A stretch of 60,607 nucleotides of DNA from an uncultured Anaerolineaceae bacterium (lineage in GTDB: Bacteria > Chloroflexota > Anaerolineae > Anaerolineales > UBA4823). The notes under the pieces were generated by a model. The model ran no database searches. It was not told where the DNA came from and saw only the letters and a program-made list of their open reading frames with translations. The stretch spans positions 1 to 60,607 of the forward strand of contig CAZXPK010000003.1 in the NCBI GenBank assembly GCA_964642565.1, read 5' to 3'. How positions within the stretch are numbered: the stretch's first letter is position 1; the number at the start of each line of letters is the position of its first letter. The translations under genes and the position numbers were made by a program. Of this stretch, positions 1-60,607 are shown piece after piece.

Positions 1-160
1 ATATTAAATCGATAATGACCAGAACTTATGACAAATGGACTTGACTTTTAGGTTTAATTTGTGCTATCCTACAGCACGTTGTTGATTGGATAAAGTGATT
101 GATCATTACTTTTTTTATGAAATGTATGTAAGATATTTCGGATTTCCAGGATAGGCAAAA

Positions 161-1051
161 ATGCAACGTGAGCGTGTTGCGGATAATGTATTTTTTTTTC
201 AGAGTGATGTATATGCTCAGGTGACTGCCGGTGCAGTGATTGGTCCAAATTGGGCGGTGGTCATAGATACTCTGGCGATCCCTGAAGAGACCCTTCAAAT
301 CAGGGATTTTATTGAGCAAGAACTAAATCTTCCAATTCGATATGTCATTAATACACACTACCATGCAGATCACGCGTGGGGAAATTGCTTCTTCCCCGGT
401 GCCACTGTCATAGCTCATACCCTCTGCCGGAAGCAGCTTGCTACGAAAGGACAACAATCACTATTGGAAGCACGCAAGCAAAATCCAACCTTCCGAAGGG
501 TTAAAATTGTCCTGCCACAACTGACATTTGATGAAAGCTACCTTATACTACGGGTGGGGAAGAAAACCTTATCAATGTTTCCATTGCCAGGTCCATGTAC
601 TGATAATATTGGAGTCTTGGTTGAGGAGGATCGAGTTTTATTTGCTGGAGATGCATTTATGCCGCTCCCGTACATCGTGGATGGCAATATCGACGATACG
701 ATTGCATCTTTAAAGCGGATTAGCAAGATGGGCTTGGAAAATGTTGTCCCGGGGCATGGAGATATTGTTCTTAGGGGAGAGATTGATGGGATGGTTAAAG
801 AAAATCTGGCTTACCTGTCCGCACTGCGAAAAGGTGTTCGTAAGGCTGCTCGCCGGAAATATCCCCAGGAGATTTTATCGGAAATCGGAGTCGAAGATTG
901 TGGAAAAAGCCGGGTTCTAATTGGTGGTTTGGCTGAAGAGCTACACCGCCGTAATTTGCGTGCTTTGTATTATCAAATGTACGGAGAAATGCCAAAAGCC
1001 AACCCGAATGATGATCAAATTGATTATTTGAATCAGGAAGAAAACCAGTAA
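161..1051 (+). CDS. MBL-fold metallo-hydrolase
   Basis: 296-aa ORF starting at ATG 161. It carries the metallo-beta-lactamase HxHxDH motif (NTHYHADHAWG) and a later PGHGD ligand motif. Confidence 0.8.
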   Translation: MQRERVADNVFFFQSDVYAQVTAGAVIGPNWAVVIDTLAIPEETLQIRDFIEQELNLPIRYVINTHYHADHAWGNCFFPGATVIAHTLCRKQLATKGQQSLLEARKQNPTFRRVKIVLPQLTFDESYLILRVGKKTLSMFPLPGPCTDNIGVLVEEDRVLFAGDAFMPLPYIVDGNIDDTIASLKRISKMGLENVVPGHGDIVLRGEIDGMVKENLAYLSALRKGVRKAARRKYPQEILSEIGVEDCGKSRVLIGGLAEELHRRNLRALYYQMYGEMPKANPNDDQIDYLNQEENQ

Positions 1052-1055
1052 GTAC

Positions 1056-1721
1056 TCAACGATTTGTCTTTTTCCATTTTGCACGTAGACCTACAACACG
1101 TTCGTTCCCCTCAATCAGTCGTTTAATATTAGGCTTGAGCGACCATGCTAAAGCTAAAAATGCCAGGAACCCATATATCGCATATTGCCATGGGTTGAGG
1201 CCTAACCAGGCACGATAAGCAAATACCACAGTGGATAACAGGGCAACGCTCATGGTAGTAATGGATGCATAACCACCGAATAAATAGATTAAACCGCCTA
1301 AGGGTACGATTACGAATAAACTCGGCAACCACAAGCCAATCGATCCTCCCAGGCAGGGTGCACCACCTGCTCCACCACGGAATCGTAACCGACCTTTTTC
1401 ATTACGCTCAATCAGGAAAGCTGAATAATTGTGGCCGATGATTGATAGGAATGGAGCCAACACTTCGAGCCAGACGTGGTTCCCAGCAATTAATGCGTGG
1501 CTAAAAAATACTGCGCCAACGCCTTTTAAAACGTCAAATAATGCGGTTGCCAAACCTGCCCACACCCCTGCAGCGCGCATGGCATTCGTACCGCCAGTTC
1601 GACCGCTCTCCACAGTGCGAATGTCCTTGCCAGTGGTTAATTTTACAATTATTAATCCAAATGGGATCGAACCGATTAAATACGCTAATAATAGTACGCC
1701 AATACTAGATAGAATCACCAT
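1056..1721 (-). CDS. plsY: glycerol-3-phosphate acyltransferase PlsY
   Basis: 221-aa polytopic membrane protein. The N-terminus GSIPFGLIIVKLTTGKDIR...GRTGGTNA resembles the PlsY signature. Confidence 0.7.
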   Translation of the reverse strand: MVILSSIGVLLLAYLIGSIPFGLIIVKLTTGKDIRTVESGRTGGTNAMRAAGVWAGLATALFDVLKGVGAVFFSHALIAGNHVWLEVLAPFLSIIGHNYSAFLIERNEKGRLRFRGGAGGAPCLGGSIGLWLPSLFVIVPLGGLIYLFGGYASITTMSVALLSTVVFAYRAWLGLNPWQYAIYGFLAFLALAWSLKPNIKRLIEGNERVVGLRAKWKKTNR

Positions 1722-1782
1722 ATTAACTTATTCCTCCTTTAACACCTTTGGCACCTAATACAACACATACAATAGTATATCG

Positions 1783-2208
1783 TTACTTATTTGACGAGAT
1801 TATCACCGGTACCTCACCTGTACCAGTCTGAGATTGCATCAAATATCCACGACATTGCCATTTATTGGCATCATGATACCAGATTAAATAGATTATTCCT
1901 GGAAAAGTAAGCTCATTATAATCTGTAGCCGATGGACTATTTATACCATCTGGATGTGAATGATAGATGGCCAATATGTCCCATCCATTATCTTCTACGA
2001 GAAGAAACGCTTTGAGCTGTTCTTCTGGATCCATGCGAAACCGGTATGTGTCATGTAGAATATTCGTGACCGGGATGACCAGCCTGGAATGATTCCCCTC
2101 CCCAGCTACAAGCCCACAAGCTTCTTCAGGTGTTTTAGCTGAGACATCTGCTTCCATCTGCGCCCAATGCTCTGGGGTTAAATATATACCAAACGATAAC
2201 GGGTTCAT
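1783..2208 (-). CDS. JAMM/MPN+ family metalloprotease (Mov34)
   Basis: Contains the EACG element and the JAMM motif HSHPDGINSPSATD. I chose the ATG at 2208 because it forms an ATGA overlap with the stop of the upstream membrane-protein gene; the ORF track extends to 2232. Confidence 0.75.
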   Translation of the reverse strand: MNPLSFGIYLTPEHWAQMEADVSAKTPEEACGLVAGEGNHSRLVIPVTNILHDTYRFRMDPEEQLKAFLLVEDNGWDILAIYHSHPDGINSPSATDYNELTFPGIIYLIWYHDANKWQCRGYLMQSQTGTGEVPVIISSNK

Positions 2209-3026
2209 CGGATGATTAATGCAGCCCCCCAAGCAATCAGTATGCTGAGAACAGGCTCAAAAACCATCTGTCGGACAGGTTTTTCTTCGATAAGGTTACA
2301 AAACAAGCTCATCAAGGCATAAGATGGTCCCAACAAGACAAGTCCAAATGCTATTGGGGTGAGGGGCCAATAATTGAAAGCCGCTGTGATTTGACCAACT
2401 ACAAAGGCAATAATGGCCGATTCATAGATGGTCCATTCACCATGTAATCTCAGGTTTGTCACCCTGAGACTGACCAACCAGGCTGCAAAAACCAAAGCGG
2501 GTATATTGTACAGTAAACGTATCCCACCCGCACGCAATGCTCCGGCTAACACGAGGAATAATGCAAATGACACTGCTGATAGCGCTGCACTTGCCAATGA
2601 TAAGTGAATATCCTGCGGGTCAACGGCGATATACTCTGCAATTAGTACCAACACTAAAATGAATGCACCGCATATCAGGCCAATCCACCATCCTATGCCA
2701 ACCGGTATTCCACTAAGTGGGATCCCAATGACTAATGCAGTGAGGGCAGGTAAGATTGCATGCTCCAAAGCATGCTTCCCCTGAGCAGCAGGATGATCGC
2801 GCATGAGCCAATTTGCCCCTGAAGCTGTCATACAAGCGACAAGCAGGGACGTAACCATACTGACATTAATATTGAATTCGATATATAAACCTGGTAGCTG
2901 ACTGGATATCTGCCAGCTTGGCAAGTCAATAAATCTCTCGAGGGTATATGCCAATACGATCATGGCTGCCACCACACTTAAGTGATCAATATTAGGAAGG
3001 TTTTGTCCGCGCGCCTGACCTTGCAT
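2205..3026 (-). CDS. polytopic membrane protein, function unknown
   Basis: 273-aa ORF with many hydrophobic helices. No catalytic motif recognised. Translationally coupled to the JAMM gene. Confidence 0.55.
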   Translation of the reverse strand: MQGQARGQNLPNIDHLSVVAAMIVLAYTLERFIDLPSWQISSQLPGLYIEFNINVSMVTSLLVACMTASGANWLMRDHPAAQGKHALEHAILPALTALVIGIPLSGIPVGIGWWIGLICGAFILVLVLIAEYIAVDPQDIHLSLASAALSAVSFALFLVLAGALRAGGIRLLYNIPALVFAAWLVSLRVTNLRLHGEWTIYESAIIAFVVGQITAAFNYWPLTPIAFGLVLLGPSYALMSLFCNLIEEKPVRQMVFEPVLSILIAWGAALIIR

Positions 3027-3122
3027 ATATTGATTTTACCCTTCCCCTGATAAATCACCAAGAAGTATTATTTCCTTGACGTTTTATGATCAATCGCTTA
3101 GGATTATTAATTAGAGGGCGTT

Positions 3123-4322
3123 ATGAGAATAGGAATGATGGCAGATATCTATAAGACACAGGTAAGCGGTGTGACCAATTCCATTGCATTAAGTAAGTGT
3201 TGGTTGGAAAAAGAGGGGCATGAAGTTTACATCTTCACCTTTGGGGATGATGAAGTCATCGATGATGAAAAGAATATTATTCGAACAACGGGCGTACCTG
3301 TCGTAGATACTGGAATCTATCTTAATCTTCGCTACAATAGACAGGCAAGAAGATTGTTATATTCGATGGATATTACCCACGTCCACCATCCCTTTGTAAG
3401 TGGTTCGCTTGCGATGCGTTACTGCGTTCCCAGGAATATCCCGGTCGTCTTTACCAATCATACACGTTACGATTTACTAACTCAGGCATACTTACCAATT
3501 CTCCCTGAAACAATAGGTGATGCAGCCTTAAAGGCTTATTTATCACCCTTTTACCGGGCATGTGACCTGGTGATCGTCCCATCACCGAGTATGCGTCAAG
3601 TCCTGGTAGAGCATTTTGGCTTAGATTCACCCGTCGTAGTGATCCCAAATGGGCTGGATCTGACCCCATATCGAGCAGATATCCAACCCGTTGACCGTAC
3701 TCTATTTGGTTATTCGACCAATGATGTCATCTCCATCTACGTTGGCCGATTATCACCAGAGAAGAATTTATCCTTACTCATCAGAGCATTTTATGGTGTT
3801 GCGATGACATATGATCATGTCCGTTTACTGGTGGTTGGAGACGGCCCAGAGCGGGAAAACCTGGAAGCTCAAGTTAAATATATGAATATCGGTAGCAAGG
3901 TATATTTTACGGGCATGGTCGACTACAAAGATATACCAGCATATTTGGCTGCCTCCGATATTTTTGTGACCCCATCCAGCGCCGAGACATTTGGACTATC
4001 AACGGTAGAAGCAATGGCTGCAGGATTACCCGCCTTGGGGATAGATTCTCCCGGAACCGGAGACATCATTGAAGATGGGATTACTGGCTTTATTGCGACG
4101 GACGATCTGGCAGTTTTCACTGCTAAGCTTGTGCTGCTCTCAACCAACCACGAGCTCCGGCGAGTTATGGGAAAGCAGGCTGTTCAAGCATCAAAGAAGT
4201 ATGACATCCAAACCACAACACGCGTTCTTGTTCAGCATTATCAACAACTCGTCGAAAAAACCAAACGACGCCATAAAGGTGCTCATTACAAACTCACCCG
4301 GTTTCTAGACAGGTTTCAATGA
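3123..4322 (+). CDS. glycosyltransferase family 4 (GT-B fold)
   Basis: 399 aa. The C-terminal sugar-nucleotide binding region matches GT4/GT1 enzymes (VGRLSPEKN ... SSAETFGLSTVEAMAAGLPALG). AGAGGG RBS upstream. Confidence 0.8.
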   Translation: MRIGMMADIYKTQVSGVTNSIALSKCWLEKEGHEVYIFTFGDDEVIDDEKNIIRTTGVPVVDTGIYLNLRYNRQARRLLYSMDITHVHHPFVSGSLAMRYCVPRNIPVVFTNHTRYDLLTQAYLPILPETIGDAALKAYLSPFYRACDLVIVPSPSMRQVLVEHFGLDSPVVVIPNGLDLTPYRADIQPVDRTLFGYSTNDVISIYVGRLSPEKNLSLLIRAFYGVAMTYDHVRLLVVGDGPERENLEAQVKYMNIGSKVYFTGMVDYKDIPAYLAASDIFVTPSSAETFGLSTVEAMAAGLPALGIDSPGTGDIIEDGITGFIATDDLAVFTAKLVLLSTNHELRRVMGKQAVQASKKYDIQTTTRVLVQHYQQLVEKTKRRHKGAHYKLTRFLDRFQ

Positions 4323-4687
4323 AATCTGCTCGGCGTCAATCATTAGGGCGTTTCGGTGAATCCATCGCTGCCGCATTCCTTGAAAAAAAAGGTTATACCA
4401 TATTGGAAAGAAATTGGCGAACACCCTATGGTGAAATAGATTTAATCGCCATGAAAAACGATGTGATCGCCTTTGTGGAGGTTAAAACAAGAGCCAGTAG
4501 CTCATTAGGACCTCCTGAAATATCGATTACCCCTCGAAAAGAAGAACACATGCGCAGTGCGGCAGAATATTTCATTCAGCAGCATCCAGAGTCGATCAAT
4601 GATTGGCGTATCGATGCTATCACGATACAAATCCAAGCTAATAATTCCCCTCCGCTAATTGATCATTTTGAAAATGCCATCAATTGA
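4319..4687 (+). CDS. yraN: YraN-family (UPF0102) endonuclease-like protein
   Basis: 122 aa. GEIDLIA ... VAFVEVKTR matches the restriction-endonuclease-like YraN core. ATGA overlap with the GT4 stop. Confidence 0.75.
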   Translation: MKSARRQSLGRFGESIAAAFLEKKGYTILERNWRTPYGEIDLIAMKNDVIAFVEVKTRASSSLGPPEISITPRKEEHMRSAAEYFIQQHPESINDWRIDAITIQIQANNSPPLIDHFENAIN

Positions 4688-4724
4688 GAAGCCTCAACAA
4701 GGTTTGACCCAGGAAAATCAAAAT

Positions 4725-5657
4725 ATGAAAATCCCACTGGTTGTGATCCTTGGTCCAACCGCGGTTGGTAAAACTGAGATCGCCATACGGCTTGCTGAAC
4801 GATTTAAAGGGGAAATCGTCTCAGCTGATTCCAGATTGTTTTACCGAGGAATGGATATTGGCACCGCCAAGCCGACCAAGCAGGAGCGATCGCTTGTGCC
4901 TCATTATCTAATCGATGTGGCTGACCCGGATGAGATTTGGAGTCTCGCATTATTCCAATTGGAAGCGAAAAAAGCCATTTATAGAATATATGATAATCAT
5001 CACTTACCATTCCTGGTGGGAGGGACGGGGCAATTTGTGCGCTCAATTATCGAGGGTTGGAGGATCCCCTCCGTGGAACCTAATCCCCGCCTTCGAGAGA
5101 TGCTTACTCAATTGTCCAATAGGGTGGGACCAGCTGAGCTACACTCAAAACTATTAGCACTTGACCCTCAAGCAGCGAACTCAATCGATCCAACCAATGT
5201 TCGCCGAACTGTCCGTGCGCTGGAGGTGATCCTTACTACCGGAAAGCGGTTTTCAGACCAAAAATCACGTGGTTATCGACTTTATGATCCTTTATTATTA
5301 GGGTTGACCCTCCCTCGGGTTGAGTTATATCAACGCATTGATGACCGAATCACCAAAATGATAAATTCAGGTTTCATTGATGAAGTCCAGCGATTATTGG
5401 ATATGGGCTATTCACCCGATTTACCGACCTTATCGGCGATTGGTTACGGGGAGATGGTCGCATACATCCAGGGAAAGATCACCATTGAAGAAGCCATCAT
5501 GTCGATGAAACGCCGAACAAGAAACTACGCGCGACGCCAAGCGAATTGGTTCAAAGAGAATGATCCTGATATTCACTGGTTTCAAATGACTGAAGATATG
5601 GTAGGAGAAATCGAGAAATTGATCGGGGATTGGCTTACGACAGTGAACACTGATTGA
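4725..5657 (+). CDS. miaA: tRNA dimethylallyltransferase MiaA
   Basis: P-loop GPTAVGKTEIAIRLA followed by IVSADSRLFYRGMDIGTAKP. I preferred the internal ATG at 4725 (MKIPLVVILGPT) over the ORF-track start at 4659, which overlaps yraN. Confidence 0.9.
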   Translation: MKIPLVVILGPTAVGKTEIAIRLAERFKGEIVSADSRLFYRGMDIGTAKPTKQERSLVPHYLIDVADPDEIWSLALFQLEAKKAIYRIYDNHHLPFLVGGTGQFVRSIIEGWRIPSVEPNPRLREMLTQLSNRVGPAELHSKLLALDPQAANSIDPTNVRRTVRALEVILTTGKRFSDQKSRGYRLYDPLLLGLTLPRVELYQRIDDRITKMINSGFIDEVQRLLDMGYSPDLPTLSAIGYGEMVAYIQGKITIEEAIMSMKRRTRNYARRQANWFKENDPDIHWFQMTEDMVGEIEKLIGDWLTTVNTD

Positions 5658-5704
5658 AATCCACCAGAATTATAAATGACTACGATGATTGATCACTTTT
5701 CTAA

Positions 5705-5733
5705 TTGACATCCAAGTAAGAAAATCCTATACT
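5705..5733 (+). promoter_or_regulatory. candidate sigma70-type promoter (TTGACA-N17-TATACT)
   Basis: TTGACA at 5705-5710, a 17-nt spacer, TATACT at 5728-5733. It lies about 45 nt upstream of the AGGAGG RBS and ATG of the acyl-CoA ligase gene. Confidence 0.45.
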
Positions 5734-5776
5734 AATCATAACTAATCAATCAACCTTTCGCTCAAAGGAGGAGAAT

Positions 5777-7468
5777 ATGGAAGGTCATCCGTGGCTAAAA
5801 CTTTATGATAAAGGTGTACCTGAGCATATCGAATACCCCGCTATTCCACTATTCGGATTGCTAGAAGAATCGGCTCAAAAATATCCGGATAGTCCTTGCA
5901 CAATATTCAAGGGGGCGGTAATCACGTACAGTGAAATTAATAAGTTGACCGATCAATTGGCAGTGGGAATTGCAGAGCTTGGCGTAAAAAAGGGTGACCG
6001 GGTGGGTATTTTTATGCCCAACACGCCTCAATTTGTCCTCACATTTTTCGCTATTCTTAAAGCGGGCGCAGTTGTGGTCTCTATAAACCCACTCTACCAA
6101 CCCAGGGAAATCATCCATCACGTGAACGATGCTGGGATCGAAGTCATGTTTGTGATGAGCAATTTTTATAAGCTCATTAAGCAAGCTCAACCCGATACAA
6201 AAATTAAGAAAATCGTGGTTTCGAACCTTAAGGAATATCTTCCACCTGTCCTGGCATTTTTGTTTGGCCTCACAAAGGAGAAAAAAGGTGGTTTCAGGGT
6301 TGAGCTAGCTCAAGGAGATATCTGGTTTAAGGATCTGATTGCTCGTCATAAACCCGAAGAGCGTCCAAAGCTTGATATGGGACCTGAAGATATTGCGATT
6401 TTCCAATATAGTGGTGGTACCACCGGGATTTCCAAAGGAGCGATTGCACTTCATCGTAACCTGGTTGCTAATTCCCTACAGGTACGAAGTTGGTTACCTA
6501 CAGCAATAGATGGAAAAGAAACAGTGCTCATGGCGATACCTCTATTCCATGTATATGGGATGGTCGCAGGTATGTTATTTGCCATTCGAAGTGGTGCTTC
6601 GATGGTTATGATCCCTAATCCTCGTGACATAAAGGATGTCTTAACCAGCATTCAAAAGTATAAAGCCTCCATCTTCCCTGGCGTCCCCACCCAATACAAT
6701 GCCATTAATATCAATCCAGATGTCATTGCGGGAAAATATGACCTCAGCTCGATCAAAGGCTGCATTTCCGGTTCTGCTCCATTAATGCGCGAGACCAAGG
6801 AGAAATTCGAAGCACTAACCGGTGGAAAATTGGTAGAAGGCTACGGATTATCCGAAGCTCCTACTGCTACCCATTGTAATCCCTTGTATGGCGATATCCG
6901 CACGGGATCAATTGGGCTACCTTTACCTGATGTTGACTGCCGTATTATCAGCCTGGATGATGGGGTCACCCCACTTAAGCCCGGTGAAATTGGAGAATTG
7001 TGTATCCAAGGACCCCAGGTGATGAAAGGCTATCACAACATGCCCACCGAGACAGCCAACACCTTACGTGACGGCTGGCTCTATACTGGTGATATTGCCA
7101 AAATGGATGAGGACGGTTATTTTTATATCGTTGACCGCAAGAAGGAATTAATAAAACCGGGTGGTTATCAGGTCTGGCCACGTGAGGTGGAGGAAGTGAT
7201 TTCCACCTATCCAAAGGTGCTCGAAGTCGGTGTAGCAGGAGTTATGGACGCCTATCGTGGTGAAACTGTTAAAGCCTGGGTTGTCTTGAAACCAAATGAA
7301 ACCGCCACCGAAGAAGAAATCCGAGATTATTGTAAAAAGAATATGGCTCCATTCAAGGTACCCACCCAGGTTGAATTCAGGACTGAGCTCCCCAAAACCA
7401 CCGTTGGGAAAGTCCTACGACGTGAGTTGGTAAAGGAGCATATGGAAAAATTAGCGACAAGCAAATAG
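5777..7468 (+). CDS. fadD: long-chain fatty-acid--CoA ligase (AMP-forming, ANL superfamily)
   Basis: 563 aa. AMP-binding motif YSGGTTGISKGA, plus GYGLSE and YTGDIA...GYFYIVDRKK motifs. AGGAGG RBS. Confidence 0.85.
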   Translation: MEGHPWLKLYDKGVPEHIEYPAIPLFGLLEESAQKYPDSPCTIFKGAVITYSEINKLTDQLAVGIAELGVKKGDRVGIFMPNTPQFVLTFFAILKAGAVVVSINPLYQPREIIHHVNDAGIEVMFVMSNFYKLIKQAQPDTKIKKIVVSNLKEYLPPVLAFLFGLTKEKKGGFRVELAQGDIWFKDLIARHKPEERPKLDMGPEDIAIFQYSGGTTGISKGAIALHRNLVANSLQVRSWLPTAIDGKETVLMAIPLFHVYGMVAGMLFAIRSGASMVMIPNPRDIKDVLTSIQKYKASIFPGVPTQYNAININPDVIAGKYDLSSIKGCISGSAPLMRETKEKFEALTGGKLVEGYGLSEAPTATHCNPLYGDIRTGSIGLPLPDVDCRIISLDDGVTPLKPGEIGELCIQGPQVMKGYHNMPTETANTLRDGWLYTGDIAKMDEDGYFYIVDRKKELIKPGGYQVWPREVEEVISTYPKVLEVGVAGVMDAYRGETVKAWVVLKPNETATEEEIRDYCKKNMAPFKVPTQVEFRTELPKTTVGKVLRRELVKEHMEKLATSK

Positions 7469-7487
7469 GATCGCAACTGTTTACACG

Positions 7488-7535
7488 AAAATCCGTCGGA
7501 GAGAAATTTAACCCTTTCCGACGGATTTTATTTTA
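7488..7535. terminator. bidirectional rho-independent terminator
   Basis: Perfect 10-bp stem ATCCGTCGGA (7491-7500) / TCCGACGGAT (7517-7526). It is flanked by an A-run and TTTTATTTT, and sits between convergent genes. Confidence 0.75.
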
Positions 7536-7541
7536 CAACAC

Positions 7542-10325
7542 TTACTCATGCGTCAATTTATTAACCAAAGTTGGCAGTAAGTCAGGATCAGATAAGTGGA
7601 TCCGCATTACGCGCCGGCTTCGCGCCTCCAAAGCCTCCACGTCACCCAAGGCCTGTCCATGTTCCAAAATACCGAAACTTAACCCTTCATCAGGGATATC
7701 CACATCAGTCTCAGGATCAGCAGTAATTACGAGAAACAAACCATTATTTTTCCCACCTTTGTGCAGCTGTCCAGTCGAGTGCTGGAAACGCGGTCCAAAA
7801 CCAACCATGGTCGCCAATTTGGTTTTTGCCCTTACCCATATGCGTAGCTCCTGTAAGCTGGCAGCATTCTTACGATCCCGCTTGACGTATGCGTTAATAG
7901 CAACATAGTCCTTTGGTTTCCCTGATTTGAGAAATTGGTCCACAAGCTGGGATAACTGCCTGCCATCTGAGGTCAGATCACCGAATAAGGAAATTCCATG
8001 ATCTTCGAATATCGGCTTATTTTCATTAAAAATATTATGCTCCTGATAATATGATATTTTAGCAACCGTACGATTCTTACTATCCTGTACGTCTGGTTGG
8101 TCAAAGGCATCAACCCCGAATATTGAGCAAGCAGTAGCGATGGCAAATTCCCATTTATAAAACTCAGAACCCAGCGCATAATTTTCCAGAAAATCCTGGT
8201 TCAACACGGGATGCCCCGCTTTACGAAGCAGTTTTATCTTGCCATCATACTTACCAGTGCGTCGCAAATAAACAAATAACCGGTCGTTTCCATACAGATC
8301 GGGATTTGCTGGCACCTCACCATCGACCGGAAGGATACCTTTCCCTTGCTTACCACTACTCTCAGCAACTAGTTGTTCCAACCAGGACCCGAATGGTGAT
8401 AGTTCTGGGTCAGCAATAATGGTTAATTTATCTCTACCATGCATGGCAGCTTCACCAAGTATCGTCCCCAGGACAATCCCTGGATTACGTCCATAGGGCT
8501 GGTTGGCACTACACTCCGATACCATCCTAGATGCACAGCTGAGTAGTTGCGACACATCAATTCCCATCAAAGCTGCTGGAATCAGGCCAAAAGCCGTGAG
8601 AGCTGAATATCGCCCACCAACATTGGCATCGGCGAGGAAAATCTTGCGGAATCTCCGGTCAAACGCCATCTTTTCCAAGGAAGTACCCGGATCTGTGATG
8701 GCAATAAAATGCTCCGGAGCCTTATCCCCTACTGATCGATGTGCTCGCTTCCAAAAATAATCGTATAGAGCTTTGACTTCTGCAGTCCCACCAGACTTGC
8801 TCGAGACGATAAACAATGTGCTTGCGACGGGATTCTTTTGGGCCGCGGTTAACACCTGGGCTGGGTCGGTGGAATCCAGGATGGTTAGCTTCAGTCCCGA
8901 GACCATATCCTTAAAAATCAAACTCATCACTTCTGGCGCTAATGAAGAGCCACCCATTCCCAAAAGCAGTGCATGAGTGTAGCCAGCTGTTTGTACTTCA
9001 GCAGTGAATTTTTTTAATTCAGCCAGCAAAGCCATGCTGGTATTAGGCGAGGTAAGCCAACCCATGCGCATACGCACCTCTTCCTTACCCTTTGGATCAT
9101 TGGTCCAAAGCGAGGCGTCCTTTGAAAAGAAACGCTTAAGAAAATCATCGGATTGTAATTGGGTGACTCGCATGTAAACTGATTTGGTCAATGGACCAAG
9201 CTCGAACAATGCGCTTTCGCGTCTTAATTTCACGGTGACAAGTAATGAGTCGTAGGCTTCAGAAAATGCGTTCACTCCCTCTTCTTCCAGCTCTTGGGTC
9301 ACTTTCTGCATCGATATACCTACAGCTTCAAGGTTAGAAAATGCTTTCCGCGCTTCATCCAGGTCTTTTTCGATGGTCAGTTGGACCTTACCATGCTCCC
9401 GAAAAGCTTCCAGTGTTTGTGGCGGGACGGTATTGATGGTATGATTCCCAATTAATTCATCCACATACATTGTGTCAGGATAGGCGGGATTTTTCGTGCT
9501 TGTGGAAGCCCATAAAGGTCGTTGCAGTCTTGCCCCTTTTGCTTTTAATTTACGAAAACGCTCACCCTCGAACACTTTCCGAAATTCTTGATATGCCAGA
9601 CGAGCATTGGCGATGGCAATTTTCCCCATTAGCAGCCTGGCGATTTGGGCTTTACGACCAGATGATTGGATGATCGGCTCAAGGTATTTATCAACTTTTG
9701 TATCAATCCGCGAGACAAAAAAAGATGCTACCGAATTGATGTGATCGATAGGTTTCCCTGCTCTAATGCGGTCCTCTAAACCCGACAGATAGGCTTCCAT
9801 TACACCTTTATATCGATCTATGGAGAATATCAAGGTAATATTGATATTAATCCCAGCAGCAATGGAATGGCGTATTGCAGGTAGACCCGGCTCTGTAGCT
9901 GGAATCTTGATCATCACATTCGGTCGACGGACAATATCCCATAAACGTTGGGCTTCTGCGATAGTTTTATCGGTGTCGTAAGCCATGTCTGGCCTAACTT
10001 CCAGGCTAACAAACCCATCCCCACCATGCGTCTTGTCGAACAAAGGTCTTAATAAATCTGCAACCCTCTCGATATCTTCAATCATTAATTGTTCCAGGAT
10101 CATTTTATCGTTATATCCCGCCCAAGACATGGGGATCAATGCAGAGTCATAATCTTTCGATTTCGCAATCGCGTGATTAAATATGCTAGGATTAGAAGTC
10201 AGACCCCTGATATCACCTTGATTGATCAACACCGCTAATTCGCCGTTTTCAAGGATACGGCGTTCCATATAATCGTACCAAAGAGACTGACCTAAGTCAG
10301 TCAATTTTGAAATTCTGGAAGACAT
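7542..10325 (-). CDS. bifunctional transaldolase / glucose-6-phosphate isomerase
   Basis: 927-aa continuous ORF. The N-terminal part is transaldolase-like (LGQSLWYDY...GLTSNPSIF). The C-terminal roughly 550 aa is PGI-like (SKSGGTAE, GGRYS motifs). Confidence 0.85.
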   Translation of the reverse strand: MSSRISKLTDLGQSLWYDYMERRILENGELAVLINQGDIRGLTSNPSIFNHAIAKSKDYDSALIPMSWAGYNDKMILEQLMIEDIERVADLLRPLFDKTHGGDGFVSLEVRPDMAYDTDKTIAEAQRLWDIVRRPNVMIKIPATEPGLPAIRHSIAAGININITLIFSIDRYKGVMEAYLSGLEDRIRAGKPIDHINSVASFFVSRIDTKVDKYLEPIIQSSGRKAQIARLLMGKIAIANARLAYQEFRKVFEGERFRKLKAKGARLQRPLWASTSTKNPAYPDTMYVDELIGNHTINTVPPQTLEAFREHGKVQLTIEKDLDEARKAFSNLEAVGISMQKVTQELEEEGVNAFSEAYDSLLVTVKLRRESALFELGPLTKSVYMRVTQLQSDDFLKRFFSKDASLWTNDPKGKEEVRMRMGWLTSPNTSMALLAELKKFTAEVQTAGYTHALLLGMGGSSLAPEVMSLIFKDMVSGLKLTILDSTDPAQVLTAAQKNPVASTLFIVSSKSGGTAEVKALYDYFWKRAHRSVGDKAPEHFIAITDPGTSLEKMAFDRRFRKIFLADANVGGRYSALTAFGLIPAALMGIDVSQLLSCASRMVSECSANQPYGRNPGIVLGTILGEAAMHGRDKLTIIADPELSPFGSWLEQLVAESSGKQGKGILPVDGEVPANPDLYGNDRLFVYLRRTGKYDGKIKLLRKAGHPVLNQDFLENYALGSEFYKWEFAIATACSIFGVDAFDQPDVQDSKNRTVAKISYYQEHNIFNENKPIFEDHGISLFGDLTSDGRQLSQLVDQFLKSGKPKDYVAINAYVKRDRKNAASLQELRIWVRAKTKLATMVGFGPRFQHSTGQLHKGGKNNGLFLVITADPETDVDIPDEGLSFGILEHGQALGDVEALEARSRRVMRIHLSDPDLLPTLVNKLTHE

Positions 10326-10341
10326 TTTGCCTCCTTAATCT

Positions 10342-10791
10342 TTAAAATCCAGCTTTTTCTATTTTATAAACTTTATTCACCCGACGAACATGACGTTCTA
10401 TATTTGAAAATTTCGCATTAAGAAAAGCCTCAACCAATTCCTCCGCCAGCTCAGGGCCGATCACACGTGCACCAAGGCATAATACATTCATATTATCGTG
10501 CTCGACCCCTTGATGGGCTGAGTATGTATCATGGCACACCGCAGCATACACTCCTTTGATTTTATTCGCTGCAATGCTTGCGCCTACCCCTGATCCGCAA
10601 ATCAAGATCCCTCGCTCAGCCTCGCCCTTTGTAATTGCTGTACCTAATTTCTCAGCGAAGTCAGGATAATCTACACTGGCAGTACTATCCGTTCCAAGGT
10701 CGATCACTGAGTAACCAGAAGCTATAACACATTTTTTGATGATATTCTTCAAAGGGTAACCACCATGGTCGCAAGCGAGAGCGATTTGCAT
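10342..10791 (-). CDS. rpiB: ribose-5-phosphate isomerase B
   Basis: 149 aa. IALACDHGGYPLK N-terminus and the GILICGSGVGASIAANK motif are typical of RpiB/LacAB. Confidence 0.9.
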   Translation of the reverse strand: MQIALACDHGGYPLKNIIKKCVIASGYSVIDLGTDSTASVDYPDFAEKLGTAITKGEAERGILICGSGVGASIAANKIKGVYAAVCHDTYSAHQGVEHDNMNVLCLGARVIGPELAEELVEAFLNAKFSNIERHVRRVNKVYKIEKAGF

Positions 10792-10847
10792 AATATTCTC
10801 CGAATAATGAATTAGATATTCATATCTATGGTTATCAGGTGATCGGC

Positions 10848-12866
10848 TTATCCTTTTTTCTTACTCAAGAGCTGTTGAGCGCGAAGGATGACATTATCAA
10901 CCGTCAGACCATAATTCTCAAAAATGATTTTATACGGTGCAGATGCACCGAATCTCTCGACCGAGATGCTATCTCCTTTATCACCCACCCAGCGGTTCCA
11001 ACCTTGTGATACAGCCGCTTCCACCGACAGGCGGTTTATTATTTCTGGGGGGAGTACCTGCTTCCGGTATGCTTCATCTTGAGCTTCGAATAACTCCCAG
11101 CTTGGGAACGAGACCAGGCGTACATTCACACCCTCACTGGCTAAACGCTCTCCTGCTTCGGTGATCAAGCACACTTCCGATCCTGAAGCCATCAGGATAA
11201 GTTCTGGATCAGAATCCCCAATATCAGCCAACACGTAGGCACCCCTCTGTAATCCTGCTGCCGGTGCATAGATGGCACGGTCAATGACAGGAATTGCCTG
11301 GCGGGTAAAGATCAATGCAGTTGGTCCATGCCTGCGGGATATGGCGACTTTCCATGCTTCTGTCACTTCATTGGCATCTGCAGGACGGATGACCACCAGG
11401 TTCGGGATCGCTCTCAAAGCTGCCAGATGCTCGACTGGCTGATGGGTTGGTCCATCTTCCCCTAACCCAATACTGTCATGCGTGTACACCCAGATACTGG
11501 GATAATGAGATAAAGCGGAGAGTCTCACCGCAGGGCGCATGTAATCCGAAAAGATCAGGAAAGTACCACCGTAGGGGATCACTCCGCCATGAACAGACAT
11601 CCCATTGATAATTGCCCCCATTCCGTGCTCACGTACGCCAAAATGGAAATTCCGACCTTCAGGCGTTTGTTTTTGAAAATCTGGACTATCTTTGATCCAG
11701 GTATCATTGGAAGGCGTCAGGTCTGCAGAACCCCCGATTAATTCCGGCACACGGGGTGCAAGTGCGTTGATCACCTTGCCAGAGGCAGCTCTCGTTGCCA
11801 TTCCTTTCGGGTCCGCTGGGAAGATTGGCAAATCTGCATCCCAATTCTCGGGCAGCTCACCCATCAGGCGTCTTTCCAGATCTGTATCCAATTGAGGATA
11901 TTCAGCCAGATATGCTTTGAGATGCTTGCGCCATAATGTCTCAGCCTTGTCCCCGTGTTTGACCGCTTTCCTAAATAATGCAAGCACATCTTCTGGGACG
12001 TAGAATTTTGGCTCAAGAGGCCAGCCCAGGTTCTTCTTGGCTCCATCCAACTCTTCCTGACCAGGTGGCTCACCATGGGCTTTGGCAGAATCCTGGCGTG
12101 TGGGTAATCCGTAACCAATATGTGTCCGGCAAGCGATCAGAGAAGGGCGTGGATCCCTTTTGGCTCGAGCAATAGCTAGATTTACGGCGGCAGTATCATT
12201 CCCATCCGGCACTTTTTGCACGTGCCAATCATAGGCTTTAAAACGGGCAGCTCGATCTTCAGTAAAGGTCAATTCAGTGCTGCCGTCAATAGAGATGTGA
12301 TTATCGTCATAAATATAGATGATTTTTCCCAATCCGAGATGACCTGCGATGGAAGCTGCTTCAGAGGAAACTCCTTCCATCAAATCACCATCGGTGACAA
12401 TTCCATAGATGTAGTGATTAACCACCTCAAACCCAGGACGATTAAATTCAGCTGCCAGATGAGCTTCAGCGATTGCCATGCCCACACCATTAGCAAAACC
12501 CTGCCCAAGCGGACCAGTAGTCACCTCAACCCCAGTGGTTAATCCGTATTCAGGGTGACCTGGAGTCTGGCTGCCCCACTGGCGAAAATTCATCAATTGT
12601 TCCAACGGGAGTTCAAAACCCGTTAAATATAGCAAAGTGTAAAGTAGGGCGGAACCATGTCCACCTGATAATACAAATCGATCTCTTCCTGGCCACATCG
12701 GATTATGAGGGTTGAAACGCAGGTGACGTGTCCATAAGGTATAAGCCATCGCAGCCGCGCCCATTGGCAAACCAGGGTGACCTGAATTCGCCTTTTGGAC
12801 AGCATCAGCAGCTAAAAAACGAATGGTATTAATCGCCCGATTTTCCAAATCATTGGATATATTCAT
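10848..12866 (-). CDS. tkt: transketolase
   Basis: 672 aa. SGHPG, the ThDP motif GDGDLMEG and the [15 protein letters not shown] motif are present. Confidence 0.95.
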
Positions 12867-12970
12867 GCTCTACTCCCGCACTTAATATTGACGTATTGTA
12901 CCGCGTAAGCCTATGAATCTTGATAAAAACCAATGCCCTTAATATATGCTTAAGCTTATGAATATAGACC

Positions 12971-12998
12971 TTGACTGTGATTATTATCACTATATATG
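12971..12998 (+). promoter_or_regulatory. candidate promoter overlapped by a CRP/FNR-like palindrome
   Basis: TTGACT at 12971-12976 and TATATG at 12993-12998 (16-nt spacer). TGTGA-N6-TCACT lies at 12976-12991 inside the spacer. The site is in a 360-bp AT-rich divergent intergenic region. Confidence 0.3.
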
Positions 12999-13230
12999 CA
13001 TGTTATTATCCACTAGTGAAGTTGACTTTACTATCCGATAATATATTAATCACATTCTTTAAAGTTTGCATTATAGGTTATTCGCCCTATTTGTTTAGTG
13101 TGTTAAAACTATTATTAAATATGTAATCCTGTGAAAATCAAATATAACAACCGGCTATGGTTTTATAATGGAAATTAAACATAGAGACGTTTGATCCAAT
13201 CTTCTAAAAATATGGACCAGAGGTGAATTG

Positions 13231-14433
13231 ATGGCAACAACGGCAATCTCCCATGACCCATCCTTCAGTGAGACGTTTGTTACAAGTCTATACAAGGTTG
13301 AAAACGGTGAACGTTTCCGTAATTGCTTACAATGTGGCTCTTGTAGTGGCGTGTGTCCATTTGGTTTCCTGATGGATTACCCACCAGGGAGAATGATCGC
13401 CGGTTTACACGCAGATGAGTTTGACCTTGTTATGGAAACCGATACAGTCTGGATGTGCGTATCCTGCTACGCTTGCACACAGATCTGCCCCTCTAAAATC
13501 CCAATAACTGCTGCATTGATGACACGCACAAAAGAAGAATTGCTATTGGCTGGTAATGTTCCATCTGAATTACAAAGTGCATTGGAAAACTCCCAACGTT
13601 ATGGCAACCCGATGGGCGAATCGCCTCGTAAACGAGCTGATTGGACCATTGGCATACAACCACAAATTACTATTCTCGGAAGGGATAGATGCCCGGTTGA
13701 TGTTTTGTGGTTTGTTGGTGATTATCCCTCTTATCATCCACGCGTTCAATTAGTCGCAAAATCATTAGCGAAAGTTCTAAATGCTCTAGGCATAAACTTT
13801 GGCATCCTCGGACCCGAAGAAAATAGCGACGGTGATACACAGCGCCTGGCTGGTGAGCGTGGATTATTTGAAATGCTCGCCGAAAAAAATGGGAAGATAT
13901 TCAGTAAGTATCAATTTGAAAAGATTATTACATCTGACCCTCATGCATACAACGCTTTGAAGAATGAATATCCAGCCCTTGGTATTTCTTATCCGGTTCA
14001 ACATTACACCCAATTCCTGGTGGAACATATCGATCATCTCAAACCCATGATAATGAAGGAAATATCAGCCAATGTCACTTACCATGACCCATGTTATCTT
14101 GGACGTGCAAATGGGGTATTTGATGAGCCTCGTATGCTTCTCGAAGCTATACCAGGTTTAAAACTGGTTGAGATGTCACACAATCATACCTCCAGCCTAT
14201 GTTGTGGCGGTGGTGGAGGTGGAATGTGGTTAGACGGCTTCCAGTGGGAGAAAGCGCACGCTCGTTTATCCGAATGGCGCGTACATGAAGCAGTGGCTGC
14301 GGGTGCTAATATCCTGGCCGTCGCCTGCCCTTATGAGCCACCACGATTCGAAGACGCTGTCAAAATGACACAACAAGCAGAAAAGCTAGTGGTAAAAGAT
14401 ATCGTTGAGTTACTTGCTGAGGCACTAGGATAG
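13231..14433 (+). CDS. soluble HdrD/GlpC-like Fe-S oxidoreductase (2x[4Fe-4S] + CCG domain)
   Basis: CLQCGSCSGVCP and CVSCYACTQICP ferredoxin motifs, plus a C-terminal CCG cysteine-rich domain (DPCYLG...SLCCGGGGGG...VACPYE). ATG at 13231; the ORF-track TTG is at 13228. Confidence 0.75.
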   Translation: MATTAISHDPSFSETFVTSLYKVENGERFRNCLQCGSCSGVCPFGFLMDYPPGRMIAGLHADEFDLVMETDTVWMCVSCYACTQICPSKIPITAALMTRTKEELLLAGNVPSELQSALENSQRYGNPMGESPRKRADWTIGIQPQITILGRDRCPVDVLWFVGDYPSYHPRVQLVAKSLAKVLNALGINFGILGPEENSDGDTQRLAGERGLFEMLAEKNGKIFSKYQFEKIITSDPHAYNALKNEYPALGISYPVQHYTQFLVEHIDHLKPMIMKEISANVTYHDPCYLGRANGVFDEPRMLLEAIPGLKLVEMSHNHTSSLCCGGGGGGMWLDGFQWEKAHARLSEWRVHEAVAAGANILAVACPYEPPRFEDAVKMTQQAEKLVVKDIVELLAEALG

Positions 14434-14450
14434 TAGTGGAGAGAATAACT

Positions 14451-15215
14451 ATGAACATAATCGTTCCAGTCAAACTTGTACCTGACCTTGTTGAAGAGCT
14501 TACAATAGATGCAAGTGGTGCCGCCCTAGATACTGCTTGGCTACGCCTGATCATTAATGAGTTTGACGATCATGCCATCGAACAAGCCATTCTACTAAAA
14601 GAACGCACAGGTGCCCATGTAACAGTATTGTCTACCAACGTTGAAGGGATCGATGACCTTCTATTTACTGCAGCTGCAAAAGGCGCTGATAGATTGATCA
14701 AACTTAACGGCGATTTAGAAAGTGGTGTGAACAATCACGCATTGGCACGTGCGATGGCGAACATCCTGAAAGATTTAAAACCAAATTTGATATTGACGGG
14801 TGTCCAAGCACACAATGACTTGGATGGTTCCATTGGGCCACTACTGGCAGAATACCTCGGAATGCCGTATATAGGCTATGTTTCAGGCGTGAATGTTACT
14901 GGCGATATGGTCACCCTACGTAAAGAATATCCAGGCGGGTTGATTGGTGATATGCAGGTATCTCTACCTGCTTTGCTGGGCATCCAGGCAGCCGAACAAC
15001 CTCCACGCTACGTAGCCATCAGCAAAGTCCGCCAGATGATGAAAACCATGAGCATCGATGAGCTAGATTTACCTAGGTTGGATACTACCGGAAGTCCGAT
15101 CGTTAAACGTATGTTCCAGCCAGAAGCAGTTGAACGAGCCACTATGCTTTCTGAGAATGCAGATGAAGCAGCCAGTCAACTGGTTAATATATTTAAAGAA
15201 TTGGGCACGTTGTAA
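14451..15215 (+). CDS. etfB: electron transfer flavoprotein beta subunit
   Basis: MNIIVPVKLVPD N-terminus and DDHAIEQAILLKE are typical of EtfB. ATG at 14451 preferred over the ORF-track start at 14436. Confidence 0.85.
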   Translation: MNIIVPVKLVPDLVEELTIDASGAALDTAWLRLIINEFDDHAIEQAILLKERTGAHVTVLSTNVEGIDDLLFTAAAKGADRLIKLNGDLESGVNNHALARAMANILKDLKPNLILTGVQAHNDLDGSIGPLLAEYLGMPYIGYVSGVNVTGDMVTLRKEYPGGLIGDMQVSLPALLGIQAAEQPPRYVAISKVRQMMKTMSIDELDLPRLDTTGSPIVKRMFQPEAVERATMLSENADEAASQLVNIFKELGTL

Positions 15216-15227
15216 AAGGAGGAGTCG

Positions 15228-16190
15228 ATGAACCAAGACATTTTCGTCACCATCGAACATCTGCGTGGAAAAGTATCTGAAATATCTTATATCATGTTGG
15301 CCGCTGCACGCGATATGGCTCAAAGTACTGGGGGAAAAGTCGTTGCGATAATACTTGGCCATGATGCCAAGGAGCTGGCAAGTGATTTAAATGCGGATCA
15401 GGTGCTATATGCAGATCACACCTTACTAACTGACTTCAACCCCGAAGCTTACCAGAAGATCCTGGCTGGAATTATTGACGAATATAAACCACGAGCTGTC
15501 TTTTTTGGCCATACAACCATTGGTATGGATGCCGTAGGCGGTATTTCTGCACAGCTTGGGCTTCCCCTGGTCAGTTCCGTCCGATCTTTAGAGGCGGATA
15601 GCAAGTTAATTAGCCAAATATGTGGCGGCAAGATCATGGCTGAGTGCGATTTCCCTGAGTCAACCACATTAATCACCTTGGTACCCGGTGGTTACAAACC
15701 AGAGCTGGGACACAGCAAACAACCACCCCCTGTATCCTCTATACCCGTCCAAGTACTGGATGGTGTACGCATAATTCTGAAACAGTACATAGAACCAGAA
15801 ACCGGTGATGTGGATATATCCAAGGAGCCCCTCTTGATCGCTGTCGGGCGAGGAATTCAGAACCAGGATAATATTTCTCTAGCAGAAGAACTTGCCCTGG
15901 CAATAGGGGGTGTAGTATGTGCGTCCCGACCAGTGGTAGATCAGGGTTGGCTGCCAACCAGTCGCTTGGTAGGTAAGTCTGGCTCCACCGTTAAGCCTAA
16001 AGTTTATTTAGCTATTGGTATTAGCGGAGCACCAGAACACGTTGAGGCTATTACTGGCAGTGATGTCATTATTGCAATAAATACAGACCCTGCCGCACCC
16101 ATTTTTAATATCGCAAAGTATGGCACAACAGCTGACCTCTTCGACCTTGTCCCAGCCCTGACCGAACAGATCAGGAATATCAAAGGCTGA
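15228..16190 (+). CDS. etfA: electron transfer flavoprotein alpha subunit
   Basis: 320 aa. The C-terminal FAD-binding region (LYLAIGISGAPEHVEAITGSDVIIAINTDPAAPIF) is present. AGGAGG RBS. No N-terminal ferredoxin domain. Confidence 0.9.
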   Translation: MNQDIFVTIEHLRGKVSEISYIMLAAARDMAQSTGGKVVAIILGHDAKELASDLNADQVLYADHTLLTDFNPEAYQKILAGIIDEYKPRAVFFGHTTIGMDAVGGISAQLGLPLVSSVRSLEADSKLISQICGGKIMAECDFPESTTLITLVPGGYKPELGHSKQPPPVSSIPVQVLDGVRIILKQYIEPETGDVDISKEPLLIAVGRGIQNQDNISLAEELALAIGGVVCASRPVVDQGWLPTSRLVGKSGSTVKPKVYLAIGISGAPEHVEAITGSDVIIAINTDPAAPIFNIAKYGTTADLFDLVPALTEQIRNIKG

Positions 16191-16223
16191 GATAGATCTA
16201 TGAAAGGATAAGGCACAAGTCCT

Positions 16224-18230
16224 ATGCCAGAGCGAATTGATTATTGGGGTATCCCTCTTACCTGGAGGCCGGATTTAATCGTCTACTCCTTGATGTTTTT
16301 GGCTGCCATTATTCTACTGATTCGTTTTTATCAACAAGGCAGCTTGTGGTGGCGAGTCGGGCGAACTGAAGTCCGTTGGAATAAAATACACCTTCGCATA
16401 GGTCGGCTTATCACTTATGCCATTGTCCAAACGCGGCTGTTAAGTCAACGATATCCTGGTGTAATGCATATTGGACTGGCATGGGGTTTCTTTGTCTTTT
16501 TTCTTGGAACTGCTCTGGCAACCATCGACTCACACTTTATAAAATTCCTGGAAGGCAATCCTTATCTTATTTATAAATTCATTCTGGATATTTTCACGGT
16601 CTTCTTCACGTTCGGTGCTGTTCTAGCAGCATACCGGCGTTTTATCCAAAAGCCTTCCCGTCTGACTTTACAACCCAGGTTCACAATATCACTGATCGCA
16701 ATAACTGTGATCGTTTTGGCAGGATTAACAGTCGAATCATTGCGACTGGCAATTGAGCGACCCGCATGGGCATTATGGTCACCAGTCGGGTGGTTGCTCG
16801 CCCAAGTATGGATTGCCAGCGGAGCATCTGAGCAAACACTGACAAATTGGCATATAGGGCTCTGGGGATTTCACCTTCTATTAGCAGCAATTACTGTAGC
16901 GACACTTCCTATCGGTACATTATGGCATACCTTGACTGGTCCGCTAAATACCTTTTTCTCCCAATTGGATCGCCCCGTTGGGCAGCTCAAACCAGTCGCT
17001 CTGAATGCTCAAAGTGAGCCAATTTATGTCAAGTCTCTTCAAGACCTGACGTGGAAACAACTCTTGGATGGAGACGCTTGCACCGAATGTGGGCGCTGCC
17101 AAGATGTCTGTCCAGCCCATGCTGCAGGTACACCATTAAGTCCCAAACAATTTATTCTGAGCATCCGCCAGGCATTACATCGAGACGGACCAATTTTGGC
17201 AGCTGGTAATACCAGTATGCAAGATGGGAAGTTAAAACAACTAGTCGGAGATGAAATCTCACAGGATATATTATGGTCATGCACCACATGTGGGGCATGT
17301 GTCCATGAGTGCCCAGTGCTCATCGAACATGTGGATTCTATCGTGGATATGCGTCGCCATCTGGTCATCGAAGGGCAGATGGATGGCATGCTGCAGGATG
17401 CTTTAGCTAATCTTGGAAGGTATGGCAACTCATTTGGGCAATCTGACAGGATGCGTGCCAAATGGACCCAGCCTATTCAACCCAAAATCAAGGATGCGCG
17501 TCGAGAACCAGTCGAGTATCTGTGGTTTGTAGGTGACTATGCCTCCTACAATATAGCACTCACTGACATCACACATAAGACAGCTGACGTTTTCCAACAA
17601 GCTGGTTTGGATTATGGTATTTTGTATGATGGCGAACGTAATGCAGGTAACGATGTACGCAGGGTAGGTGAGGAAGGATTGTTTGAAATGTTGGTCGAGA
17701 AAAATAAGGCAGTGATGGAAAAAAGCACATATAAATCAATCGTCACGACAGACCCACATTCCTATAACACCTTAAAGAACGAGTACCATCTCGATGGAAT
17801 ATCAGTGCTTCACTATACTGAATTACTTGATCAACTCATATCCTCAGGTAAGCTTAAACTCAGCAATAAATCAGGACCTAAAGTCACCTTCCATGATCCA
17901 TGTTTTCTGGGTCGTTACAACGGAATATATGATGCACCACGCCGTATACTAACTTCAATGGGTTTCAACCTGATCGAAATGCCTCGCAACCGTGAACGGT
18001 CATTTTGCTGCGGGGGTGGCGGTGGACGCATCTGGATGGAAGAAGGTACTGTTAAAAAACGCCCCAGTGAGGCTCGAATCGATGAGGCAATTGCTCTAAA
18101 TGATGTACAAATTTTTGTAGTAGCCTGCCCAAAAGACTTAACCATGTTTCGGGATGCAGTAAAAACAACTGGACAGGAAAATAGGATTGTTGTAAAGGAT
18201 ATTATCGAATTGGTTCACGAAGCCCTCTAG
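16224..18230 (+). CDS. membrane-bound Fe-S oxidoreductase (N-terminal multi-TM domain fused to an HdrD-like module)
   Basis: The N-terminal roughly 250 aa holds 5-6 hydrophobic helices. These are followed by CTECGRCQDVCP and CTTCGACVHECP motifs and a CCG domain (DPCFLG...SFCCGGGGG...VACP). The C-terminal half is a clear paralog of the 13231-14433 product. Confidence 0.8.
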   Translation: MPERIDYWGIPLTWRPDLIVYSLMFLAAIILLIRFYQQGSLWWRVGRTEVRWNKIHLRIGRLITYAIVQTRLLSQRYPGVMHIGLAWGFFVFFLGTALATIDSHFIKFLEGNPYLIYKFILDIFTVFFTFGAVLAAYRRFIQKPSRLTLQPRFTISLIAITVIVLAGLTVESLRLAIERPAWALWSPVGWLLAQVWIASGASEQTLTNWHIGLWGFHLLLAAITVATLPIGTLWHTLTGPLNTFFSQLDRPVGQLKPVALNAQSEPIYVKSLQDLTWKQLLDGDACTECGRCQDVCPAHAAGTPLSPKQFILSIRQALHRDGPILAAGNTSMQDGKLKQLVGDEISQDILWSCTTCGACVHECPVLIEHVDSIVDMRRHLVIEGQMDGMLQDALANLGRYGNSFGQSDRMRAKWTQPIQPKIKDARREPVEYLWFVGDYASYNIALTDITHKTADVFQQAGLDYGILYDGERNAGNDVRRVGEEGLFEMLVEKNKAVMEKSTYKSIVTTDPHSYNTLKNEYHLDGISVLHYTELLDQLISSGKLKLSNKSGPKVTFHDPCFLGRYNGIYDAPRRILTSMGFNLIEMPRNRERSFCCGGGGGRIWMEEGTVKKRPSEARIDEAIALNDVQIFVVACPKDLTMFRDAVKTTGQENRIVVKDIIELVHEAL

Positions 18231-18231
18231 T

Positions 18232-20241
18232 ATGGCAAATATTGACACCGGATTATCTCAAAGATTCAAGCGGAAGGTAAATCAGATTGCCAAAAAAGGC
18301 AGTGCTTTGCCTATTACCTATAAGCTAATAGTAAGTTTCTTGCTTATCAGTATACTCACCAACATTTTCTTTACCATCGCAGGGATCACTTTTATCGGCA
18401 ATAGAATCATAACGGAAGCACAAGAAAGAGTGCGGAATGATCTCAATTCTGCACGGGAAATCTATTTTGGAGAGCTCCGCCATATAACGGATGTTGTCCA
18501 GCTCACCGCACGACGTCCAATCATCCAAGATATTTTTGCAACCGGCGTGACTGAAGATATTCAATCTGATCTAGATTATGAAAAAAAATACGAGAATCTA
18601 GATATCCTTACTGTAGTAGATAAGTCTGGCACAGTAGTCTTAAGGACCAATTATCCATATAATACTGGCGATAATCTATATCAACAAGAAATCATCAAAT
18701 CAGCCTTAAACAATAAAGAAACGATTGCTTCGTCTACAATTGTCCCCGTTGAATTTCTGGCGAAAGAATCTCCACGGCTCGCTGAAAGTGCCCACTTTGT
18801 TTTCATCGACACTCCTATGGCACGACCGAGATCTGATACAGAAGAAAGATCCGGTATGTTGTTAGCTGTGGCAGCCCCAGTATTCAATGATGACAACCTC
18901 CTGATCGGAACCTTGTTCGGGGCCGTTCTCTTAAATAGAAATTACAACATAGTCGACACGATCAAGCAAACAGTCTTCAAGGGAATGATGTACAAAGGGA
19001 AGGATATTGGAACAGCCACTATATTCCAGGATGATGTACGGATTTCCACCAATGTTTTAACCGAGCAAGGGACTAGAGCTATTGGCACTCGCGTTGCTGA
19101 GGATGTATATAACCAGGTAGTGGTTAATGGTTTACCTTGGGTTGATCGTGCTTATGTAGTCAACAATTGGTACATCACTGCCTATGAACCAATCCGGAAT
19201 AATTCCAACAATGTGATTGGAATACTTTATGTTGGCATCCTGGAACAAAGATACATTGACCTAAGACAAAACGCGGTCTTGACTTTCTTGCTAATATCCT
19301 TGGGTGGTGTTCTAGCCTCGATTGCCATCTCCTACATGATCTCACGCAACATACTAATCCCGGTTCAAAAACTCGCCTCGGCTTCAAAGGAGCTGGCACG
19401 AGGCAACCTTGAAATTCGGGTGGAAAAAACTTCCAACGATGAGCTTGGTGAATTAGCTGATGGTTTCAATACGATGGCATCCGCCTTAAAGGAACGCGAT
19501 GAGCAGTTAAAAGACTATACGCGCAAGAAATTTATGGAGTCTGAGAGATTGGCTTTAGTAGGTCAATTAGCTGCAAATGTGGCGCATGAATTGAACAATC
19601 CACTTCAAGGCATAGTTACCTATTCTCACCTATTGCTTGAAAATAATTACTGCGATGAGCCAACCACTCAAAACATTCGAAAAATCGTAACCCAAGCTAA
19701 TCGATGTCGAGACATTATCCGTGGGTTATTGGATTTTTCACGACAGCGAAAACCTGACAAGACACTTTGTGACATCAACTCAATTTTGAATGAAAGTATC
19801 TCGTTTGTGGAAAACCAGGCATTATTCCATAACGTCGAGATTGTGATGAACCTCGATGAATCCTTGCCGAAAGCAATCACAGATCCTTCTCAAATCGTCA
19901 GGGTTTTTATCAACCTGATTGTCAATGCAGCTGAAGCCATGGAAGGTAACGGACGGTTGACTATATCATCCAAGGTTGATACGAATACACAATGCATTGA
20001 GATCGAAGTTACAGATACTGGTCCTGGAATTCCAGAAGAAAATTTAGACAAAATATTTGACCCATTCTTTACTACGAAAGAAACTGGGCACGGAGTTGGT
20101 CTTGGGTTAGCGATTAGTTATGGAATTATAAAAGAACATAAAGGTTCGATTTCAGTTGAGAGTAAGATCGGTCTAGGAACGACTTTCATAGTCAGGCTAC
20201 CTCTTGCATCTGTAAAGATCGGTAATGGCAATGAATTATAG
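18232..20241 (+). CDS. sensor histidine kinase (extracytoplasmic sensor domain, HAMP, HisKA, HATPase)
   Basis: Two TM segments flank a sensor domain of about 300 aa. HAMP region (DELGELADGFNTMA), H-box AANVAHELNNPL, and G-boxes DTGPGIP and GHGVGLGLAISY. Confidence 0.85.
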   Translation: MANIDTGLSQRFKRKVNQIAKKGSALPITYKLIVSFLLISILTNIFFTIAGITFIGNRIITEAQERVRNDLNSAREIYFGELRHITDVVQLTARRPIIQDIFATGVTEDIQSDLDYEKKYENLDILTVVDKSGTVVLRTNYPYNTGDNLYQQEIIKSALNNKETIASSTIVPVEFLAKESPRLAESAHFVFIDTPMARPRSDTEERSGMLLAVAAPVFNDDNLLIGTLFGAVLLNRNYNIVDTIKQTVFKGMMYKGKDIGTATIFQDDVRISTNVLTEQGTRAIGTRVAEDVYNQVVVNGLPWVDRAYVVNNWYITAYEPIRNNSNNVIGILYVGILEQRYIDLRQNAVLTFLLISLGGVLASIAISYMISRNILIPVQKLASASKELARGNLEIRVEKTSNDELGELADGFNTMASALKERDEQLKDYTRKKFMESERLALVGQLAANVAHELNNPLQGIVTYSHLLLENNYCDEPTTQNIRKIVTQANRCRDIIRGLLDFSRQRKPDKTLCDINSILNESISFVENQALFHNVEIVMNLDESLPKAITDPSQIVRVFINLIVNAAEAMEGNGRLTISSKVDTNTQCIEIEVTDTGPGIPEENLDKIFDPFFTTKETGHGVGLGLAISYGIIKEHKGSISVESKIGLGTTFIVRLPLASVKIGNGNEL

Positions 20242-21334
20242 AGATAAGATTATCATAATTGATGACGAGGAAGTAGTCTTAGATTCTTGCGCCCAGATCC
20301 TTCAAGGACGCAATTATGACGTTGCCACAGCACCAGATGGTATGCAGGGGCTAAAGCTTGTTGAGGAAATCAAACCCGACTTAGTATATATAGACTTAAA
20401 AATGCCCGGTATACCCGGCCTGGAAGTTCTAGAGCAAATCCACAATCAGGATAATACGATAGTGACCATTGTTATCACCGGCTATGCAACTGTGGACTCA
20501 GCTGTTGAAGCCATGAAAAAAGGGGCTTATGATTTTCTCCCCAAGCCCTTTACCCCTGACGAGTTCCGCTTGATCACAAAGCGTGGCTTAGAACGAAGAA
20601 AATTAGTGGTTGAAGCCATAACCCTCCGCAGAGAAAAGGAAATGCTGCGAGAAAATTTTGCCGCCATCGTTTCCCATGAGCTTAAATCTCCCTTAGGTGC
20701 TATTCAACAGAATTTGTTTGCTCTGTCAGGTGAGCTTGCTGGAAAATTATCCGAAAGCCAAAATGCCAGGCTTGAGCGAATGAAAATCCGTATTGATGAC
20801 TTGATCAAGCTGATCAATTCCTGGCTCAGGGTCTATTCAGTCGATATATCAAAAATTAAGGAGAACTTCTCTGCTATCGCTGTTCCAACATTAATCACAA
20901 AAGCTATAGAAAATGTTGAGCCTCATGCAGTGCGAAAGGATGTTCACTTAATTACTGAGATAAATGAACAACTTCCTCATATTGAAGGCGATGAAACGAG
21001 CCTTGTCGAAGCCTTAGTCAATATTATTGGAAATGCTGTGAAATATTCTTACGCAGGTAGCCAGGTGGCAATCAATAGCACAGAAAAAGACGGGATGATT
21101 GAAATAGCCATTTCGGATACAGGTGTTGGAATTCCAGAGGAAGAACTGCTGAGTGTTTTATCAGATTTTTACCGCGGCAGTAGTGACAAAAGCGAGGAAA
21201 GTAGTCACGGGATTGGTTTAACCATCAGCCGAAAAATCATTGAAGCGCATAATGGAACGATCGTAGTGACAAGCAAGCCATCTATTGGCACAACATTTAC
21301 CATACGAATCCCTGTAATGAAAGATGACGGCTAA
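20225..21334 (+). CDS. hybrid response-regulator / histidine kinase (REC-HisKA-HATPase)
   Basis: N-terminal receiver (IIIIDDE...DLVYIDLKMPG...KP), then H-box VSHELKSPL and the ATPase box DTGVGIP...SHGIGLTISRKI. It overlaps the preceding kinase gene by 17 nt. Confidence 0.85.
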   Translation: MAMNYRDKIIIIDDEEVVLDSCAQILQGRNYDVATAPDGMQGLKLVEEIKPDLVYIDLKMPGIPGLEVLEQIHNQDNTIVTIVITGYATVDSAVEAMKKGAYDFLPKPFTPDEFRLITKRGLERRKLVVEAITLRREKEMLRENFAAIVSHELKSPLGAIQQNLFALSGELAGKLSESQNARLERMKIRIDDLIKLINSWLRVYSVDISKIKENFSAIAVPTLITKAIENVEPHAVRKDVHLITEINEQLPHIEGDETSLVEALVNIIGNAVKYSYAGSQVAINSTEKDGMIEIAISDTGVGIPEEELLSVLSDFYRGSSDKSEESSHGIGLTISRKIIEAHNGTIVVTSKPSIGTTFTIRIPVMKDDG

Positions 21335-21400
21335 ATACGGGAGTACTTGGCAATTACTTTGGACATGCTTGATGAAAAAAGTGTGAAAAGGAGAGATACA

Positions 21401-21823
21401 ATGACTGAACAAAAGAGACTATTGATTATCGATGATGATCCTGATTTTGTGGAAGGCATCAAATCGATTCTTGATGGGGCGGGATATAATGTAGATGTTA
21501 CCTATAACCCGAAAACTGGCCTCCAAGCATTGCAAGACAAAATATACGATCTATTACTCCTAGATATTATGATGGGTCGAGGTGCTGAGGGCATCATGAT
21601 TGCTCGTAAACTACGAAAAGACCCCAAGCTTAGGGAGATGCCAGTTTTGATCATCACCGGTATCCGGGAACAGATGGCTTTTCTCTTCCCTGGTGAGCCG
21701 GTGCATCCTCGCTTCGTTGCTGTAGATGAGTTGGTTGAAAAACCGGTGGAACCAAAAATGCTACTGGAGAAAGTAAGAACTCTTATCGAAACAGCTGAAG
21801 CTAGAAAAACCAAAGCGGGATAG
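21401..21823 (+). CDS. single-domain response regulator (REC only)
   Basis: LLIIDDDPD...DLLLLDIMM...EKP receiver signature with no output domain. ATG at 21401 is preceded by an AAAAGGAGAG RBS; the ORF-track start is 21347. Confidence 0.8.
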   Translation: MTEQKRLLIIDDDPDFVEGIKSILDGAGYNVDVTYNPKTGLQALQDKIYDLLLLDIMMGRGAEGIMIARKLRKDPKLREMPVLIITGIREQMAFLFPGEPVHPRFVAVDELVEKPVEPKMLLEKVRTLIETAEARKTKAG

Positions 21824-21834
21824 AAAGGAATTTT

Positions 21835-22398
21835 ATGGCAACCAAACCATCATTCAGTACTGAAGTTGCCAACCTCCTGCTTACCGCAGAAGGAAATCCA
21901 CTGGAGACCTGTATCCAATGTGGGACCTGCTCAGGTTCCTGCCCGGTTGCTAAATATATGGATCAAACACCGCGGCGTATCATTGCCATGATCAATGCAG
22001 GCCTAAAAGAAGATGTGCTCAAAACCAACACCTTCTGGTATTGTGCATCATGTTACCAATGCACTGTGAGGTGCCCAAGTGGAATCGACATCGCTGAAGC
22101 GATGTATGCCTTGAAACGATACACTATGTGGACTAATCAGCATAAGGAAGGATTGATTGGACCGACCTTCTCCGAGACTTTTGTCAAAACGATAGTGAGA
22201 ACTGGACGTTCTTATGAACCCCTCTTGGCACCTACATACATTTTCAGTTATGGCATACGTGAATTTTTCAATGAGGCTTTAAACGCGACGAACCTGATGT
22301 TAAAAGGGAGAATTCCCATTCTACCTCCACGAATTAAACGGCTCGAGAATTTCAGGCGGATGATTGCCCATATCATCCCTATTGGAGGGATAGAATGA
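21835..22398 (+). CDS. hdrC: heterodisulfide reductase subunit C
   Basis: 187 aa with two ferredoxin motifs, CIQCGTCSGSCP and CASCYQCTVRCP, and HdrC-type spacing. Confidence 0.85.
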   Translation: MATKPSFSTEVANLLLTAEGNPLETCIQCGTCSGSCPVAKYMDQTPRRIIAMINAGLKEDVLKTNTFWYCASCYQCTVRCPSGIDIAEAMYALKRYTMWTNQHKEGLIGPTFSETFVKTIVRTGRSYEPLLAPTYIFSYGIREFFNEALNATNLMLKGRIPILPPRIKRLENFRRMIAHIIPIGGIE

Positions 22399-23297
22399 GA
22401 GAATATGTTTATTTTCCCGGTTGTTCTCTTGAGAAAATAGCCCTGAGCTATCATCTCTCTGCACTTGAGACTACTCAAAAGTTTGGGATTAAGCTTAAAG
22501 AGTTGGATGATTGGAACTGCTGTGGAGCCACAGCTTATTTTCATGTCGATGAGTTATTAGCCTATACCCTGTCTGCTCGTAACCTGGCCATGGCGGAAAA
22601 AGTGGGATCTGAAGTAGTCGCCCCATGTAGTGCATGCTATAAAAATATGTATTTCACGAATGTACATCTGAAGGACGACCCAGATCTGGCTGATCACATT
22701 AATGAGGCTTTGCAAGAGGATAATTTATCCTACTCAGGAAAAGTAGTGGTAAAACATCTCATCGAAGTATTTTCAAACGATATTGGACCTGAAGAAATCA
22801 AAAGCAAAGTCATCTTTCCACTGAGTGAATTGCGGGTTGCACCATATTACGGGTGTCAGATATTACGCCCGAAAAAGAACCATGAAGATGTTGAGCAACC
22901 CCAATTCTTTGAGGATTTAATGGCAGCTATTGGAGCTACACCGGTAGATTTTCCACTGAAGTTAACCTGCTGCGGAGGTTCATTATTAATCTCCAGCCGA
23001 CCAGCAGCCTATTATATGATCCACAATCTACTATATAGTGCACAACGCGCTCATGCAGATGTAATCGCGACAGCATGTCCTTTGTGTCAAGTTAACCTGG
23101 AATGTTACCAGCAGCAAGTTAATCAAGAATTCGGCACAAATTTCGCAATCCCTGTGGTGTATTTCACCCAACTGATCGGTTTATCATTGGGAATTTCCCC
23201 GAAAAAATTAGGGTTTGGGAAGGAATTCCTCAGCCCAAAGAAAGCAATTGATGCGATCAAAAATATCCATAATAATGAGGAGGTAACAACACAATGA
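22395..23297 (+). CDS. hdrB: heterodisulfide reductase subunit B
   Basis: 300 aa with two CCG domains (DWNCCGA...APCSACY and LTCCGGS...ACPLCQ). ATGA overlap with hdrC. Confidence 0.85.
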   Translation: MREYVYFPGCSLEKIALSYHLSALETTQKFGIKLKELDDWNCCGATAYFHVDELLAYTLSARNLAMAEKVGSEVVAPCSACYKNMYFTNVHLKDDPDLADHINEALQEDNLSYSGKVVVKHLIEVFSNDIGPEEIKSKVIFPLSELRVAPYYGCQILRPKKNHEDVEQPQFFEDLMAAIGATPVDFPLKLTCCGGSLLISSRPAAYYMIHNLLYSAQRAHADVIATACPLCQVNLECYQQQVNQEFGTNFAIPVVYFTQLIGLSLGISPKKLGFGKEFLSPKKAIDAIKNIHNNEEVTTQ

Positions 23298-23367
23298 GTC
23301 GATATATACGATTAGTGACTCTCATCTGCATACTACCGACCGTCCTGTGTATAAAGGAGCAAATGTT

Positions 23368-25374
23368 ATGAGTGAAAAAATTGGGGTATATATCTGCCAT
23401 TGTGGTAGTAATATTGCCGGTACAGTGGATGTCGAGGAAGTAGCCAGGTGGGCAGCAGAAGAGCTCCAACCGCGTGGTGTGGTGGTTGCACGCGATTACA
23501 AATTTATGTGTTCCAGCCTGGGGCAGGAGCTGATTGAAAAAGATATCAAGGAAGAAGGTTTGACCCGCGTCGTTGTTGCCTCCTGTTCACCGCATCTGCA
23601 CGAACCAACCTTCCGCAATGCATGTGCAAGGGCTGGTCTCAACCCTTATCTGTTTGAGATGGCTAATATACGCGAGCAAGACTCATGGGTAACGACTGAC
23701 AAGTTGGAAGCCACTAAAAAAGCGAAAGCCCTTATTGCGGCAGCTGTCGGACGAGTGGTACATCAGCAGCCGCTCAACTCCCTATTTGTCCCCATAGATC
23801 CGACGGTACTGGTAGTCGGTGGAGGCATCACCGGTATCCAGGCAGCTTTGGAAATCGCCAATAGTGGGCAAAAGGTCTACTTGGTGGAACGCGAGCCATC
23901 CATCGGCGGGCACATGGCACAGTTCGATAAGACCTTCCCCACCCTGGACTGCTCGGCATGCATCCTGACACCCAAGATGTATGATGTAGGTAATCACAAG
24001 AACATAACATTATTGACCTGGAGCGAAGTCGAGAAGGTTGAGGGATACATCGGTAACTTTACCGTGACCATCCGGAAACGCGCCCGCTATATCGACCAGA
24101 GTTTATGTACTGGTTGCGGCGTGTGCTGGGAAAAATGCCCGAAGAAAGTGGTTGACAATGTTTTCGAGGCTGGTCTGGGTAAGCGTAAAGCGGTCTACAC
24201 ACCTTTCCCACAAGCTGTGCCCAAGTTCCCGGTCATCGATTACGAAAATTGCACATTTTTCTTGAAAGGCACCTGCAAAGCCTGCCAAAAATTCTGTCCA
24301 ACCGGCGCGATCAACTTTGATCAGCAAGATGAAATCATCACTGTCAAAGTTGGTAATATTATCCTTGCTACAGGCTTCGATTTGTTCGATCCGCGTCGTA
24401 TTCCTCAATATGGATATGGACGCCTACCTAATGTTTACACTAGCCTGGAGTTCGAACGGTTGAGCAATGCAGCTGGGCCAACAGGCGGAAAAATTGTCTT
24501 GCGCGACGGCGTCACTGTTCCAAAGAGTGTAGCAATTGCTCATTGTGTGGGCAGCCGAGATAAAAACTACAATAGCTACTGTTCAGCGATTTGCTGTATG
24601 CAGAGCTTAAAATTCGCCCACCTTGTACACGAGAAGACTGGGGCAGAAGTCTATAACTGCTATATTGATATTCGTACCCCTGCCAAAGGATATGATGAGT
24701 TTTACCAGCGCTTATTGGAAGAAGGAACGCACTTCATCCGTGGGAAAATCGCTGAGATCACCGATGCAGCCCGGACACCAGAAGAGGAAGGAAAGCTGGT
24801 TGTCCAAGTGGAAGACACACTGATCGGTAAGCAGCGCCGCGTTCCTGTGGATATGGTCATCCTTTCTTGCGGCCTGGAACCACGCCACGACCATAAAGAT
24901 TTGGCGCGCTTGTTTGGAATATCGTGCAGTGCAGATGGTTGGCTAATCGAGCGCCACCCCAAGCTGGATCCAATTGCCACCATGACCGACGGGGTATTTA
25001 TAGCCGGTGTATGTCAGGGACCCAAAGATATTCCCGCCAGTGTAGCACAGGGTGCTGCAGCTGCGGCACGTGTTTTGTCCATCATTGGCCAAGGCGAGAT
25101 CGAAATCGAAGCCGCAACTGCTATTGTAGATGAAACGACCTGTGTTGGATGCACGCAATGTGTTTCCTCGTGCCCTTATCAGGCGATTGAGTTCATTTCT
25201 GAAAAGGGTAAAGCGCATGTGATTGAAGCCCTTTGCAAGGGATGTGGCACCTGCGTAGGCACCTGCCTGCCCAAATCCATCAGCCTCAAACACTTCACCG
25301 ACGAGCAAATTGTGTCTGAGATGGTCGGTGCAATGCGCGTAATGACATCTTTCGAAACAGTGGAGGTGGTGTAA
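23368..25374 (+). CDS. hdrA: heterodisulfide reductase subunit A (FAD, multiple [4Fe-4S])
   Basis: FAD fold VLVVGGGITGIQAAL. Fe-S motifs CTGCGVCWEKCP, CKACQKFCP, CVGCTQCVSSCP and CKGCGTCVGTC. ATG at 23368 follows an AAAGGAG RBS; the ORF-track GTG is at 23347. Confidence 0.9.
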   Translation: MSEKIGVYICHCGSNIAGTVDVEEVARWAAEELQPRGVVVARDYKFMCSSLGQELIEKDIKEEGLTRVVVASCSPHLHEPTFRNACARAGLNPYLFEMANIREQDSWVTTDKLEATKKAKALIAAAVGRVVHQQPLNSLFVPIDPTVLVVGGGITGIQAALEIANSGQKVYLVEREPSIGGHMAQFDKTFPTLDCSACILTPKMYDVGNHKNITLLTWSEVEKVEGYIGNFTVTIRKRARYIDQSLCTGCGVCWEKCPKKVVDNVFEAGLGKRKAVYTPFPQAVPKFPVIDYENCTFFLKGTCKACQKFCPTGAINFDQQDEIITVKVGNIILATGFDLFDPRRIPQYGYGRLPNVYTSLEFERLSNAAGPTGGKIVLRDGVTVPKSVAIAHCVGSRDKNYNSYCSAICCMQSLKFAHLVHEKTGAEVYNCYIDIRTPAKGYDEFYQRLLEEGTHFIRGKIAEITDAARTPEEEGKLVVQVEDTLIGKQRRVPVDMVILSCGLEPRHDHKDLARLFGISCSADGWLIERHPKLDPIATMTDGVFIAGVCQGPKDIPASVAQGAAAAARVLSIIGQGEIEIEAATAIVDETTCVGCTQCVSSCPYQAIEFISEKGKAHVIEALCKGCGTCVGTCLPKSISLKHFTDEQIVSEMVGAMRVMTSFETVEVV

Positions 25375-25781
25375 TGTACGAACCAAAGATCATAGGATTT
25401 CTATGCAACTGGTGTTCCTACCGCGGGGCTGATTCCGCAGGCATGGCACGCTTGAAATACCCCCCAAATGCCAAGATCATCCGAGTGCCGTGCAGTGGGC
25501 GGATTTCTCCCGAGCTGGTCTTGCGCACGTTTCGCGAAGGCGCAGACGGCGTCATGGTTCTGGGATGCCACATCGGCGATTGCCACTACAGCACAGGTAA
25601 CCATCGCACGGCTAAACGTATGCCAATTTTGAAAAAATTACTTGGATATAATGGCATTGACCCAGAGCGGCTGGTAATCAACTGGGTATCAGCAGCAGAG
25701 GGTGAGAAATTCTCGATCGTCGTAAAGGATTTCACCGAAAAAATCAGAGCCATGCCGCCTTTTGTGGAGACAATGAAATGA
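25374..25781 (+). CDS. mvhD: MvhD-like hydrogenase iron-sulfur (delta) subunit
   Basis: 135 aa. The pattern FLCNWCSY...RVPCSGR...VLGCHIGDCHY is typical of MvhD/FlxD. TAATG overlap with hdrA. Confidence 0.85.
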   Translation: MYEPKIIGFLCNWCSYRGADSAGMARLKYPPNAKIIRVPCSGRISPELVLRTFREGADGVMVLGCHIGDCHYSTGNHRTAKRMPILKKLLGYNGIDPERLVINWVSAAEGEKFSIVVKDFTEKIRAMPPFVETMK

Positions 25782-26602
25782 CCGATCGACTTACCTCCTT
25801 ACAAGAAGCAATCAACCAGGTTTTTCCTCAAGTCGAGGGTGTGCTTGGCATAAAGCGAGGCCCAGGAGGCATTGCTGCTCCTTATCTGTTCTCACCCGAA
25901 CATCCAGAAGAGGTAGACCTGTTAGTAATTTGGCCCAAGGAGCCAGTACCCGATACCCTCAGGATCATCCAGCGCGCTCACACCGACTCCAAGCTCGCCA
26001 TTGTTTGCCGGGGGTGTGAGGAACGCGGCATCGTTGAGATGTTCAAACAATCTCAGCTCAAATGGGATAACATCACCCTGATCGGCTTGGAATGCACTCA
26101 GGAAGAAGCTGAATTCTGCCGCTGCGCCAAGCCATACACCATCCACGCGACGACCACTGTAGGTGAGCCGATCGCAGGTGTGCCTGACCCATTAACTGAT
26201 AAGATCGCCGGAATGAGTCTGGAGGAAAGACGAGCCTTCTGGATGGAAGAATTCCAACACTGCATTAAATGCTACGGCTGTCGGAACATCTGCCCACAGT
26301 GCTTCTGCAATATCTGCACGCTGGAAGACGAAAAGTGGGTTGAAACTGGTCGACTTCCCATGCCCAACCCATCCATGTATCACATGATCAGAGCCATGCA
26401 TATGACGGCTAAATGCGTTGCCTGTCGCGAATGCGAAGAGACATGCCCTGCTGGTATCCCCATGGCAGTGCAATTCCGCTTGATCGCCCGTGATGTGCAG
26501 GAAATGTTCAACTACGAAACTGGCGCTAAACTGGATCAGAAACCGCCACAACTATTGGTACTCGAAGAAGGTGAGTATCAACGTACCGGGTTGCCACATT
26601 AA
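25778..26602 (+). CDS. Fe-S cluster protein (2x[4Fe-4S] with CPxCFC extension), putative electron-transfer subunit
   Basis: 274 aa. Motifs CIKCYGCRNICPQCFCNIC and CVACRECEETCP. The N-terminal roughly 150 aa has no motif I recognise. ATGA overlap with mvhD and a 12-nt gap to fdhA. Confidence 0.6.
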   Translation: MTDRLTSLQEAINQVFPQVEGVLGIKRGPGGIAAPYLFSPEHPEEVDLLVIWPKEPVPDTLRIIQRAHTDSKLAIVCRGCEERGIVEMFKQSQLKWDNITLIGLECTQEEAEFCRCAKPYTIHATTTVGEPIAGVPDPLTDKIAGMSLEERRAFWMEEFQHCIKCYGCRNICPQCFCNICTLEDEKWVETGRLPMPNPSMYHMIRAMHMTAKCVACRECEETCPAGIPMAVQFRLIARDVQEMFNYETGAKLDQKPPQLLVLEEGEYQRTGLPH

Positions 26603-26614
26603 GGAGCGAATGCT

Positions 26615-28663
26615 ATGATCGAATACAAAAATGTTCTGACTACCTGTCCGTACTGTGGAACGGGCTGCAACTTGCACCTTCAAGTCCTTGATGGCGCATT
26701 AGTTGGTGTGCTGCCAGCAAAAGGACACCCCATCAGCCAGGGCAGCCTGTGTATCAAGGGTTGGAATGCGCATGCCTTTGTGAATCACAAAGATCGCCTG
26801 CGCACTCCGTTGATCCGCAAGAATGGTGAATTGGTTGAAGCGACCTGGGATGAAGCCTTGAGCTTGGTGGCAGAAAAACTTGGCGCCATTAAAACCGAGA
26901 GTGGTCCGGATAGCATCGGCATTTTGTCCTCTGCAAAATGCACGAACGAAGAAAATTATTTGCTCCAAAAGTTCGCCCGCGCAGTGATCGGAACGAATAA
27001 CATTGATCACTGCGCCCGTCTCTGACACGCTCCCACTGTGGCCGGTCTGGCTGCATCATTTGGTAGTGGAGCAATGACGAATTCGATCCCAGAATTCGAA
27101 GAAAACACCAACTGCTTCTTAATTATCGGCTCTAATACTTCCGAAGGTCACCCGTTGATCGCAACCCGGATCCTGAAAGGCCAGAAGCGCGGCGCCAAGG
27201 TCATTGTCATTGATCCGCGTAAAAATCAGATTGGCTACTGGGCGGATATCTTTTATACCTTCCGCCCCGGCAGCGATGTTGCCCTCTTTAATGGGTTTAT
27301 GAATGTGATTATCAGCGAAGAATTAGCGGATGAGGCTTTCATCGCAGAGCGTACTGAGGACTATGAAGCCCTTAAGACCCTGGTTGCAGAATACACCCCG
27401 GAGAAAGTGGCTGAGATCACCAACGTACCGGCAGATGGTATCCGCGATATCGCCCGCACTTATGCCAAGGGTAAACCAGCTGCGATCATTTATGCCATGG
27501 GCATCACCCAGCACACAACCGGTGTTGACAATGTTAAATCCACTGCCAACCTGGCCATGCTGTGCGGCAACATGGGCATCGCTGGTGGCGGTGTCAACCC
27601 ACTCCGTGGACAAAATAACGTTCAAGGTGCCTGCGATATGGGCGCCTTACCCAACGTCTATTCCGGATATCAGGCTGTCACCATCCCGGATGTTCAGAAG
27701 AAATTCCAGGAGGCATGGGGATCAGCTGGTCCATTGACTGTTGGATTGACGGTTACCGAGATGGTCCATGCAGCTTCCGAAGGCAAAGTGCGCGCCCTCT
27801 TCGTGATGGCTGAGAATCCGATGATCTCAGACCCGGATCTCAACCACGTCCGCCACTGCCTGGAACAAACGGAATTCCTGGTGGTCCAGGATATCTTCAT
27901 GACCGAGACAGCTGAGATGGCTCACGTAGTCCTCCCGGGTACGACGTTTGCTGAAAAGGATGGCACCTTCTCGAACACCGAACGCCGTGTTCAACGGGTA
28001 CGCAAGGCTATCGAACCAATCGGTGACTCCAAACCAGATTGGGTGATCATCTGCGAGCTGGCGAAGAAAATGAGTGCTCAGGGCTTTGATTACAATTCTC
28101 CTGTAGATATCATGGTTGAAATCAATCGCCTGACCCCTTCATACGGCGGCATCACCTACGAACGCCTGGAAGAACTTGGTTCGCTACAATGGCCTTGCCC
28201 CACAACCGAACATCCCGGCACGTCTTTCCTCCACAAGGGTAAATTTGCCCGCGGTCAAGGAAAATTTTTCGCCCTTCCGTTCAAAGAACCGGCCGAAATG
28301 CCGGACGAAGAATATCCATTCACCCTCACCACCGGGCGAATTATGTTCCATTTCCATACCGGCTCAATGACCCGTCGTTCAGCCAAACTGAACAGCGAAG
28401 TCCCCGAAGCCTATGTCGAGATCAATGTACTCGACGCTCAAAAGATAGGCTTAAATGGTCACAAATACGTACGCGTGACAAGTCGGCGCGGTGAAATTGA
28501 ACTCGGAGTGCGCATTACCGATGATATCAAGCGCGGGGTTATCTTTATTCCATTCCACTTCGCTGAAGCTGCCGCCAATAAGCTTACCAACGCTGCCATC
28601 GACCCGGTCGCTAAGATCCCTGAGTATAAAGTCTGCGCGGTAAAGGTTGAAGTCGCAGCTTAG
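26615..28663 (+). CDS. fdhA: formate dehydrogenase alpha subunit, selenocysteine-containing (Mo/W-bisPGD)
   Basis: The track ORFs 26615-27025 and 27038-28663 are in the same frame and are separated only by TGA at 27023-27025. Read-through gives [27 protein letters not shown], the conserved Fdh active-site context. The N-terminal CPYCGTGC [4Fe-4S] motif is present. Confidence 0.9.
27026..27072 (+). promoter_or_regulatory. SECIS-like mRNA hairpin downstream of the UGA
   Basis: Apical stem 27038-27043 / 27049-27054 (GUGGCC/GGCUGC, including two G-U pairs) with loop GGUCU at 27044-27048. Lower stem 27029-27037 / 27065-27072. The apical stem starts 12 nt after the UGA. Confidence 0.6.
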
Positions 28664-28714
28664 GTGGAATTTCCGAACCTTCAGGTCGGTCATTAGGAGA
28701 CAAGGAGAAAGTAC

Positions 28715-29206
28715 ATGGATGTTCGAAAGATTTTAGAATATGCACTGCAGCGCGAATATGAAGGCAAACACTTCTTTGAAGAAAATGCCGCACGTATGGG
28801 TCATCCTGCGGCGGCTGGTGCTTTTAAAGAATTAGCTGCTGAGGAAGGGAAACACATCGAGTTCATCCAGGGGCAACTCGCCGCCCTGGATAAAAATCAA
28901 CTTTCCAGCGATGCTCTGACGAAAGAACTCGATGGAGCAGGTTTCTTCTCAGCCCGCGCTCACTCGGAAATGCTTGATCAGACGGTGTTGGAGGCCATGG
29001 TACCAGACCTGCCTGTGCTACGGACTGCGTACCTCATTGAAAGGGATTTCGCTGACTTCTACGAGAATTCTTCAAAGCAAGCCAATGGTGAAACAAAAAT
29101 TTTGCTGGAGAAGCTTGCCAAATGGGAACGTAAGCATGAGGCCTTGTTCAAGAGCTTACACGACAAAGCCTATGAAGTCTACAACCAAATGCCCTGGGGA
29201 GGTTAA
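28715..29206 (+). CDS. rubrerythrin/ferritin-like diiron four-helix-bundle protein
   Basis: 163 aa with a duplicated E...ExxH pattern (EYEGK...AEEGKHIEF and ERDFADFYE...WERKHEAL). No rubredoxin domain. Confidence 0.5.
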   Translation: MDVRKILEYALQREYEGKHFFEENAARMGHPAAAGAFKELAAEEGKHIEFIQGQLAALDKNQLSSDALTKELDGAGFFSARAHSEMLDQTVLEAMVPDLPVLRTAYLIERDFADFYENSSKQANGETKILLEKLAKWERKHEALFKSLHDKAYEVYNQMPWGG

Positions 29207-29215
29207 GAGTTACGA

Positions 29216-30001
29216 ATGAATTTCCGCACCCCTTTACCTAACTCCGTGCGCTACCACGCTGGAAAATGGGAAACATTGGGAGCTGGGGTAATTGTTGAAA
29301 CACCAGTTACATTAACGGTCAATGGACACGTCTGGTTGACCTTTATGTGCACGCCAACGGATTTGGAAGCGCTGGCGGTAGGATTTCTATACGATGAAGG
29401 TGTGATTAAGAACAAAGAAGAGATCGAGTTAATGAAAGTATGCCCGTCTGGCGATAATGTAGATATCTGGCTGAAAAATGCCGTGGAACAACCACAACAG
29501 TGGCGGAAAACATCGGGATGCACGGGCGGTGCGACTGCGGTATCTCTGGATCAGATACACCCGGAACTCAAAGATGGCCTTTTGCTAACCCCCAAAATGG
29601 TGCAAAGTTTAATCAAAAATCTTTCAGAAGAGCAGGTTTTGTATCGAGAGGTCGGTGGCGTGCACACCTCTATCTTGAGCGATGGTGAACGGGTGGTTGT
29701 TTCTGCGGAAGATATCGGCAGGCATAATTCACTAGATAAAATTGCCGGTCATTGTGTCCTGGAAAACATTGAACTAGCGCGGAAAATATTGGTCACGACC
29801 GGCCGTATTAGTTCAGATATGATCCAGAAAGCCGCCCGAATTGGAGCTGCAGTTGTCATCTCACGAACCTCTGCGAGTTCGCTCTCCGTCACCCTGGCAG
29901 ATAAATGGGGAATCACCTTAATTGGTTATGCACGGCATGATCAGTTTCTTATCTATACGCACCCAGAACGGATAAAGCAAATAACTATAGTTTTAGCATA
30001 G
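29216..30001 (+). CDS. fdhD: formate dehydrogenase accessory sulfurtransferase FdhD
   Basis: 261 aa. GGVHTS and DIGRHNSLDKIAG motifs and the SSGCTGG-like cysteine loop (TSGCTGG). Confidence 0.9.
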   Translation: MNFRTPLPNSVRYHAGKWETLGAGVIVETPVTLTVNGHVWLTFMCTPTDLEALAVGFLYDEGVIKNKEEIELMKVCPSGDNVDIWLKNAVEQPQQWRKTSGCTGGATAVSLDQIHPELKDGLLLTPKMVQSLIKNLSEEQVLYREVGGVHTSILSDGERVVVSAEDIGRHNSLDKIAGHCVLENIELARKILVTTGRISSDMIQKAARIGAAVVISRTSASSLSVTLADKWGITLIGYARHDQFLIYTHPERIKQITIVLA

Positions 30002-30100
30002 CAATCTCGTCTGAGGAGGAGTGACCCTAAGAGATACTATAAAAAGTAGCAACCCACATCGTCCAACACAAAAACAACCCTATATCTAAGGAGACTTTCT

Positions 30101-30955
30101 ATGAGTGACCAAATTTCTTTTGATGCCCTACTACCACCCGGAATGGCTGCGAAAGCAGAAGACCTGGGAGTCAAAAAGGCCAACCTCAAAGCCCTCAATA
30201 TGTTCTTTCTGGCTATTCTGGCTGGTGCGTTCATCGGCATTGGTGCCATCTTTGCAACGACCGTTGCTGCGGCTAGTAGCACTTTACCATACGGTGTCGC
30301 CCGTTTGCTTATCGGCCTTGCCTTTACCGTTGGCCTGATTCTTGTTGTAGTTGGCGGCGCAGAATTATTTACCGGCAATACCCTGATCACCATGGCATTT
30401 GCGAGTAAGAAGGTTACCATCTTGCAATTGTTGCGGAATTGGGTGATTGTTTACGTTGGCAACTTTGTCGGTGGTGTCCTGACTGCCTACATCGTATTTC
30501 TGGGAAAACAATATTCATTTGGTGGTGGCTCGATAGGTTTGGCTGCGTTGAATATTGGCGAGTCAAAAACTGCCCTGGGATTCATCCAAGCTATCGCATT
30601 GGGTATCATGTGTAATGCCCTGGTTTGCATGGCTGTCTGGATGTGCTATAGCGCTCGGAGCGTAGGAGATAAAATCTTAGCTATCATTCCTCCCATTGCT
30701 ACCTTTGTTGCTGCGGGGTTCGAACACAGCATCGCCAATATGTATTTCATCCCAGTTTCGCTATTTGTTAAGTATATGGGAGACGCGTCTTTCTTTACAA
30801 CTATCAGCAAGACGGCAGCAGATTTTCCCCATCTCACTTGGGGGAACTTCTTTATTGCCAACCTGTTACCCGTAACCATAGGTAACATCATTGGTGGTGG
30901 AATAATGGTAGGATTGATGTATTGGTTTGTGTACTCACGCAAACCGAAAGCCTAG
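30101..30955 (+). CDS. focA: formate/nitrite transporter family protein (FocA/FdhC)
   Basis: 284-aa membrane protein. GAELFTGN and GFEHSIANM signature motifs of the FNT family. AAGGAG RBS. Confidence 0.9.
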   Translation: MSDQISFDALLPPGMAAKAEDLGVKKANLKALNMFFLAILAGAFIGIGAIFATTVAAASSTLPYGVARLLIGLAFTVGLILVVVGGAELFTGNTLITMAFASKKVTILQLLRNWVIVYVGNFVGGVLTAYIVFLGKQYSFGGGSIGLAALNIGESKTALGFIQAIALGIMCNALVCMAVWMCYSARSVGDKILAIIPPIATFVAAGFEHSIANMYFIPVSLFVKYMGDASFFTTISKTAADFPHLTWGNFFIANLLPVTIGNIIGGGIMVGLMYWFVYSRKPKA

Positions 30956-30969
30956 AACTGCCAATATGC

Positions 30970-31006
30970 CATGTCTGCCAGATACTAATCCCATCTGGCA
31001 GACATG
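30970..31006 (+). terminator. strong hairpin after focA (possible terminator or processing site)
   Basis: Perfect 14-bp inverted repeat CATGTCTGCCAGAT / ATCTGGCAGACATG with a 9-nt loop, 15 nt after the focA stop. There is no clear U-tract. Confidence 0.45.
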
Positions 31007-31015
31007 CATGGTAGG

Positions 31016-31044
31016 TTGTTAAATATTTGAAACATATATAAAAT
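31016..31044 (+). promoter_or_regulatory. candidate promoter (TTGTTA-N17-TAAAAT)
   Basis: TTGTTA at 31016-31021, a 17-nt spacer, TAAAAT at 31039-31044, directly after the focA hairpin. Confidence 0.3.
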
Positions 31045-31114
31045 CGTAACGAGGATACTGCCGGTAATTTGCTTTATCCGCTCATTACTTTGAAGAATTT
31101 CAACAGAATGGCTC

Positions 31115-31678
31115 TTGGGTACTCCCTGGGGCCTTTATTTAGTATGGTTAGGTTTTATTGGTGAATATATAGGTAGTTGGCTGGGGAATCCTATATTAGG
31201 AGATAATGAAGTAGGTTGGCTGAGCACTCAAGAATTTCAGATAACAAATATTTCATCCGATGTAACAATCGAATGCCTATCGGTCGGTTGGTTTAGCTTA
31301 ATGGGAGCACCGATTGGGTTCGATCTGTCAATATCAATGGATGGGATGTTAAAACATCAGGTCCCGATTGGAAGCGTAAATCATGATGAACTTAATGATT
31401 TACCAGATCCAACCCCAAGACAACCGAGCACTGCTCATGCCGTGTCTCTATGGAATACTTTGCAAATGAGCCATTCGTTACGGCCTCGATTACCTGAAGA
31501 TATATCAGCAACATCGATTAAAGCTCAAATAGCGATTGAATTATTTAATTATTTAAAACCACCTGTTACCACTGCTACACAGGAAGCAAGAAGAACAATT
31601 CTGGATTTACTGATAGAATACAATTCAGAAAACCCACCAAAAAAAGAATGTTTAATAGTTAAGGAGAAACACCTATGA
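31115..31678 (+). CDS. hypothetical protein
   Basis: 187-aa ORF with a TTG start and no convincing RBS. Its stop forms an ATGA overlap with the next gene. No motif recognised. Confidence 0.35.
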   Translation: MGTPWGLYLVWLGFIGEYIGSWLGNPILGDNEVGWLSTQEFQITNISSDVTIECLSVGWFSLMGAPIGFDLSISMDGMLKHQVPIGSVNHDELNDLPDPTPRQPSTAHAVSLWNTLQMSHSLRPRLPEDISATSIKAQIAIELFNYLKPPVTTATQEARRTILDLLIEYNSENPPKKECLIVKEKHL

Positions 31679-32145
31679 TTTCACCAGAAATATTAAGGCG
31701 TTATCCATTCTTTGGGAGCTTAACTGATACGCAGATCAAAGCATTGGCCATGATTGCGGAAGAACAAGCATGTGGAAAAGGCACCGTTCTATGCGAAGAA
31801 GGTAAACCTGCCGATGCATTCTATCTTCTTGTGGATGGTGGCGTTAGCTTGTATTACGTGTCTGAGGATGAATTCCACCCTAAAACACGGAAGGAATTTC
31901 TCGTAGGTGAGGTGAATCCAGGTGAGGTTTTTGCAATCAGCGCATTTATTGAGCCATATATATATACAGCAACCGTCCGTGTTGATAAAAACAGCCGGGT
32001 AGTAAAATTTGATAGGATTGCATTAAATGAGTTGATCAATAAGGATCCAAAGCTAAATTGCATATTGATGTATAAAATCGCAAAAGCGATGATGGAACGG
32101 CTCACTTTTGTACGCGTACAGTTAGCCGCTGCCTGGGCGAAATAA
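31675..32145 (+). CDS. stand-alone cyclic-nucleotide-binding (CAP effector) domain protein
   Basis: 156 aa. FGSLTDTQIKALA...GTVLCEEGKPADAFYLLVDGGV...GEVFAISA fits the cNMP-binding beta-barrel. No HTH or other output domain. AAGGAG RBS. Confidence 0.7.
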   Translation: MISPEILRRYPFFGSLTDTQIKALAMIAEEQACGKGTVLCEEGKPADAFYLLVDGGVSLYYVSEDEFHPKTRKEFLVGEVNPGEVFAISAFIEPYIYTATVRVDKNSRVVKFDRIALNELINKDPKLNCILMYKIAKAMMERLTFVRVQLAAAWAK

Positions 32146-32174
32146 GGATTTACGTTATATAAGGAGCGCATGTT

Positions 32175-32741
32175 ATGGTCACCAAAGAAGATCTTATCTA
32201 CCGGCAGGTATTCACCTTAAAGGATGGAGCGAGGATCTTGCTTCGTCCGCTGACTCAGGACGATCGTCAGGCATTGATCGATCTATTCGGGCCAGTATCG
32301 ACGGAAGATCTGCGATACATGCGGCACAACGTAAAAGATTCACAGGTTATCTGTCAGTGGGTGGATGGACTCGACTATACCAAAGTATTTCCCTTGGTAG
32401 CAGTATTTGGGAGCAGGATTGTTGGTCTGGCAAGCCTTCACCTCAACCAGGGACCTGCCCGCCACCGTGCAGAAGTTCGGGTATTTCTACCCAGGGATTT
32501 CCGGCATCGTGGAGTAGGCAGCAGATTGCTACAAGGGTTAATCGAATTAGCAAAACGCCATAATCTTTATCTTATAGAAGCCCAAATCCCGAGTGACCAG
32601 ACTCCCATCATCCGTTCTTTTCAAAACCTTGGGTTTGAGCCAAAAACTGTATTTGATGATTACTTCATGCTCCCAGACGGTGATCTACGCGATGTTACTC
32701 ATTTAATATTACGCTTACGCGCATCGGACGATCAATTCTAA
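32175..32741 (+). CDS. GNAT family N-acetyltransferase
   Basis: 188 aa. Acetyl-CoA binding motif RHRGVGSRLLQGLIELA (R/Q-x-x-G-x-G/A). Confidence 0.75.
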   Translation: MVTKEDLIYRQVFTLKDGARILLRPLTQDDRQALIDLFGPVSTEDLRYMRHNVKDSQVICQWVDGLDYTKVFPLVAVFGSRIVGLASLHLNQGPARHRAEVRVFLPRDFRHRGVGSRLLQGLIELAKRHNLYLIEAQIPSDQTPIIRSFQNLGFEPKTVFDDYFMLPDGDLRDVTHLILRLRASDDQF

Positions 32742-32855
32742 CCCGATCAACCAAGAAAATCATGACATTCTATACTGGAGGATGCCTTACAAATAGAACT
32801 ATATTGATAGCCATCATCATAATTTAATTACTTATCACTGCCTTTGGAGGAAGCA

Positions 32856-33251
32856 ATGCAAAAAATCACTTATGAGACTCCTGCCCTATATGGGGATCAC
32901 CATGTTACCGAAATACGACGTATCCTGCTGGAGCTACCTGGTGTGGAAGATGTATACGCTAGCAGCGCTTTTCACGTCGTCGAGGTCACATACGACCCAG
33001 AAAAGATTAATGATTTAGAGATTGCTGTTAAATTGGACGAAGCTGGTTATTTAGGTGAGTGGACGGTACCGATCGAAGCCGGGGCTGCCGCCTATCATGC
33101 CGCTGTGGGATTAAAACCCTATTTCCGCCACACCGCAGCGTATGAACAAACGCGTTTGGTGGTTAGCTTTGCACAAAATGTATCCTATCTGGGACGTCCT
33201 CTCTGGCCTTGCCCAGGTATGGGTATTATTTCTAAGCCGATGGAGGATTAA
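32856..33251 (+). CDS. HMA-fold-like small protein lacking CxxC (possible metallochaperone)
   Basis: The pattern ITYETPALYGDHHVTEIRRILLELPGVEDVYASSAFHVVEVTYDPEKI...LDEAGY follows the heavy-metal-associated beta-alpha-beta-beta-alpha-beta layout, with GDHHVTE where GMTCxxC normally sits. ATG at 32856 follows a GGAGG RBS. Confidence 0.5.
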   Translation: MQKITYETPALYGDHHVTEIRRILLELPGVEDVYASSAFHVVEVTYDPEKINDLEIAVKLDEAGYLGEWTVPIEAGAAAYHAAVGLKPYFRHTAAYEQTRLVVSFAQNVSYLGRPLWPCPGMGIISKPMED

Positions 33252-33254
33252 TCA

Positions 33255-35276
33255 ATGGTACTTAAAGGTAAAAGGAGCTACGAGGAAAGATCATCAGATC
33301 CCGCAGCCCAGGAGATGCTCATCCGGGCAGACGAGCTGGGAATCGGCACTGCCTTTAGCCGAGCCGAGGATATGGTCCCATGCAATATTGGTGGAGCCGG
33401 AATGTGTTGTAAGCAATGTGGAATGGGACCATGCCGGCTCACCAAAGAAGGACAGGTTGGGGTGTGCGGTGCCACGATAGACACGATTCAAGCCCGTAAT
33501 TTGGTGCGCGCTATTGCAGCTGGAGCAGCAGCCCATTCGGATCACGGGCGTGATCTGGCATTCACTCTCAAAGCAGTTGCCAATGGTGAAACTGAAGGAT
33601 ATATTATCCGCGATGTAGCCAAGTTACGTAACATCGCCTCGATTTACGGTATCAAAATTGAGGGCCGTTCCCCAAACGAAATTGCTAATGACTTAGCTGA
33701 CTTATATACCGCTCAATTTGGGCAGCAAAAAGGCGAAGTCGTCTTAATCAAGCGTGCACCCGAAAAGCGCCAGAAATTGTGGCGGGAACAAGGTGTTGTT
33801 CCACGTGGTGTCGACCGGGAAATAGTCGAAGCACTGCACCGTACCCACATTGGCGATGACCAGGATGCCACACATTTACTACAACACGCCATCCGCACTG
33901 GTCTAGCAGATGGCTGGGGTGGCAGCATGATCGCCACCGACATCTCAGATATTTTATTTGGAACACCAGCCCCAATACTTGGGCAGGCCAACCTGGGAGT
34001 GCTGAAAGACGATATGGTCAACGTGATTGTGCACGGTCATGAACCAACGCTAAGCAACATGATTGTGGCTGCCTCCCAGGATCCTGAAATCATCGAATAC
34101 GCCAAACAGGCTGGTGCAAAAGGTGTGAATCTCTCGGGGATTTGCTGCACAGCCAATGAAATCCTTATGCGCCAGGGCATTCCAGCGGCTGGGAACTTTT
34201 TACAGCAGGAATTGGCAATTTTGACTGGTGCGGTGGAAACCATGATTGTAGACGTCCAATGCATCATGCAAGCATTAGTTAGTTTAGCTGGGAATTTCCA
34301 CACCAAGATCATCACCACCTCCCCAAAAGTTAAGATCAAGGGAGCAACTCACATAGAATTTGATGAGCACAAAGCTCTCACGATCGCAAAACTGATCTTA
34401 CGCCTCTCGATTGACAACTACAAAAACCGCGGCAAGATCCATATCCCACAGGTGCGGGAGGATCTCATCCCTGGATTTTCGCATGAGTATATCAATTACA
34501 TGTTAGGTGGCAGTTACCGGGCATCATTCCGGCCATTGAACGATGCCATCATGGCTGGTCGAATCCGGGGTGTAGCCGCCATCGTCGGTTGTAATAACCC
34601 GCGCAGCAAACACGACTACCTACATAATTATGTAGCTCAAGAATTACTCAAGCAAGACGTGCTGATTGTGGAAACTGGATGTGGCGCAATTGCAGCTGGC
34701 AAATTGGGACTCATGTTAGGTGAAGCTGGTTTAAATAAGGTGGGGCCGGGTTTACGCGAAATATGTGAAACCGTTGGCATTCCACCCGTCCTGCACATGG
34801 GTTCTTGTGTGGATAACACCCGCATTCTGACTGTCCTTACACAGATGGTGGCTGAAGGGGGTTTGGGTGATGATATCGACCAGATCCCAGCAGTTGGTTT
34901 AGCCCCGGAATGGATGAGTGAGAAAGCACTTTCGATCGCGACATACTGTATAGGTTCAGGAGCTTATGTCATCTTTGGAGGCGCGAGCCCAGTTAGCGGT
35001 ATGCCCGATCGCGTATCGGATAGTGACATCATCCTGAATTACATCGGCAGCGAGGGATGGGAAAAGCTTTACGGTGGCAAGTTGGAATTTGTTAATGATG
35101 CCAATGAGATGATCCGCAGGGCTTTGGAACATATTGATAAGAAACGCGCTGTCCTTGGATTACCGGTTTACGACCCTGCACGTTTTGGTCTCAGTGGTGA
35201 TACCCGCATGCTCGAATTCGAAAAACTGCCCATCGCTGAACGCAGGCAGAAAATCTACGGCACTGCTGCCGACTAA
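33255..35276 (+). CDS. acsA: carbon monoxide dehydrogenase catalytic subunit (CODH of CODH/ACS)
   Basis: 673 aa. N-terminal cysteine motifs (CNIGGAGMCCKQCGMGPCRL...GVCGA) and C-cluster region motifs (HGHE, GICCTANE, GCNN, MGSCVDN). Confidence 0.95.
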   Translation: MVLKGKRSYEERSSDPAAQEMLIRADELGIGTAFSRAEDMVPCNIGGAGMCCKQCGMGPCRLTKEGQVGVCGATIDTIQARNLVRAIAAGAAAHSDHGRDLAFTLKAVANGETEGYIIRDVAKLRNIASIYGIKIEGRSPNEIANDLADLYTAQFGQQKGEVVLIKRAPEKRQKLWREQGVVPRGVDREIVEALHRTHIGDDQDATHLLQHAIRTGLADGWGGSMIATDISDILFGTPAPILGQANLGVLKDDMVNVIVHGHEPTLSNMIVAASQDPEIIEYAKQAGAKGVNLSGICCTANEILMRQGIPAAGNFLQQELAILTGAVETMIVDVQCIMQALVSLAGNFHTKIITTSPKVKIKGATHIEFDEHKALTIAKLILRLSIDNYKNRGKIHIPQVREDLIPGFSHEYINYMLGGSYRASFRPLNDAIMAGRIRGVAAIVGCNNPRSKHDYLHNYVAQELLKQDVLIVETGCGAIAAGKLGLMLGEAGLNKVGPGLREICETVGIPPVLHMGSCVDNTRILTVLTQMVAEGGLGDDIDQIPAVGLAPEWMSEKALSIATYCIGSGAYVIFGGASPVSGMPDRVSDSDIILNYIGSEGWEKLYGGKLEFVNDANEMIRRALEHIDKKRAVLGLPVYDPARFGLSGDTRMLEFEKLPIAERRQKIYGTAAD

Positions 35277-35302
35277 GCGCGAAGAGACAATCCGGAGGAT
35301 TT

Positions 35303-37570
35303 ATGTCACGATACATAGCAACGAGAGCGATCCGAGGGGCAAACGCCCTGGTCACAGAAGCAGAATTAATGTTGAACCGAGCTTTAAAGGAAAAAGGACC
35401 AGACACTCCCGTAACATTCCCAAATACAGCTTATTACATCCCGGTTATAGGTGGGATGACCGGAGTAACGGTTGAAAAATTAGGCCAGCTTGAACAGGTT
35501 ATCAAGCATGCTCGAGGCTTACTCCACCCTACCCCATCGGATAACAAGTGGACGCCATATCTCGGTGAAACCCTCGATAGTGGTATGGCAACTCTCCTGG
35601 CTGCAGAAACGATTGAGGTGATCCGCTTTATATATGGGTTACAACCTGAACCAATGCCTGGGATCACCCTAGCAGGAGCAACCCAATATGGCGAACAAAA
35701 TGGTTCCGGTCATCTCAATGGTCCAATTGACGATATCCGCTTGCGCTCCTGGGGTATTCAATTGGTGGATGGTCGTATGCCGGGCTTTGCAGCCATCGTT
35801 GGTGCAGCTAAAACCAATGAAGTCGCAGTAAAGATCGTTCGTGAGCTTCAGCGCCGTAATATCTTGTGCTTCCTTTCCGGGAATGTCAATGGGAGGAGCA
35901 TCATCCACCAATTGATGGAAGAAGGGGTTGAGTTGGGTTACGATACTTATACAGTCCCCTTCGGAACGGACACGATCAGCGCAATTTATGCACTTGGTTT
36001 TGCTACCCGATCAGCTCTGACCTTTGGTGGTCTTAAAATGGGTCAGGCACGCGAAATCTTACTTTATAACCGGGCACGTGTATTTGCCTTCGTACTGGCA
36101 TTGGGCGAAGTGGATGACCTCAAGTATGCTTCAGCCGCAGGAGCCATCAATTATGGTTTCCCTGTCATCGCTGACACCGTCATCCCAGAAATCCTGCCCA
36201 CCGGTGTGACTACATTTGAACATGTGGTCAGCATGCCCTTTGAAGAAATAGAAGGCAAAGATGACTTAGAACGCGCTGAACGCCTGGTGCAAAAATGTAT
36301 TGAGGTGCGTGGAGTCAAACTTAAACTGACCGAAGTACCCGTTCCTGTACCTTATGGCTCAGCATTCGAAGGTGAAGTGGTACGCCGAAATGACATGCGC
36401 ATTGAATTCGGTGGAAAGAATGCGCGTTGTTTTGAGTACCTCGAAATGGCTGACCTTGAGGACGTGGTGGATGGGAAAGTAGAAATCATCGGGCCTGACT
36501 TCTCGAATATCCCACCACAAGGGTATATGGATATGGGCATCGTCGCTCATGTCGCTGGACGTCAGATGCAAAAAGACTTCGAGCCTGTGCTTGAACGACA
36601 GTTCCACTATTTTATCAACGGAGCCTCGGGCATCCAGCATATTGGACAACGCGATATCGCCTGGATCCGTATTTCTAACAATGCGGCTGATAAAGGATTT
36701 AACCTGGAGCACTTCGGTAAGATCCTGCACGCACGTTTCCACGGTGATTTTGGTGCCATAGTGGACAAAGTTCAGGTAACAATCTATACAGACCCTCCAA
36801 AAGTGGAGGAATGGTTGGCAAAAGCACGCACCGCCTATGATTACCGCAACAAACGTCTGGCAGATTTAACGGACGATAAAGTCGAGGAGTTCTATTCCTG
36901 CACCCTATGCCAATCCTTTGCTCCCAACCACGTCTGTGTGGTCAGCCCGGAACGCTTGGGATTGTGCGGTGCATATAACTGGTTGGACTGCAAAGCGTCT
37001 TTCAGTATCAACCCCACCGGACCCAACCAGCCAATCAAGCTGGGCAAGTTGATTGATCCAAAGAAAGGTTACTGGACTGGAACCAACGAATACGCGGTGG
37101 TCGGTTCGCACGGTGTGGTCAGTGAAGTTTCAATGTACTCGATCATGGAAAACCCAATGACTGCCTGTGGGTGTTTTGAATGTATCTGCATGCTCATCCC
37201 AGAAGCCAACGGAATTATGGTTGTCAGCCGTGAAGATCCCAGCATGACCCCGGCGGGGATGACTTTCAGCACATTGGCTGGGATAGCAGGTGGTGGCTTA
37301 CAAACCCCAGGTGTGATGGGTGTGGGCAAGTTTTATCTCACCAGTCCCAAATTCATTTCAGCCGATGGTGGTTTCAAACGTATCGTCTGGATGAGTAGTG
37401 TACTTAAAGAAATGATGGCGGAGGAATTCAAGGTTGTAGTAGAACGCGAAGGTGATCCTGATTTGCTTGAAAAGATCGCTGATGAGCGACACGTAACTAC
37501 AGTTGATGAGCTCCTGGACTGGTTGGCGGAACACAATCATCCTGCCTTAACGATGGAGCCAATGTTCTAA
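35303..37570 (+). CDS. acsB: acetyl-CoA synthase (A-cluster subunit of CODH/ACS)
   Basis: 755 aa. FPNTAYYIPVI N-terminus. A-cluster ligand motifs CTLCQSFAPNHVCVVSPERLGLCG and ACGCFEC. Confidence 0.95.
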   Translation: MSRYIATRAIRGANALVTEAELMLNRALKEKGPDTPVTFPNTAYYIPVIGGMTGVTVEKLGQLEQVIKHARGLLHPTPSDNKWTPYLGETLDSGMATLLAAETIEVIRFIYGLQPEPMPGITLAGATQYGEQNGSGHLNGPIDDIRLRSWGIQLVDGRMPGFAAIVGAAKTNEVAVKIVRELQRRNILCFLSGNVNGRSIIHQLMEEGVELGYDTYTVPFGTDTISAIYALGFATRSALTFGGLKMGQAREILLYNRARVFAFVLALGEVDDLKYASAAGAINYGFPVIADTVIPEILPTGVTTFEHVVSMPFEEIEGKDDLERAERLVQKCIEVRGVKLKLTEVPVPVPYGSAFEGEVVRRNDMRIEFGGKNARCFEYLEMADLEDVVDGKVEIIGPDFSNIPPQGYMDMGIVAHVAGRQMQKDFEPVLERQFHYFINGASGIQHIGQRDIAWIRISNNAADKGFNLEHFGKILHARFHGDFGAIVDKVQVTIYTDPPKVEEWLAKARTAYDYRNKRLADLTDDKVEEFYSCTLCQSFAPNHVCVVSPERLGLCGAYNWLDCKASFSINPTGPNQPIKLGKLIDPKKGYWTGTNEYAVVGSHGVVSEVSMYSIMENPMTACGCFECICMLIPEANGIMVVSREDPSMTPAGMTFSTLAGIAGGGLQTPGVMGVGKFYLTSPKFISADGGFKRIVWMSSVLKEMMAEEFKVVVEREGDPDLLEKIADERHVTTVDELLDWLAEHNHPALTMEPMF

Positions 37571-37603
37571 GGTCTAATCAGATTTTAAAAAGGAGTATTG
37601 CAT

Positions 37604-38581
37604 ATGCCTATTGAAATACCTAAGGATAACTGGCCTGGAACTGTCCGTACGGTGACCATCGGAGCGACTGTGTCCAATGGTGGTACGCGCACCTCCACTG
37701 TCACAGTGGGTGGTGAAAAAAATCTACCCTTCCTTCATTTTGAAACCAAGGTTCCCAACTGCCCGGCGGTGGCTATAGAAATTAAAGACCACCGTCCAGA
37801 TGATTGGTCGGCATTGCTTTTGAGTGCCTGGGGAGAAAACGTGAATGACCCAGCAAAATGGGCAAAAGCTGCTGAAGCCGCAGGTGCAGATCTGATCCAG
37901 CTCTCCCTGTCTCTGACAGACAAAGATGGCAAACCCACTTCGCCAGAATCAGCCGTCAAAGTAGTTAAAGATGTCCTGGCTGCCACCGGGTTACCTCTAA
38001 TGGTATTTGGTCCTGGGCAAGCTGAGGTTGATAACAACTTGTTAGTTCCTGTCGCTGAAGCCACTAAGGGGGAACGTCTGGTCCTGGGCATTGCAGAAGA
38101 TAAAAATTATCGCACCATCATCGCGACTGCTATGGCCAATGAGCACCTGGTGAATGCACGTTCGCCCATGGATGTCAACCTGGCCAAGCAGCTTAATATC
38201 TTGATCAGCGATATGGGGATGCCCCTCGATCGAGTCCTGATGGATCCTACCACCGGTGCCCTCGGATATGGGATTGAGTACGGTTACTCAGCCATGGAAC
38301 GACTCAGGCAAGCCGCCTTACAAGGCGATGCCATGACCCAGCTCCCCATGCTTGTTACACCGGGCTATGAAGCCTGGAAGACCAAGGAAGCTAAAGTTGA
38401 AGCTGGTGTACCTGCAGCTTGGGGTGACTGGTTGGAGCGTTCAATCAACTGGGAAACGTTGACTGCGATGACATTAATCGAAGCAGGCGCGGATATTGTC
38501 GTACTACGGCATGCTGAGAGCGTCCGGCGGGTCAAGTCGGCGATTGCAGATTTAATGGCTGCAGCATATACGCTTGCCTGA
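37604..38581 (+). CDS. acsD: corrinoid iron-sulfur protein small subunit
   Basis: About 325 aa, TIM-barrel-like, immediately upstream of acsC in the conserved acs gene order. ATG at 37604; the ORF-track TTG is at 37598. Confidence 0.8.
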   Translation: MPIEIPKDNWPGTVRTVTIGATVSNGGTRTSTVTVGGEKNLPFLHFETKVPNCPAVAIEIKDHRPDDWSALLLSAWGENVNDPAKWAKAAEAAGADLIQLSLSLTDKDGKPTSPESAVKVVKDVLAATGLPLMVFGPGQAEVDNNLLVPVAEATKGERLVLGIAEDKNYRTIIATAMANEHLVNARSPMDVNLAKQLNILISDMGMPLDRVLMDPTTGALGYGIEYGYSAMERLRQAALQGDAMTQLPMLVTPGYEAWKTKEAKVEAGVPAAWGDWLERSINWETLTAMTLIEAGADIVVLRHAESVRRVKSAIADLMAAAYTLA

Positions 38582-38623
38582 TCCAATGGATAAAGTATCA
38601 TATGATAACTACGGAGATGGAAT

Positions 38624-39964
38624 ATGGCTCTGACTGGCATTCAAATCTATAAATTACTACCCCAAACCAATTGCAAGGAATGTGGTTACCCAACCTGTTT
38701 AGCTTTCGCCATGAAGTTGGCAGCCAAGCAAGTTGAACTATCTGCCTGTCCGTACGTCACCCCTGAAGCGAAGACACAATTGGCAGAATCTGCTGCACCA
38801 CCTATCCGTCTTGTCGCCCTCAAATCTAATGGTTATGAGGCAAAAGCCGGAAATGAGGTTGTCCTCTTCAGGCACGATAAAACTTTTTATAACAAACCAG
38901 GCTTGTTTATCCGGGTCTATGATAATCAAGCAACCGACTCAATTAAATCATTGGTCAGCGAAGCGAACGCCTATGCGGTCAATTACGTCGGGATGGATCT
39001 GACCGTGGATGGTTTTGCGGTAGCCTCCTCATCTGGAGATCCGAACACTTTCAGCGCTGCAATTCAAGCTGTCCGTTCAGCCAGTAAACGTCCGATCATT
39101 TTAATGACCAGGGATGTCAACCTGGCGAAGGCTGGTCTGAGAGTTTTGCCGGGTGAAACCCCCTTGATCTATGGCGCGGACGCCAGGAACTGGGAAAGCT
39201 TTGCAGAGTTGGCAAAAGAAAGTAAAACCGCATTGGGTGTCATTGCCGGATCATTGGCTGAGATGGCTGAATTAACTGAAAAAATCAAAGCTAAAGGCGT
39301 TGAAGACCTGGTAATCGATCCAGGTGGACGTGATCTGGGGGCAGGACTAGCGATGGGCACTACCATTCGTCGCCTGGCTGTAAAAAAGAATTTCCGTGCC
39401 CTTGGATTTCCAGTGATCACCTTTCCTGGCGATGTGGGAGACCCAAGTATGGAAGCTGTGCATGCTGCACAAGCCATTAGCAAGTATGCAGGTTTCATTG
39501 TCTTGGATCATTTCAACCCGGCTATGATATACCCATTACTGGTCTTGCGTCAGAACATCTATACCGATCCACAAAAACCCATTCAGGTACAACCTGGTGT
39601 CTATGAAATCAATGGTCCAAAACCAGAAGATCCAGTATTGGTCACCACTAACTTCAGCATTACCTATTTCAGCGTTGCCAATGAGGTTGAAGGCTCAGGC
39701 TTGCCAGCCTGGCTGTTAGTGACGGATGCTGAAGGCATGAGCGTATTAACTGCCTGGGCTGCGGGGAAATTCGATGCAGAGAGAATCGCAAAGGCTATCA
39801 AGGGTTTCAATGTCGCTGATAAAGTCTCCCGAAAGCGCGTGGTCTTACCCGGTCATGTCGCGGTCCTATCTGGTGAGCTCGAAGGTGAATTACCTGATTG
39901 GGAAATCCGGGTTGGTCCGCGTGAAGCAGTCGATTTACCTGCTTTCATGAAGCAGGCACTATAA
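38624..39964 (+). CDS. acsC: corrinoid iron-sulfur protein large subunit
   Basis: 446 aa. N-terminal [4Fe-4S] motif NCKECGYPTCLAFAMKLA...CP typical of CFeSP gamma/large subunits. Confidence 0.9.
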   Translation: MALTGIQIYKLLPQTNCKECGYPTCLAFAMKLAAKQVELSACPYVTPEAKTQLAESAAPPIRLVALKSNGYEAKAGNEVVLFRHDKTFYNKPGLFIRVYDNQATDSIKSLVSEANAYAVNYVGMDLTVDGFAVASSSGDPNTFSAAIQAVRSASKRPIILMTRDVNLAKAGLRVLPGETPLIYGADARNWESFAELAKESKTALGVIAGSLAEMAELTEKIKAKGVEDLVIDPGGRDLGAGLAMGTTIRRLAVKKNFRALGFPVITFPGDVGDPSMEAVHAAQAISKYAGFIVLDHFNPAMIYPLLVLRQNIYTDPQKPIQVQPGVYEINGPKPEDPVLVTTNFSITYFSVANEVEGSGLPAWLLVTDAEGMSVLTAWAAGKFDAERIAKAIKGFNVADKVSRKRVVLPGHVAVLSGELEGELPDWEIRVGPREAVDLPAFMKQAL

Positions 39965-40035
39965 GACCATCTTTTGATATCGATATTTACTGATATCAAT
40001 GATGTTGGAATCGAAAACGGCAGAAAATAACCTTC

Positions 40036-41988
40036 ATGACTGAACACATAGTGACCTTTGATGTCACAAAAAAGCCAGTGCGCGTTCCTACAGGCACATT
40101 GCTTAGTGAGGCAGCGCGCCTGGCTGGTGTGGATATTGGCCAACCTTGTGGTGGACAAGGTCGCTGTGGTCGCTGTGCAGTCCAGGTTACCCATGGTGAT
40201 GTACGCCGGCGCAGTTCCTTACGCCTGAGCACGGAAGATGTAGCTCATGGATTTGCACTGGCGTGCCAGTCGGTTGTTGAAGGTGATGTCTCTGTCACAG
40301 TCCCACCTCAAGAAAAAATTGAACGGCGATTAACAACGGATCGAACTGCGATTGAAGTCTCGGTTCCACCGGATTATGATCCCATCTACGCTCAAACCGT
40401 CCGCCGAACCAGCCTACAACTTTCCCCTCCCCGTTTAGATGACCAGACAGATGATTGGAGTCGTCTAAAGACTGCCCTCCGCCAGAAAGCCCAAATTGAA
40501 AATATCAGCATATCACTCAATTTGTTGCAAACTTTGGGCACGAATTTGCGTGAAAACAACTGGCAGATTACAGCCATCACCGATGCACATGTGGAGATCG
40601 ATGGTAGTAGGACCGATGAACGCTTAGTAATGTTGATCCCGGACCTCGTGCCGGAAGATGACCCGCTGTACGGACTTGCCATTGATATTGGCACAACCAC
40701 GGTAACCGTCTGGCTGGTCGATCTGATCACTGGTAAAGTAGAAGCCCAGGTGTCAGAATACAACGGTCAGATTAGCCGTGGTGAAGATGTGATTTCGCGC
40801 ATTATCTTCTCCAGTAAAAATGGTGGACGTGAAGAGTTGCAGAATCGCGTGCTTGATACCATCAACCAGCTGATTGGTCAGGCCTGCAAACGAACCAATA
40901 CCAAACCACCGGACATCGTTAAAGCCACTGTAGCTGGAAACAGCACCATGGTCCACTTGTTTTTAGGGATCCCAGCATCCAGCATTCGATTGACTCCATT
41001 TATTACAGCAGTCAACCAGCCACCCATAATTACTGCGGGGACGATCGGTCTGGCAATTAACCCCGAAGCGTCAGTCGATTGCTTACCCGGTGTTGCCAGT
41101 TATGTCGGGGCTGATATTAGTGCAGGTGTCCTGGCATGCAGGATGGATGAAACCGATAAGCTTAGCTTGTTCCTGGATGTTGGTACCAATGGGGAGACTG
41201 TTCTTGGAAGCCGTGAATGGTTGGTCACCTGTGCTTGCTCTGCCGGACCAGCTTTTGAGGGCGCTGGCGTACTCTTTGGCATGCGGGCAACCAAAGGTGC
41301 GATCGAAGAATGTTGGATTTCAGGAGAAGGATCTTCCCATCCATATGAGCCCACTTATCGAGTCATTGGTAATAGTAAACCACGCGGCATTTGTGGAAGT
41401 GGGTTAATCTCATTACTAGCTGAGATGTTCCTGACAGGTGTTGTGGATAAAGGTGGAACAATAAATTTAGCTCTCGCTGGAATCAATCACAGAATTAGAG
41501 AAGGCGAGCACGGTGCTGAGTATGTGATCGCGTGGGGAAGCGAGACTGAGAGTGGAAAGGATATCGCCATCAACAATGTCGATATTGATAACCTGAAGCG
41601 CGCTAAAGCGGCGATTTATGCAGGTTTCACTGTATTGGCGCAGAGTGTTGGCGTACCACTGGAAATGGTGGAACAAATCCTGATCGGTGGCTCTTTCGGC
41701 AAATATATCAACGTAGAAAAAGCTGTACAAATCGGGTTGCTCCCCGATATGCCCTGGGATCGTTTCAAATTTCTGGGCAATACCTCTGTACAAGGTGCAT
41801 ATTTGGCACTGTTGGATTGGCGTAATCGCGATCGCATCAGAGATATCGCTGCACAAATGACATATATAGAACTGTCAGCTGATAACACTTTTTATGATGC
41901 ATTTATGTCGGCAATGTTCCTTCCCCATACCAATTTATCCAGTTTTCCAAGCGTTGCAGCTGCAGTCGAAAATAAAACCATAACCTAA
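40036..41988 (+). CDS. acsV: reductive activator of corrinoid Fe-S protein (RACo/AcsV; 2Fe-2S ferredoxin + ASKHA ATPase)
   Basis: 650 aa. N-terminal plant-type [2Fe-2S] motif (CGGQGRCGRCAV...ACQ), then actin-fold ATPase motifs (AIDIGTTTV, FLDVGTNGE). Confidence 0.85.
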   Translation: MTEHIVTFDVTKKPVRVPTGTLLSEAARLAGVDIGQPCGGQGRCGRCAVQVTHGDVRRRSSLRLSTEDVAHGFALACQSVVEGDVSVTVPPQEKIERRLTTDRTAIEVSVPPDYDPIYAQTVRRTSLQLSPPRLDDQTDDWSRLKTALRQKAQIENISISLNLLQTLGTNLRENNWQITAITDAHVEIDGSRTDERLVMLIPDLVPEDDPLYGLAIDIGTTTVTVWLVDLITGKVEAQVSEYNGQISRGEDVISRIIFSSKNGGREELQNRVLDTINQLIGQACKRTNTKPPDIVKATVAGNSTMVHLFLGIPASSIRLTPFITAVNQPPIITAGTIGLAINPEASVDCLPGVASYVGADISAGVLACRMDETDKLSLFLDVGTNGETVLGSREWLVTCACSAGPAFEGAGVLFGMRATKGAIEECWISGEGSSHPYEPTYRVIGNSKPRGICGSGLISLLAEMFLTGVVDKGGTINLALAGINHRIREGEHGAEYVIAWGSETESGKDIAINNVDIDNLKRAKAAIYAGFTVLAQSVGVPLEMVEQILIGGSFGKYINVEKAVQIGLLPDMPWDRFKFLGNTSVQGAYLALLDWRNRDRIRDIAAQMTYIELSADNTFYDAFMSAMFLPHTNLSSFPSVAAAVENKTIT

Positions 41989-42012
41989 ACAACCAAAGTC
42001 TAAGGAGGTCAA

Positions 42013-42936
42013 ATGTACATCATCGGTGAAAACATCCATATTCTTTCAGATAAAGTGAAAGAAGCCGTAAAAGTGAAAGATGCGAAATTCTTTCAAGAGC
42101 TGGCTGTAAAACAAGTGGAAGCTGGTGCGCAGGCATTGGACCTAAATTTGGGCCCACGCAAAGTTGATTGGATGGATATGTTCCCCTGGATCGTCAAGAC
42201 TGTAGAAGCGGTCGTGGATGTACCGCTTTCCATTGACACGATCAATATCCTGGGTGTCGAAGCTGCTCTGAAGACAGTCTCCAAAGCACAGCCAATCATC
42301 AACTCCGTTTCCGATGAGCCAGAACGATTGGAAAAAGTGCCCTTACTGGCAAAGCAATACAACGCTCGCCTGATTGCACTGACCATGTCGACTAGTGGGG
42401 TTCCAGTAACGGCGGATGAGCGTGTCAATATTGCGCTTGAGAAACTCATCCCGCGCATGATGGAAATTGATTACCCTATGGAAAATCTGATCATTGACCC
42501 GTTGGTGTTGACTGTCTCAGGCTGCCAGCAATATTGCCCTCACCTCATCGAGGCTATCCGCACGCTTCAATTCGCATGGGATCCGCCACCGACAATCTCT
42601 GTAGGATTATCAAACGTGTCCAATGCTGTACCTCGCGAAGGTCGACCATTGATCAATCGAGTTTATTGTGCCATGCTGATGGGAGTTGGCATGAATATGA
42701 TGATCGCGGATCCTCTTGATAAAGAGCAAAACGAGGTCATCCGTATTATTGAACAACGCGATGCCAGTACACCAGTAGGGCGCTTTTACCTTAAAATCGC
42801 CGATCGCATTGCTGCGATGGAAGAACCGCAACTTGAAGATGTGGATATGAAGGACCCAGAGCAAGTAGCCATCTGGAAAACGATCCAAATTCTGCTCAAT
42901 AAAGTCATCTACGCTGATGGCTATTTACAACAATAG
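42013..42936 (+). CDS. acsE: methyltetrahydrofolate:corrinoid/iron-sulfur protein methyltransferase
   Basis: 307-aa pterin-binding (DHPS-like) barrel. MYIIGENIH N-terminus, SIDT and GLSNVS motifs. AAGGAGG RBS. Confidence 0.85.
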   Translation: MYIIGENIHILSDKVKEAVKVKDAKFFQELAVKQVEAGAQALDLNLGPRKVDWMDMFPWIVKTVEAVVDVPLSIDTINILGVEAALKTVSKAQPIINSVSDEPERLEKVPLLAKQYNARLIALTMSTSGVPVTADERVNIALEKLIPRMMEIDYPMENLIIDPLVLTVSGCQQYCPHLIEAIRTLQFAWDPPPTISVGLSNVSNAVPREGRPLINRVYCAMLMGVGMNMMIADPLDKEQNEVIRIIEQRDASTPVGRFYLKIADRIAAMEEPQLEDVDMKDPEQVAIWKTIQILLNKVIYADGYLQQ

Positions 42937-42946
42937 GAGAATATTT

Positions 42947-44302
42947 ATGACGAATCAAAATCAAGTGACTATCGAAGAACTTCTGGCAAAAGCGAAAAAA
43001 CCCGCAGCAGATGCGATGGTCTTGCACCCTTTCTACAAAGGGAAAGTCGAGACTACCCTAAAATGCTGCGTGCGGGATTTTAACGATTTTGCGATTTGGT
43101 ATACGCCGGGTGTCGCAGCCCCTTGTCGCGCAATCGAAGCTGACCCAGAGAAGGTGTACGAATATACCAATAAATGGAATACCGTCATTGTGGTCAGCGA
43201 TGGCACGCGTGTGCTCGGTTTGGGTGATATTGGTCCAAAGGCTGGTTTGCCCGTCATGGAAGGTAAAGCCTTACTCTACAAGTATCTCGGTGGCGTCGAT
43301 GGGGTCGCCATCATGCTTGATACAAAAGATCCGGATGCCATCATCAATACTACCTTGATGCTCCAGCCAGGGTTCGGTGGGGTAAACCTGGAAGATATCT
43401 CTAATCCAAAATGCTTTTATATATTGGATACCCTGCGTGAAAAAGCAGAGATCCCCATCTGGCACGATGACCAGCAAGGGACAGCTACTGTTACCCTGGC
43501 TGGATTGATCAATGCCCTCAAGGTGGTTGGAAAAGACAAAGAAAAAGTGAAAGTTACCTTCATTGGGGTTGGGGCCTCCAACGTAGCGATCTCACGTTTG
43601 ATTTTCAGCTGGGGAGTGAACCCGGCTAATTGCTTGATGGTGGATAGCAAAGGCATCCTTGGTAAGCGTCGCAAGGACCTTGAAATGCGGAAAGCCGAAT
43701 ATGTGGATAAATGGAAATTATGCCAGATAACCAATCTTGAAAACCGCGAAGGGAATATACCTGACGCAATCAAAGGTTCTGATGTCGTCGTTGCCCTCTC
43801 CCGCTCTGGTCCAGGTGTGATCCTTCCAGAATGGATTGAAACGATGGCAAAAGATGCGGTTGTGTTTGCCTGTGCCAACCCCGTCCCGGAGATATGGCCA
43901 TGGGAAGCAAAAGCCGCAGGTGCAGTTGTTGTCGCGACGGGTCGCTCAGATTTTGATAACCAGGTTAATAATTCGCTTGGATTCCCAGGTATCTTCCGTG
44001 GAACACTGGATGTGCGTGCCCGTACCATCACAGATGATATGTGCTTTGCCGCGGCAAAGGCCCTGGCAGATCATGTTGGATCAAACCTCACTAACGAGCA
44101 CATTTTACCCAACATGGATGATTGGGAAGTGTTCCCGCGCGAGGCCGCTGCAGTAGCCGTGAAAGCCCAGGAACAAGGGTTGGCACGTATACAGACGACC
44201 TACGAAGAGGAATTCAAGAACGCAACCGACATCATCGGGCGATCTCGCAACCTGACCCAAATGATGATGAAAGATGGCTTCATTGGCAAACCCCCTGTGT
44301 AA
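42947..44302 (+). CDS. NAD(P)-dependent malic enzyme (short form)
   Basis: [47 protein letters not shown] and GVGASNVA motifs. ATG at 42947 lies 10 nt after the acsE stop and has an AGGAGA RBS. Confidence 0.85.
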
Positions 44303-44329
44303 AAAGAGAGGATATCAACGAGGTGAACT

Positions 44330-45235
44330 ATGTACGATCTAATTGTCGTCGGTGGTGGACCTGCGGGATTGACTGCAACGATTTATGCGATCCGTAAGCG
44401 CTTAAATGTCTTGCTCATTACGAAAGACCTGGGTGGGAAGACCAATTTTCGCCTCGCCTTACCCTGGGTGGAAGATTACCAGGTCATCAAAGGCTTGGAA
44501 ATTGTCAATAAATTCAAGAGCGAGCTTGAGTACCTTGAATTTGCCCGCCATATGGAACCAGCGGATAAAATCGTTCGCCATGAAAAAGATTTCATCGTCA
44601 AGACACGGGGTGGTGGTGACCTGCAAACCAAAGCCGTTATCATCGCCACAGGCACCCGGCAACAGCTCTTGAACGTACCGGGTGAGAAAGAGTTCATCAT
44701 GCGCGGGCTCTGTTACTCGGCCCTTAGCTATGCTCCGTTATTCATCGATAAATCGACGGTTGTCATCGGAGATGGAGACCTGGCTCAGAGGTCAACTGCC
44801 GAGCTCGCTACGGTTGCCAAGCATGTAACTCTAATCTGCCCGGCCGATAAACTCACGGTAACTAACGTGAATGAAAAATTGAAGGTTGCACCCAACGTCA
44901 CCATCCTGGAAGGTCACCAGGTCGTGGAAGTCAAAGGTGACGACTATGCCAAAAGCTTGATCATTAAGGACAAGAAAGGCAAGACCAGCGAGCTTCAGGC
45001 AGATGGAACCTTTGTAGAGATGGCATTGGTACCTAACTCACAGATCGTTGCTGATTTTGTAGCATTGGATGAGCAGAAGCGCATCATCATAGATTGTGGA
45101 AACCACACCAGTGTACCCGGTATTTTTGCTGCGGGTGATGTAACCAACACTTATGCAGAGCAGGTGCTGGTCGCAGTCGGTGAGGGAGCCAAAGCTACGT
45201 TGAGCGCGTACGAATATTTGCTCCCATTACTTTAA
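44330..45235 (+). CDS. thioredoxin-reductase-fold FAD oxidoreductase lacking the redox-active CxxC
   Basis: FAD motif YDLIVVGGGPAGLTA and C-terminal GIFAAGDV. The position of TrxB CATC reads SALS, and the HRRD NADPH motif reads CPAD. Confidence 0.8.
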   Translation: MYDLIVVGGGPAGLTATIYAIRKRLNVLLITKDLGGKTNFRLALPWVEDYQVIKGLEIVNKFKSELEYLEFARHMEPADKIVRHEKDFIVKTRGGGDLQTKAVIIATGTRQQLLNVPGEKEFIMRGLCYSALSYAPLFIDKSTVVIGDGDLAQRSTAELATVAKHVTLICPADKLTVTNVNEKLKVAPNVTILEGHQVVEVKGDDYAKSLIIKDKKGKTSELQADGTFVEMALVPNSQIVADFVALDEQKRIIIDCGNHTSVPGIFAAGDVTNTYAEQVLVAVGEGAKATLSAYEYLLPLL

Positions 45236-45247
45236 ATTAGATCCAAA

Positions 45248-45275
45248 CGGGGAGTGGTTACTTCACCACTCCCCG
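45248..45275 (+). other. GC-rich hairpin between the TrxR-like gene and metVF
   Basis: CGGGGAGTGG (45248-45257) pairs perfectly with CCACTCCCCG (45266-45275). No U-tract follows. Confidence 0.4.
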
Positions 45276-45308
45276 CCCAAAATCATATCGCCATGATGGA
45301 GGTCGACT

Positions 45309-46784
45309 ATGCCCGGATTTACCCCTGCCAGAAGATGGCAGCCACCTTACTACCCATTTAAACGAGAGCCATTTGGCACCCGCGTGCTTGAGTCAGTCGA
45401 AAGGGTTGTCAAGGGACCAATGTTTGGATGTCGCATGTGCGGGAATTGTTTATTACAGGAAACTGCCTTTATCTGTCCAATGGAATGCCCAAAGGGTGAA
45501 CGAAACGGTCCTTGTGGTGGTTCTACGACCGAATACTGTTATGTCGATAAAACCCGGCCATGTGTGTGGTATAAAATCTACGACCGCGCTTTTAGGATGG
45601 GACGGCAGGAGATGTTATTGGAAGTCCTTCCTCCCTTAGATTGGGATAAAACCGGAGGTGAAACCTGGGCTGATGTATATCATCAAATCCAAAAAGTAGG
45701 CGGGAAAAACTTCTTTGGCGGCTTATTATCCGGTGATGCCAAGAAGCGCTCAGAAGCCTGGAGCTCAGTCTTTCGCCCTGTTCGCCAACCTGAATGGTGG
45801 AATGGTGATGCGAATTACCATCCACCTGCTTATACTGAGCCCATCTCAAATCTTGAAAAACGCCTGAAGGCAGGCGAGTTCGTGGTAACAGCGGAAGTCG
45901 CTCCACCGATGACGGTTGCCACCAATAAGCTTCTGAAAAACATCGAGATCGTCAAGCCCTACGTGGCAGCAATCAACTTCACCGATTGCCCCTCCGCCTC
46001 CCCACGCATGTCTTCGTGGGCATGCAGCACGCTCACGATACAAGCAGGAGCGGAACCTGTAATGCAGATCGCAGCCCGCGATCGTACGCGCATTGGCTTG
46101 CAGGCAGAGGTGTTGGGCTCGAATGCCCTGGGAGTACGGAATATTCTTTGCCTGTCGGGAGACAGCATGGAGATGTCCAGCGTCCCGAAAGGGAAGATGG
46201 ACATCCTCGACATGGACTCGATCCACATGCTATGGATCTTGCGTCGGATGCGTGATGAAGCGATCTATATGGATGGGCGGCAGATCAAGTTCCCGCCCAA
46301 GTATTTCCTGGGTGCCGCGGGCTCTCCCTACGCATCCGAGCCACGCATCCAGGCCATCCGTGAGCATAAGAAAGTAAATGCCGGGGCACAATTCTTCCAG
46401 ACCAACCTGGTTTATGACCCCGAAAAGCTGGATGACTGGCTTGAAGCATTGGAGAAGCGCGGTATCCTTGAAAAAGTATTTATCCTCATCGGAATTACCC
46501 CACTGAAAAGCTTGAAAGTAGCTAATTATATGAATGAAGAAGTCCCAGGGGTTACCATTCCTGAGAAGCTCGTCAAGCGCATGGAAGCCGCTGGAGACAA
46601 AGCCGAAGAAGAAGGTGTTCAAATCGCACTTGAACTGATTGATGCCGTAAAGAATAAGAAAGGTGTCAATGGGATTCATTTGATGGCAGTTGGCTGGGAA
46701 GAGATCGTGCCTCGCATCATTACAGAAGCAGGCATATTACCCCCCGACTTCACACCTCCTGCAGCCCCGCCTCCCAAAGCATAG
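45309..46784 (+). CDS. metF: MetV-MetF fusion: methylenetetrahydrofolate reductase with N-terminal Cys-rich MetV-like domain
   Basis: The N-terminal roughly 110 aa has CRMCGNCLLQETAFICPMECPKGERNGPCGG (MetV/MTHFR_C-type). The remaining roughly 330 aa is a MetF-like TIM barrel (FVVTAEVAPP...FTDCP...LCLSGD...FQTN). Confidence 0.85.
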   Translation: MPGFTPARRWQPPYYPFKREPFGTRVLESVERVVKGPMFGCRMCGNCLLQETAFICPMECPKGERNGPCGGSTTEYCYVDKTRPCVWYKIYDRAFRMGRQEMLLEVLPPLDWDKTGGETWADVYHQIQKVGGKNFFGGLLSGDAKKRSEAWSSVFRPVRQPEWWNGDANYHPPAYTEPISNLEKRLKAGEFVVTAEVAPPMTVATNKLLKNIEIVKPYVAAINFTDCPSASPRMSSWACSTLTIQAGAEPVMQIAARDRTRIGLQAEVLGSNALGVRNILCLSGDSMEMSSVPKGKMDILDMDSIHMLWILRRMRDEAIYMDGRQIKFPPKYFLGAAGSPYASEPRIQAIREHKKVNAGAQFFQTNLVYDPEKLDDWLEALEKRGILEKVFILIGITPLKSLKVANYMNEEVPGVTIPEKLVKRMEAAGDKAEEEGVQIALELIDAVKNKKGVNGIHLMAVGWEEIVPRIITEAGILPPDFTPPAAPPPKA

Positions 46785-46832
46785 CTTGGTTATACGTAAT
46801 GTTTGATTAATTTTTATTGGTAAATAATTCGA

Positions 46833-47138
46833 ATGTCTTTACGCAGGTTGATATTAACTAAAACGGGGCAGGATGTACAACGCTGTCGTGGCTGCCAGCT
46901 GTGCAATACTGAACTCAGCCTCGACCAGGATATCCCTCTGGATAGCCTGATTCAACTTGTCATTATGAATGACGAGGAAGTGCTCACTTCCCGAACAGTA
47001 TGGTCAGATGAAGTACTACGTACAGCGCACGATGCCTGCGCGCGTCAGCTTGATCTGAAAAAAATCCTTCTCGTATTGAGAGATGAAGCTGTAAGAAGGG
47101 GGTTAGTTAAGCCTGAGAATCTCCCTAATGGGTTATAA
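46833..47138 (+). CDS. degenerate HdrC-like small protein
   Basis: 101 aa. It aligns by eye to the HdrC of this window (CRGCQLC vs CIQCGTC; EEVLTSRTVW vs EDVLKTNTFW), but the fourth Cys of motif 1 and most of motif 2 are missing. No obvious RBS. Confidence 0.5.
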   Translation: MSLRRLILTKTGQDVQRCRGCQLCNTELSLDQDIPLDSLIQLVIMNDEEVLTSRTVWSDEVLRTAHDACARQLDLKKILLVLRDEAVRRGLVKPENLPNGL

Positions 47139-47169
47139 TTCTCGGCACTTTTATTATTATGGTGACTAA

Positions 47170-47961
47170 ATGAAACTAGCAATAAGTGGTAAAGGTGGTG
47201 TAGGTAAGACAACCCTGGCAGCTCTGCTGGCACAGGTATATGCTGATGCAGGTCGCCAGGTACTTGTAGCAGATGCGGACCCATCTCCTTGTCTGGCGGG
47301 TGCATTGGGCTTTCCTTCTGAATTGCGAGCCCAACTGCATCCCATTGCAGAGATGGATGCCTTGATCGAGGAACGAACCGGTGCCAAACCAGGGACGATC
47401 GGCGGATTCTTCACCCTTAATCCGCGTGTGGATGATATCCCCGAGCGATTCAGTGTGATTCACAAAGGTGTTCGACTGCTGGAAATGGGTTCAGTGGACA
47501 CGGGAGGTTCAGGCTGCATCTGCCCTGAAGCTGCCATGCTTAAGACACTTTTTACTCACCTGCTCTTTCGCAAAGATGATGTGCTGATCCTGGATATGTA
47601 CGCAGGAGTGGAACACCTTGGAAGAGCAACAGTGGATTTTGTAGACGCCATGCTCATTGTGGTCGAACCCACCCGGCGAAGCTTGGGAACTGCCAGACAG
47701 ATCAAGCAGCTGGCGAATGACATCGGACTCACCCGATGCTGGTTGGTGGGTAACAAAGTGCGGAATAACGAAGAAAAGGTTTTTCTTGAGACTGAAACAC
47801 CCGGATTGCCTGTATTAGGCTTTATGCCTGCAGAACTACGTGTTCAAGAAGCTGATCGGTTAGGTGTACCGGTGTATGATCACGTCCCTGCTTTACGACA
47901 AGCTGCAGAGTTAATGGTGAAAGAGCTGGATGCCCAGCTGGTAAAAGGTCTGGTTGAATGA
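47170..47961 (+). CDS. cooC: CooC/AcsF-type nickel-insertion ATPase
   Basis: Deviant Walker A (ISGKGGVGKTT) and the CxC metal motif (GSGCICPE). Confidence 0.85.
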   Translation: MKLAISGKGGVGKTTLAALLAQVYADAGRQVLVADADPSPCLAGALGFPSELRAQLHPIAEMDALIEERTGAKPGTIGGFFTLNPRVDDIPERFSVIHKGVRLLEMGSVDTGGSGCICPEAAMLKTLFTHLLFRKDDVLILDMYAGVEHLGRATVDFVDAMLIVVEPTRRSLGTARQIKQLANDIGLTRCWLVGNKVRNNEEKVFLETETPGLPVLGFMPAELRVQEADRLGVPVYDHVPALRQAAELMVKELDAQLVKGLVE

Positions 47962-48743
47962 CGATTACTATCGCCCTTGCCGGTAAGGGAGGGGTTGGTA
48001 AAACCACCATCGCGGGGATGGTGATTAAATATCTGGTTCAAAACAAACCTGGTCCGGTCCTCGCCATCGATGCGGATCCAAGCAGTAACCTGAATATGGT
48101 GCTTGGGCTAGATTTGGATTGGACCGTGGGTGATATCCGGGAGGACATGCTGGCGCAGGTAAAAAGCTCAATCGTCGGTGGGGGGGCTGCTATGGGTTCA
48201 CTTCCAGGTGGTATATCCAAACACGATTATTTGGATCTTAAGATCAGGGCGTCGCTTTCAGAAGGTGAAGCATTTGATCTGATCGCCATGGGCCGGTCTG
48301 AAGGGACAGGCTGCTATTGCGCAGTGAATCATAACTTGCGGGAGGTAATTGATTCCATCAGTAAGAACTACCGTTATATTGTGATAGATAACGAAGCAGG
48401 TATGGAGCATCTAAGTCGGCGCACAACACGTGATGTGCAGCATTTGTTGATCGTCAGTGATCCGACCCAACGCGGTATTGTTGCAGCCGAGCGAATCGCC
48501 TCTTTTCGTAATGAGCTGGACATCCAGATTGAGCACGCCTACTTGATCATCAATCGATTGCCGGGGTCGCTTCCACCTGTGCTGCAAGCGGAAATAAATA
48601 AGCTGGATATCCCACTGTTGGGTACCGTCTCCACCGATGAAGAATTAAGTAACTTTGAATTCAGTGGAACACCGCTGGTTGAGCTGGGAAATGATTCACC
48701 AGTTTATCAAGCCGTAGCGGGTATGATGGACTCAATTCTCTAA
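47958..48743 (+). CDS. cooC: CooC/AcsF-type nickel-insertion ATPase (second paralog)
   Basis: LAGKGGVGKTT Walker A and GTGCYCAVN CxC motif. ATGA overlap with the first cooC. Confidence 0.85.
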   Translation: MTITIALAGKGGVGKTTIAGMVIKYLVQNKPGPVLAIDADPSSNLNMVLGLDLDWTVGDIREDMLAQVKSSIVGGGAAMGSLPGGISKHDYLDLKIRASLSEGEAFDLIAMGRSEGTGCYCAVNHNLREVIDSISKNYRYIVIDNEAGMEHLSRRTTRDVQHLLIVSDPTQRGIVAAERIASFRNELDIQIEHAYLIINRLPGSLPPVLQAEINKLDIPLLGTVSTDEELSNFEFSGTPLVELGNDSPVYQAVAGMMDSIL

Positions 48744-48759
48744 CAGGTTGCACGTAGGT

Positions 48760-49416
48760 CTAGCAATTAACTCGCTCATAAAATGCTTCCAATCCACGGA
48801 AGCATTTTGCACTTAATTTATGCCCAACATTGTCCTCACAATAGGTAACTGCTGCGCCACTCTTCTGTAAAAGATCCACACCCATCCTTGCACGCTCAAT
48901 TGGAACCCGCTCATCCTCGGTTCCATGGGCAACGAAAATAGGCATTCCTTTCAACAGTTCATTTCCCATCCAGGCGGATGCACCGTCGGGTAGGAACCCT
49001 GATAAACCCGCTAAGCTTGCAATTCGCTCCGGATACAAGATCGCCATCGTGTAGGCTAAAGCTGCCCCCTGGCTGAAGCCTACTATGTGAAGTTCTGAGA
49101 AATCACCTTCAGGAAGATTTTTACTGGATATCGTATCAAATAATTTTTCCACTGCGGGTATAAAATCGTTTACCCACGGCCAGGGTTTAGATATCTCCGG
49201 GTGCCAGCTGTATCCACTACCCACGGTAGAGAATAAACCTCTTGGCGCAACCATCAAAGAATTCTTGAGTAAACGCGGTGCGAATACCCACATCGAATTT
49301 TCATCACCCGTCCAACCGTGAAGCAGCAATAATACAGGAAAGGGACCTACACCCTCTGGTCGATGAAATCGCATCACCCAGTTATTGATCGAGAAAATTC
49401 CTGCTTCCTCCGACAT
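48760..49416 (-). CDS. alpha/beta hydrolase (phospholipase/carboxylesterase family)
   Basis: Nucleophile elbow GFSQGA plus downstream HGTED and GH motifs. ATG at 49416 (weak AAGG RBS) preferred over the ORF-track TTG at 49476. Confidence 0.75.
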   Translation of the reverse strand: MSEEAGIFSINNWVMRFHRPEGVGPFPVLLLLHGWTGDENSMWVFAPRLLKNSLMVAPRGLFSTVGSGYSWHPEISKPWPWVNDFIPAVEKLFDTISSKNLPEGDFSELHIVGFSQGAALAYTMAILYPERIASLAGLSGFLPDGASAWMGNELLKGMPIFVAHGTEDERVPIERARMGVDLLQKSGAAVTYCEDNVGHKLSAKCFRGLEAFYERVNC

Positions 49417-49665
49417 TGCTACCTTACTAATCTGGAATGTTAGTCTTGACAATCCAATCGATGAACCATAATACAAAGAATATCACTATTATCGGTCTTA
49501 AACCACCAATTATACAGATAAGTCCCACAATAGCCACTCCCCGCCCGTAGCAGGTAGATCGATCTATCACCGACCATGAGTAAGAGGAGAATAGAACCGA
49601 TGACTAAGCGAACTTTCGTCTGTCTGGCATATCGACGCAAGTTACAGCTTACGGGAAATGCTTCA

Positions 49666-50565
49666 CTAGGGTGAAATTATAGACGTGAGTTTACGCCTTA
49701 ATCGATATTGCCAGCTCGCTTCGTTACGAATATCGGGTACTGATTCTAAAGTAGCCAGCTCGCCGGATTTGATCACCTCTGTTATATCCACTCGATCAAT
49801 AATACCGATCGGACCCAGTTCAGGACGGATAACCACCTCGGGCTTCTCCAATTTGAGTTGCTTGTCCAGCAACATCAATCCAGACAGGTCCATGGAATGG
49901 ATAAATAAATTAAATGCCTGAGTCAGGCGTAACCTGCCAGCCAATCGATATACCAGTGGAAGGTTTGTCATTAGGACAGGGATAGTTTCTGCAATCTCAT
50001 TATTCGCAACTTTCTGCCATCCTAAGGGTGGTGAAAGTACTATCGCCACCACAGGTCCATGCGGATACAAAGAACGTGCTTCTGCCACAGGGATGGGATT
50101 TGTCACCCCTCCATCCACCAACATATGCCCACCCATTGATTTCGCTGGAAAGACCCCAGGAGCAGCGCTGGTAGCTAAAACTGCATCGATTAATCGGCCC
50201 TGCTTGATGACAACTGGTAATCCTGAGGTTAAATCTGTAGCTGTCAGAGCTAAAGGGAGGCGTGAATCGTCAAATGTGCGATCTCCAAGCAGCTCACTTA
50301 ATATAGCTGTTACTCCAGCTAACCCGAGTAAAGATGGGCCGTCCCCGTGCATCCGAGAGAATAAATTCCCTTGGTCAATATCCCGTAAGCGAGCTTCCAT
50401 CTCGTCCGGAGAGTAGCCAGCAGCATAAAGTGCCCCTACCAGACCACCCGCACTTGTCCCAGCTACCCCTCGGATACGAAATCCTTCCATCTCCAAGACC
50501 CGTAATACACCAATGTGAGCAAAACCCTTAACCCCACCACCACTTAAGGCTAATGTAATATTCAT
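49666..50565 (-). CDS. patatin-like phospholipase
   Basis: Oxyanion motif SGGGVKGFAHIGVL, serine lipase motif GTSAGG and catalytic DGG. Confidence 0.85.
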   Translation of the reverse strand: MNITLALSGGGVKGFAHIGVLRVLEMEGFRIRGVAGTSAGGLVGALYAAGYSPDEMEARLRDIDQGNLFSRMHGDGPSLLGLAGVTAILSELLGDRTFDDSRLPLALTATDLTSGLPVVIKQGRLIDAVLATSAAPGVFPAKSMGGHMLVDGGVTNPIPVAEARSLYPHGPVVAIVLSPPLGWQKVANNEIAETIPVLMTNLPLVYRLAGRLRLTQAFNLFIHSMDLSGLMLLDKQLKLEKPEVVIRPELGPIGIIDRVDITEVIKSGELATLESVPDIRNEASWQYRLRRKLTSIISP

Positions 50566-50619
50566 CTAAATCATTGTATCATTGAAGGTGAAGCGGTCAA
50601 GGAATGGTAAAATCTGTCC

Positions 50620-50967
50620 GTGAATTCAAAGATCCTATGGAAGGTCGAATATAAGAATGAGATCGAGCGTGCCCTCTTGGCTCGCTCAGATGGTAATGAA
50701 GGCATGGCACGCGTGTGTGCACGTCGTGCAGCTGGGATCATAATAGGTGAATATCTCAATCAACTTGGCTATTCTAGCATGAGCAATAGTGCCTACGATC
50801 GCCTATCGTTATTTATTACCTTACCAAATGTGGACAAAAAACATAAAGAGGTAGCCAGGCATTTTCTTATAAAGGTGAACCTGAATCATAATTTACCGGT
50901 AAAGGCAGACTTGATTAGTGATGTGATTTGGTTAAAAGAGAACTTGATAATAAATGATACCGGATGA
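50620..50967 (+). CDS. hypothetical protein
   Basis: 115-aa ORF with a GTG start. Predicted helical, no motif recognised. Its stop forms an ATGA overlap with the next gene. Confidence 0.4.
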   Translation: MNSKILWKVEYKNEIERALLARSDGNEGMARVCARRAAGIIIGEYLNQLGYSSMSNSAYDRLSLFITLPNVDKKHKEVARHFLIKVNLNHNLPVKADLISDVIWLKENLIINDTG

Positions 50968-51734
50968 CTATGCGCATACTTGCGATCATCAACAGTGATT
51001 ATGGCAACAGGCATCTATCCAACATTGCCCAATGTGCCCCATCTCATTGGGTAATTAACCAATGGAGAGCACCTGTTTTTTTCCCAATGGTTATTGATTA
51101 CCCCGAAGATTTTCTGCCTGTTGAGCTCCCACCAACCGATCTTATCCTTTCTTTCGCTGAACATAAAGGTGTAGCCGAGCTTATCCCCGATATTGCTAAA
51201 TTGACTGGAGCGAAGGCAGTAATCGCTGTTGTGGATAATGAAAATTGTCTTCCGCGCGGTTTGGCACGTCAATTACGCGGATGGTTGGATCAAATGAATG
51301 TTGCCTGTGCGACACCCAAACCTCTCTGTTCTCTGACTGAAACGGATTATTGGGTGACTCGACGACAGCGACTGCAGCACAACAGCCCTCTAATCGCTGA
51401 GTTTGCCCGGTATTTTGGGAAACCAGAATTTTCTATTGCGGTTGATCCTCAAAGTCAGAAAATAATATCAGTGGATGTAAAGCGTGACACAATGTGTGGA
51501 TGTGCACACTATGTAGCCCAAAAATTAATTGGGGTATCCGCTGACGAAGCTGAGTTTGAAGCTGGCATGGCTCATCATCATTTCCCATGTCTGGCAAGTA
51601 TGGGAATCGATGTCGATTTTAGTGACACCCTGATGCATGTATCCGGCAACATCATGAAGGATAATGTTGGTGAGCAGGTAAAATCATACAAGCACATTCA
51701 ATATCTAGCTCCTGGTTTACGCGCAGAAGAATGA
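50964..51734 (+). CDS. conserved-looking Cys/His-rich hypothetical protein (possibly DUF166-like)
   Basis: 256 aa with clustered potential metal ligands (CGCAHY, HHHFPC, MH). The DUF166 resemblance is a memory-based impression only. Confidence 0.5.
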   Translation: MTMRILAIINSDYGNRHLSNIAQCAPSHWVINQWRAPVFFPMVIDYPEDFLPVELPPTDLILSFAEHKGVAELIPDIAKLTGAKAVIAVVDNENCLPRGLARQLRGWLDQMNVACATPKPLCSLTETDYWVTRRQRLQHNSPLIAEFARYFGKPEFSIAVDPQSQKIISVDVKRDTMCGCAHYVAQKLIGVSADEAEFEAGMAHHHFPCLASMGIDVDFSDTLMHVSGNIMKDNVGEQVKSYKHIQYLAPGLRAEE

Positions 51735-51743
51735 TTTTCTTGG

Positions 51744-51785
51744 AAAAAACCTAAGCCGTATCCTTATCGATACGGCTCATTTTAT
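51744..51785. terminator. bidirectional rho-independent terminator
   Basis: 9-bp stem AGCCGTATC (51754-51762) / GATACGGCT (51769-51777). CATTTTAT follows on the plus strand and a T6 run follows on the minus strand. It sits between convergent genes. Confidence 0.6.
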
Positions 51786-51824
51786 ATCTAACAAATAGGT
51801 ATAGGAACTCTTCTATATGTTCGA

Positions 51825-52139
51825 TCAGTCTGGGACTTTTTTCCCCTTCGAGGATTGAATCATTCCCAATGTACTGATAATCACCACGATCAATCGTATC
51901 CACAACGAAATAACGAATACCATGCTTACGAGGCCTAACGAAGCGAATATTATCGCCTTTCTTAAGTCAAAATCAGATGATTCTGATTGAGGGAAAGTAT
52001 ATTCCATCAGGCCTCGATGCAAATTTTGAATGAATTCTGGTCGAGGTGAGACCGGCTTGAGGCTGGACTGTAATATTGATTCAATATCCAGCAGATCTCT
52101 TTTAATCTTTTCCCTTTTATTTATCATAAAATCGAACAT
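51825..52139 (-). CDS. small C-terminally membrane-anchored protein (possible anti-sigma factor)
   Basis: 104 aa, with a soluble N-terminal region of about 60 aa and then one long hydrophobic segment (AIIFASLGLVSMVFVISLWIRLIVVIISTLG). It is the last gene of the sigma-DegV operon. Confidence 0.45.
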   Translation of the reverse strand: MFDFMINKREKIKRDLLDIESILQSSLKPVSPRPEFIQNLHRGLMEYTFPQSESSDFDLRKAIIFASLGLVSMVFVISLWIRLIVVIISTLGMIQSSKGKKVPD

Positions 52140-52154
52140 TTTCCCTCTTTTTAT

Positions 52155-52997
52155 TTATGCGACCGCATAGGCGACGATTCCAATCGTGCCTGGTCCTAAA
52201 TTTGCTGCTACTCCAATCGATAAATCTGATAATATCGCTTCATTAACGCGTAAGGTTTCATTCACTTTCTGCAAAAGTAATTTGGCAGCCTCTATTGAAC
52301 GTGAATGAACGACTGCTACATTCACTAGACGATTATCCACCCGTTGATGAATGATCTCCAACACCCGGTTAATCGATCTTTGGCGTGTCCTAACTACCTC
52401 TCTCATATCCAATGCACCATCTTTTAATATAATGACTGGCTTAATTTTCACTAAAGCTGCCAGTGCTGCTGGCAATGCTTTCACACGCCCACTTCGCCGG
52501 GCATATTCAAGGGTGTCCAAAGTCAGGACGACGTTTATATTTTGGCGAATCATATCCATGCGAGCTAATATTGCCTGTAAGGTTGCTCCCGCTCTTTCAA
52601 GCTGGCGAGCTTCCTTGCACATGAAACCCACGGCCGCGGAACCCGACCCGGTGTCATAGGGTATGATGTTAAGCTTATTCTTCAATTCTTGCGCTGCCAA
52701 GACTGCGGAATTAAACGTACCTGATAATTTGCTGGTCACGTGTAAAGATAATATCGTATCACTTGCCTGTGCAATCCGTTTATAAAAATCCACGAATTGT
52801 TGGGGGGTTGGTTGCGATGTCTTTGGAATGACACCGGTTGAATCTGCTATCTGATAAAAATCATCATCACTCAGGTCGACTCCCTGCTGGTAAGTTTTAT
52901 TTTCAAATTGGATATTTACCGGTATGACTTCAACATCATATTCCGATCGCCAACCTTGCGGGATCTCACCCGCACTATCCATAACTATTTTTAACAT
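52155..52997 (-). CDS. DegV family fatty-acid-binding protein
   Basis: 280 aa. KIVMDSAGEIP N-terminus and the overall DegV/EDD-fold pattern. 1-nt overlap with the sigma-factor gene. Confidence 0.8.
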   Translation of the reverse strand: MLKIVMDSAGEIPQGWRSEYDVEVIPVNIQFENKTYQQGVDLSDDDFYQIADSTGVIPKTSQPTPQQFVDFYKRIAQASDTILSLHVTSKLSGTFNSAVLAAQELKNKLNIIPYDTGSGSAAVGFMCKEARQLERAGATLQAILARMDMIRQNINVVLTLDTLEYARRSGRVKALPAALAALVKIKPVIILKDGALDMREVVRTRQRSINRVLEIIHQRVDNRLVNVAVVHSRSIEAAKLLLQKVNETLRVNEAILSDLSIGVAANLGPGTIGIVAYAVA

Positions 52998-53578
52998 CAG
53001 ATTGTTCCTTTGCTATCTAATTTCTCCTCTTTGGATACAGTATCCATATTAACACGAAGGGCAAGGAGAGTCCGATGATATAGGCTTTTTACAGCCCCCT
53101 CGGTCCTACCCATAATTTGACCAATTTCAGCATTCGACATATGCTCGACAAACTTGAGGATGATCAACTGCTGCCGCTCAGGGGGCAGGTCCCGCATGAT
53201 CCGTAACAAATGGTCCTGCTCCTCCAATTGGAGCAGAGTAACTTCAGGGTGCTCAGAATGCGGTATCGAAGCATATCCCTCATCCAACGATATTTCAGGA
53301 CGCCTACCACGATCACGGTGCCAGTTTGCAACCAGGTTATGCGCAATCCGGTACAGCCATGCTGTTACCGGCAAGCCTCTTTCCTGGTATTGAGGGATTC
53401 TTCGCATGGCACGAAAGAAAACCTTGGCGGTTAAATCTTCCGCATCGTGTTGGTTTCCTGTACGATAATAGACGTAATTAAAGATCCGTTCGACATACTG
53501 TTCATATAGGATGCCGAATGCTTCATGATCTCCCTGAATTGCCCGGTTAAGGTTTATCTCATCACCAATATTTGACAA
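52997..53578 (-). CDS. ECF-type RNA polymerase sigma-70 family factor
   Basis: 193 aa. Region 2 (FGILYEQYVERIFNYVYYRTGNQHDAEDLTAKVF...WLYRIAHNLVANWHRD) and region 4 HTH (MSNAEIGQIMGRTEGAVKSLYHR). Confidence 0.85.
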   Translation of the reverse strand: MSNIGDEINLNRAIQGDHEAFGILYEQYVERIFNYVYYRTGNQHDAEDLTAKVFFRAMRRIPQYQERGLPVTAWLYRIAHNLVANWHRDRGRRPEISLDEGYASIPHSEHPEVTLLQLEEQDHLLRIMRDLPPERQQLIILKFVEHMSNAEIGQIMGRTEGAVKSLYHRTLLALRVNMDTVSKEEKLDSKGTI

Positions 53579-53836
53579 TCAATCACTCTTACCGGTGGGA
53601 GTTCTACAAAAAAGAACCCCGACTGTTGAAAAAAGTTGCTAAAAGTATATCACTTGAGAATATGGATTATCGAAACATGGTTAGCCTAAATTTTATCATT
53701 CTCTCAATGTGTCATTGTCCAATTACATCTACATAAAAAGGTTTATCAAATTGCTCTGTACCCTGCCATGGTCTCTATGGAACAAAATTCTGGTAGCATC
53801 AATCTTCACGACATTTGCTTGAGATATTTTGGATAT

Positions 53837-54310
53837 TTATTGATGATGCAGGACTGCAAGCTGATAAATTCGATCCAACCCATCCGACAGGAACCGTTCA
53901 AGCACCCGGGCTGTTTCCTGATAATCCACCAGCTCACCTCCAATCGGGTCCGGAATATCTTCCACCCTTCCAATCATTTCACTGATCATGAAGATTCGAT
54001 CGGCATATGGTTTAAATTGAAGCGCCAAGCCCTCCTTTTGCTGATCTTCCATGGTGAGGATTAGATCAAATTGCTGCACAAGCTCTAAAGTGGCAGGTCG
54101 GGATTGATGGGTGCTGATATCCAACCCCATTTTTTGCACAACAAATTGCGATAGCATCGCTGCGGGCGAACCATAATTTGCCCAGGTGCCGGCTGATTCG
54201 ATATGCCACTGATCAGCATCTGGTCGATCAGCAACCAATCGCTTTAAGATTGCCTCTGCGATAGGAGATCGGCAAATATTGGCGGAGCAAACAATTAGAA
54301 TTGATGGCAT
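53837..54310 (-). CDS. low-molecular-weight protein tyrosine phosphatase
   Basis: 157 aa. N-terminal P-loop VCSANICRSP (CX5R-S) and a downstream DP motif. Confidence 0.85.
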   Translation of the reverse strand: MPSILIVCSANICRSPIAEAILKRLVADRPDADQWHIESAGTWANYGSPAAMLSQFVVQKMGLDISTHQSRPATLELVQQFDLILTMEDQQKEGLALQFKPYADRIFMISEMIGRVEDIPDPIGGELVDYQETARVLERFLSDGLDRIYQLAVLHHQ

Positions 54311-54479
54311 ATATTCTAATTATATAATTTACTGCTGTAACTTATAGGCATAATAATCACACTCTTTAAGTAGTTATGATTGACAAAGAATAGTTAAAAA
54401 TTACCAGTAATCGTTTTTTATTGTGTTGGGTTCTAAATATTCTCTAATAATCCACCACTCAATCAGGATGATCCTCAAC

Positions 54480-54995
54480 TTATTTGGAGTGCTTTTTCGG
54501 TTGGAGATGACCTGCTTCCAGTTCGATTGGGACATAACGGTCACTCAAAAACTGTAACAATACCCTGACCCGTTCAGTTCCGGAAAGACGGGTATCAAAA
54601 ATTGCTTCATACCCTTCAAAAGGACCAAAATTAATCCGCACAACATCACCTTTATGCAAGTCGTCGAAAACCTCTCCACCAGCTTCAACAATTTCCTCGA
54701 CCCTGCGCATTATGGCATAAATCAAATTATCTGGGACCGGTGATGGCTCTCCGCCAAAACTTACCAAACCAGTTGTATGGGGGAGCCACTGAAAGGTAGA
54801 CAAACCTACTACTTCAATATCTGTGCGAATAAAGAGGTAACCCGGAAAGTACGGTCTGAATTTTCGAGATCGTGGATTGATCGGGTTGACGCGCAGGCGT
54901 GGATAGAACACCTCGTATCCACGCTGCCGAACTTGTTTCCAAACGACATCTTCTTTGCGTGGCTTACTGCGTAATGCATACCACTGTTCTGCCAT
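54480..54995 (-). CDS. NusG-family paralog (NGN + KOW), specialised antiterminator-like
   Basis: 171 aa. WYALRSKPRKE N-terminus and FPGYLFI (NGN domain). C-terminal KOW-like GDVVRINFGPFEGYEAIF. It is not next to secE or rplK. Confidence 0.75.
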   Translation of the reverse strand: MAEQWYALRSKPRKEDVVWKQVRQRGYEVFYPRLRVNPINPRSRKFRPYFPGYLFIRTDIEVVGLSTFQWLPHTTGLVSFGGEPSPVPDNLIYAIMRRVEEIVEAGGEVFDDLHKGDVVRINFGPFEGYEAIFDTRLSGTERVRVLLQFLSDRYVPIELEAGHLQPKKHSK

Positions 54996-55123
54996 TTATA
55001 ACTAGGGTCTCCTATAAATTATTTATTACCCAAGACATGGCACTTAAATGCCATATGGAAATTATTAAATAATACTACCTACTGACCATTTCGTCAGTCA
55101 AAATTTCTCAAGATTATACTCCT

Positions 55124-55882
55124 TCATGCCACCTGAAGTCCTACCATGCGTGAAATAATCTTCCGTATAAGCCAAGCTGGTGGCACCAGGATTAGATGGA
55201 TTAACACGGTGATGCCGAGAACCATCGTAATTGCATCCAATGCGGCTTTAAGAGCAGATCCAAATCTCGTTAATATCCAAGGTCCTACACCTACAATAAG
55301 GACCAATCCGAATAAGATCACCACCACCGATATAAGCGGCAACCAGGCTCTCCTGTCCGATGAGGAAGGCATCATAGTACTGCTAACAGCAAAGATAAGA
55401 TAAAACCATAACCAGAAATCAGGTTTGTCAACCACGGATTTTAATGCCAAATTGATTGAACTGATCTGTCCTTGGGTAAGGTTCTCCCATATGGTATTTA
55501 ATCCCAGACGAGATACCCCTGCATATGCAACAAAAATCCCCCCTGTAACCAATGGAGTAACCCCAATTAACGCATCTCTAAAAAAATCACTTGAGGCCGT
55601 TTCAACATATCCAAGCTGAATCCGGCCACCTTCAAGTTTTTTAGGTATGATGGAAAATCTTCCCGTCCTGACACCCAATAGGTGTGCCATTATAAAATGG
55701 CTGACCTCATGCAAAAGCACCCCTGGTAGAAACATCAAAGAAAATAACGCCATTGATATTTCTGGCTGGCGGGTAATCAATAACAAAATGGCTTGAATTT
55801 CACGTTGCAGGAATCTCTGAAGATATGACAGGGGTACCATCAATAGTAATAGATAAAGAAATGTACCCCAATTAATCATCAA
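55124..55882 (-). CDS. polytopic membrane protein with HExxH motif (putative zinc metalloprotease)
   Basis: 252 aa with multiple TM helices. HEVSH lies at a helix boundary (LLHEVSHFIMAHLLG). Confidence 0.45.
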   Translation of the reverse strand: MMINWGTFLYLLLLMVPLSYLQRFLQREIQAILLLITRQPEISMALFSLMFLPGVLLHEVSHFIMAHLLGVRTGRFSIIPKKLEGGRIQLGYVETASSDFFRDALIGVTPLVTGGIFVAYAGVSRLGLNTIWENLTQGQISSINLALKSVVDKPDFWLWFYLIFAVSSTMMPSSSDRRAWLPLISVVVILFGLVLIVGVGPWILTRFGSALKAALDAITMVLGITVLIHLILVPPAWLIRKIISRMVGLQVA

Positions 55883-55884
55883 GA

Positions 55885-56643
55885 TTAACCGATAGCAGCT
55901 TTAACGATCGGGATGAATTCCGAAGCCTTAAGGCTGGCTCCCCCAACGAGCGCACCATCAATGTCAGGATAGCTGAAAAATTCTCCAGCATTGCTGGCTT
56001 TTACCGAGCCTCCATATAAAATACGCACAATCTCAGCCAATTCATCACCATACATTTGAGCCAATTCCGCGCGAATAATATCAGCAATGACACCATTGGC
56101 TCCATCTGCCGTAGCAGCCCGACCTGTCCCTATCGCCCATACAGGTTCATACGCTATCACCAATGATCCGATGGATTGAGCCTCGACCCCATTCAGGCCA
56201 TCTTTCACCTGTCTGGTTACAACCTCGCGTGTGATCCCAGCTTCATTTTCAGCAAGCGTCTCGCCCACACACATAATGGGCACGAGTTCATGTTCTATGG
56301 CTGCTTTAACTTTCCGGTTAACACTGGCATCAGTCTCTCCAAAATATGCTCGCCGCTCGGAGTGCCCTAAGATTACATACTTACAGAACTCAGCTAACAT
56401 GGGTGGAGCAATTTCACCTGTATATGCACCCGAAGCCTCCCAATGCATATTTTGGGCACCTACGCCAATGGCAGTCCCTTCCAATAATGCTGCTACTGGC
56501 AAAATCGAGGTAAAAGGAGGGCAAAGGACAATTTCGACCCCTTGTATAGCGGTAAGACCTGGCAGTAACTCAGTTATCAAAAGACGGGCTTCTGACACGG
56601 TTTTAAACATTTTCCAATTTCCTGCAACAAACGGACGACGCAT
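55885..56643 (-). CDS. tpiA: triosephosphate isomerase
   Basis: FVAGNWKM, GHSERR and AYEPVWAIGTG motifs. ATG at 56643 preferred over the ORF-track start at 56667. Confidence 0.95.
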   Translation of the reverse strand: MRRPFVAGNWKMFKTVSEARLLITELLPGLTAIQGVEIVLCPPFTSILPVAALLEGTAIGVGAQNMHWEASGAYTGEIAPPMLAEFCKYVILGHSERRAYFGETDASVNRKVKAAIEHELVPIMCVGETLAENEAGITREVVTRQVKDGLNGVEAQSIGSLVIAYEPVWAIGTGRAATADGANGVIADIIRAELAQMYGDELAEIVRILYGGSVKASNAGEFFSYPDIDGALVGGASLKASEFIPIVKAAIG

Positions 56644-56796
56644 AATCACCTCATAGACGCATCTCAATTAAATATCTATAGCATTATCCATAAATCACTT
56701 GGCTGGATCATTTAGTGATTCTTAGTGTTCTACAGCAATATTACCTTCAACCAGTATGTAATAAAAGGGATTTATCTTTCAAAACGTAAATATGCA

Positions 56797-56825
56797 CCTC
56801 CCCAAGCTATTGTTGTGCTGGGGAG
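56797..56825 (-). other. hairpin between pgk and tpiA
   Basis: CTCCCCA(A)GC pairs with GCTGGGGAG (about 9 bp with one bulge), 16 nt downstream of the pgk stop on the minus strand. Possible intra-operon attenuator or stabiliser. Confidence 0.3.
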
Positions 56826-56840
56826 ATGCAATTTATCCTT

Positions 56841-58016
56841 TTATTTATCCTGTAATGCTGCCAACCCTGGTAAGTCCAGTCCCTCCAACATCTCAAGTGA
56901 AGCACCTCCGCCAGTTGAAATGTGAGTGATCCGATCTGCCAGGCCAGCCTGATTGATGGCTGAAACTGAATCACCTCCACCGATGATGGAAATCGCTTTA
57001 CTCGCAGCTACAGCCTTTGCTACTCCTATCGTCCCTTCAGCGAAACGCGGGAATTCAAAAACACCCATCGGACCATTCCACACAATTGTCCCTGCAGTAG
57101 ATAGAGCTTTTCCAAAGTTGTTGACCGTTGCTGGGCCGATATCCAGGATGCGCCATCCATCTGGTACAGGTCCCATAGCCATGACCTTCTTTTCCGCTTC
57201 AGCCTCAAATCGGTCACCGATTACCACATCAACTGGCAGGCGTAAGTGTGTGACACCTGATTTTAGAAGCTGCCGTGCAGTATCCAATGCCTCATCTTCG
57301 CACAACGAATCTCCAATTGGATATCCTTGTGCTTTGAAAAAGGTATTAGCCATCCCACCACCAATCAAAATCTGGTCAGATTTGGTCAGCAGATTACGGA
57401 TGACACCGATCTTATCGCTGATCTTCGCCCCGCCTAATATGGCAATGAAAGGACGTTTTGGGTTGGCAATCGCCTGGCCAAGATATTGAATTTCTTTTTC
57501 CATTAGAAATCCTGCCACTGCTGGTAAGTAGTGTGCTACGCCTTCGGTGGAAGCATGGGCTCGGTGAGCGGAACCAAACGCATCATTGACATAAACATCT
57601 GCCAAAGAAGCCATCTTCTTGGCGAGGTCAGGATCATTTTTCTCCTCTTCAGGATGAAAGCGGGTATTTTCTAGCACCAATACCTCACCAGGTTTGAGTG
57701 CCTTGGAAGCTGCTTCTGCCACAGTCCCAACACAATCATCAGCAAATGCTACTGGTTTGCCCAGAAGTCCGCTCAAATGTGCAGCGACAGGTCGTAAAGA
57801 GAATTTCGGGTCAGGCCCAACTTTGGGACGACCAAGATGAGAAAATAGGATCACGGCAGCACCATGATCCAACAGGTAATTTAATGTCGGCATGGCTGCC
57901 ACGATACGCGTATCATCTACTACTTTGCCGTCGGTAATTGGAACGTTATAATCCACCCGCACCAAGACTCGTTTTCCCTTCACGTCGATATCTGTAATGG
58001 ATTTCTTATTGAACAT
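56841..58016 (-). CDS. pgk: phosphoglycerate kinase
   Basis: [10 protein letters not shown], the [12 protein letters not shown] motif and the [10 protein letters not shown]-terminus. ATG at 58016 follows a GGAGG RBS; the ORF-track start is 58067. Confidence 0.95.
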
Positions 58017-58079
58017 ATTCCCTCCATAAATATAAAGAATGCGGATGGAACTTTCAGCCATCCGCATTCCTTTATTTTA

Positions 58080-59135
58080 TTATAAGTTTTTTGCCAATAA
58101 GGCTGCTAAATCAGCAGTGCGAACGGAATAACCCCATTCATTGTCATACCAGGCAACAATCTTGGCGAAATTGTTCTTTTCCTTGCCGAGCACCATGGTA
58201 AACGGTAGATCCACTGAAGAGCTATGGGGATCGCCCCTATAATCAGTGCTGACCAAAGGCTCATCAACCGCTTGAAGGATGCCTTTCAATGGACCAGCTG
58301 CAGCATCGCGGAAAGACTGGCGTAATTCCTCAGTGGTAGTGCTGGTTTCCAATTCGACTGTCAGGTCGATCACTGATACTGTCGGGGTCGGGACGCGTAA
58401 TGCATACCCATCCATCTTACCTATTAGATCTGGTATGACCAGGCTGATCGCTTTGGCAGCACCAGTCGTCGTGGGAATAATATTGAGAGCAGCTGCACGG
58501 GCACGGCGCAGATCACTATGTGGAAGATCCAATATTTTCTGATCGTTGGTATAGGCATGGATAGTAGTCATAAACCCACGGACGATTTTATACTTGTCAT
58601 GAACGACTTTAACCGCTGGGGCAAGACCATTCGTCGTACACGATGCATTCGAGATGACATGATGTTTCTTGGGATCGTACATATACTCATTCACTCCCAA
58701 GACAATGGTTAAATCTTCTCCCTCTGCAGGTGCTGTAATGATCACCTTCTTCGCACCACCTTTGGTGATGTGGTTCTCGGCACCCTTTACGAGCTTTCCC
58801 TTTTTATTAACCCCATCACTCTTGATGGTGAATAATCCTGTGCTTTCTATGACGATATCCACCCCAAGCGAACCCCATGGGATGTTGGTTGGGTTAGTTT
58901 CTTTAAATACTTTAACCGCTTTCCCGTCTACAAACAATCCATCATCTTTGACTTCAACAGTACCATCGAAACGACCATAGTTACTGTCATACTTTAGCAA
59001 ATGCGCCATGGTTTTTAAATCGCCAATATCATTGAAAGCGACCACTTCCAGGCTATCAGGATGATAATCCCGGATTGCTTTGAGAACCTGTCTACCAATC
59101 CGTCCAAAACCATTAATACCTACTTTTGTCGTCAT
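58080..59135 (-). CDS. gap: type I glyceraldehyde-3-phosphate dehydrogenase
   Basis: [10 protein letters not shown], the active-site motif SNASCTTN and [12 protein letters not shown] at 59135; the ORF-track start is 59147. Confidence 0.95.
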
Positions 59136-59221
59136 TTTTTCCTCCATACGAAGTTATATTCAGCAGCCCAAACCATTTATCAAGCTACTGTGAGTGATGA
59201 AAATAATCCTTACACAACTTA

Positions 59222-60556
59222 TTATTCTACCAAAGGTCCGGTTCGTTCTTGATATAAATCCATAATTGCCTTGGCTAATTTTGAGGAATCATGACGCCAA
59301 GGTTGGTTCTCATCAACTAAATCTGCCCGGTATATAGGATACTCTGCCTCGTTCTCTGGTACTGTTTTCACCCAATCGGTTCCAGGGGATAATTTACCAT
59401 CAAATTGATTGTTTATGACAATAATATCGAAAATCGACCCCCCAATATGGTCATTCAGGACTTTAATATGATCTTCGCAACAATATCCATCTGTCTCCCC
59501 TGGTTGTGTAGCTACATTACACACGTAGATTTTCAAGGCTCGGCTGGCTTGGATCGCAGCAACAATATCTGGAACGAGCAAATTGGGTAGAACACTGGTG
59601 AATAAGCTGCCTGGACCAATCACGATTAATTCTGATGCCAGGATTGCTTGAATGACCTGTGGATATGGAGTGGGATTACTAGGTTCGAGCCATACCCGTT
59701 GTACATCACCTGGGAATTTTGGGATGGTGCTTTCTCCTTCAACTCTCACTTCGCCATTACTATGAGGGAGCTGGACATCTGCCACTAAACGAACGTCATG
59801 TAGTGTAGCGGGAAGCACCCGTCCATGTACTGCCAATACCCTACCCGATTCAACTACTGCTTCCTCAAAGCTGCCAGTAATTTCTGATAATGCACTAATG
59901 AATAGATTACCAAAAGGATGACCATCCAACTCAGGATTGCCATCGGAGAATCGATATTGAAAAAGCTGGGTCATTAATGCTTCGTCTGTGGATAAGGCAG
60001 CAAGACAATTCCGAATATCACCCGGAGGTGGTATACCCTGTGTTCGCCTTATCCGTCCAGATGATCCCCCATCATCAGCTACTGTAACAACTGCAGTAAT
60101 ATTATAGCTGTAGGTCTTCAAACCCCTTAATAAAGTGGATAACCCATGCCCGCCTCCAATGGTAACGATGCGTGGTCCACGTTCTTTTCTCCGGTGATCG
60201 GTCAGCTCATCAAGTACCGGTTTCCCAGAGTGTCGAAAGGGTGCTAAGAGAGAGCGGTTAATCCCCCAGATTCCAACCAAAATCAATCCGGTGCCTAATC
60301 CACCAAAGATCAATACCCGTAATGGTCGGCTTATGATGCGCAATGAAGCAATCGATAAAATCGGCAACCACCAAGTGTCAGGTGCAGTGCGATAGATCTC
60401 TAACAATAATACTGCTAAACCTACCCCTAGCAAGGTAGTTCCAAAAAGGATAAGCGCTATCCAACGTTTTACACCCAACCCTGGAACCAACCATCGTAAA
60501 GGATACGACAGGCGCATCCAGAATTTTTTTGATTTATTGGTTTTTTTATTTCCCAT
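59222..60556 (-). CDS. yvcK: YvcK/CofD-family gluconeogenesis factor with N-terminal membrane anchor
   Basis: 444 aa. The N-terminal roughly 100 aa is hydrophobic. It is followed by IVTIGGGHGLSTLLRGLK and VVTVADDGGSSG motifs typical of UPF0052/YvcK. Confidence 0.8.
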   Translation of the reverse strand: MGNKKTNKSKKFWMRLSYPLRWLVPGLGVKRWIALILFGTTLLGVGLAVLLLEIYRTAPDTWWLPILSIASLRIISRPLRVLIFGGLGTGLILVGIWGINRSLLAPFRHSGKPVLDELTDHRRKERGPRIVTIGGGHGLSTLLRGLKTYSYNITAVVTVADDGGSSGRIRRTQGIPPPGDIRNCLAALSTDEALMTQLFQYRFSDGNPELDGHPFGNLFISALSEITGSFEEAVVESGRVLAVHGRVLPATLHDVRLVADVQLPHSNGEVRVEGESTIPKFPGDVQRVWLEPSNPTPYPQVIQAILASELIVIGPGSLFTSVLPNLLVPDIVAAIQASRALKIYVCNVATQPGETDGYCCEDHIKVLNDHIGGSIFDIIVINNQFDGKLSPGTDWVKTVPENEAEYPIYRADLVDENQPWRHDSSKLAKAIMDLYQERTGPLVE

Positions 60557-60607
60557 TCCAACCCTTGATGATAGCAGTCTTTAAGTAACTCGTCAACAAT
60601 AAATCTC

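Follow-up and report, generated by a model that had tools for sequence, protein, structure and literature searches.

Electron bifurcation by the methanogen FdhAB-MvhD-HdrABC complex has been established experimentally (PMC12350162, PMC13518236). In Moorella thermoacetica, HdrABC-MvhD-MetVF is an accepted complex (summarised in PMC5736913), while the sHdr systems of sulfur oxidisers require lipoate-binding proteins (PMC6067878). Clusters that combine hdr, mvhD and fdh genes are widespread and already reported in bacterial genomes. Since they were described in Desulfobacterium autotrophicum in 2009 (PMC2702500) and in deep-sea Anaerolineae in 2017, under the name HdrBCA-MvhD-FdhBA (PMC5736913), and were also noted by Poudel et al. 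(PMC6085437), the arrangement presented here is not new.

In the window, a stretch of 60,607 nucleotides from an uncultured Anaerolineaceae bacterium, hdrC, hdrB, hdrA, mvhD, a gene for a 274-aa Fe-S protein (fdhB') and a selenocysteine fdhA lie head to tail on the plus strand from 21835 to 28663 (Table 1). Direct reading of the sequence confirmed the close packing described in the first-pass annotation: ATGA overlaps join hdrC to hdrB (at 22395) and mvhD to fdhB' (at 25778), TAATG joins hdrA to mvhD (25372-25376), and 12 nt (GGAGCGAATGCT) separate fdhB' from fdhA. The end of hdrB is 70 nt from the likely hdrA start, the ATG being likelier than the upstream GTG and having AAGGAG before it at 23354. 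The proposal of a single unit held for the packing but not for its limit of six genes, because the tight co-directional run extends from 13228 to 30001 with gaps of at most 70 nt through fdhD, or to 30955 when focA is counted after a 99-nt gap. Upstream it takes in a two-component system and an ETF/HdrD-like cassette, and downstream a diiron rubrerythrin-like gene, fdhD and focA. From this spacing we infer co-transcription of the run; promoter and terminator scans were uninformative. The neighbours of the module include fdhD, a formate channel gene and Wood-Ljungdahl genes.

Table 1. Features of the window (positions in nucleotides of the whole stretch).
Feature	Position	Strand	Description
ETF/CCG cassette	13228..18230	+	four genes; Pfam and NCBIfam
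soluble HdrD-like protein	13228-14433	+	ETF/CCG cassette member
etfB	14436-15215	+	ETF/CCG cassette member
etfA	15228-16190	+	ETF/CCG cassette member
membrane HdrED-like Fe-S/CCG protein	16224-18230	+	ETF/CCG cassette member
two-component genes	18232..21823	+	three genes; Pfam; same order in L081-L086
Cache-HAMP histidine kinase	18232-20241	+	Pfam
receiver-kinase hybrid	20225-21334	+	Pfam
stand-alone receiver (response regulator)	about 21402-21823	+	ends 11 nt before hdrC
hdrC	21835..22398	+	187 aa, two-[4Fe-4S] subunit; Pfam Fer4_8/Fer4_17
hdrB	22395..23297	+	300 aa, two CCG motifs for non-cubane [4Fe-4S] clusters; Pfam CCG, two stretches
hdrA	23368..25374	+	668 aa from ATG 23368; bifurcating flavoprotein by homology; ORF opens at GTG 23347
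mvhD	25374..25781	+	135 aa, [2Fe-2S] adaptor; Pfam FlpD E 5.9e-52
fdhB'	25778..26602	+	274 aa, shortened FdhB, 15 invariant Cys; profile-vs-PDB and Foldseek
fdhA	26615..28663	+	682 codons, Mo/W-bisPGD formate dehydrogenase catalytic subunit, Sec at codon 137
Sec codon and SECIS-like hairpin	27023..27054	+	TGA 27023-27025; hairpin 27038-27054, GGUCU loop 27044-27048
rubrerythrin-like diiron four-helix protein	28715..29206	+	163 aa; Pfam Rubrerythrin 6.1e-9; two ExxH motifs
fdhD, Fdh-maturation sulfurtransferase	29216..30001	+	Pfam FdhD-NarQ 1.6e-70; TIGR00129 197 bits, above cut-off
focA-type formate channel	30101..30955	+	Pfam Form_Nir_trans 1.7e-79
Wood-Ljungdahl cluster	33255..48743	+	Pfam; CODH, ACS, acsD, acsC, RACo, acsE, malic-enzyme-like, TrxB-like, metV-metF, two cooC
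fused metV-metF	45309-46784	+	within the adjoining Wood-Ljungdahl cluster

Five proteins (HdrA, HdrB, MvhD, the 274-aa protein and FdhA) were searched against solved structures, and the best match of each was the corresponding subunit of the methanogen Fdh-, Elp- or Mvh-Hdr complexes. HdrA aligned over its full length (residues 8-664) with methanogen HdrA (8rvu_a, 702 bits; 5odc_A, 693 bits), scored 815 bits against NF040770 HdrA2 (profile positions 1-642) and has both ferredoxin domains. HdrB, whose translation shows both C...CCG...CxxC motifs, matched HdrB 7bkb_B over its full length (2.9e-55), and MvhD matched 5odc_D (2.7e-51) and 7bkb_F (1.1e-42). FdhA gave 821 bits with 9t1s_L, 723 bits with 7bkb_D and 905.6 bits with TIGR01591 (cut-off 666). 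HdrC was assigned by family models only, with 80 bits against TIGR03290 HdrC, under the cut-off of that model.

The subunit that had been called an unusual Fe-S protein does belong to the Fe-S proteins, but profile, Foldseek and alignment identify it as a truncated FdhB rather than a new protein. Its profile matched FdhB 9t1s_M (5.7e-42), 7bkb_E (9.7e-37) and ElpB 8rvu_E (6.9e-31) in the PDB, and Foldseek ranked 7bkb_E and 8rvu_E best. Alignment with full-length FdhB revealed deletions that leave all the cluster cysteines and remove the FAD/F420 part. The Pfam search found no match to PF04422 or PF04432; because PF04432, the N-terminal GxxGGxxT motif and the GSLH loop are all missing, no FAD/F420 site is predicted and FdhB' would be a pure Fe-S wire.

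Among 70 related loci, the position of the in-frame TGA of fdhA is TGA in 63 and TGC or TGT in seven. A GGTCT hairpin loop lies 18-30 nt downstream of the codon in 61 of the 63 TGA genes and in none of the seven Cys genes; the folding-energy z-score of the hairpin was not significant taken alone. Since TGA is so widely kept and the loop tracks the TGA genes, we take the TGA to be a real selenocysteine codon, in agreement with the initial description of FdhA.

At least 523 genomes encode a relative, and from these we surveyed 80 species-level loci in Chloroflexota, Gemmatimonadota, Thermodesulfobacteriota, Aerophobetes and one Thermoplasmatota archaeon. mvhD was directly upstream of fdhB' in 71 of the 74 testable loci, fdhA was downstream in 59 of 63 and hdrA upstream in 53 of 61. 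The synteny of the module is not due to chance, and it is not a peculiarity of one genome. Linkage of hdrB/hdrC was less constant, with a CCG protein nearby in 38 of 55 loci, and two relatives (L010, L014) have retained fdhB' at a locus that lacks fdhA. The rubrerythrin-like gene is a frequent companion of fdhA, directly after it in close and some distant relatives, and focA is kept downstream in 14 loci. The Wood-Ljungdahl cluster keeps its place on the right-hand side of the module in L001-L003, L005 and L085, and in L009 and L014 metVF is a near neighbour of the module. Besides, at least five full natural MvhD(FlpD)-FdhB' fusions from other metagenomes (P0139, P0174, P0176, P0179 and P0244) were present among 50%-identity cluster representatives; in P0127 the FlpD part is partial.

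A sister genome (L085) has, at the same chromosomal locus and with the same flanks, mvhG-mvhA-hycI replacing fdhB'-fdhA-rbr-fdhD-focA. Its HdrC and HdrB are those of the window (94% and 87% identity), whereas its MvhD has changed with the input module (53% identity to the Mvh-type protein versus 88-92% to those of Fdh-type relatives). Given this MvhAG [NiFe]-hydrogenase at the same place, the input module is exchangeable together with MvhD, as in methanogens. Close relatives have hdrCB of another type (36-47% identity; 36-43% for HdrC of L001-type relatives), and the partners at low and high potential may therefore vary from one genome to another.

The same six subunit types occur in methanogen Fdh-Hdr(-Fmd/Fwd) (7BKB, 9T1S) and Elp-Hdr (8RVU), and the window shares with methanogen Fdh-Hdr a Sec/Cys Mo/W FdhA, the MvhD adaptor, full-length HdrA, two-CCG HdrB and an input exchangeable with Mvh. 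It differs in the predicted lack of an FAD/F420 site in FdhB', in its bacterial host with no sign of CoM/CoB, and in having flanking Wood-Ljungdahl genes instead of polyferredoxin or Fmd/Fwd partner genes. Gene content and order, Sec-FdhA, the small Fe-S FdhB and the proposed bifurcating role recall the predicted clusters of Anaerolineae DscP3/Dsc4, Desulfobacula toluolica Tol2 and Desulfobacterium autotrophicum HRM2 (loci V and VI) (PMC5736913, PMC2702500, PMC6085437). Unlike these, the window has a different hdrCB paralogue, the ETF/HdrD-like cassette, the two-component system and contiguity with a CODH/ACS-metVF cluster; hdrC and hdrB, fused in DscP3, are separate. The Moorella cluster has the same hdrCBA-mvhD order, Wood-Ljungdahl association and a second acceptor that is still open, but in the window fdhB'-fdhA take the place of metVF after mvhD, metVF is fused and distant, and the predicted donor is formate rather than NADH. 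CCG-type HdrB/HdrC are also found in sHdr-LbpA systems, and lipoate ligase and GcvH-like genes lie beside hdrC in some distant relatives of the module; the window has no lbpA, lplA or sulfur-transferase genes, and sHdrA, a short flavoprotein, lacks ferredoxin domains (6tjr_A aligns with residues 332-579 of the window HdrA only).

We consider it probable, with moderate confidence, that the products of the six genes assemble into a cytoplasmic FdhA(Sec)-FdhB'-MvhD-HdrABC complex, which would correspond, in a bacterium, to the electron-bifurcating Fdh-Hdr enzyme of methanogens, as the first-pass annotation had suggested. One-to-one subunit homology, near-touching start and stop codons, synteny, fusions, the module swap, the maturation and transport genes (fdhD, focA) and the SECIS signature speak for it. 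Against it count the looser hdrB/hdrC linkage, the two loci lacking fdhA, the other hdrCB type of close relatives, the low-confidence C-terminal half of the FdhB' AlphaFold model and the absence from FdhB' of the flavin domain that characterised FdhB has. By homology to the solved complexes, formate would be oxidised at the Mo/W-selenocysteine site of FdhA, and electrons would pass through the Fe-S clusters of FdhB' and the [2Fe-2S] cluster of MvhD to the FAD of HdrA. The FAD would split them, one going uphill to ferredoxin and the other downhill via HdrC to HdrB, whose two non-cubane clusters would reduce a (di)sulfide-type or equivalent acceptor. To our knowledge, bacteria do not make CoM-S-S-CoB, so the substrate of HdrB must differ from that of methanogens.

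For the acceptor at HdrB, which had rightly been put forward as the open question, the candidates are MetVF, a dithiol that the HdrD-like proteins would also handle, and a lipoyl protein. The accompanying statement that no heterodisulfide substrate system was obvious needs amending: it overlooked two more CCG-domain (HdrD-like) proteins and EtfAB in the same gene string, as well as the fused metVF in the adjoining Wood-Ljungdahl cluster. The high-potential branch could end at this MetV-MetF methylenetetrahydrofolate reductase, an option that we regard as doubtful. It has the accepted Moorella complex as a precedent, metVF is on the strand of the module, L014 has the order hdrC-hdrB-hdrA-mvhD-fdhB'-focA-metVF, L009 has metVF after focA within 3.6 kb, and CODH/ACS adjoins the module in three locus variants (L001 type, window and L085). 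The redox potentials are also compatible (formate about -430 mV, methylene-THF about -200 mV, ferredoxin about -500 mV). However, metVF is 16.6 kb from fdhA in the window, Wood-Ljungdahl genes are absent within 10 kb in most of the distant relatives, hdrCB of the L014 type belongs to the other paralogue group, and electron transfer from HdrB to MetVF is not worked out, Moorella included. It is similarly doubtful that HdrB reduces a dithiol carrier shared with the soluble HdrD-like and membrane HdrED-like CCG proteins, which would connect the complex with EtfAB, the quinone pool or both; such a carrier might be a small molecule or else a protein, perhaps a lipoyl-GcvH-like one as in sHdr-LbpA systems, where lipoate-binding proteins are required. 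Upstream of window-type hdrCB there is invariably one and the same cassette (HdrD-like, etfBA, membrane CCG protein, kinase and two receivers), with either Fdh or Mvh input (window, L081, L082, L083/L084, L085 and L086). Distant relatives, for their part, have DsrMK-like genes (NarI or cytochrome c plus HdrD-like) upstream of hdrC, lipoate-protein ligase in seven loci and a GcvH-like lipoyl carrier in three. Yet the window has no lipoyl-carrier or ligase gene, thiol biosynthesis genes were not seen, the Fdh-Hdr module of L001-type relatives comes without the cassette, and the latter could instead belong to an unrelated ETF-linked pathway sharing just the regulators.

One might also ask whether bifurcation takes place at all. 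Bacterial HdrABC-MvhD-Fdh bifurcation is so far a prediction, hdrBC is not nearby in 17 of 55 relatives, and in some relatives HdrA is of the HdrL type, into which a GltD-like NAD(P)H domain is inserted, which shows functional diversity. HdrA would then act only as a relay in a simple formate:acceptor oxidoreductase or CO2 reductase, and ferredoxin would not be reduced. We find this improbable, as the window has the entire subunit set of a bifurcating complex and a full-length HdrA with both ferredoxin domains, close to characterised bifurcating HdrA (702 bits). That an independent Fdh merely came to lie beside an independent Hdr is extremely unlikely, being contradicted by the synteny counts, the MvhD-FdhB' fusions, the overlapping codons and the co-variation of MvhD with the input module.

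The reaction of the predicted Fdh-Hdr complex is probably reversible and, therefore, CO2 reduction to formate would be possible. The most likely role of the module in this clade is the coupling of formate/CO2 to the acetyl-CoA pathway's ferredoxin pool. If MetVF is the acceptor, in a Moorella-like variant, oxidation of two formate would be coupled to the reduction of ferredoxin and methylene-THF and, in reverse, methyl-THF and reduced ferredoxin would give formate in syntrophic acetate oxidation.

The six head-to-tail genes proposed in the first-pass annotation were all present, as judged by ORFs and Pfam/NCBIfam searches, and the junctions read as it had described them: ATGA overlaps at 22395 and 25778, TAATG at 25372-25376, and a 12-nt spacer before fdhA, in which we found a GGAG. 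The tight co-directional run is longer than this range and comprises sixteen genes (13228-30001, gaps ≤70 nt); a receiver-domain gene ends 11 nt upstream of hdrC, and beyond 30001 another 99 nt separate the run from focA. Scans for promoter and terminator consensus sequences gave the same counts as shuffled sequences.

Features of the cluster and its surroundings (window positions, unless a relative's locus is named)
Feature	Position	Strand	Remark
hdrC	21835-22398	+	
hdrB	22395-23297	+	
hdrA	23347-25374	+	ORF from GTG 23347; likelier start ATG 23368, behind AAGGAG
mvhD	25374-25781	+	
fdhB'	25778-26602	+	274-aa Fe-S gene
fdhA	26615-28663	+	in-frame TGA at 27023-27025
SECIS-like hairpin	27038-27054	+	
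Rubrerythrin-like gene	28715-29206		163 aa, two ExxH diiron motifs; directly after fdhA
187-aa ORF	31115-31678		between focA and cNMP-binding regulator gene
Fused metV-metF	45309-46784		491 aa; within Wood-Ljungdahl cluster
CofD-family gene	59222-60556	-	444 aa; adjoins gap and pgk
Lipoate/DsrMK-like/NrfD-like neighbourhoods in relatives	L032 50-6012; L040 27-3910		also L023, L024, L030, L031, L034, L038, L049

Five of the subunits were searched against solved structures, and the top match of each was its counterpart in a methanogen Fdh-Hdr (7bkb, 9t1s), Elp-Hdr (8rvu) or Mvh-Hdr (5odc) complex; HdrC was identified by matches to the Fer4 and HdrC family models. HdrA, with FAD and Fer4 domains by Pfam, aligns over its whole length with 8rvu_a (residues 8-664 with 10-654, 702 bits) and has the thioredoxin-reductase-like FAD domain together with the N-terminal, inserted and C-terminal ferredoxin domains. 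Both CCG motifs are intact in HdrB (best structure match 2.9e-55) and HdrC has two [4Fe-4S] motifs, as in the methanogen-type complex. The two proteins miss the NCBIfam equivalog cut-offs of the CoB-CoM enzymes (218 vs 345 bits for HdrB, 80 vs 160 bits for HdrC). MvhD is FlpD by Pfam (5.9e-52), matches 5odc_D at 2.7e-51, and represents the [2Fe-2S] adaptor, its gene lying together with those of the input module. Sec at HdrA Cys202 was sought in the relatives and was absent at that aligned codon. In the relative locus L040 (6092-9463), hdrA contains a ~470-aa, HdrL-like insertion that resembles an NAD(P)H-binding domain of the GltD type. The hdrA frame there has a single stop around codon 198, which may encode selenocysteine; similar split hdrA matches were seen in L031, L035, L047 and L052.

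The 274-aa product had at first been described as an unusual Fe-S subunit. It is an Fe-S protein, and its identity could be resolved as a shortened FdhB, hereafter FdhB'. No Pfam family matched below E = 0.001, NCBIfam was likewise uninformative, and PF04422 and PF04432 were not found even at E = 10. The identification came from a profile of the protein and twelve homologues searched against the PDB, which matched methanogen FdhB (9t1s_M, 5.7e-42; 7bkb_E, 9.7e-37) and ElpB (6.9e-31), and from Foldseek with its AlphaFold model (confident for residues 1-150 only), where 7bkb_E and 8rvu_E ranked first. We then aligned it to two full-length FdhB proteins from the representative search, P0203 and P0261, in which PF04422 spans residues 5-78, PF04432 residues 92-243 and the ferredoxin part residues 288-355. 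Missing from FdhB' are the GxxGGxxT motif at the N-terminus and the GSLH loop, and two stretches of ~54 residues (between Cys106 and Cys114) and ~57 residues (after that) have been lost, so that most of the FrhB_FdhB_C domain is gone; in the FrhB family, this domain and an N-terminal helix form the FAD/F420 site (PMC3591093). The four FrhB-type [4Fe-4S] cysteines (C80, C106, C114 and C116; ligand and FAD roles from PMC3591093) are all matched, and there is no variation in the eleven cluster cysteines of the C-terminal part. Given the domain loss and the retained cluster cysteines, FdhB' is predicted to carry Fe-S clusters alone. Methanogen FdhB and ElpB hold FAD and four [4Fe-4S] clusters (PMC12350162). 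Intermediate-length FdhB forms of ~310-345 aa, retaining part of PF04432, were also observed.

FdhA is a catalytic subunit of the Mo/W-bisPGD type, which carries Sec or Cys; it scores 905.6 bits with TIGR01591 (cut-off 666), and its structure matches are 9t1s_L, the FdhA chain of Methanococcus (821 bits), and 7bkb_D (723 bits). The codon aligned to the window TGA is TGA in 63 of 70 homologous fdhA genes and TGC or TGT in 7, and the GGTCT apical loop of the downstream hairpin occurs in 61/63 TGA genes and 0/7 Cys genes. It is this comparative pattern, rather than folding energy (z = -0.38 for the SECIS region alone, not significant), which indicates that the in-frame TGA is a genuine selenocysteine codon. 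Searching the complete window with Rfam at gathering thresholds gave zero matches; hence no curated SECIS or riboswitch model applies to it.

The first-pass annotation had named synteny unique to this genome as a result that would refute its reading, and we found that the synteny recurs widely. In a one-genome-per-species scan, at least 523 genomes encode an FdhB' relative, and we analyzed the best 80 loci, counting for each gene those with enough flanking sequence. There, mvhD lies directly upstream of fdhB' in 71/74 loci, fdhA downstream in 59/63, hdrA upstream in 53/61, and a gene for a CCG protein, either hdrB or one of the fused HdrD-like type, nearby in 38/55; the window's one-strand order of hdr(C,B),A-mvhD-small Fe-S fdhB-fdhA(Sec) recurs in this survey. 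The loci come mostly from Anaerolineae and other Chloroflexota, with further ones in Gemmatimonadota, Thermodesulfobacteriota, Dehalococcoidia, Aerophobetes and one Thermoplasmatota archaeon. An exhaustive search with the FdhB' profile returned 1249 clusters (50% identity) at E ≤ 0.001, 229 of them at E ≤ 1e-30. Among the representatives listed, five are full MvhD(FlpD)-FdhB' fusions (P0139, P0174, P0176, P0179 and P0244) and a sixth, P0127, has a partial FlpD, which is independent evidence for direct MvhD/FdhB' contact. Variants were also seen: L010 (10001-11400) and L014 (9876-13350) keep hdrCBA-mvhD-fdhB' with no fdhA at the locus, focA and metVF directly following fdhB' in the latter, and L023, L024 and L026 have tandem duplicated hdrA-mvhD sets upstream of fdhB', with an HdrD-like fused gene in place of hdrCB before the copy adjoining it.

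Comparison with relatives indicates that the window locus is a recombinant mosaic. From hdrA rightwards it is colinear with L001 and L002, the closest Fdh-type loci (HdrA 89%, MvhD 88%, FdhB' 91% and FdhA 94% identical). To the left, window 12911-23382 (10.5 kb) stands where L001/L002 have 1.85 kb (5750-7605) with a different hdrCB pair, 36-47% identical to the window's; the 10.5-kb segment contains an HdrD-like gene, etfBA, a membrane HdrED-like CCG gene, a kinase, two receivers, hdrC and hdrB. The sister genome's locus L085 has this cassette and the left flank (transketolase) in common with the window, with hdrC 94% and hdrB 87% identical and a match reaching into hdrA to window position 25072, as well as the right flank (GNAT, HMA, CODH, ACS). 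Between them, mvhD-mvhG-mvhA-hycI (L085 12679-16995), encoding a [NiFe]-hydrogenase of the Mvh type, replaces window 25073-32140, that is, mvhD-fdhB'-fdhA-rbr-fdhD-focA. The two MvhD proteins are only 53% identical, so MvhD travels with its input module. L082, L083/L084 and L086 have the cassette with hdrCBA-mvhD-mvhGA elsewhere in the genome. According to this swap, one Hdr core can take either formate dehydrogenase or hydrogenase as its input module. In Methanococcus, their exchange on the same Hdr core has been shown structurally (PMC13518236).

Downstream of fdhA come the rubrerythrin-like gene, fdhD, focA and then a Wood-Ljungdahl cluster with the complete carbonyl branch. The rubrerythrin-like gene is directly 3' of fdhA in close relatives and several distant ones, and its product could serve in oxidative protection or as a redox partner. 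In the Wood-Ljungdahl cluster, the fused MetV-MetF comes after genes for a malic-enzyme-like protein and a thioredoxin-reductase-like flavoprotein (42917-46784 in all), and the 187-aa ORF matched no Pfam family. The first-pass annotation saw no hydrogenase nearby, and none is encoded in the window (Pfam annotation of its ORFs); neither tRNA genes nor methanogenesis genes were found there. The CofD-family gene might have pointed to F420 synthesis but was dropped from consideration, since it adjoins gap-pgk and its product is probably a YvcK-type member and not an F420 biosynthesis enzyme.

The cluster agrees with methanogen Fdh-MvhD-HdrABC in HdrA, HdrB/HdrC, MvhD and FdhA and differs from it in FdhB, which is without the FAD and F420 site of the FrhB family (PF04422 + PF04432). 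In Moorella-type clusters metV and metF directly follow mvhD, where the window has fdhB'-fdhA instead; metVF adjoins the module only in the relatives L014 and L009. In sHdr-LbpA systems, sHdrA is short and has no ferredoxin domains, hdrB and hdrC are duplicated, and lbpA and a lipoate ligase gene lie next to them; the window departs from this in its full-length HdrA and in having no GcvH-like or LplA-like gene by tblastn. FlxABCD-HdrABC does not fit either, as Pfam found no flxA-type NAD(P)H oxidoreductase or flxBC beside hdrABC (window ORFs ≥135 aa, every gene in 13228-33251). The gene order matches the predicted bacterial HdrCBA-MvhD-FdhBA cluster (PMC5736913, PMC2702500). It was named HdrBCA-MvhD-FdhBA in deep-sea Anaerolineae single-cell genomes (PMC5736913), hdrA-mvhD-fdhB-fdhA occurs in loci V and VI of Desulfobacterium autotrophicum HRM2 (PMC2702500), and a survey of bifurcating enzymes lists the arrangement in this species and Desulfobacula toluolica, stating its role as unknown (PMC6085437). 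According to these reports, the cluster belongs to an already described bacterial kind of predicted function.

We consider an Fdh-MvhD-HdrABC bifurcation scheme the best explanation, and a reasonably probable one as a whole. Formate would be oxidised by FdhA, with FdhB' and MvhD relaying the electrons to the flavin of HdrA, where one share would go to ferredoxin and the other to HdrC-HdrB; the reaction would be reversible, feeding or draining the adjoining acetyl-CoA pathway. What the data show directly is which genes are present, their homology and synteny, the fusions and the exchange of modules; complex formation, bifurcation, direction and acceptor are inferences. A further reading, which we hold only tentatively and deem rather unlikely, is that in this Anaerolineae clade one HdrABC core before the Wood-Ljungdahl genes takes flavin-free FdhA-FdhB'-MvhD or MvhAG-MvhD as alleles, with HdrB reducing a bacterial partner and not a methanogen-type heterodisulfide. 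MetVF/methylene-THF is one candidate for this partner; another is a dithiol bound to a protein, for instance a lipoyl-GcvH-like carrier, that the HdrD-like/ETF proteins would share. If true, this would provide a formate- or H2-driven bifurcating front end for bacterial acetogenesis or syntrophic acetate oxidation, and would name the long-sought acceptor of bacterial HdrABC.

Under the bifurcation scheme, formate (~-430 mV) drives ferredoxin (~-500 mV) only with an acceptor well above ~-360 mV, and methylene-THF (~-200 mV) and disulfides both suit. CODH/ACS genes border the module in three variants of the locus, L014 has the order hdrCBA-mvhD-fdhB'-focA-metVF, and in L009 metVF is close behind focA, recalling Moorella HdrCBA-MvhD-MetVF (PMC5736913). 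Wherever hdrCB of the window type occurs, the upstream cassette is there too, encoding EtfAB and two more CCG proteins. In distant relatives, lipoate-protein ligase (7 loci) or a GcvH-like lipoyl carrier (3 loci) is encoded just upstream of hdrC, which recalls sHdr-LbpA systems (PMC6067878), and DsrMK-like (NarI/cytochrome c + HdrD-like) and NrfD-like genes also lie upstream of their hdrCBA-mvhD-fdhB'-fdhA. MetVF, the CCG/EtfAB cassette and the lipoate system may each be a lead to the HdrB acceptor, none of them decisive.

In the searchable literature we found no statement of a flavin-less FdhB' or MvhD-FdhB' fusions, of Fdh/Mvh allelic exchange at one locus beside Wood-Ljungdahl genes, or of lipoate genes near the cluster in relatives. 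For the long-standing acceptor question the finding is solid and helpful, though specialists would hardly be surprised by it. HdrABC-MvhD modules occur commonly among anaerobic bacteria, and this locus with its natural variants (Fdh or Mvh input, two hdrCB types, presence or absence of the ETF/HdrD-like cassette, and metVF or lipoate-gene adjacency in relatives) provides a compact set for comparison, by which the acceptor might be named and formate-driven bifurcation tested outside methanogens. Reversible formate/ferredoxin/X coupling beside CODH/ACS would bear on the energy conservation of the abundant uncultured Anaerolineae of sediments and digesters.

Follow-up and report, generated by a model that had tools for sequence, protein, structure and literature searches.

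The locus described here is part of a Wood-Ljungdahl gene cluster in the genome of a member of the Anaerolineales (Chloroflexota). All the features considered lie on the forward strand of the window, the whole stretch of 60,607 nucleotides that was analysed. The gene of the methyltransferase AcsE (42013-42936) provides the upstream context of a malic enzyme gene (ME, 42917-44302, 461 amino acids when counted from the first ATG), which is followed by the gene of a 301-residue FAD protein with a thioredoxin reductase (TrxR) fold, called below the flavoprotein (TrxRL, 44330-45235). A GC-rich hairpin (45242-45281) stands directly 3' of its stop codon. The next genes encode a fused MetV-MetF methylene-tetrahydrofolate reductase (MTHFR) of 491 residues (MetVF, 45309-46784) and a small protein of 101 residues that resembles the N-terminal part of HdrC (46833-47138). 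Two cooC genes (47170-47961 and 47958-48743, spanning 47170-48743) constitute the downstream boundary. The initial annotation of this DNA had described the flavoprotein, MetVF and the small protein as a trio embedded between acsE/malic enzyme and cooC. The three open reading frames are all present and both flanks are correct, cooC being represented by two genes. This trio is contiguous and co-oriented in the window and in all its close relatives. A scan for sigma-70 promoters returned 11 sites for 11.4 expected, that is, no signal above expectation.

A set of hdrC-hdrB-hdrA-mvhD genes is found at 21835-25781, contiguous with the genes of a 274-residue FeS protein and of a selenocysteine-containing FdhA. 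The presence of genuine hdrCBA-mvhD genes upstream, next to fdhA, had been recognized before; the distance to the flavoprotein-metVF region, given then as 17 kb, is 18.5-22.5 kb.

The flavoprotein and its relatives

The flavoprotein matches the Pfam family Pyr_redox_2 (E 9e-36), and the solved structures nearest to it are low-Mr TrxR and AhpF (4ZN0, E 3e-44). It shares 30-32% identity with low-Mr TrxR and the C-terminal module of AhpF, together with their two-domain fold and the GxGxxG and GD motifs that bind FAD, here GGGPAG (residues 8-13) and FAAGDV (residues 266-271), both invariant. An AlphaFold2 model (pLDDT 79) superposed by Foldseek on TrxR/AhpF with TM scores of 0.75-0.79 returned this expected fold only, with no hint of a partner.

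The functional residues of the NADPH domain are a different matter. In the alignment with 4ZN0, the redox-active CAIC of the latter corresponds to S130-A-L-S133 and its HRRD to C-P-A-D, which confirms the earlier description of a TrxR-fold FAD protein devoid of redox disulfide (SALS) and of the HRR motif (CPA). The NADPH site of low-Mr TrxR (GxGxxA followed by HRRxxxR) is thus not retained: besides the CPAD sequence, the glycine motif of this domain drifts from GDGDLA in the window to GDAGLA and GSSGRA in ME-linked orthologs, and the stretch equivalent to HRR is variable among homologs. From these motifs, we infer that NAD(P)H binding was lost.

The flavoprotein gene evolves with a dN/dS of 0.02-0.04 and the segment GLCYSALSYAPLFID, SALS included, is unchanged across 26 homologs of 70-95% identity. 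When 50%-identity cluster representatives were taken from a library of 1.84 billion proteins, Ser or Thr occupied the CxxC positions in the 28 nearest full-length ones, bar one frameshift-like outlier, and the first CxxC form ranked behind these 28 Cys-less representatives, at about 38% identity to the flavoprotein. The Cys-less clade is large: of the best 150 representatives, 134 are of full length, and 54 of these belong to it. A profile built from its distant members, meant to reach other phyla, led back to the same Chloroflexota family, with few new members (50-58% identity), and no published function for this clade was found in the literature searched.

Several TrxR-fold flavoproteins, namely the TrxR-type ferredoxin-NADP+ reductases (FNRs) and the NADPH-independent relatives of TrxR (FFTR, DTR and DDOR), use a protein as redox partner. 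Among them, the FNRs (YumC and those of Chlorobaculum and Rhodopseudomonas) lost the disulfide, and FFTR and DTR lost NADPH binding. Unlike any of these, the family described here appears to have lost both. The absence of CxxC would fit an FNR, but the family does not conserve the NADP motif, the C-terminus at residue 301 is level with the end of TrxR without the C-terminal extension of the FNRs, and FNR structures match at E 1e-17 to 1e-18 as against 3e-44 for TrxR, so that the flavoprotein is far closer in sequence to TrxR/AhpF. Having neither a disulfide nor conserved NAD(P)H residues, the flavoprotein is therefore a poor candidate for pyridine-nucleotide input. The idea of an NAD(P)H-oxidizing module comparable to RnfC2 was also considered and judged unlikely, the nucleotide motifs not being conserved.

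Pairing of the flavoprotein with malic enzyme

The flavoprotein gene, which is carried by 211 GTDB species, served as the anchor for a survey of 200 loci, of which 80 came from Chloroflexota species genomes and 120 from metagenome contigs; the counts that follow concern gene neighborhood only, and a MetVF encoded elsewhere in the same genome would escape them. No thioredoxin or peroxiredoxin gene is found near the flavoprotein, in contrast with TrxR/AhpF, and the partner gene is that of ME. The latter immediately precedes the flavoprotein gene in all 143 adequately flanked loci (78/78 from species, 65/65 from metagenomes), with intergenic gaps of mostly 2-90 bp. This linkage persists down to 50% identity, an exception being one homolog of 52% identity without an ME neighbor. 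Judged by its sequence, ME is a bona fide prokaryotic malic enzyme of the short type, with the malic N-terminal domain and the Malic_M NAD(P) domain detected by Pfam. It aligns over nearly its full length with the Entamoeba (3NV9, E 3e-127) and Pyrococcus (1WW8, E 8.5e-127) enzymes, and its start is called in related loci at M11 (position 42947). A literature search on the combination of malic enzyme and a TrxR-like protein yielded nothing specific. As judged by ORF lengths, no fusion of ME with the flavoprotein, nor of MetVF with the small protein, exists among the ORFs of the fetched loci or the best 150 representatives.

The gene most commonly observed upstream of the ME-flavoprotein pair is acsE (31 of 44 adequately flanked metagenome loci). 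Overall, the pair comes directly after acsE in 61 loci, and acs genes occur in 40 of the 55 fully flanked loci that carry it.

The downstream side is far from being as uniform. The next gene encodes MetVF in 46 of 133 loci (29/72 from species, 17/61 from metagenomes), and HdrA2-MvhD in 10 of 72 species and 12 of 61 metagenome loci. Elsewhere this place is taken by FolD, by an unknown gene preceding a 2-oxoacid:ferredoxin oxidoreductase, or by unrelated genes. In 27 of the 55 loci with full flanks, MetVF is missing from the 6-7 kb around the flavoprotein gene, and 15 of these 27 also lack acs genes; in about a quarter of the 55, the pair stands outside a Wood-Ljungdahl context, for example beside the 2-oxoacid:ferredoxin oxidoreductase.

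The hairpin found after the flavoprotein stop codon in the window, with the core stem GGGGAGTGG/CCACTCCCC, is conserved in position in related loci even though the stem sequences differ. A hairpin of -15 kcal/mol or below within 90 nt of this stop codon is present in 71-79% of the loci, whichever gene comes next, as compared with 27% for coding-sequence controls. This hairpin probably serves the acsE-ME-flavoprotein part of the transcript as its 3' end, as a stabilizer or as an attenuator, and it suggests separate transcript ends for the flavoprotein and for the gene that follows.

MetVF and its small companion

The fused reductase combines an N-terminal MetV domain with 8 Cys (PF12225, residues 29-112) and a C-terminal MetF TIM barrel (PF02219, residues 182-475), the solved MetF structures being only distantly similar (E 4e-6). 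Which donor supplies MetVF-type reductases with electrons in the cell is a standing question in the field; type II enzymes, such as those of Clostridium ljungdahlii, Thermoanaerobacter kivui and Eubacterium callanderi, work with reduced ferredoxin but not with NAD(P)H (PMC8760232). The enzyme of the window resembles them in its domains, in its location within a Wood-Ljungdahl cluster and in the absence of an adjacent RnfC2 or Hdr gene: Pfam detects no Hdr or RnfC-like domain in the neighboring genes (40-49 kb). Type III, defined by an adjacent rnfC2, finds no counterpart, since no domain of the RnfC/Complex1_51K type is encoded by any scanned ORF across the window. The same is true of type IV, in which hdrCBA-mvhD is contiguous with metVF: these genes end at 25781 and metVF begins at 45309, with no HdrB or HdrA gene beside it. 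Two features are nevertheless unlike type II as described (PMC8760232), namely the fusion of MetV and MetF into one polypeptide and the conserved HdrC-like gene directly downstream. Published work on MetVF partners in Anaerolineae was searched and provided nothing specific. The clostridial lpdA/gcvH genes beside metVF (PMC8760232) offer another parallel, as there too a flavoprotein gene of the Pyr_redox_2 superfamily and of unexplained role adjoins metVF; LpdA, however, belongs to the class I disulfide reductases, its cysteines and NADH site are intact, and its partner is GcvH instead of malic enzyme.

The small protein has no Pfam match, but BLASTP relates it to the HdrC of the window itself (E 7e-5), and the top five matches of a PDB profile search, weak as they are (E 0.005-0.25), are all HdrC. 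A model computed by AlphaFold2 from a shallow alignment was unusable (pLDDT 59). The protein has 271 detected homologs. C18, C21, C24 and C69 stay invariant over the identity range of 43-100%; the motifs TGQD, DIP, WSD and LRxE are likewise invariant down to 43%. With a dN/dS of 0.06-0.12, the gene is under purifying selection. In the alignment with HdrC, the four residues correspond to Cys 1-3 of the first cluster motif and to the fourth and last Cys of the second. The initial annotation was right about the length and the HdrC likeness, and less so in crediting the protein with CxxCxxC only: the invariance of C69 completes the four-Cys ligand set of one [4Fe-4S] cluster, and a single such cluster is predicted. 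The small protein thus possesses the ligand set of one of the two clusters of HdrC (PDB 5ODC, 8RVU). It departs from HdrC proper by its 101 residues instead of about 185, by the absence of two CxxCxxCxxxCP motifs, and by the lack of both the C-terminal part that binds HdrB and an adjacent hdrB, no neighboring gene of the window encoding a CCG domain.

In the survey, the small gene was found only in loci carrying MetVF or split MetV/MetF, and it is present in 26 of the 28 fully flanked species loci with MetVF. MetVF is unaccompanied in L081, and no small ORF was detected in L042, a frameshifted metagenome-assembled genome. Some related loci have an HdrCB fusion upstream of the small gene, which there follows a split metV-metF-hdrCB cluster. 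The latter arrangement, and the homology of the small protein to the N-terminal half of HdrC, recall the type IV MetFV-HdrCBA-MvhD of Moorella thermoacetica and of the marine Anaerolineae DscP3 (PMC5736913). The gene order becomes acsE-MetVF-(GNAT)-small-ME-flavoprotein in some ten species loci and in locus P0401; both pairs therefore move as blocks. Since the small protein tracks MetVF in this way, through rearrangements as well, it is a credible additional MTHFR subunit, and MetVF with its companion would be a modest variant of the type II reductase.

Two probable modules in one cluster

The reading that we favor, and hold to be fairly probable, is that of two independent two-gene modules, ME with the flavoprotein and MetVF with the small protein, which happen to lie side by side in the Wood-Ljungdahl cluster. 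It is preferred because ME is invariably upstream of the flavoprotein while the gene after it varies, because in most loci a hairpin closes the flavoprotein gene regardless of its downstream neighbor, because the two pairs move as blocks, and because the small gene was found only where MetVF or split MetV/MetF is present. What we infer for each module are its cofactors, its partners and the route of the electrons; the gene content, motifs, conservation and synteny are as observed above. In the first module, the flavoprotein would serve ME as a flavin electron-transfer partner. By way of the NAD(P)H of ME, it would connect the malate/pyruvate couple with a carrier protein, for example ferredoxin, and would support the flow of carbon and of redox equivalents around the acetyl-CoA/pyruvate node beside the methyl branch. 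In the second, the small protein would be a derivative of the N-terminal half of HdrC added to MetVF as a one-cluster subunit, and electrons from the physiological donor, be it reduced ferredoxin or a module of the Hdr/Mvh type, would pass through the small protein to the MetV clusters and then to the MetF flavin.

The ME-flavoprotein pair often abuts an MTHFR-type module, either MetVF with the small protein or HdrA-MvhD(-MetV/F-HdrCB), an observation that goes against complete independence. Moreover, the pair is usually located among methyl-branch genes (acsE, FolD, MetVF, HdrA-MvhD), so that a looser link at the level of the pathway deserves consideration. ME and the flavoprotein could then be a co-regulated redox supply for the whole methyl branch without being an MTHFR subunit, for instance by delivering malate-derived NADPH to FolD, or by handing its electrons on to ferredoxin, to HdrA-MvhD or to MetVF. 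The 61 loci with the pair directly after acsE, the FolD, MetVF or HdrA2-MvhD genes that directly follow it in most Wood-Ljungdahl-bearing loci and the order ME-flavoprotein-HdrA-MvhD-MetV/F-HdrCB of locus L103 all speak for such a coupling. It is rendered possible at best, and rather unlikely, by the quarter or so of fully flanked loci in which the pair has no Wood-Ljungdahl setting and by the separate transcript ends suggested by the hairpin.

The initial annotation had gone further in proposing the flavoprotein, MetVF and the small protein as the three subunits of one MTHFR, with the flavoprotein as a new electron-input module in place of RnfC2 or HdrCBA-MvhD. The contiguity and common orientation of the genes, the missing Hdr/RnfC neighbor of metVF in the window, the 46 loci with MetVF immediately after the flavoprotein and the persisting contiguity of MetVF, small protein, ME and flavoprotein where MetVF is upstream are all in keeping with this proposal. 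Part of it is sustained by the survey, which ties the small protein to MetVF (26/28). The flavoprotein, on the other hand, is tied to ME (143/143) and is not specific for MetVF (46/133); it does without MetVF nearby in 27 of 55 fully flanked loci, 15 of them without acs genes, and it is separated from metVF by the hairpin. It also lacks the disulfide and the conserved NAD(P)H-binding residues, and MetV-type enzymes take ferredoxin directly (PMC8760232). The three-subunit enzyme is consequently regarded as unlikely. We would say the same of a tighter arrangement in which ME and the flavoprotein would be the two subunits of a single enzyme, whose flavin would couple the oxidative decarboxylation of malate, or the reductive carboxylation of pyruvate, directly with ferredoxin or with HdrA-MvhD/MetVF, the small protein docking on MetVF.

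The distant HdrCBA-MvhD might also serve MetVF in trans, as a type IV system with dispersed genes and with the small protein as an adaptor between MetV and Hdr. The window does contain the complete hdrCBA-mvhD set, and the small gene follows metV-metF-hdrCB in other loci. The hdr genes are, however, unlinked to metVF in this type of locus, and their contiguity with the FeS protein and the selenocysteine FdhA looks like the layout typical of an Hdr-formate dehydrogenase unit, for which the HdrBCA-FdhBA arrangement is the comparison (PMC5736913); this alternative seems quite improbable. Lastly, that the small ORF is a functionless, decaying remnant of HdrC beside a plain type II MetVF, as its missing Pfam match, the survival of half of HdrC with one of two cluster motifs and its absence after MetVF in L081 might suggest, is scarcely credible in view of its 271 homologs, its invariant cysteines and motifs, its low dN/dS and its linkage to MetVF through rearrangements.

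ME and a flavoprotein deprived of disulfide and NADPH motifs represent a previously unreported, strictly conserved pair in many Wood-Ljungdahl clusters of uncultured Anaerolineales. The flavoprotein is a poor candidate for the electron donor of MetVF and is not its specific partner. The small one-cluster HdrC-like protein is a better lead in this respect, as a conserved companion of MetVF, a candidate adaptor subunit and a protein easily expressed. Should ME and the flavoprotein prove to be subunits of a single enzyme, the Chloroflexota would have a new redox input/output unit in the methyl branch of the Wood-Ljungdahl pathway.

Gene content of the Wood-Ljungdahl cluster

The plus strand of the window carries a long Wood-Ljungdahl gene cluster, whose homologues bear Anaerolineales or Chloroflexota source labels. 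On this strand, hdrC, hdrB, hdrA and mvhD (21835-25781) and the gene of a Cys-rich 274-aa protein (25778-26602) are directly followed by that of a formate dehydrogenase alpha subunit, FdhA (26615-28663), which probably contains selenocysteine, its in-frame TGA (27023-27025) lying in the motif ARL-U-HAPTV. The 274-aa protein has no Pfam match but displays CxxCxxCxxxCP-like motifs (CIKCYGCRNICP, CVACRECEETCP), and may be an FdhB/FrhB-like electron-transfer subunit connecting Hdr and Fdh. In this hdrCBA-mvhD-fdhA arrangement, the genes resemble Hdr-formate dehydrogenase units that have been discussed in marine Chloroflexi (PMC5736913). Shortly before a two-component system and the hdr genes comes an apparent Etf-linked FeS oxidoreductase cluster (13228-18230), in which two Fer4+CCG (HdrD/LutB-like) proteins, one of 401 aa and the other of 668 aa, are encoded on either side of EtfB and EtfA.

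Further along the plus strand are found rubrerythrin, fdhD and focA (28715-30955), acsA, acsB, acsD, acsC and RACo (33255-41988), acsE (42013-42936), malic enzyme (ME, 42917-44302), the TrxR-like flavoprotein (44330-45235), the fused metV-metF (45309-46784), a 101-aa ORF (46833-47138) and two cooC genes (47170-48743). Counted from its first ATG, the ME ORF shares 20 nt with the end of acsE (42917-42936); the start observed in related loci corresponds to M11, about 10 nt past the acsE stop, and the two genes are tightly packed under both starts. A DUF166 gene (50964-51734), found with a patatin-like lipase and a carboxylesterase encoded on the opposite strand, keeps its place a few kb past cooC in related loci (also L001 and L002).

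Association of the flavoprotein gene with the malic enzyme gene

The initial annotation tentatively grouped the flavoprotein, MetVF and the small HdrC-like protein into a single methylene-tetrahydrofolate reductase and proposed a synteny survey, which was run here on two sets of loci. When one genome per GTDB species was scanned, the flavoprotein was detected in 211 genomes, of which the best 80 loci, all from Chloroflexota and with 66-97% flavoprotein identity, were kept. Metagenome contigs, scanned without sorting for the motif CYSA[L/I]SYAPLF, produced 120 loci (51-98% identity). Neighbours were scored by TBLASTN with the window proteins, the denominators being the loci with enough flank on the relevant side; the statistics cited are TBLASTN hits, ORF clustering having relied on crude ORF calls.

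The constant neighbour of the flavoprotein gene is ME and not MetVF. ME, whose sequence is that of a normal malic enzyme (E 3e-127 to the Entamoeba enzyme 3NV9), lies directly upstream in 78/78 of the species loci drawn from the best 80 of 211 and in 65/65 metagenome loci. The gene directly downstream is MetVF in 29/72 and 17/61 of these respective sets, and an HdrA-like gene in 10/72 and 12/61; where examined, the latter encodes about 1,050 aa and is followed by MvhD. Flanks of 6 kb or more on each side are available for 55 species loci (same best 80 of 211): 28 of them have MetVF anywhere, 12 have acs genes without MetVF, and 15 have neither. The alternative orders comprise acsE-MetVF-(GNAT)-small-ME-flavoprotein, metV-metF-hdrCB-(GNAT)-small-ME-flavoprotein, ME-flavoprotein-FolD-MetV-MetF, ME-flavoprotein-unknown-2-oxoacid:ferredoxin oxidoreductase and, in distant relatives of 50-58% identity (L205, L209; L155), acsE-ME-flavoprotein-FolD-Rrf2-HdrA2-MvhD. 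One homologue of 52% identity is solitary, without ME.

In L209 and L211, the order acsE-ME-flavoprotein-FolD-Rrf2-HdrA2-MvhD is followed by a giant gene (about 1,500 aa) in which NfnB/GltD-like and HdrA-like parts are fused. The ME-flavoprotein pair is also observed outside any Wood-Ljungdahl cluster in five species (L022, L023, L027, L029, L031), upstream of a conserved 344-aa protein with no assigned family and a two-subunit 2-oxoacid:ferredoxin oxidoreductase.

Directly 3' of the flavoprotein stop codon, a GC-rich hairpin (45242-45281) can be observed, and hairpins with lineage-specific stem sequences occupy the same place in related loci (L001-L084). The 90 nt after the stop contain a hairpin of -15 kcal/mol or lower in 71-79% of the loci versus 27% of coding-sequence controls, whether the next gene is MetVF, HdrA or another. 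Because most copies lack a T-run, this element may stabilise the 3' end of a transcript or act as a partial terminator.

A TrxR-fold clade without the redox disulfide

Domain (Pyr_redox_2), fold (TrxR/AhpF) and alignment to the TrxR-type structure 4ZN0 bear out the initial description of a TrxR-fold protein devoid of redox disulfide and HRR motif. The FAD motifs are intact, S130-A-L-S133 stands at the CxxC position and C-P-A at the HRR position. The segment GLCYSALSYAPLFID is invariant among homologues of 70-95% identity, and a dN/dS of 0.02-0.04 indicates strong purifying selection. The HRR position is variable among homologues, the NAD(P)H-binding residues of TrxR and AhpF are not conserved in the family, and the glycine motif reads GDGDLA in the window versus GDAGLA or GSSGRA in ME-linked orthologues.

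In a search of 1.84 billion sequences, each representing one 50%-identity cluster, the protein falls, among the best 150 examined, within a broad clade without CxxC. At the CxxC position, the nearest 28 full-length representatives, all ranked before any CxxC form, have SxxS, SxxT or a similar variant, with one frameshift-like outlier as the sole exception. The first Cys is absent in 54 of the 134 full-length sequences, CxxC forms first appear at about 38% identity, and the glycine motif is degenerate throughout the Cys-less clade. This clade, seen among the representatives P0241-P0390, is large and diverse, many members being just 40-58% identical to the window protein. A literature search found no paper on the clade or on its pairing with ME.

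MetVF, its small companion and a proposed division into two modules

In MetVF, PF12225 and PF02219 are truly fused, as first annotated. The 101-aa ORF is a genuine gene (271 homologues, dN/dS 0.06-0.12), and its product shows homology to HdrC, over the N-terminal half of the latter. The description of the small protein as an HdrC-like remnant therefore holds for the homology, but not for the retention of CxxCxxC only: a fourth Cys, C69, is likewise invariant, down to members of just 43% identity. In two-cluster ferredoxin folds, the last Cys of motif 2 completes the cluster bound by Cys 1-3 of motif 1. Since C69 aligns with this last Cys in HdrC, the small protein is predicted to retain a complete set of ligands for a single [4Fe-4S] cluster. 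Some divergent small proteins (L056, L075, L082) keep a full first motif, CxxCxxCxxxC(P), in keeping with descent from a two-cluster HdrC-like ancestor.

Among the surveyed loci, the small gene is seen only where MetVF or split MetV/MetF is also present, and it occurs in 26/28 fully flanked species loci with MetVF (from the best 80 of 211), which supports this part of the proposed association; it is missing only from a frameshifted MAG and from L081. A GNAT gene of about 190 aa often separates MetVF or HdrCB from the small gene (L065, L070-L074, L078, L160, L213); the GNAT gene of the window (32175-32741) lies beside a cNMP-binding protein, elsewhere in the cluster than metVF.

The best reading of the trio is that of two modules, ME with the flavoprotein and MetVF with the small protein, the flavoprotein belonging with malic enzyme rather than with the reductase. 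For the flavoprotein, we infer a putative role in flavin electron transfer to a protein carrier at the malate/pyruvate node. MetVF and the small one-cluster protein are best interpreted as a type II reductase variant; reduced ferredoxin is the in vitro donor of this type (PMC8760232). A coupling of the ME-flavoprotein pair to the methyl branch at the pathway level is plausible, because methyl-branch genes usually surround this pair.
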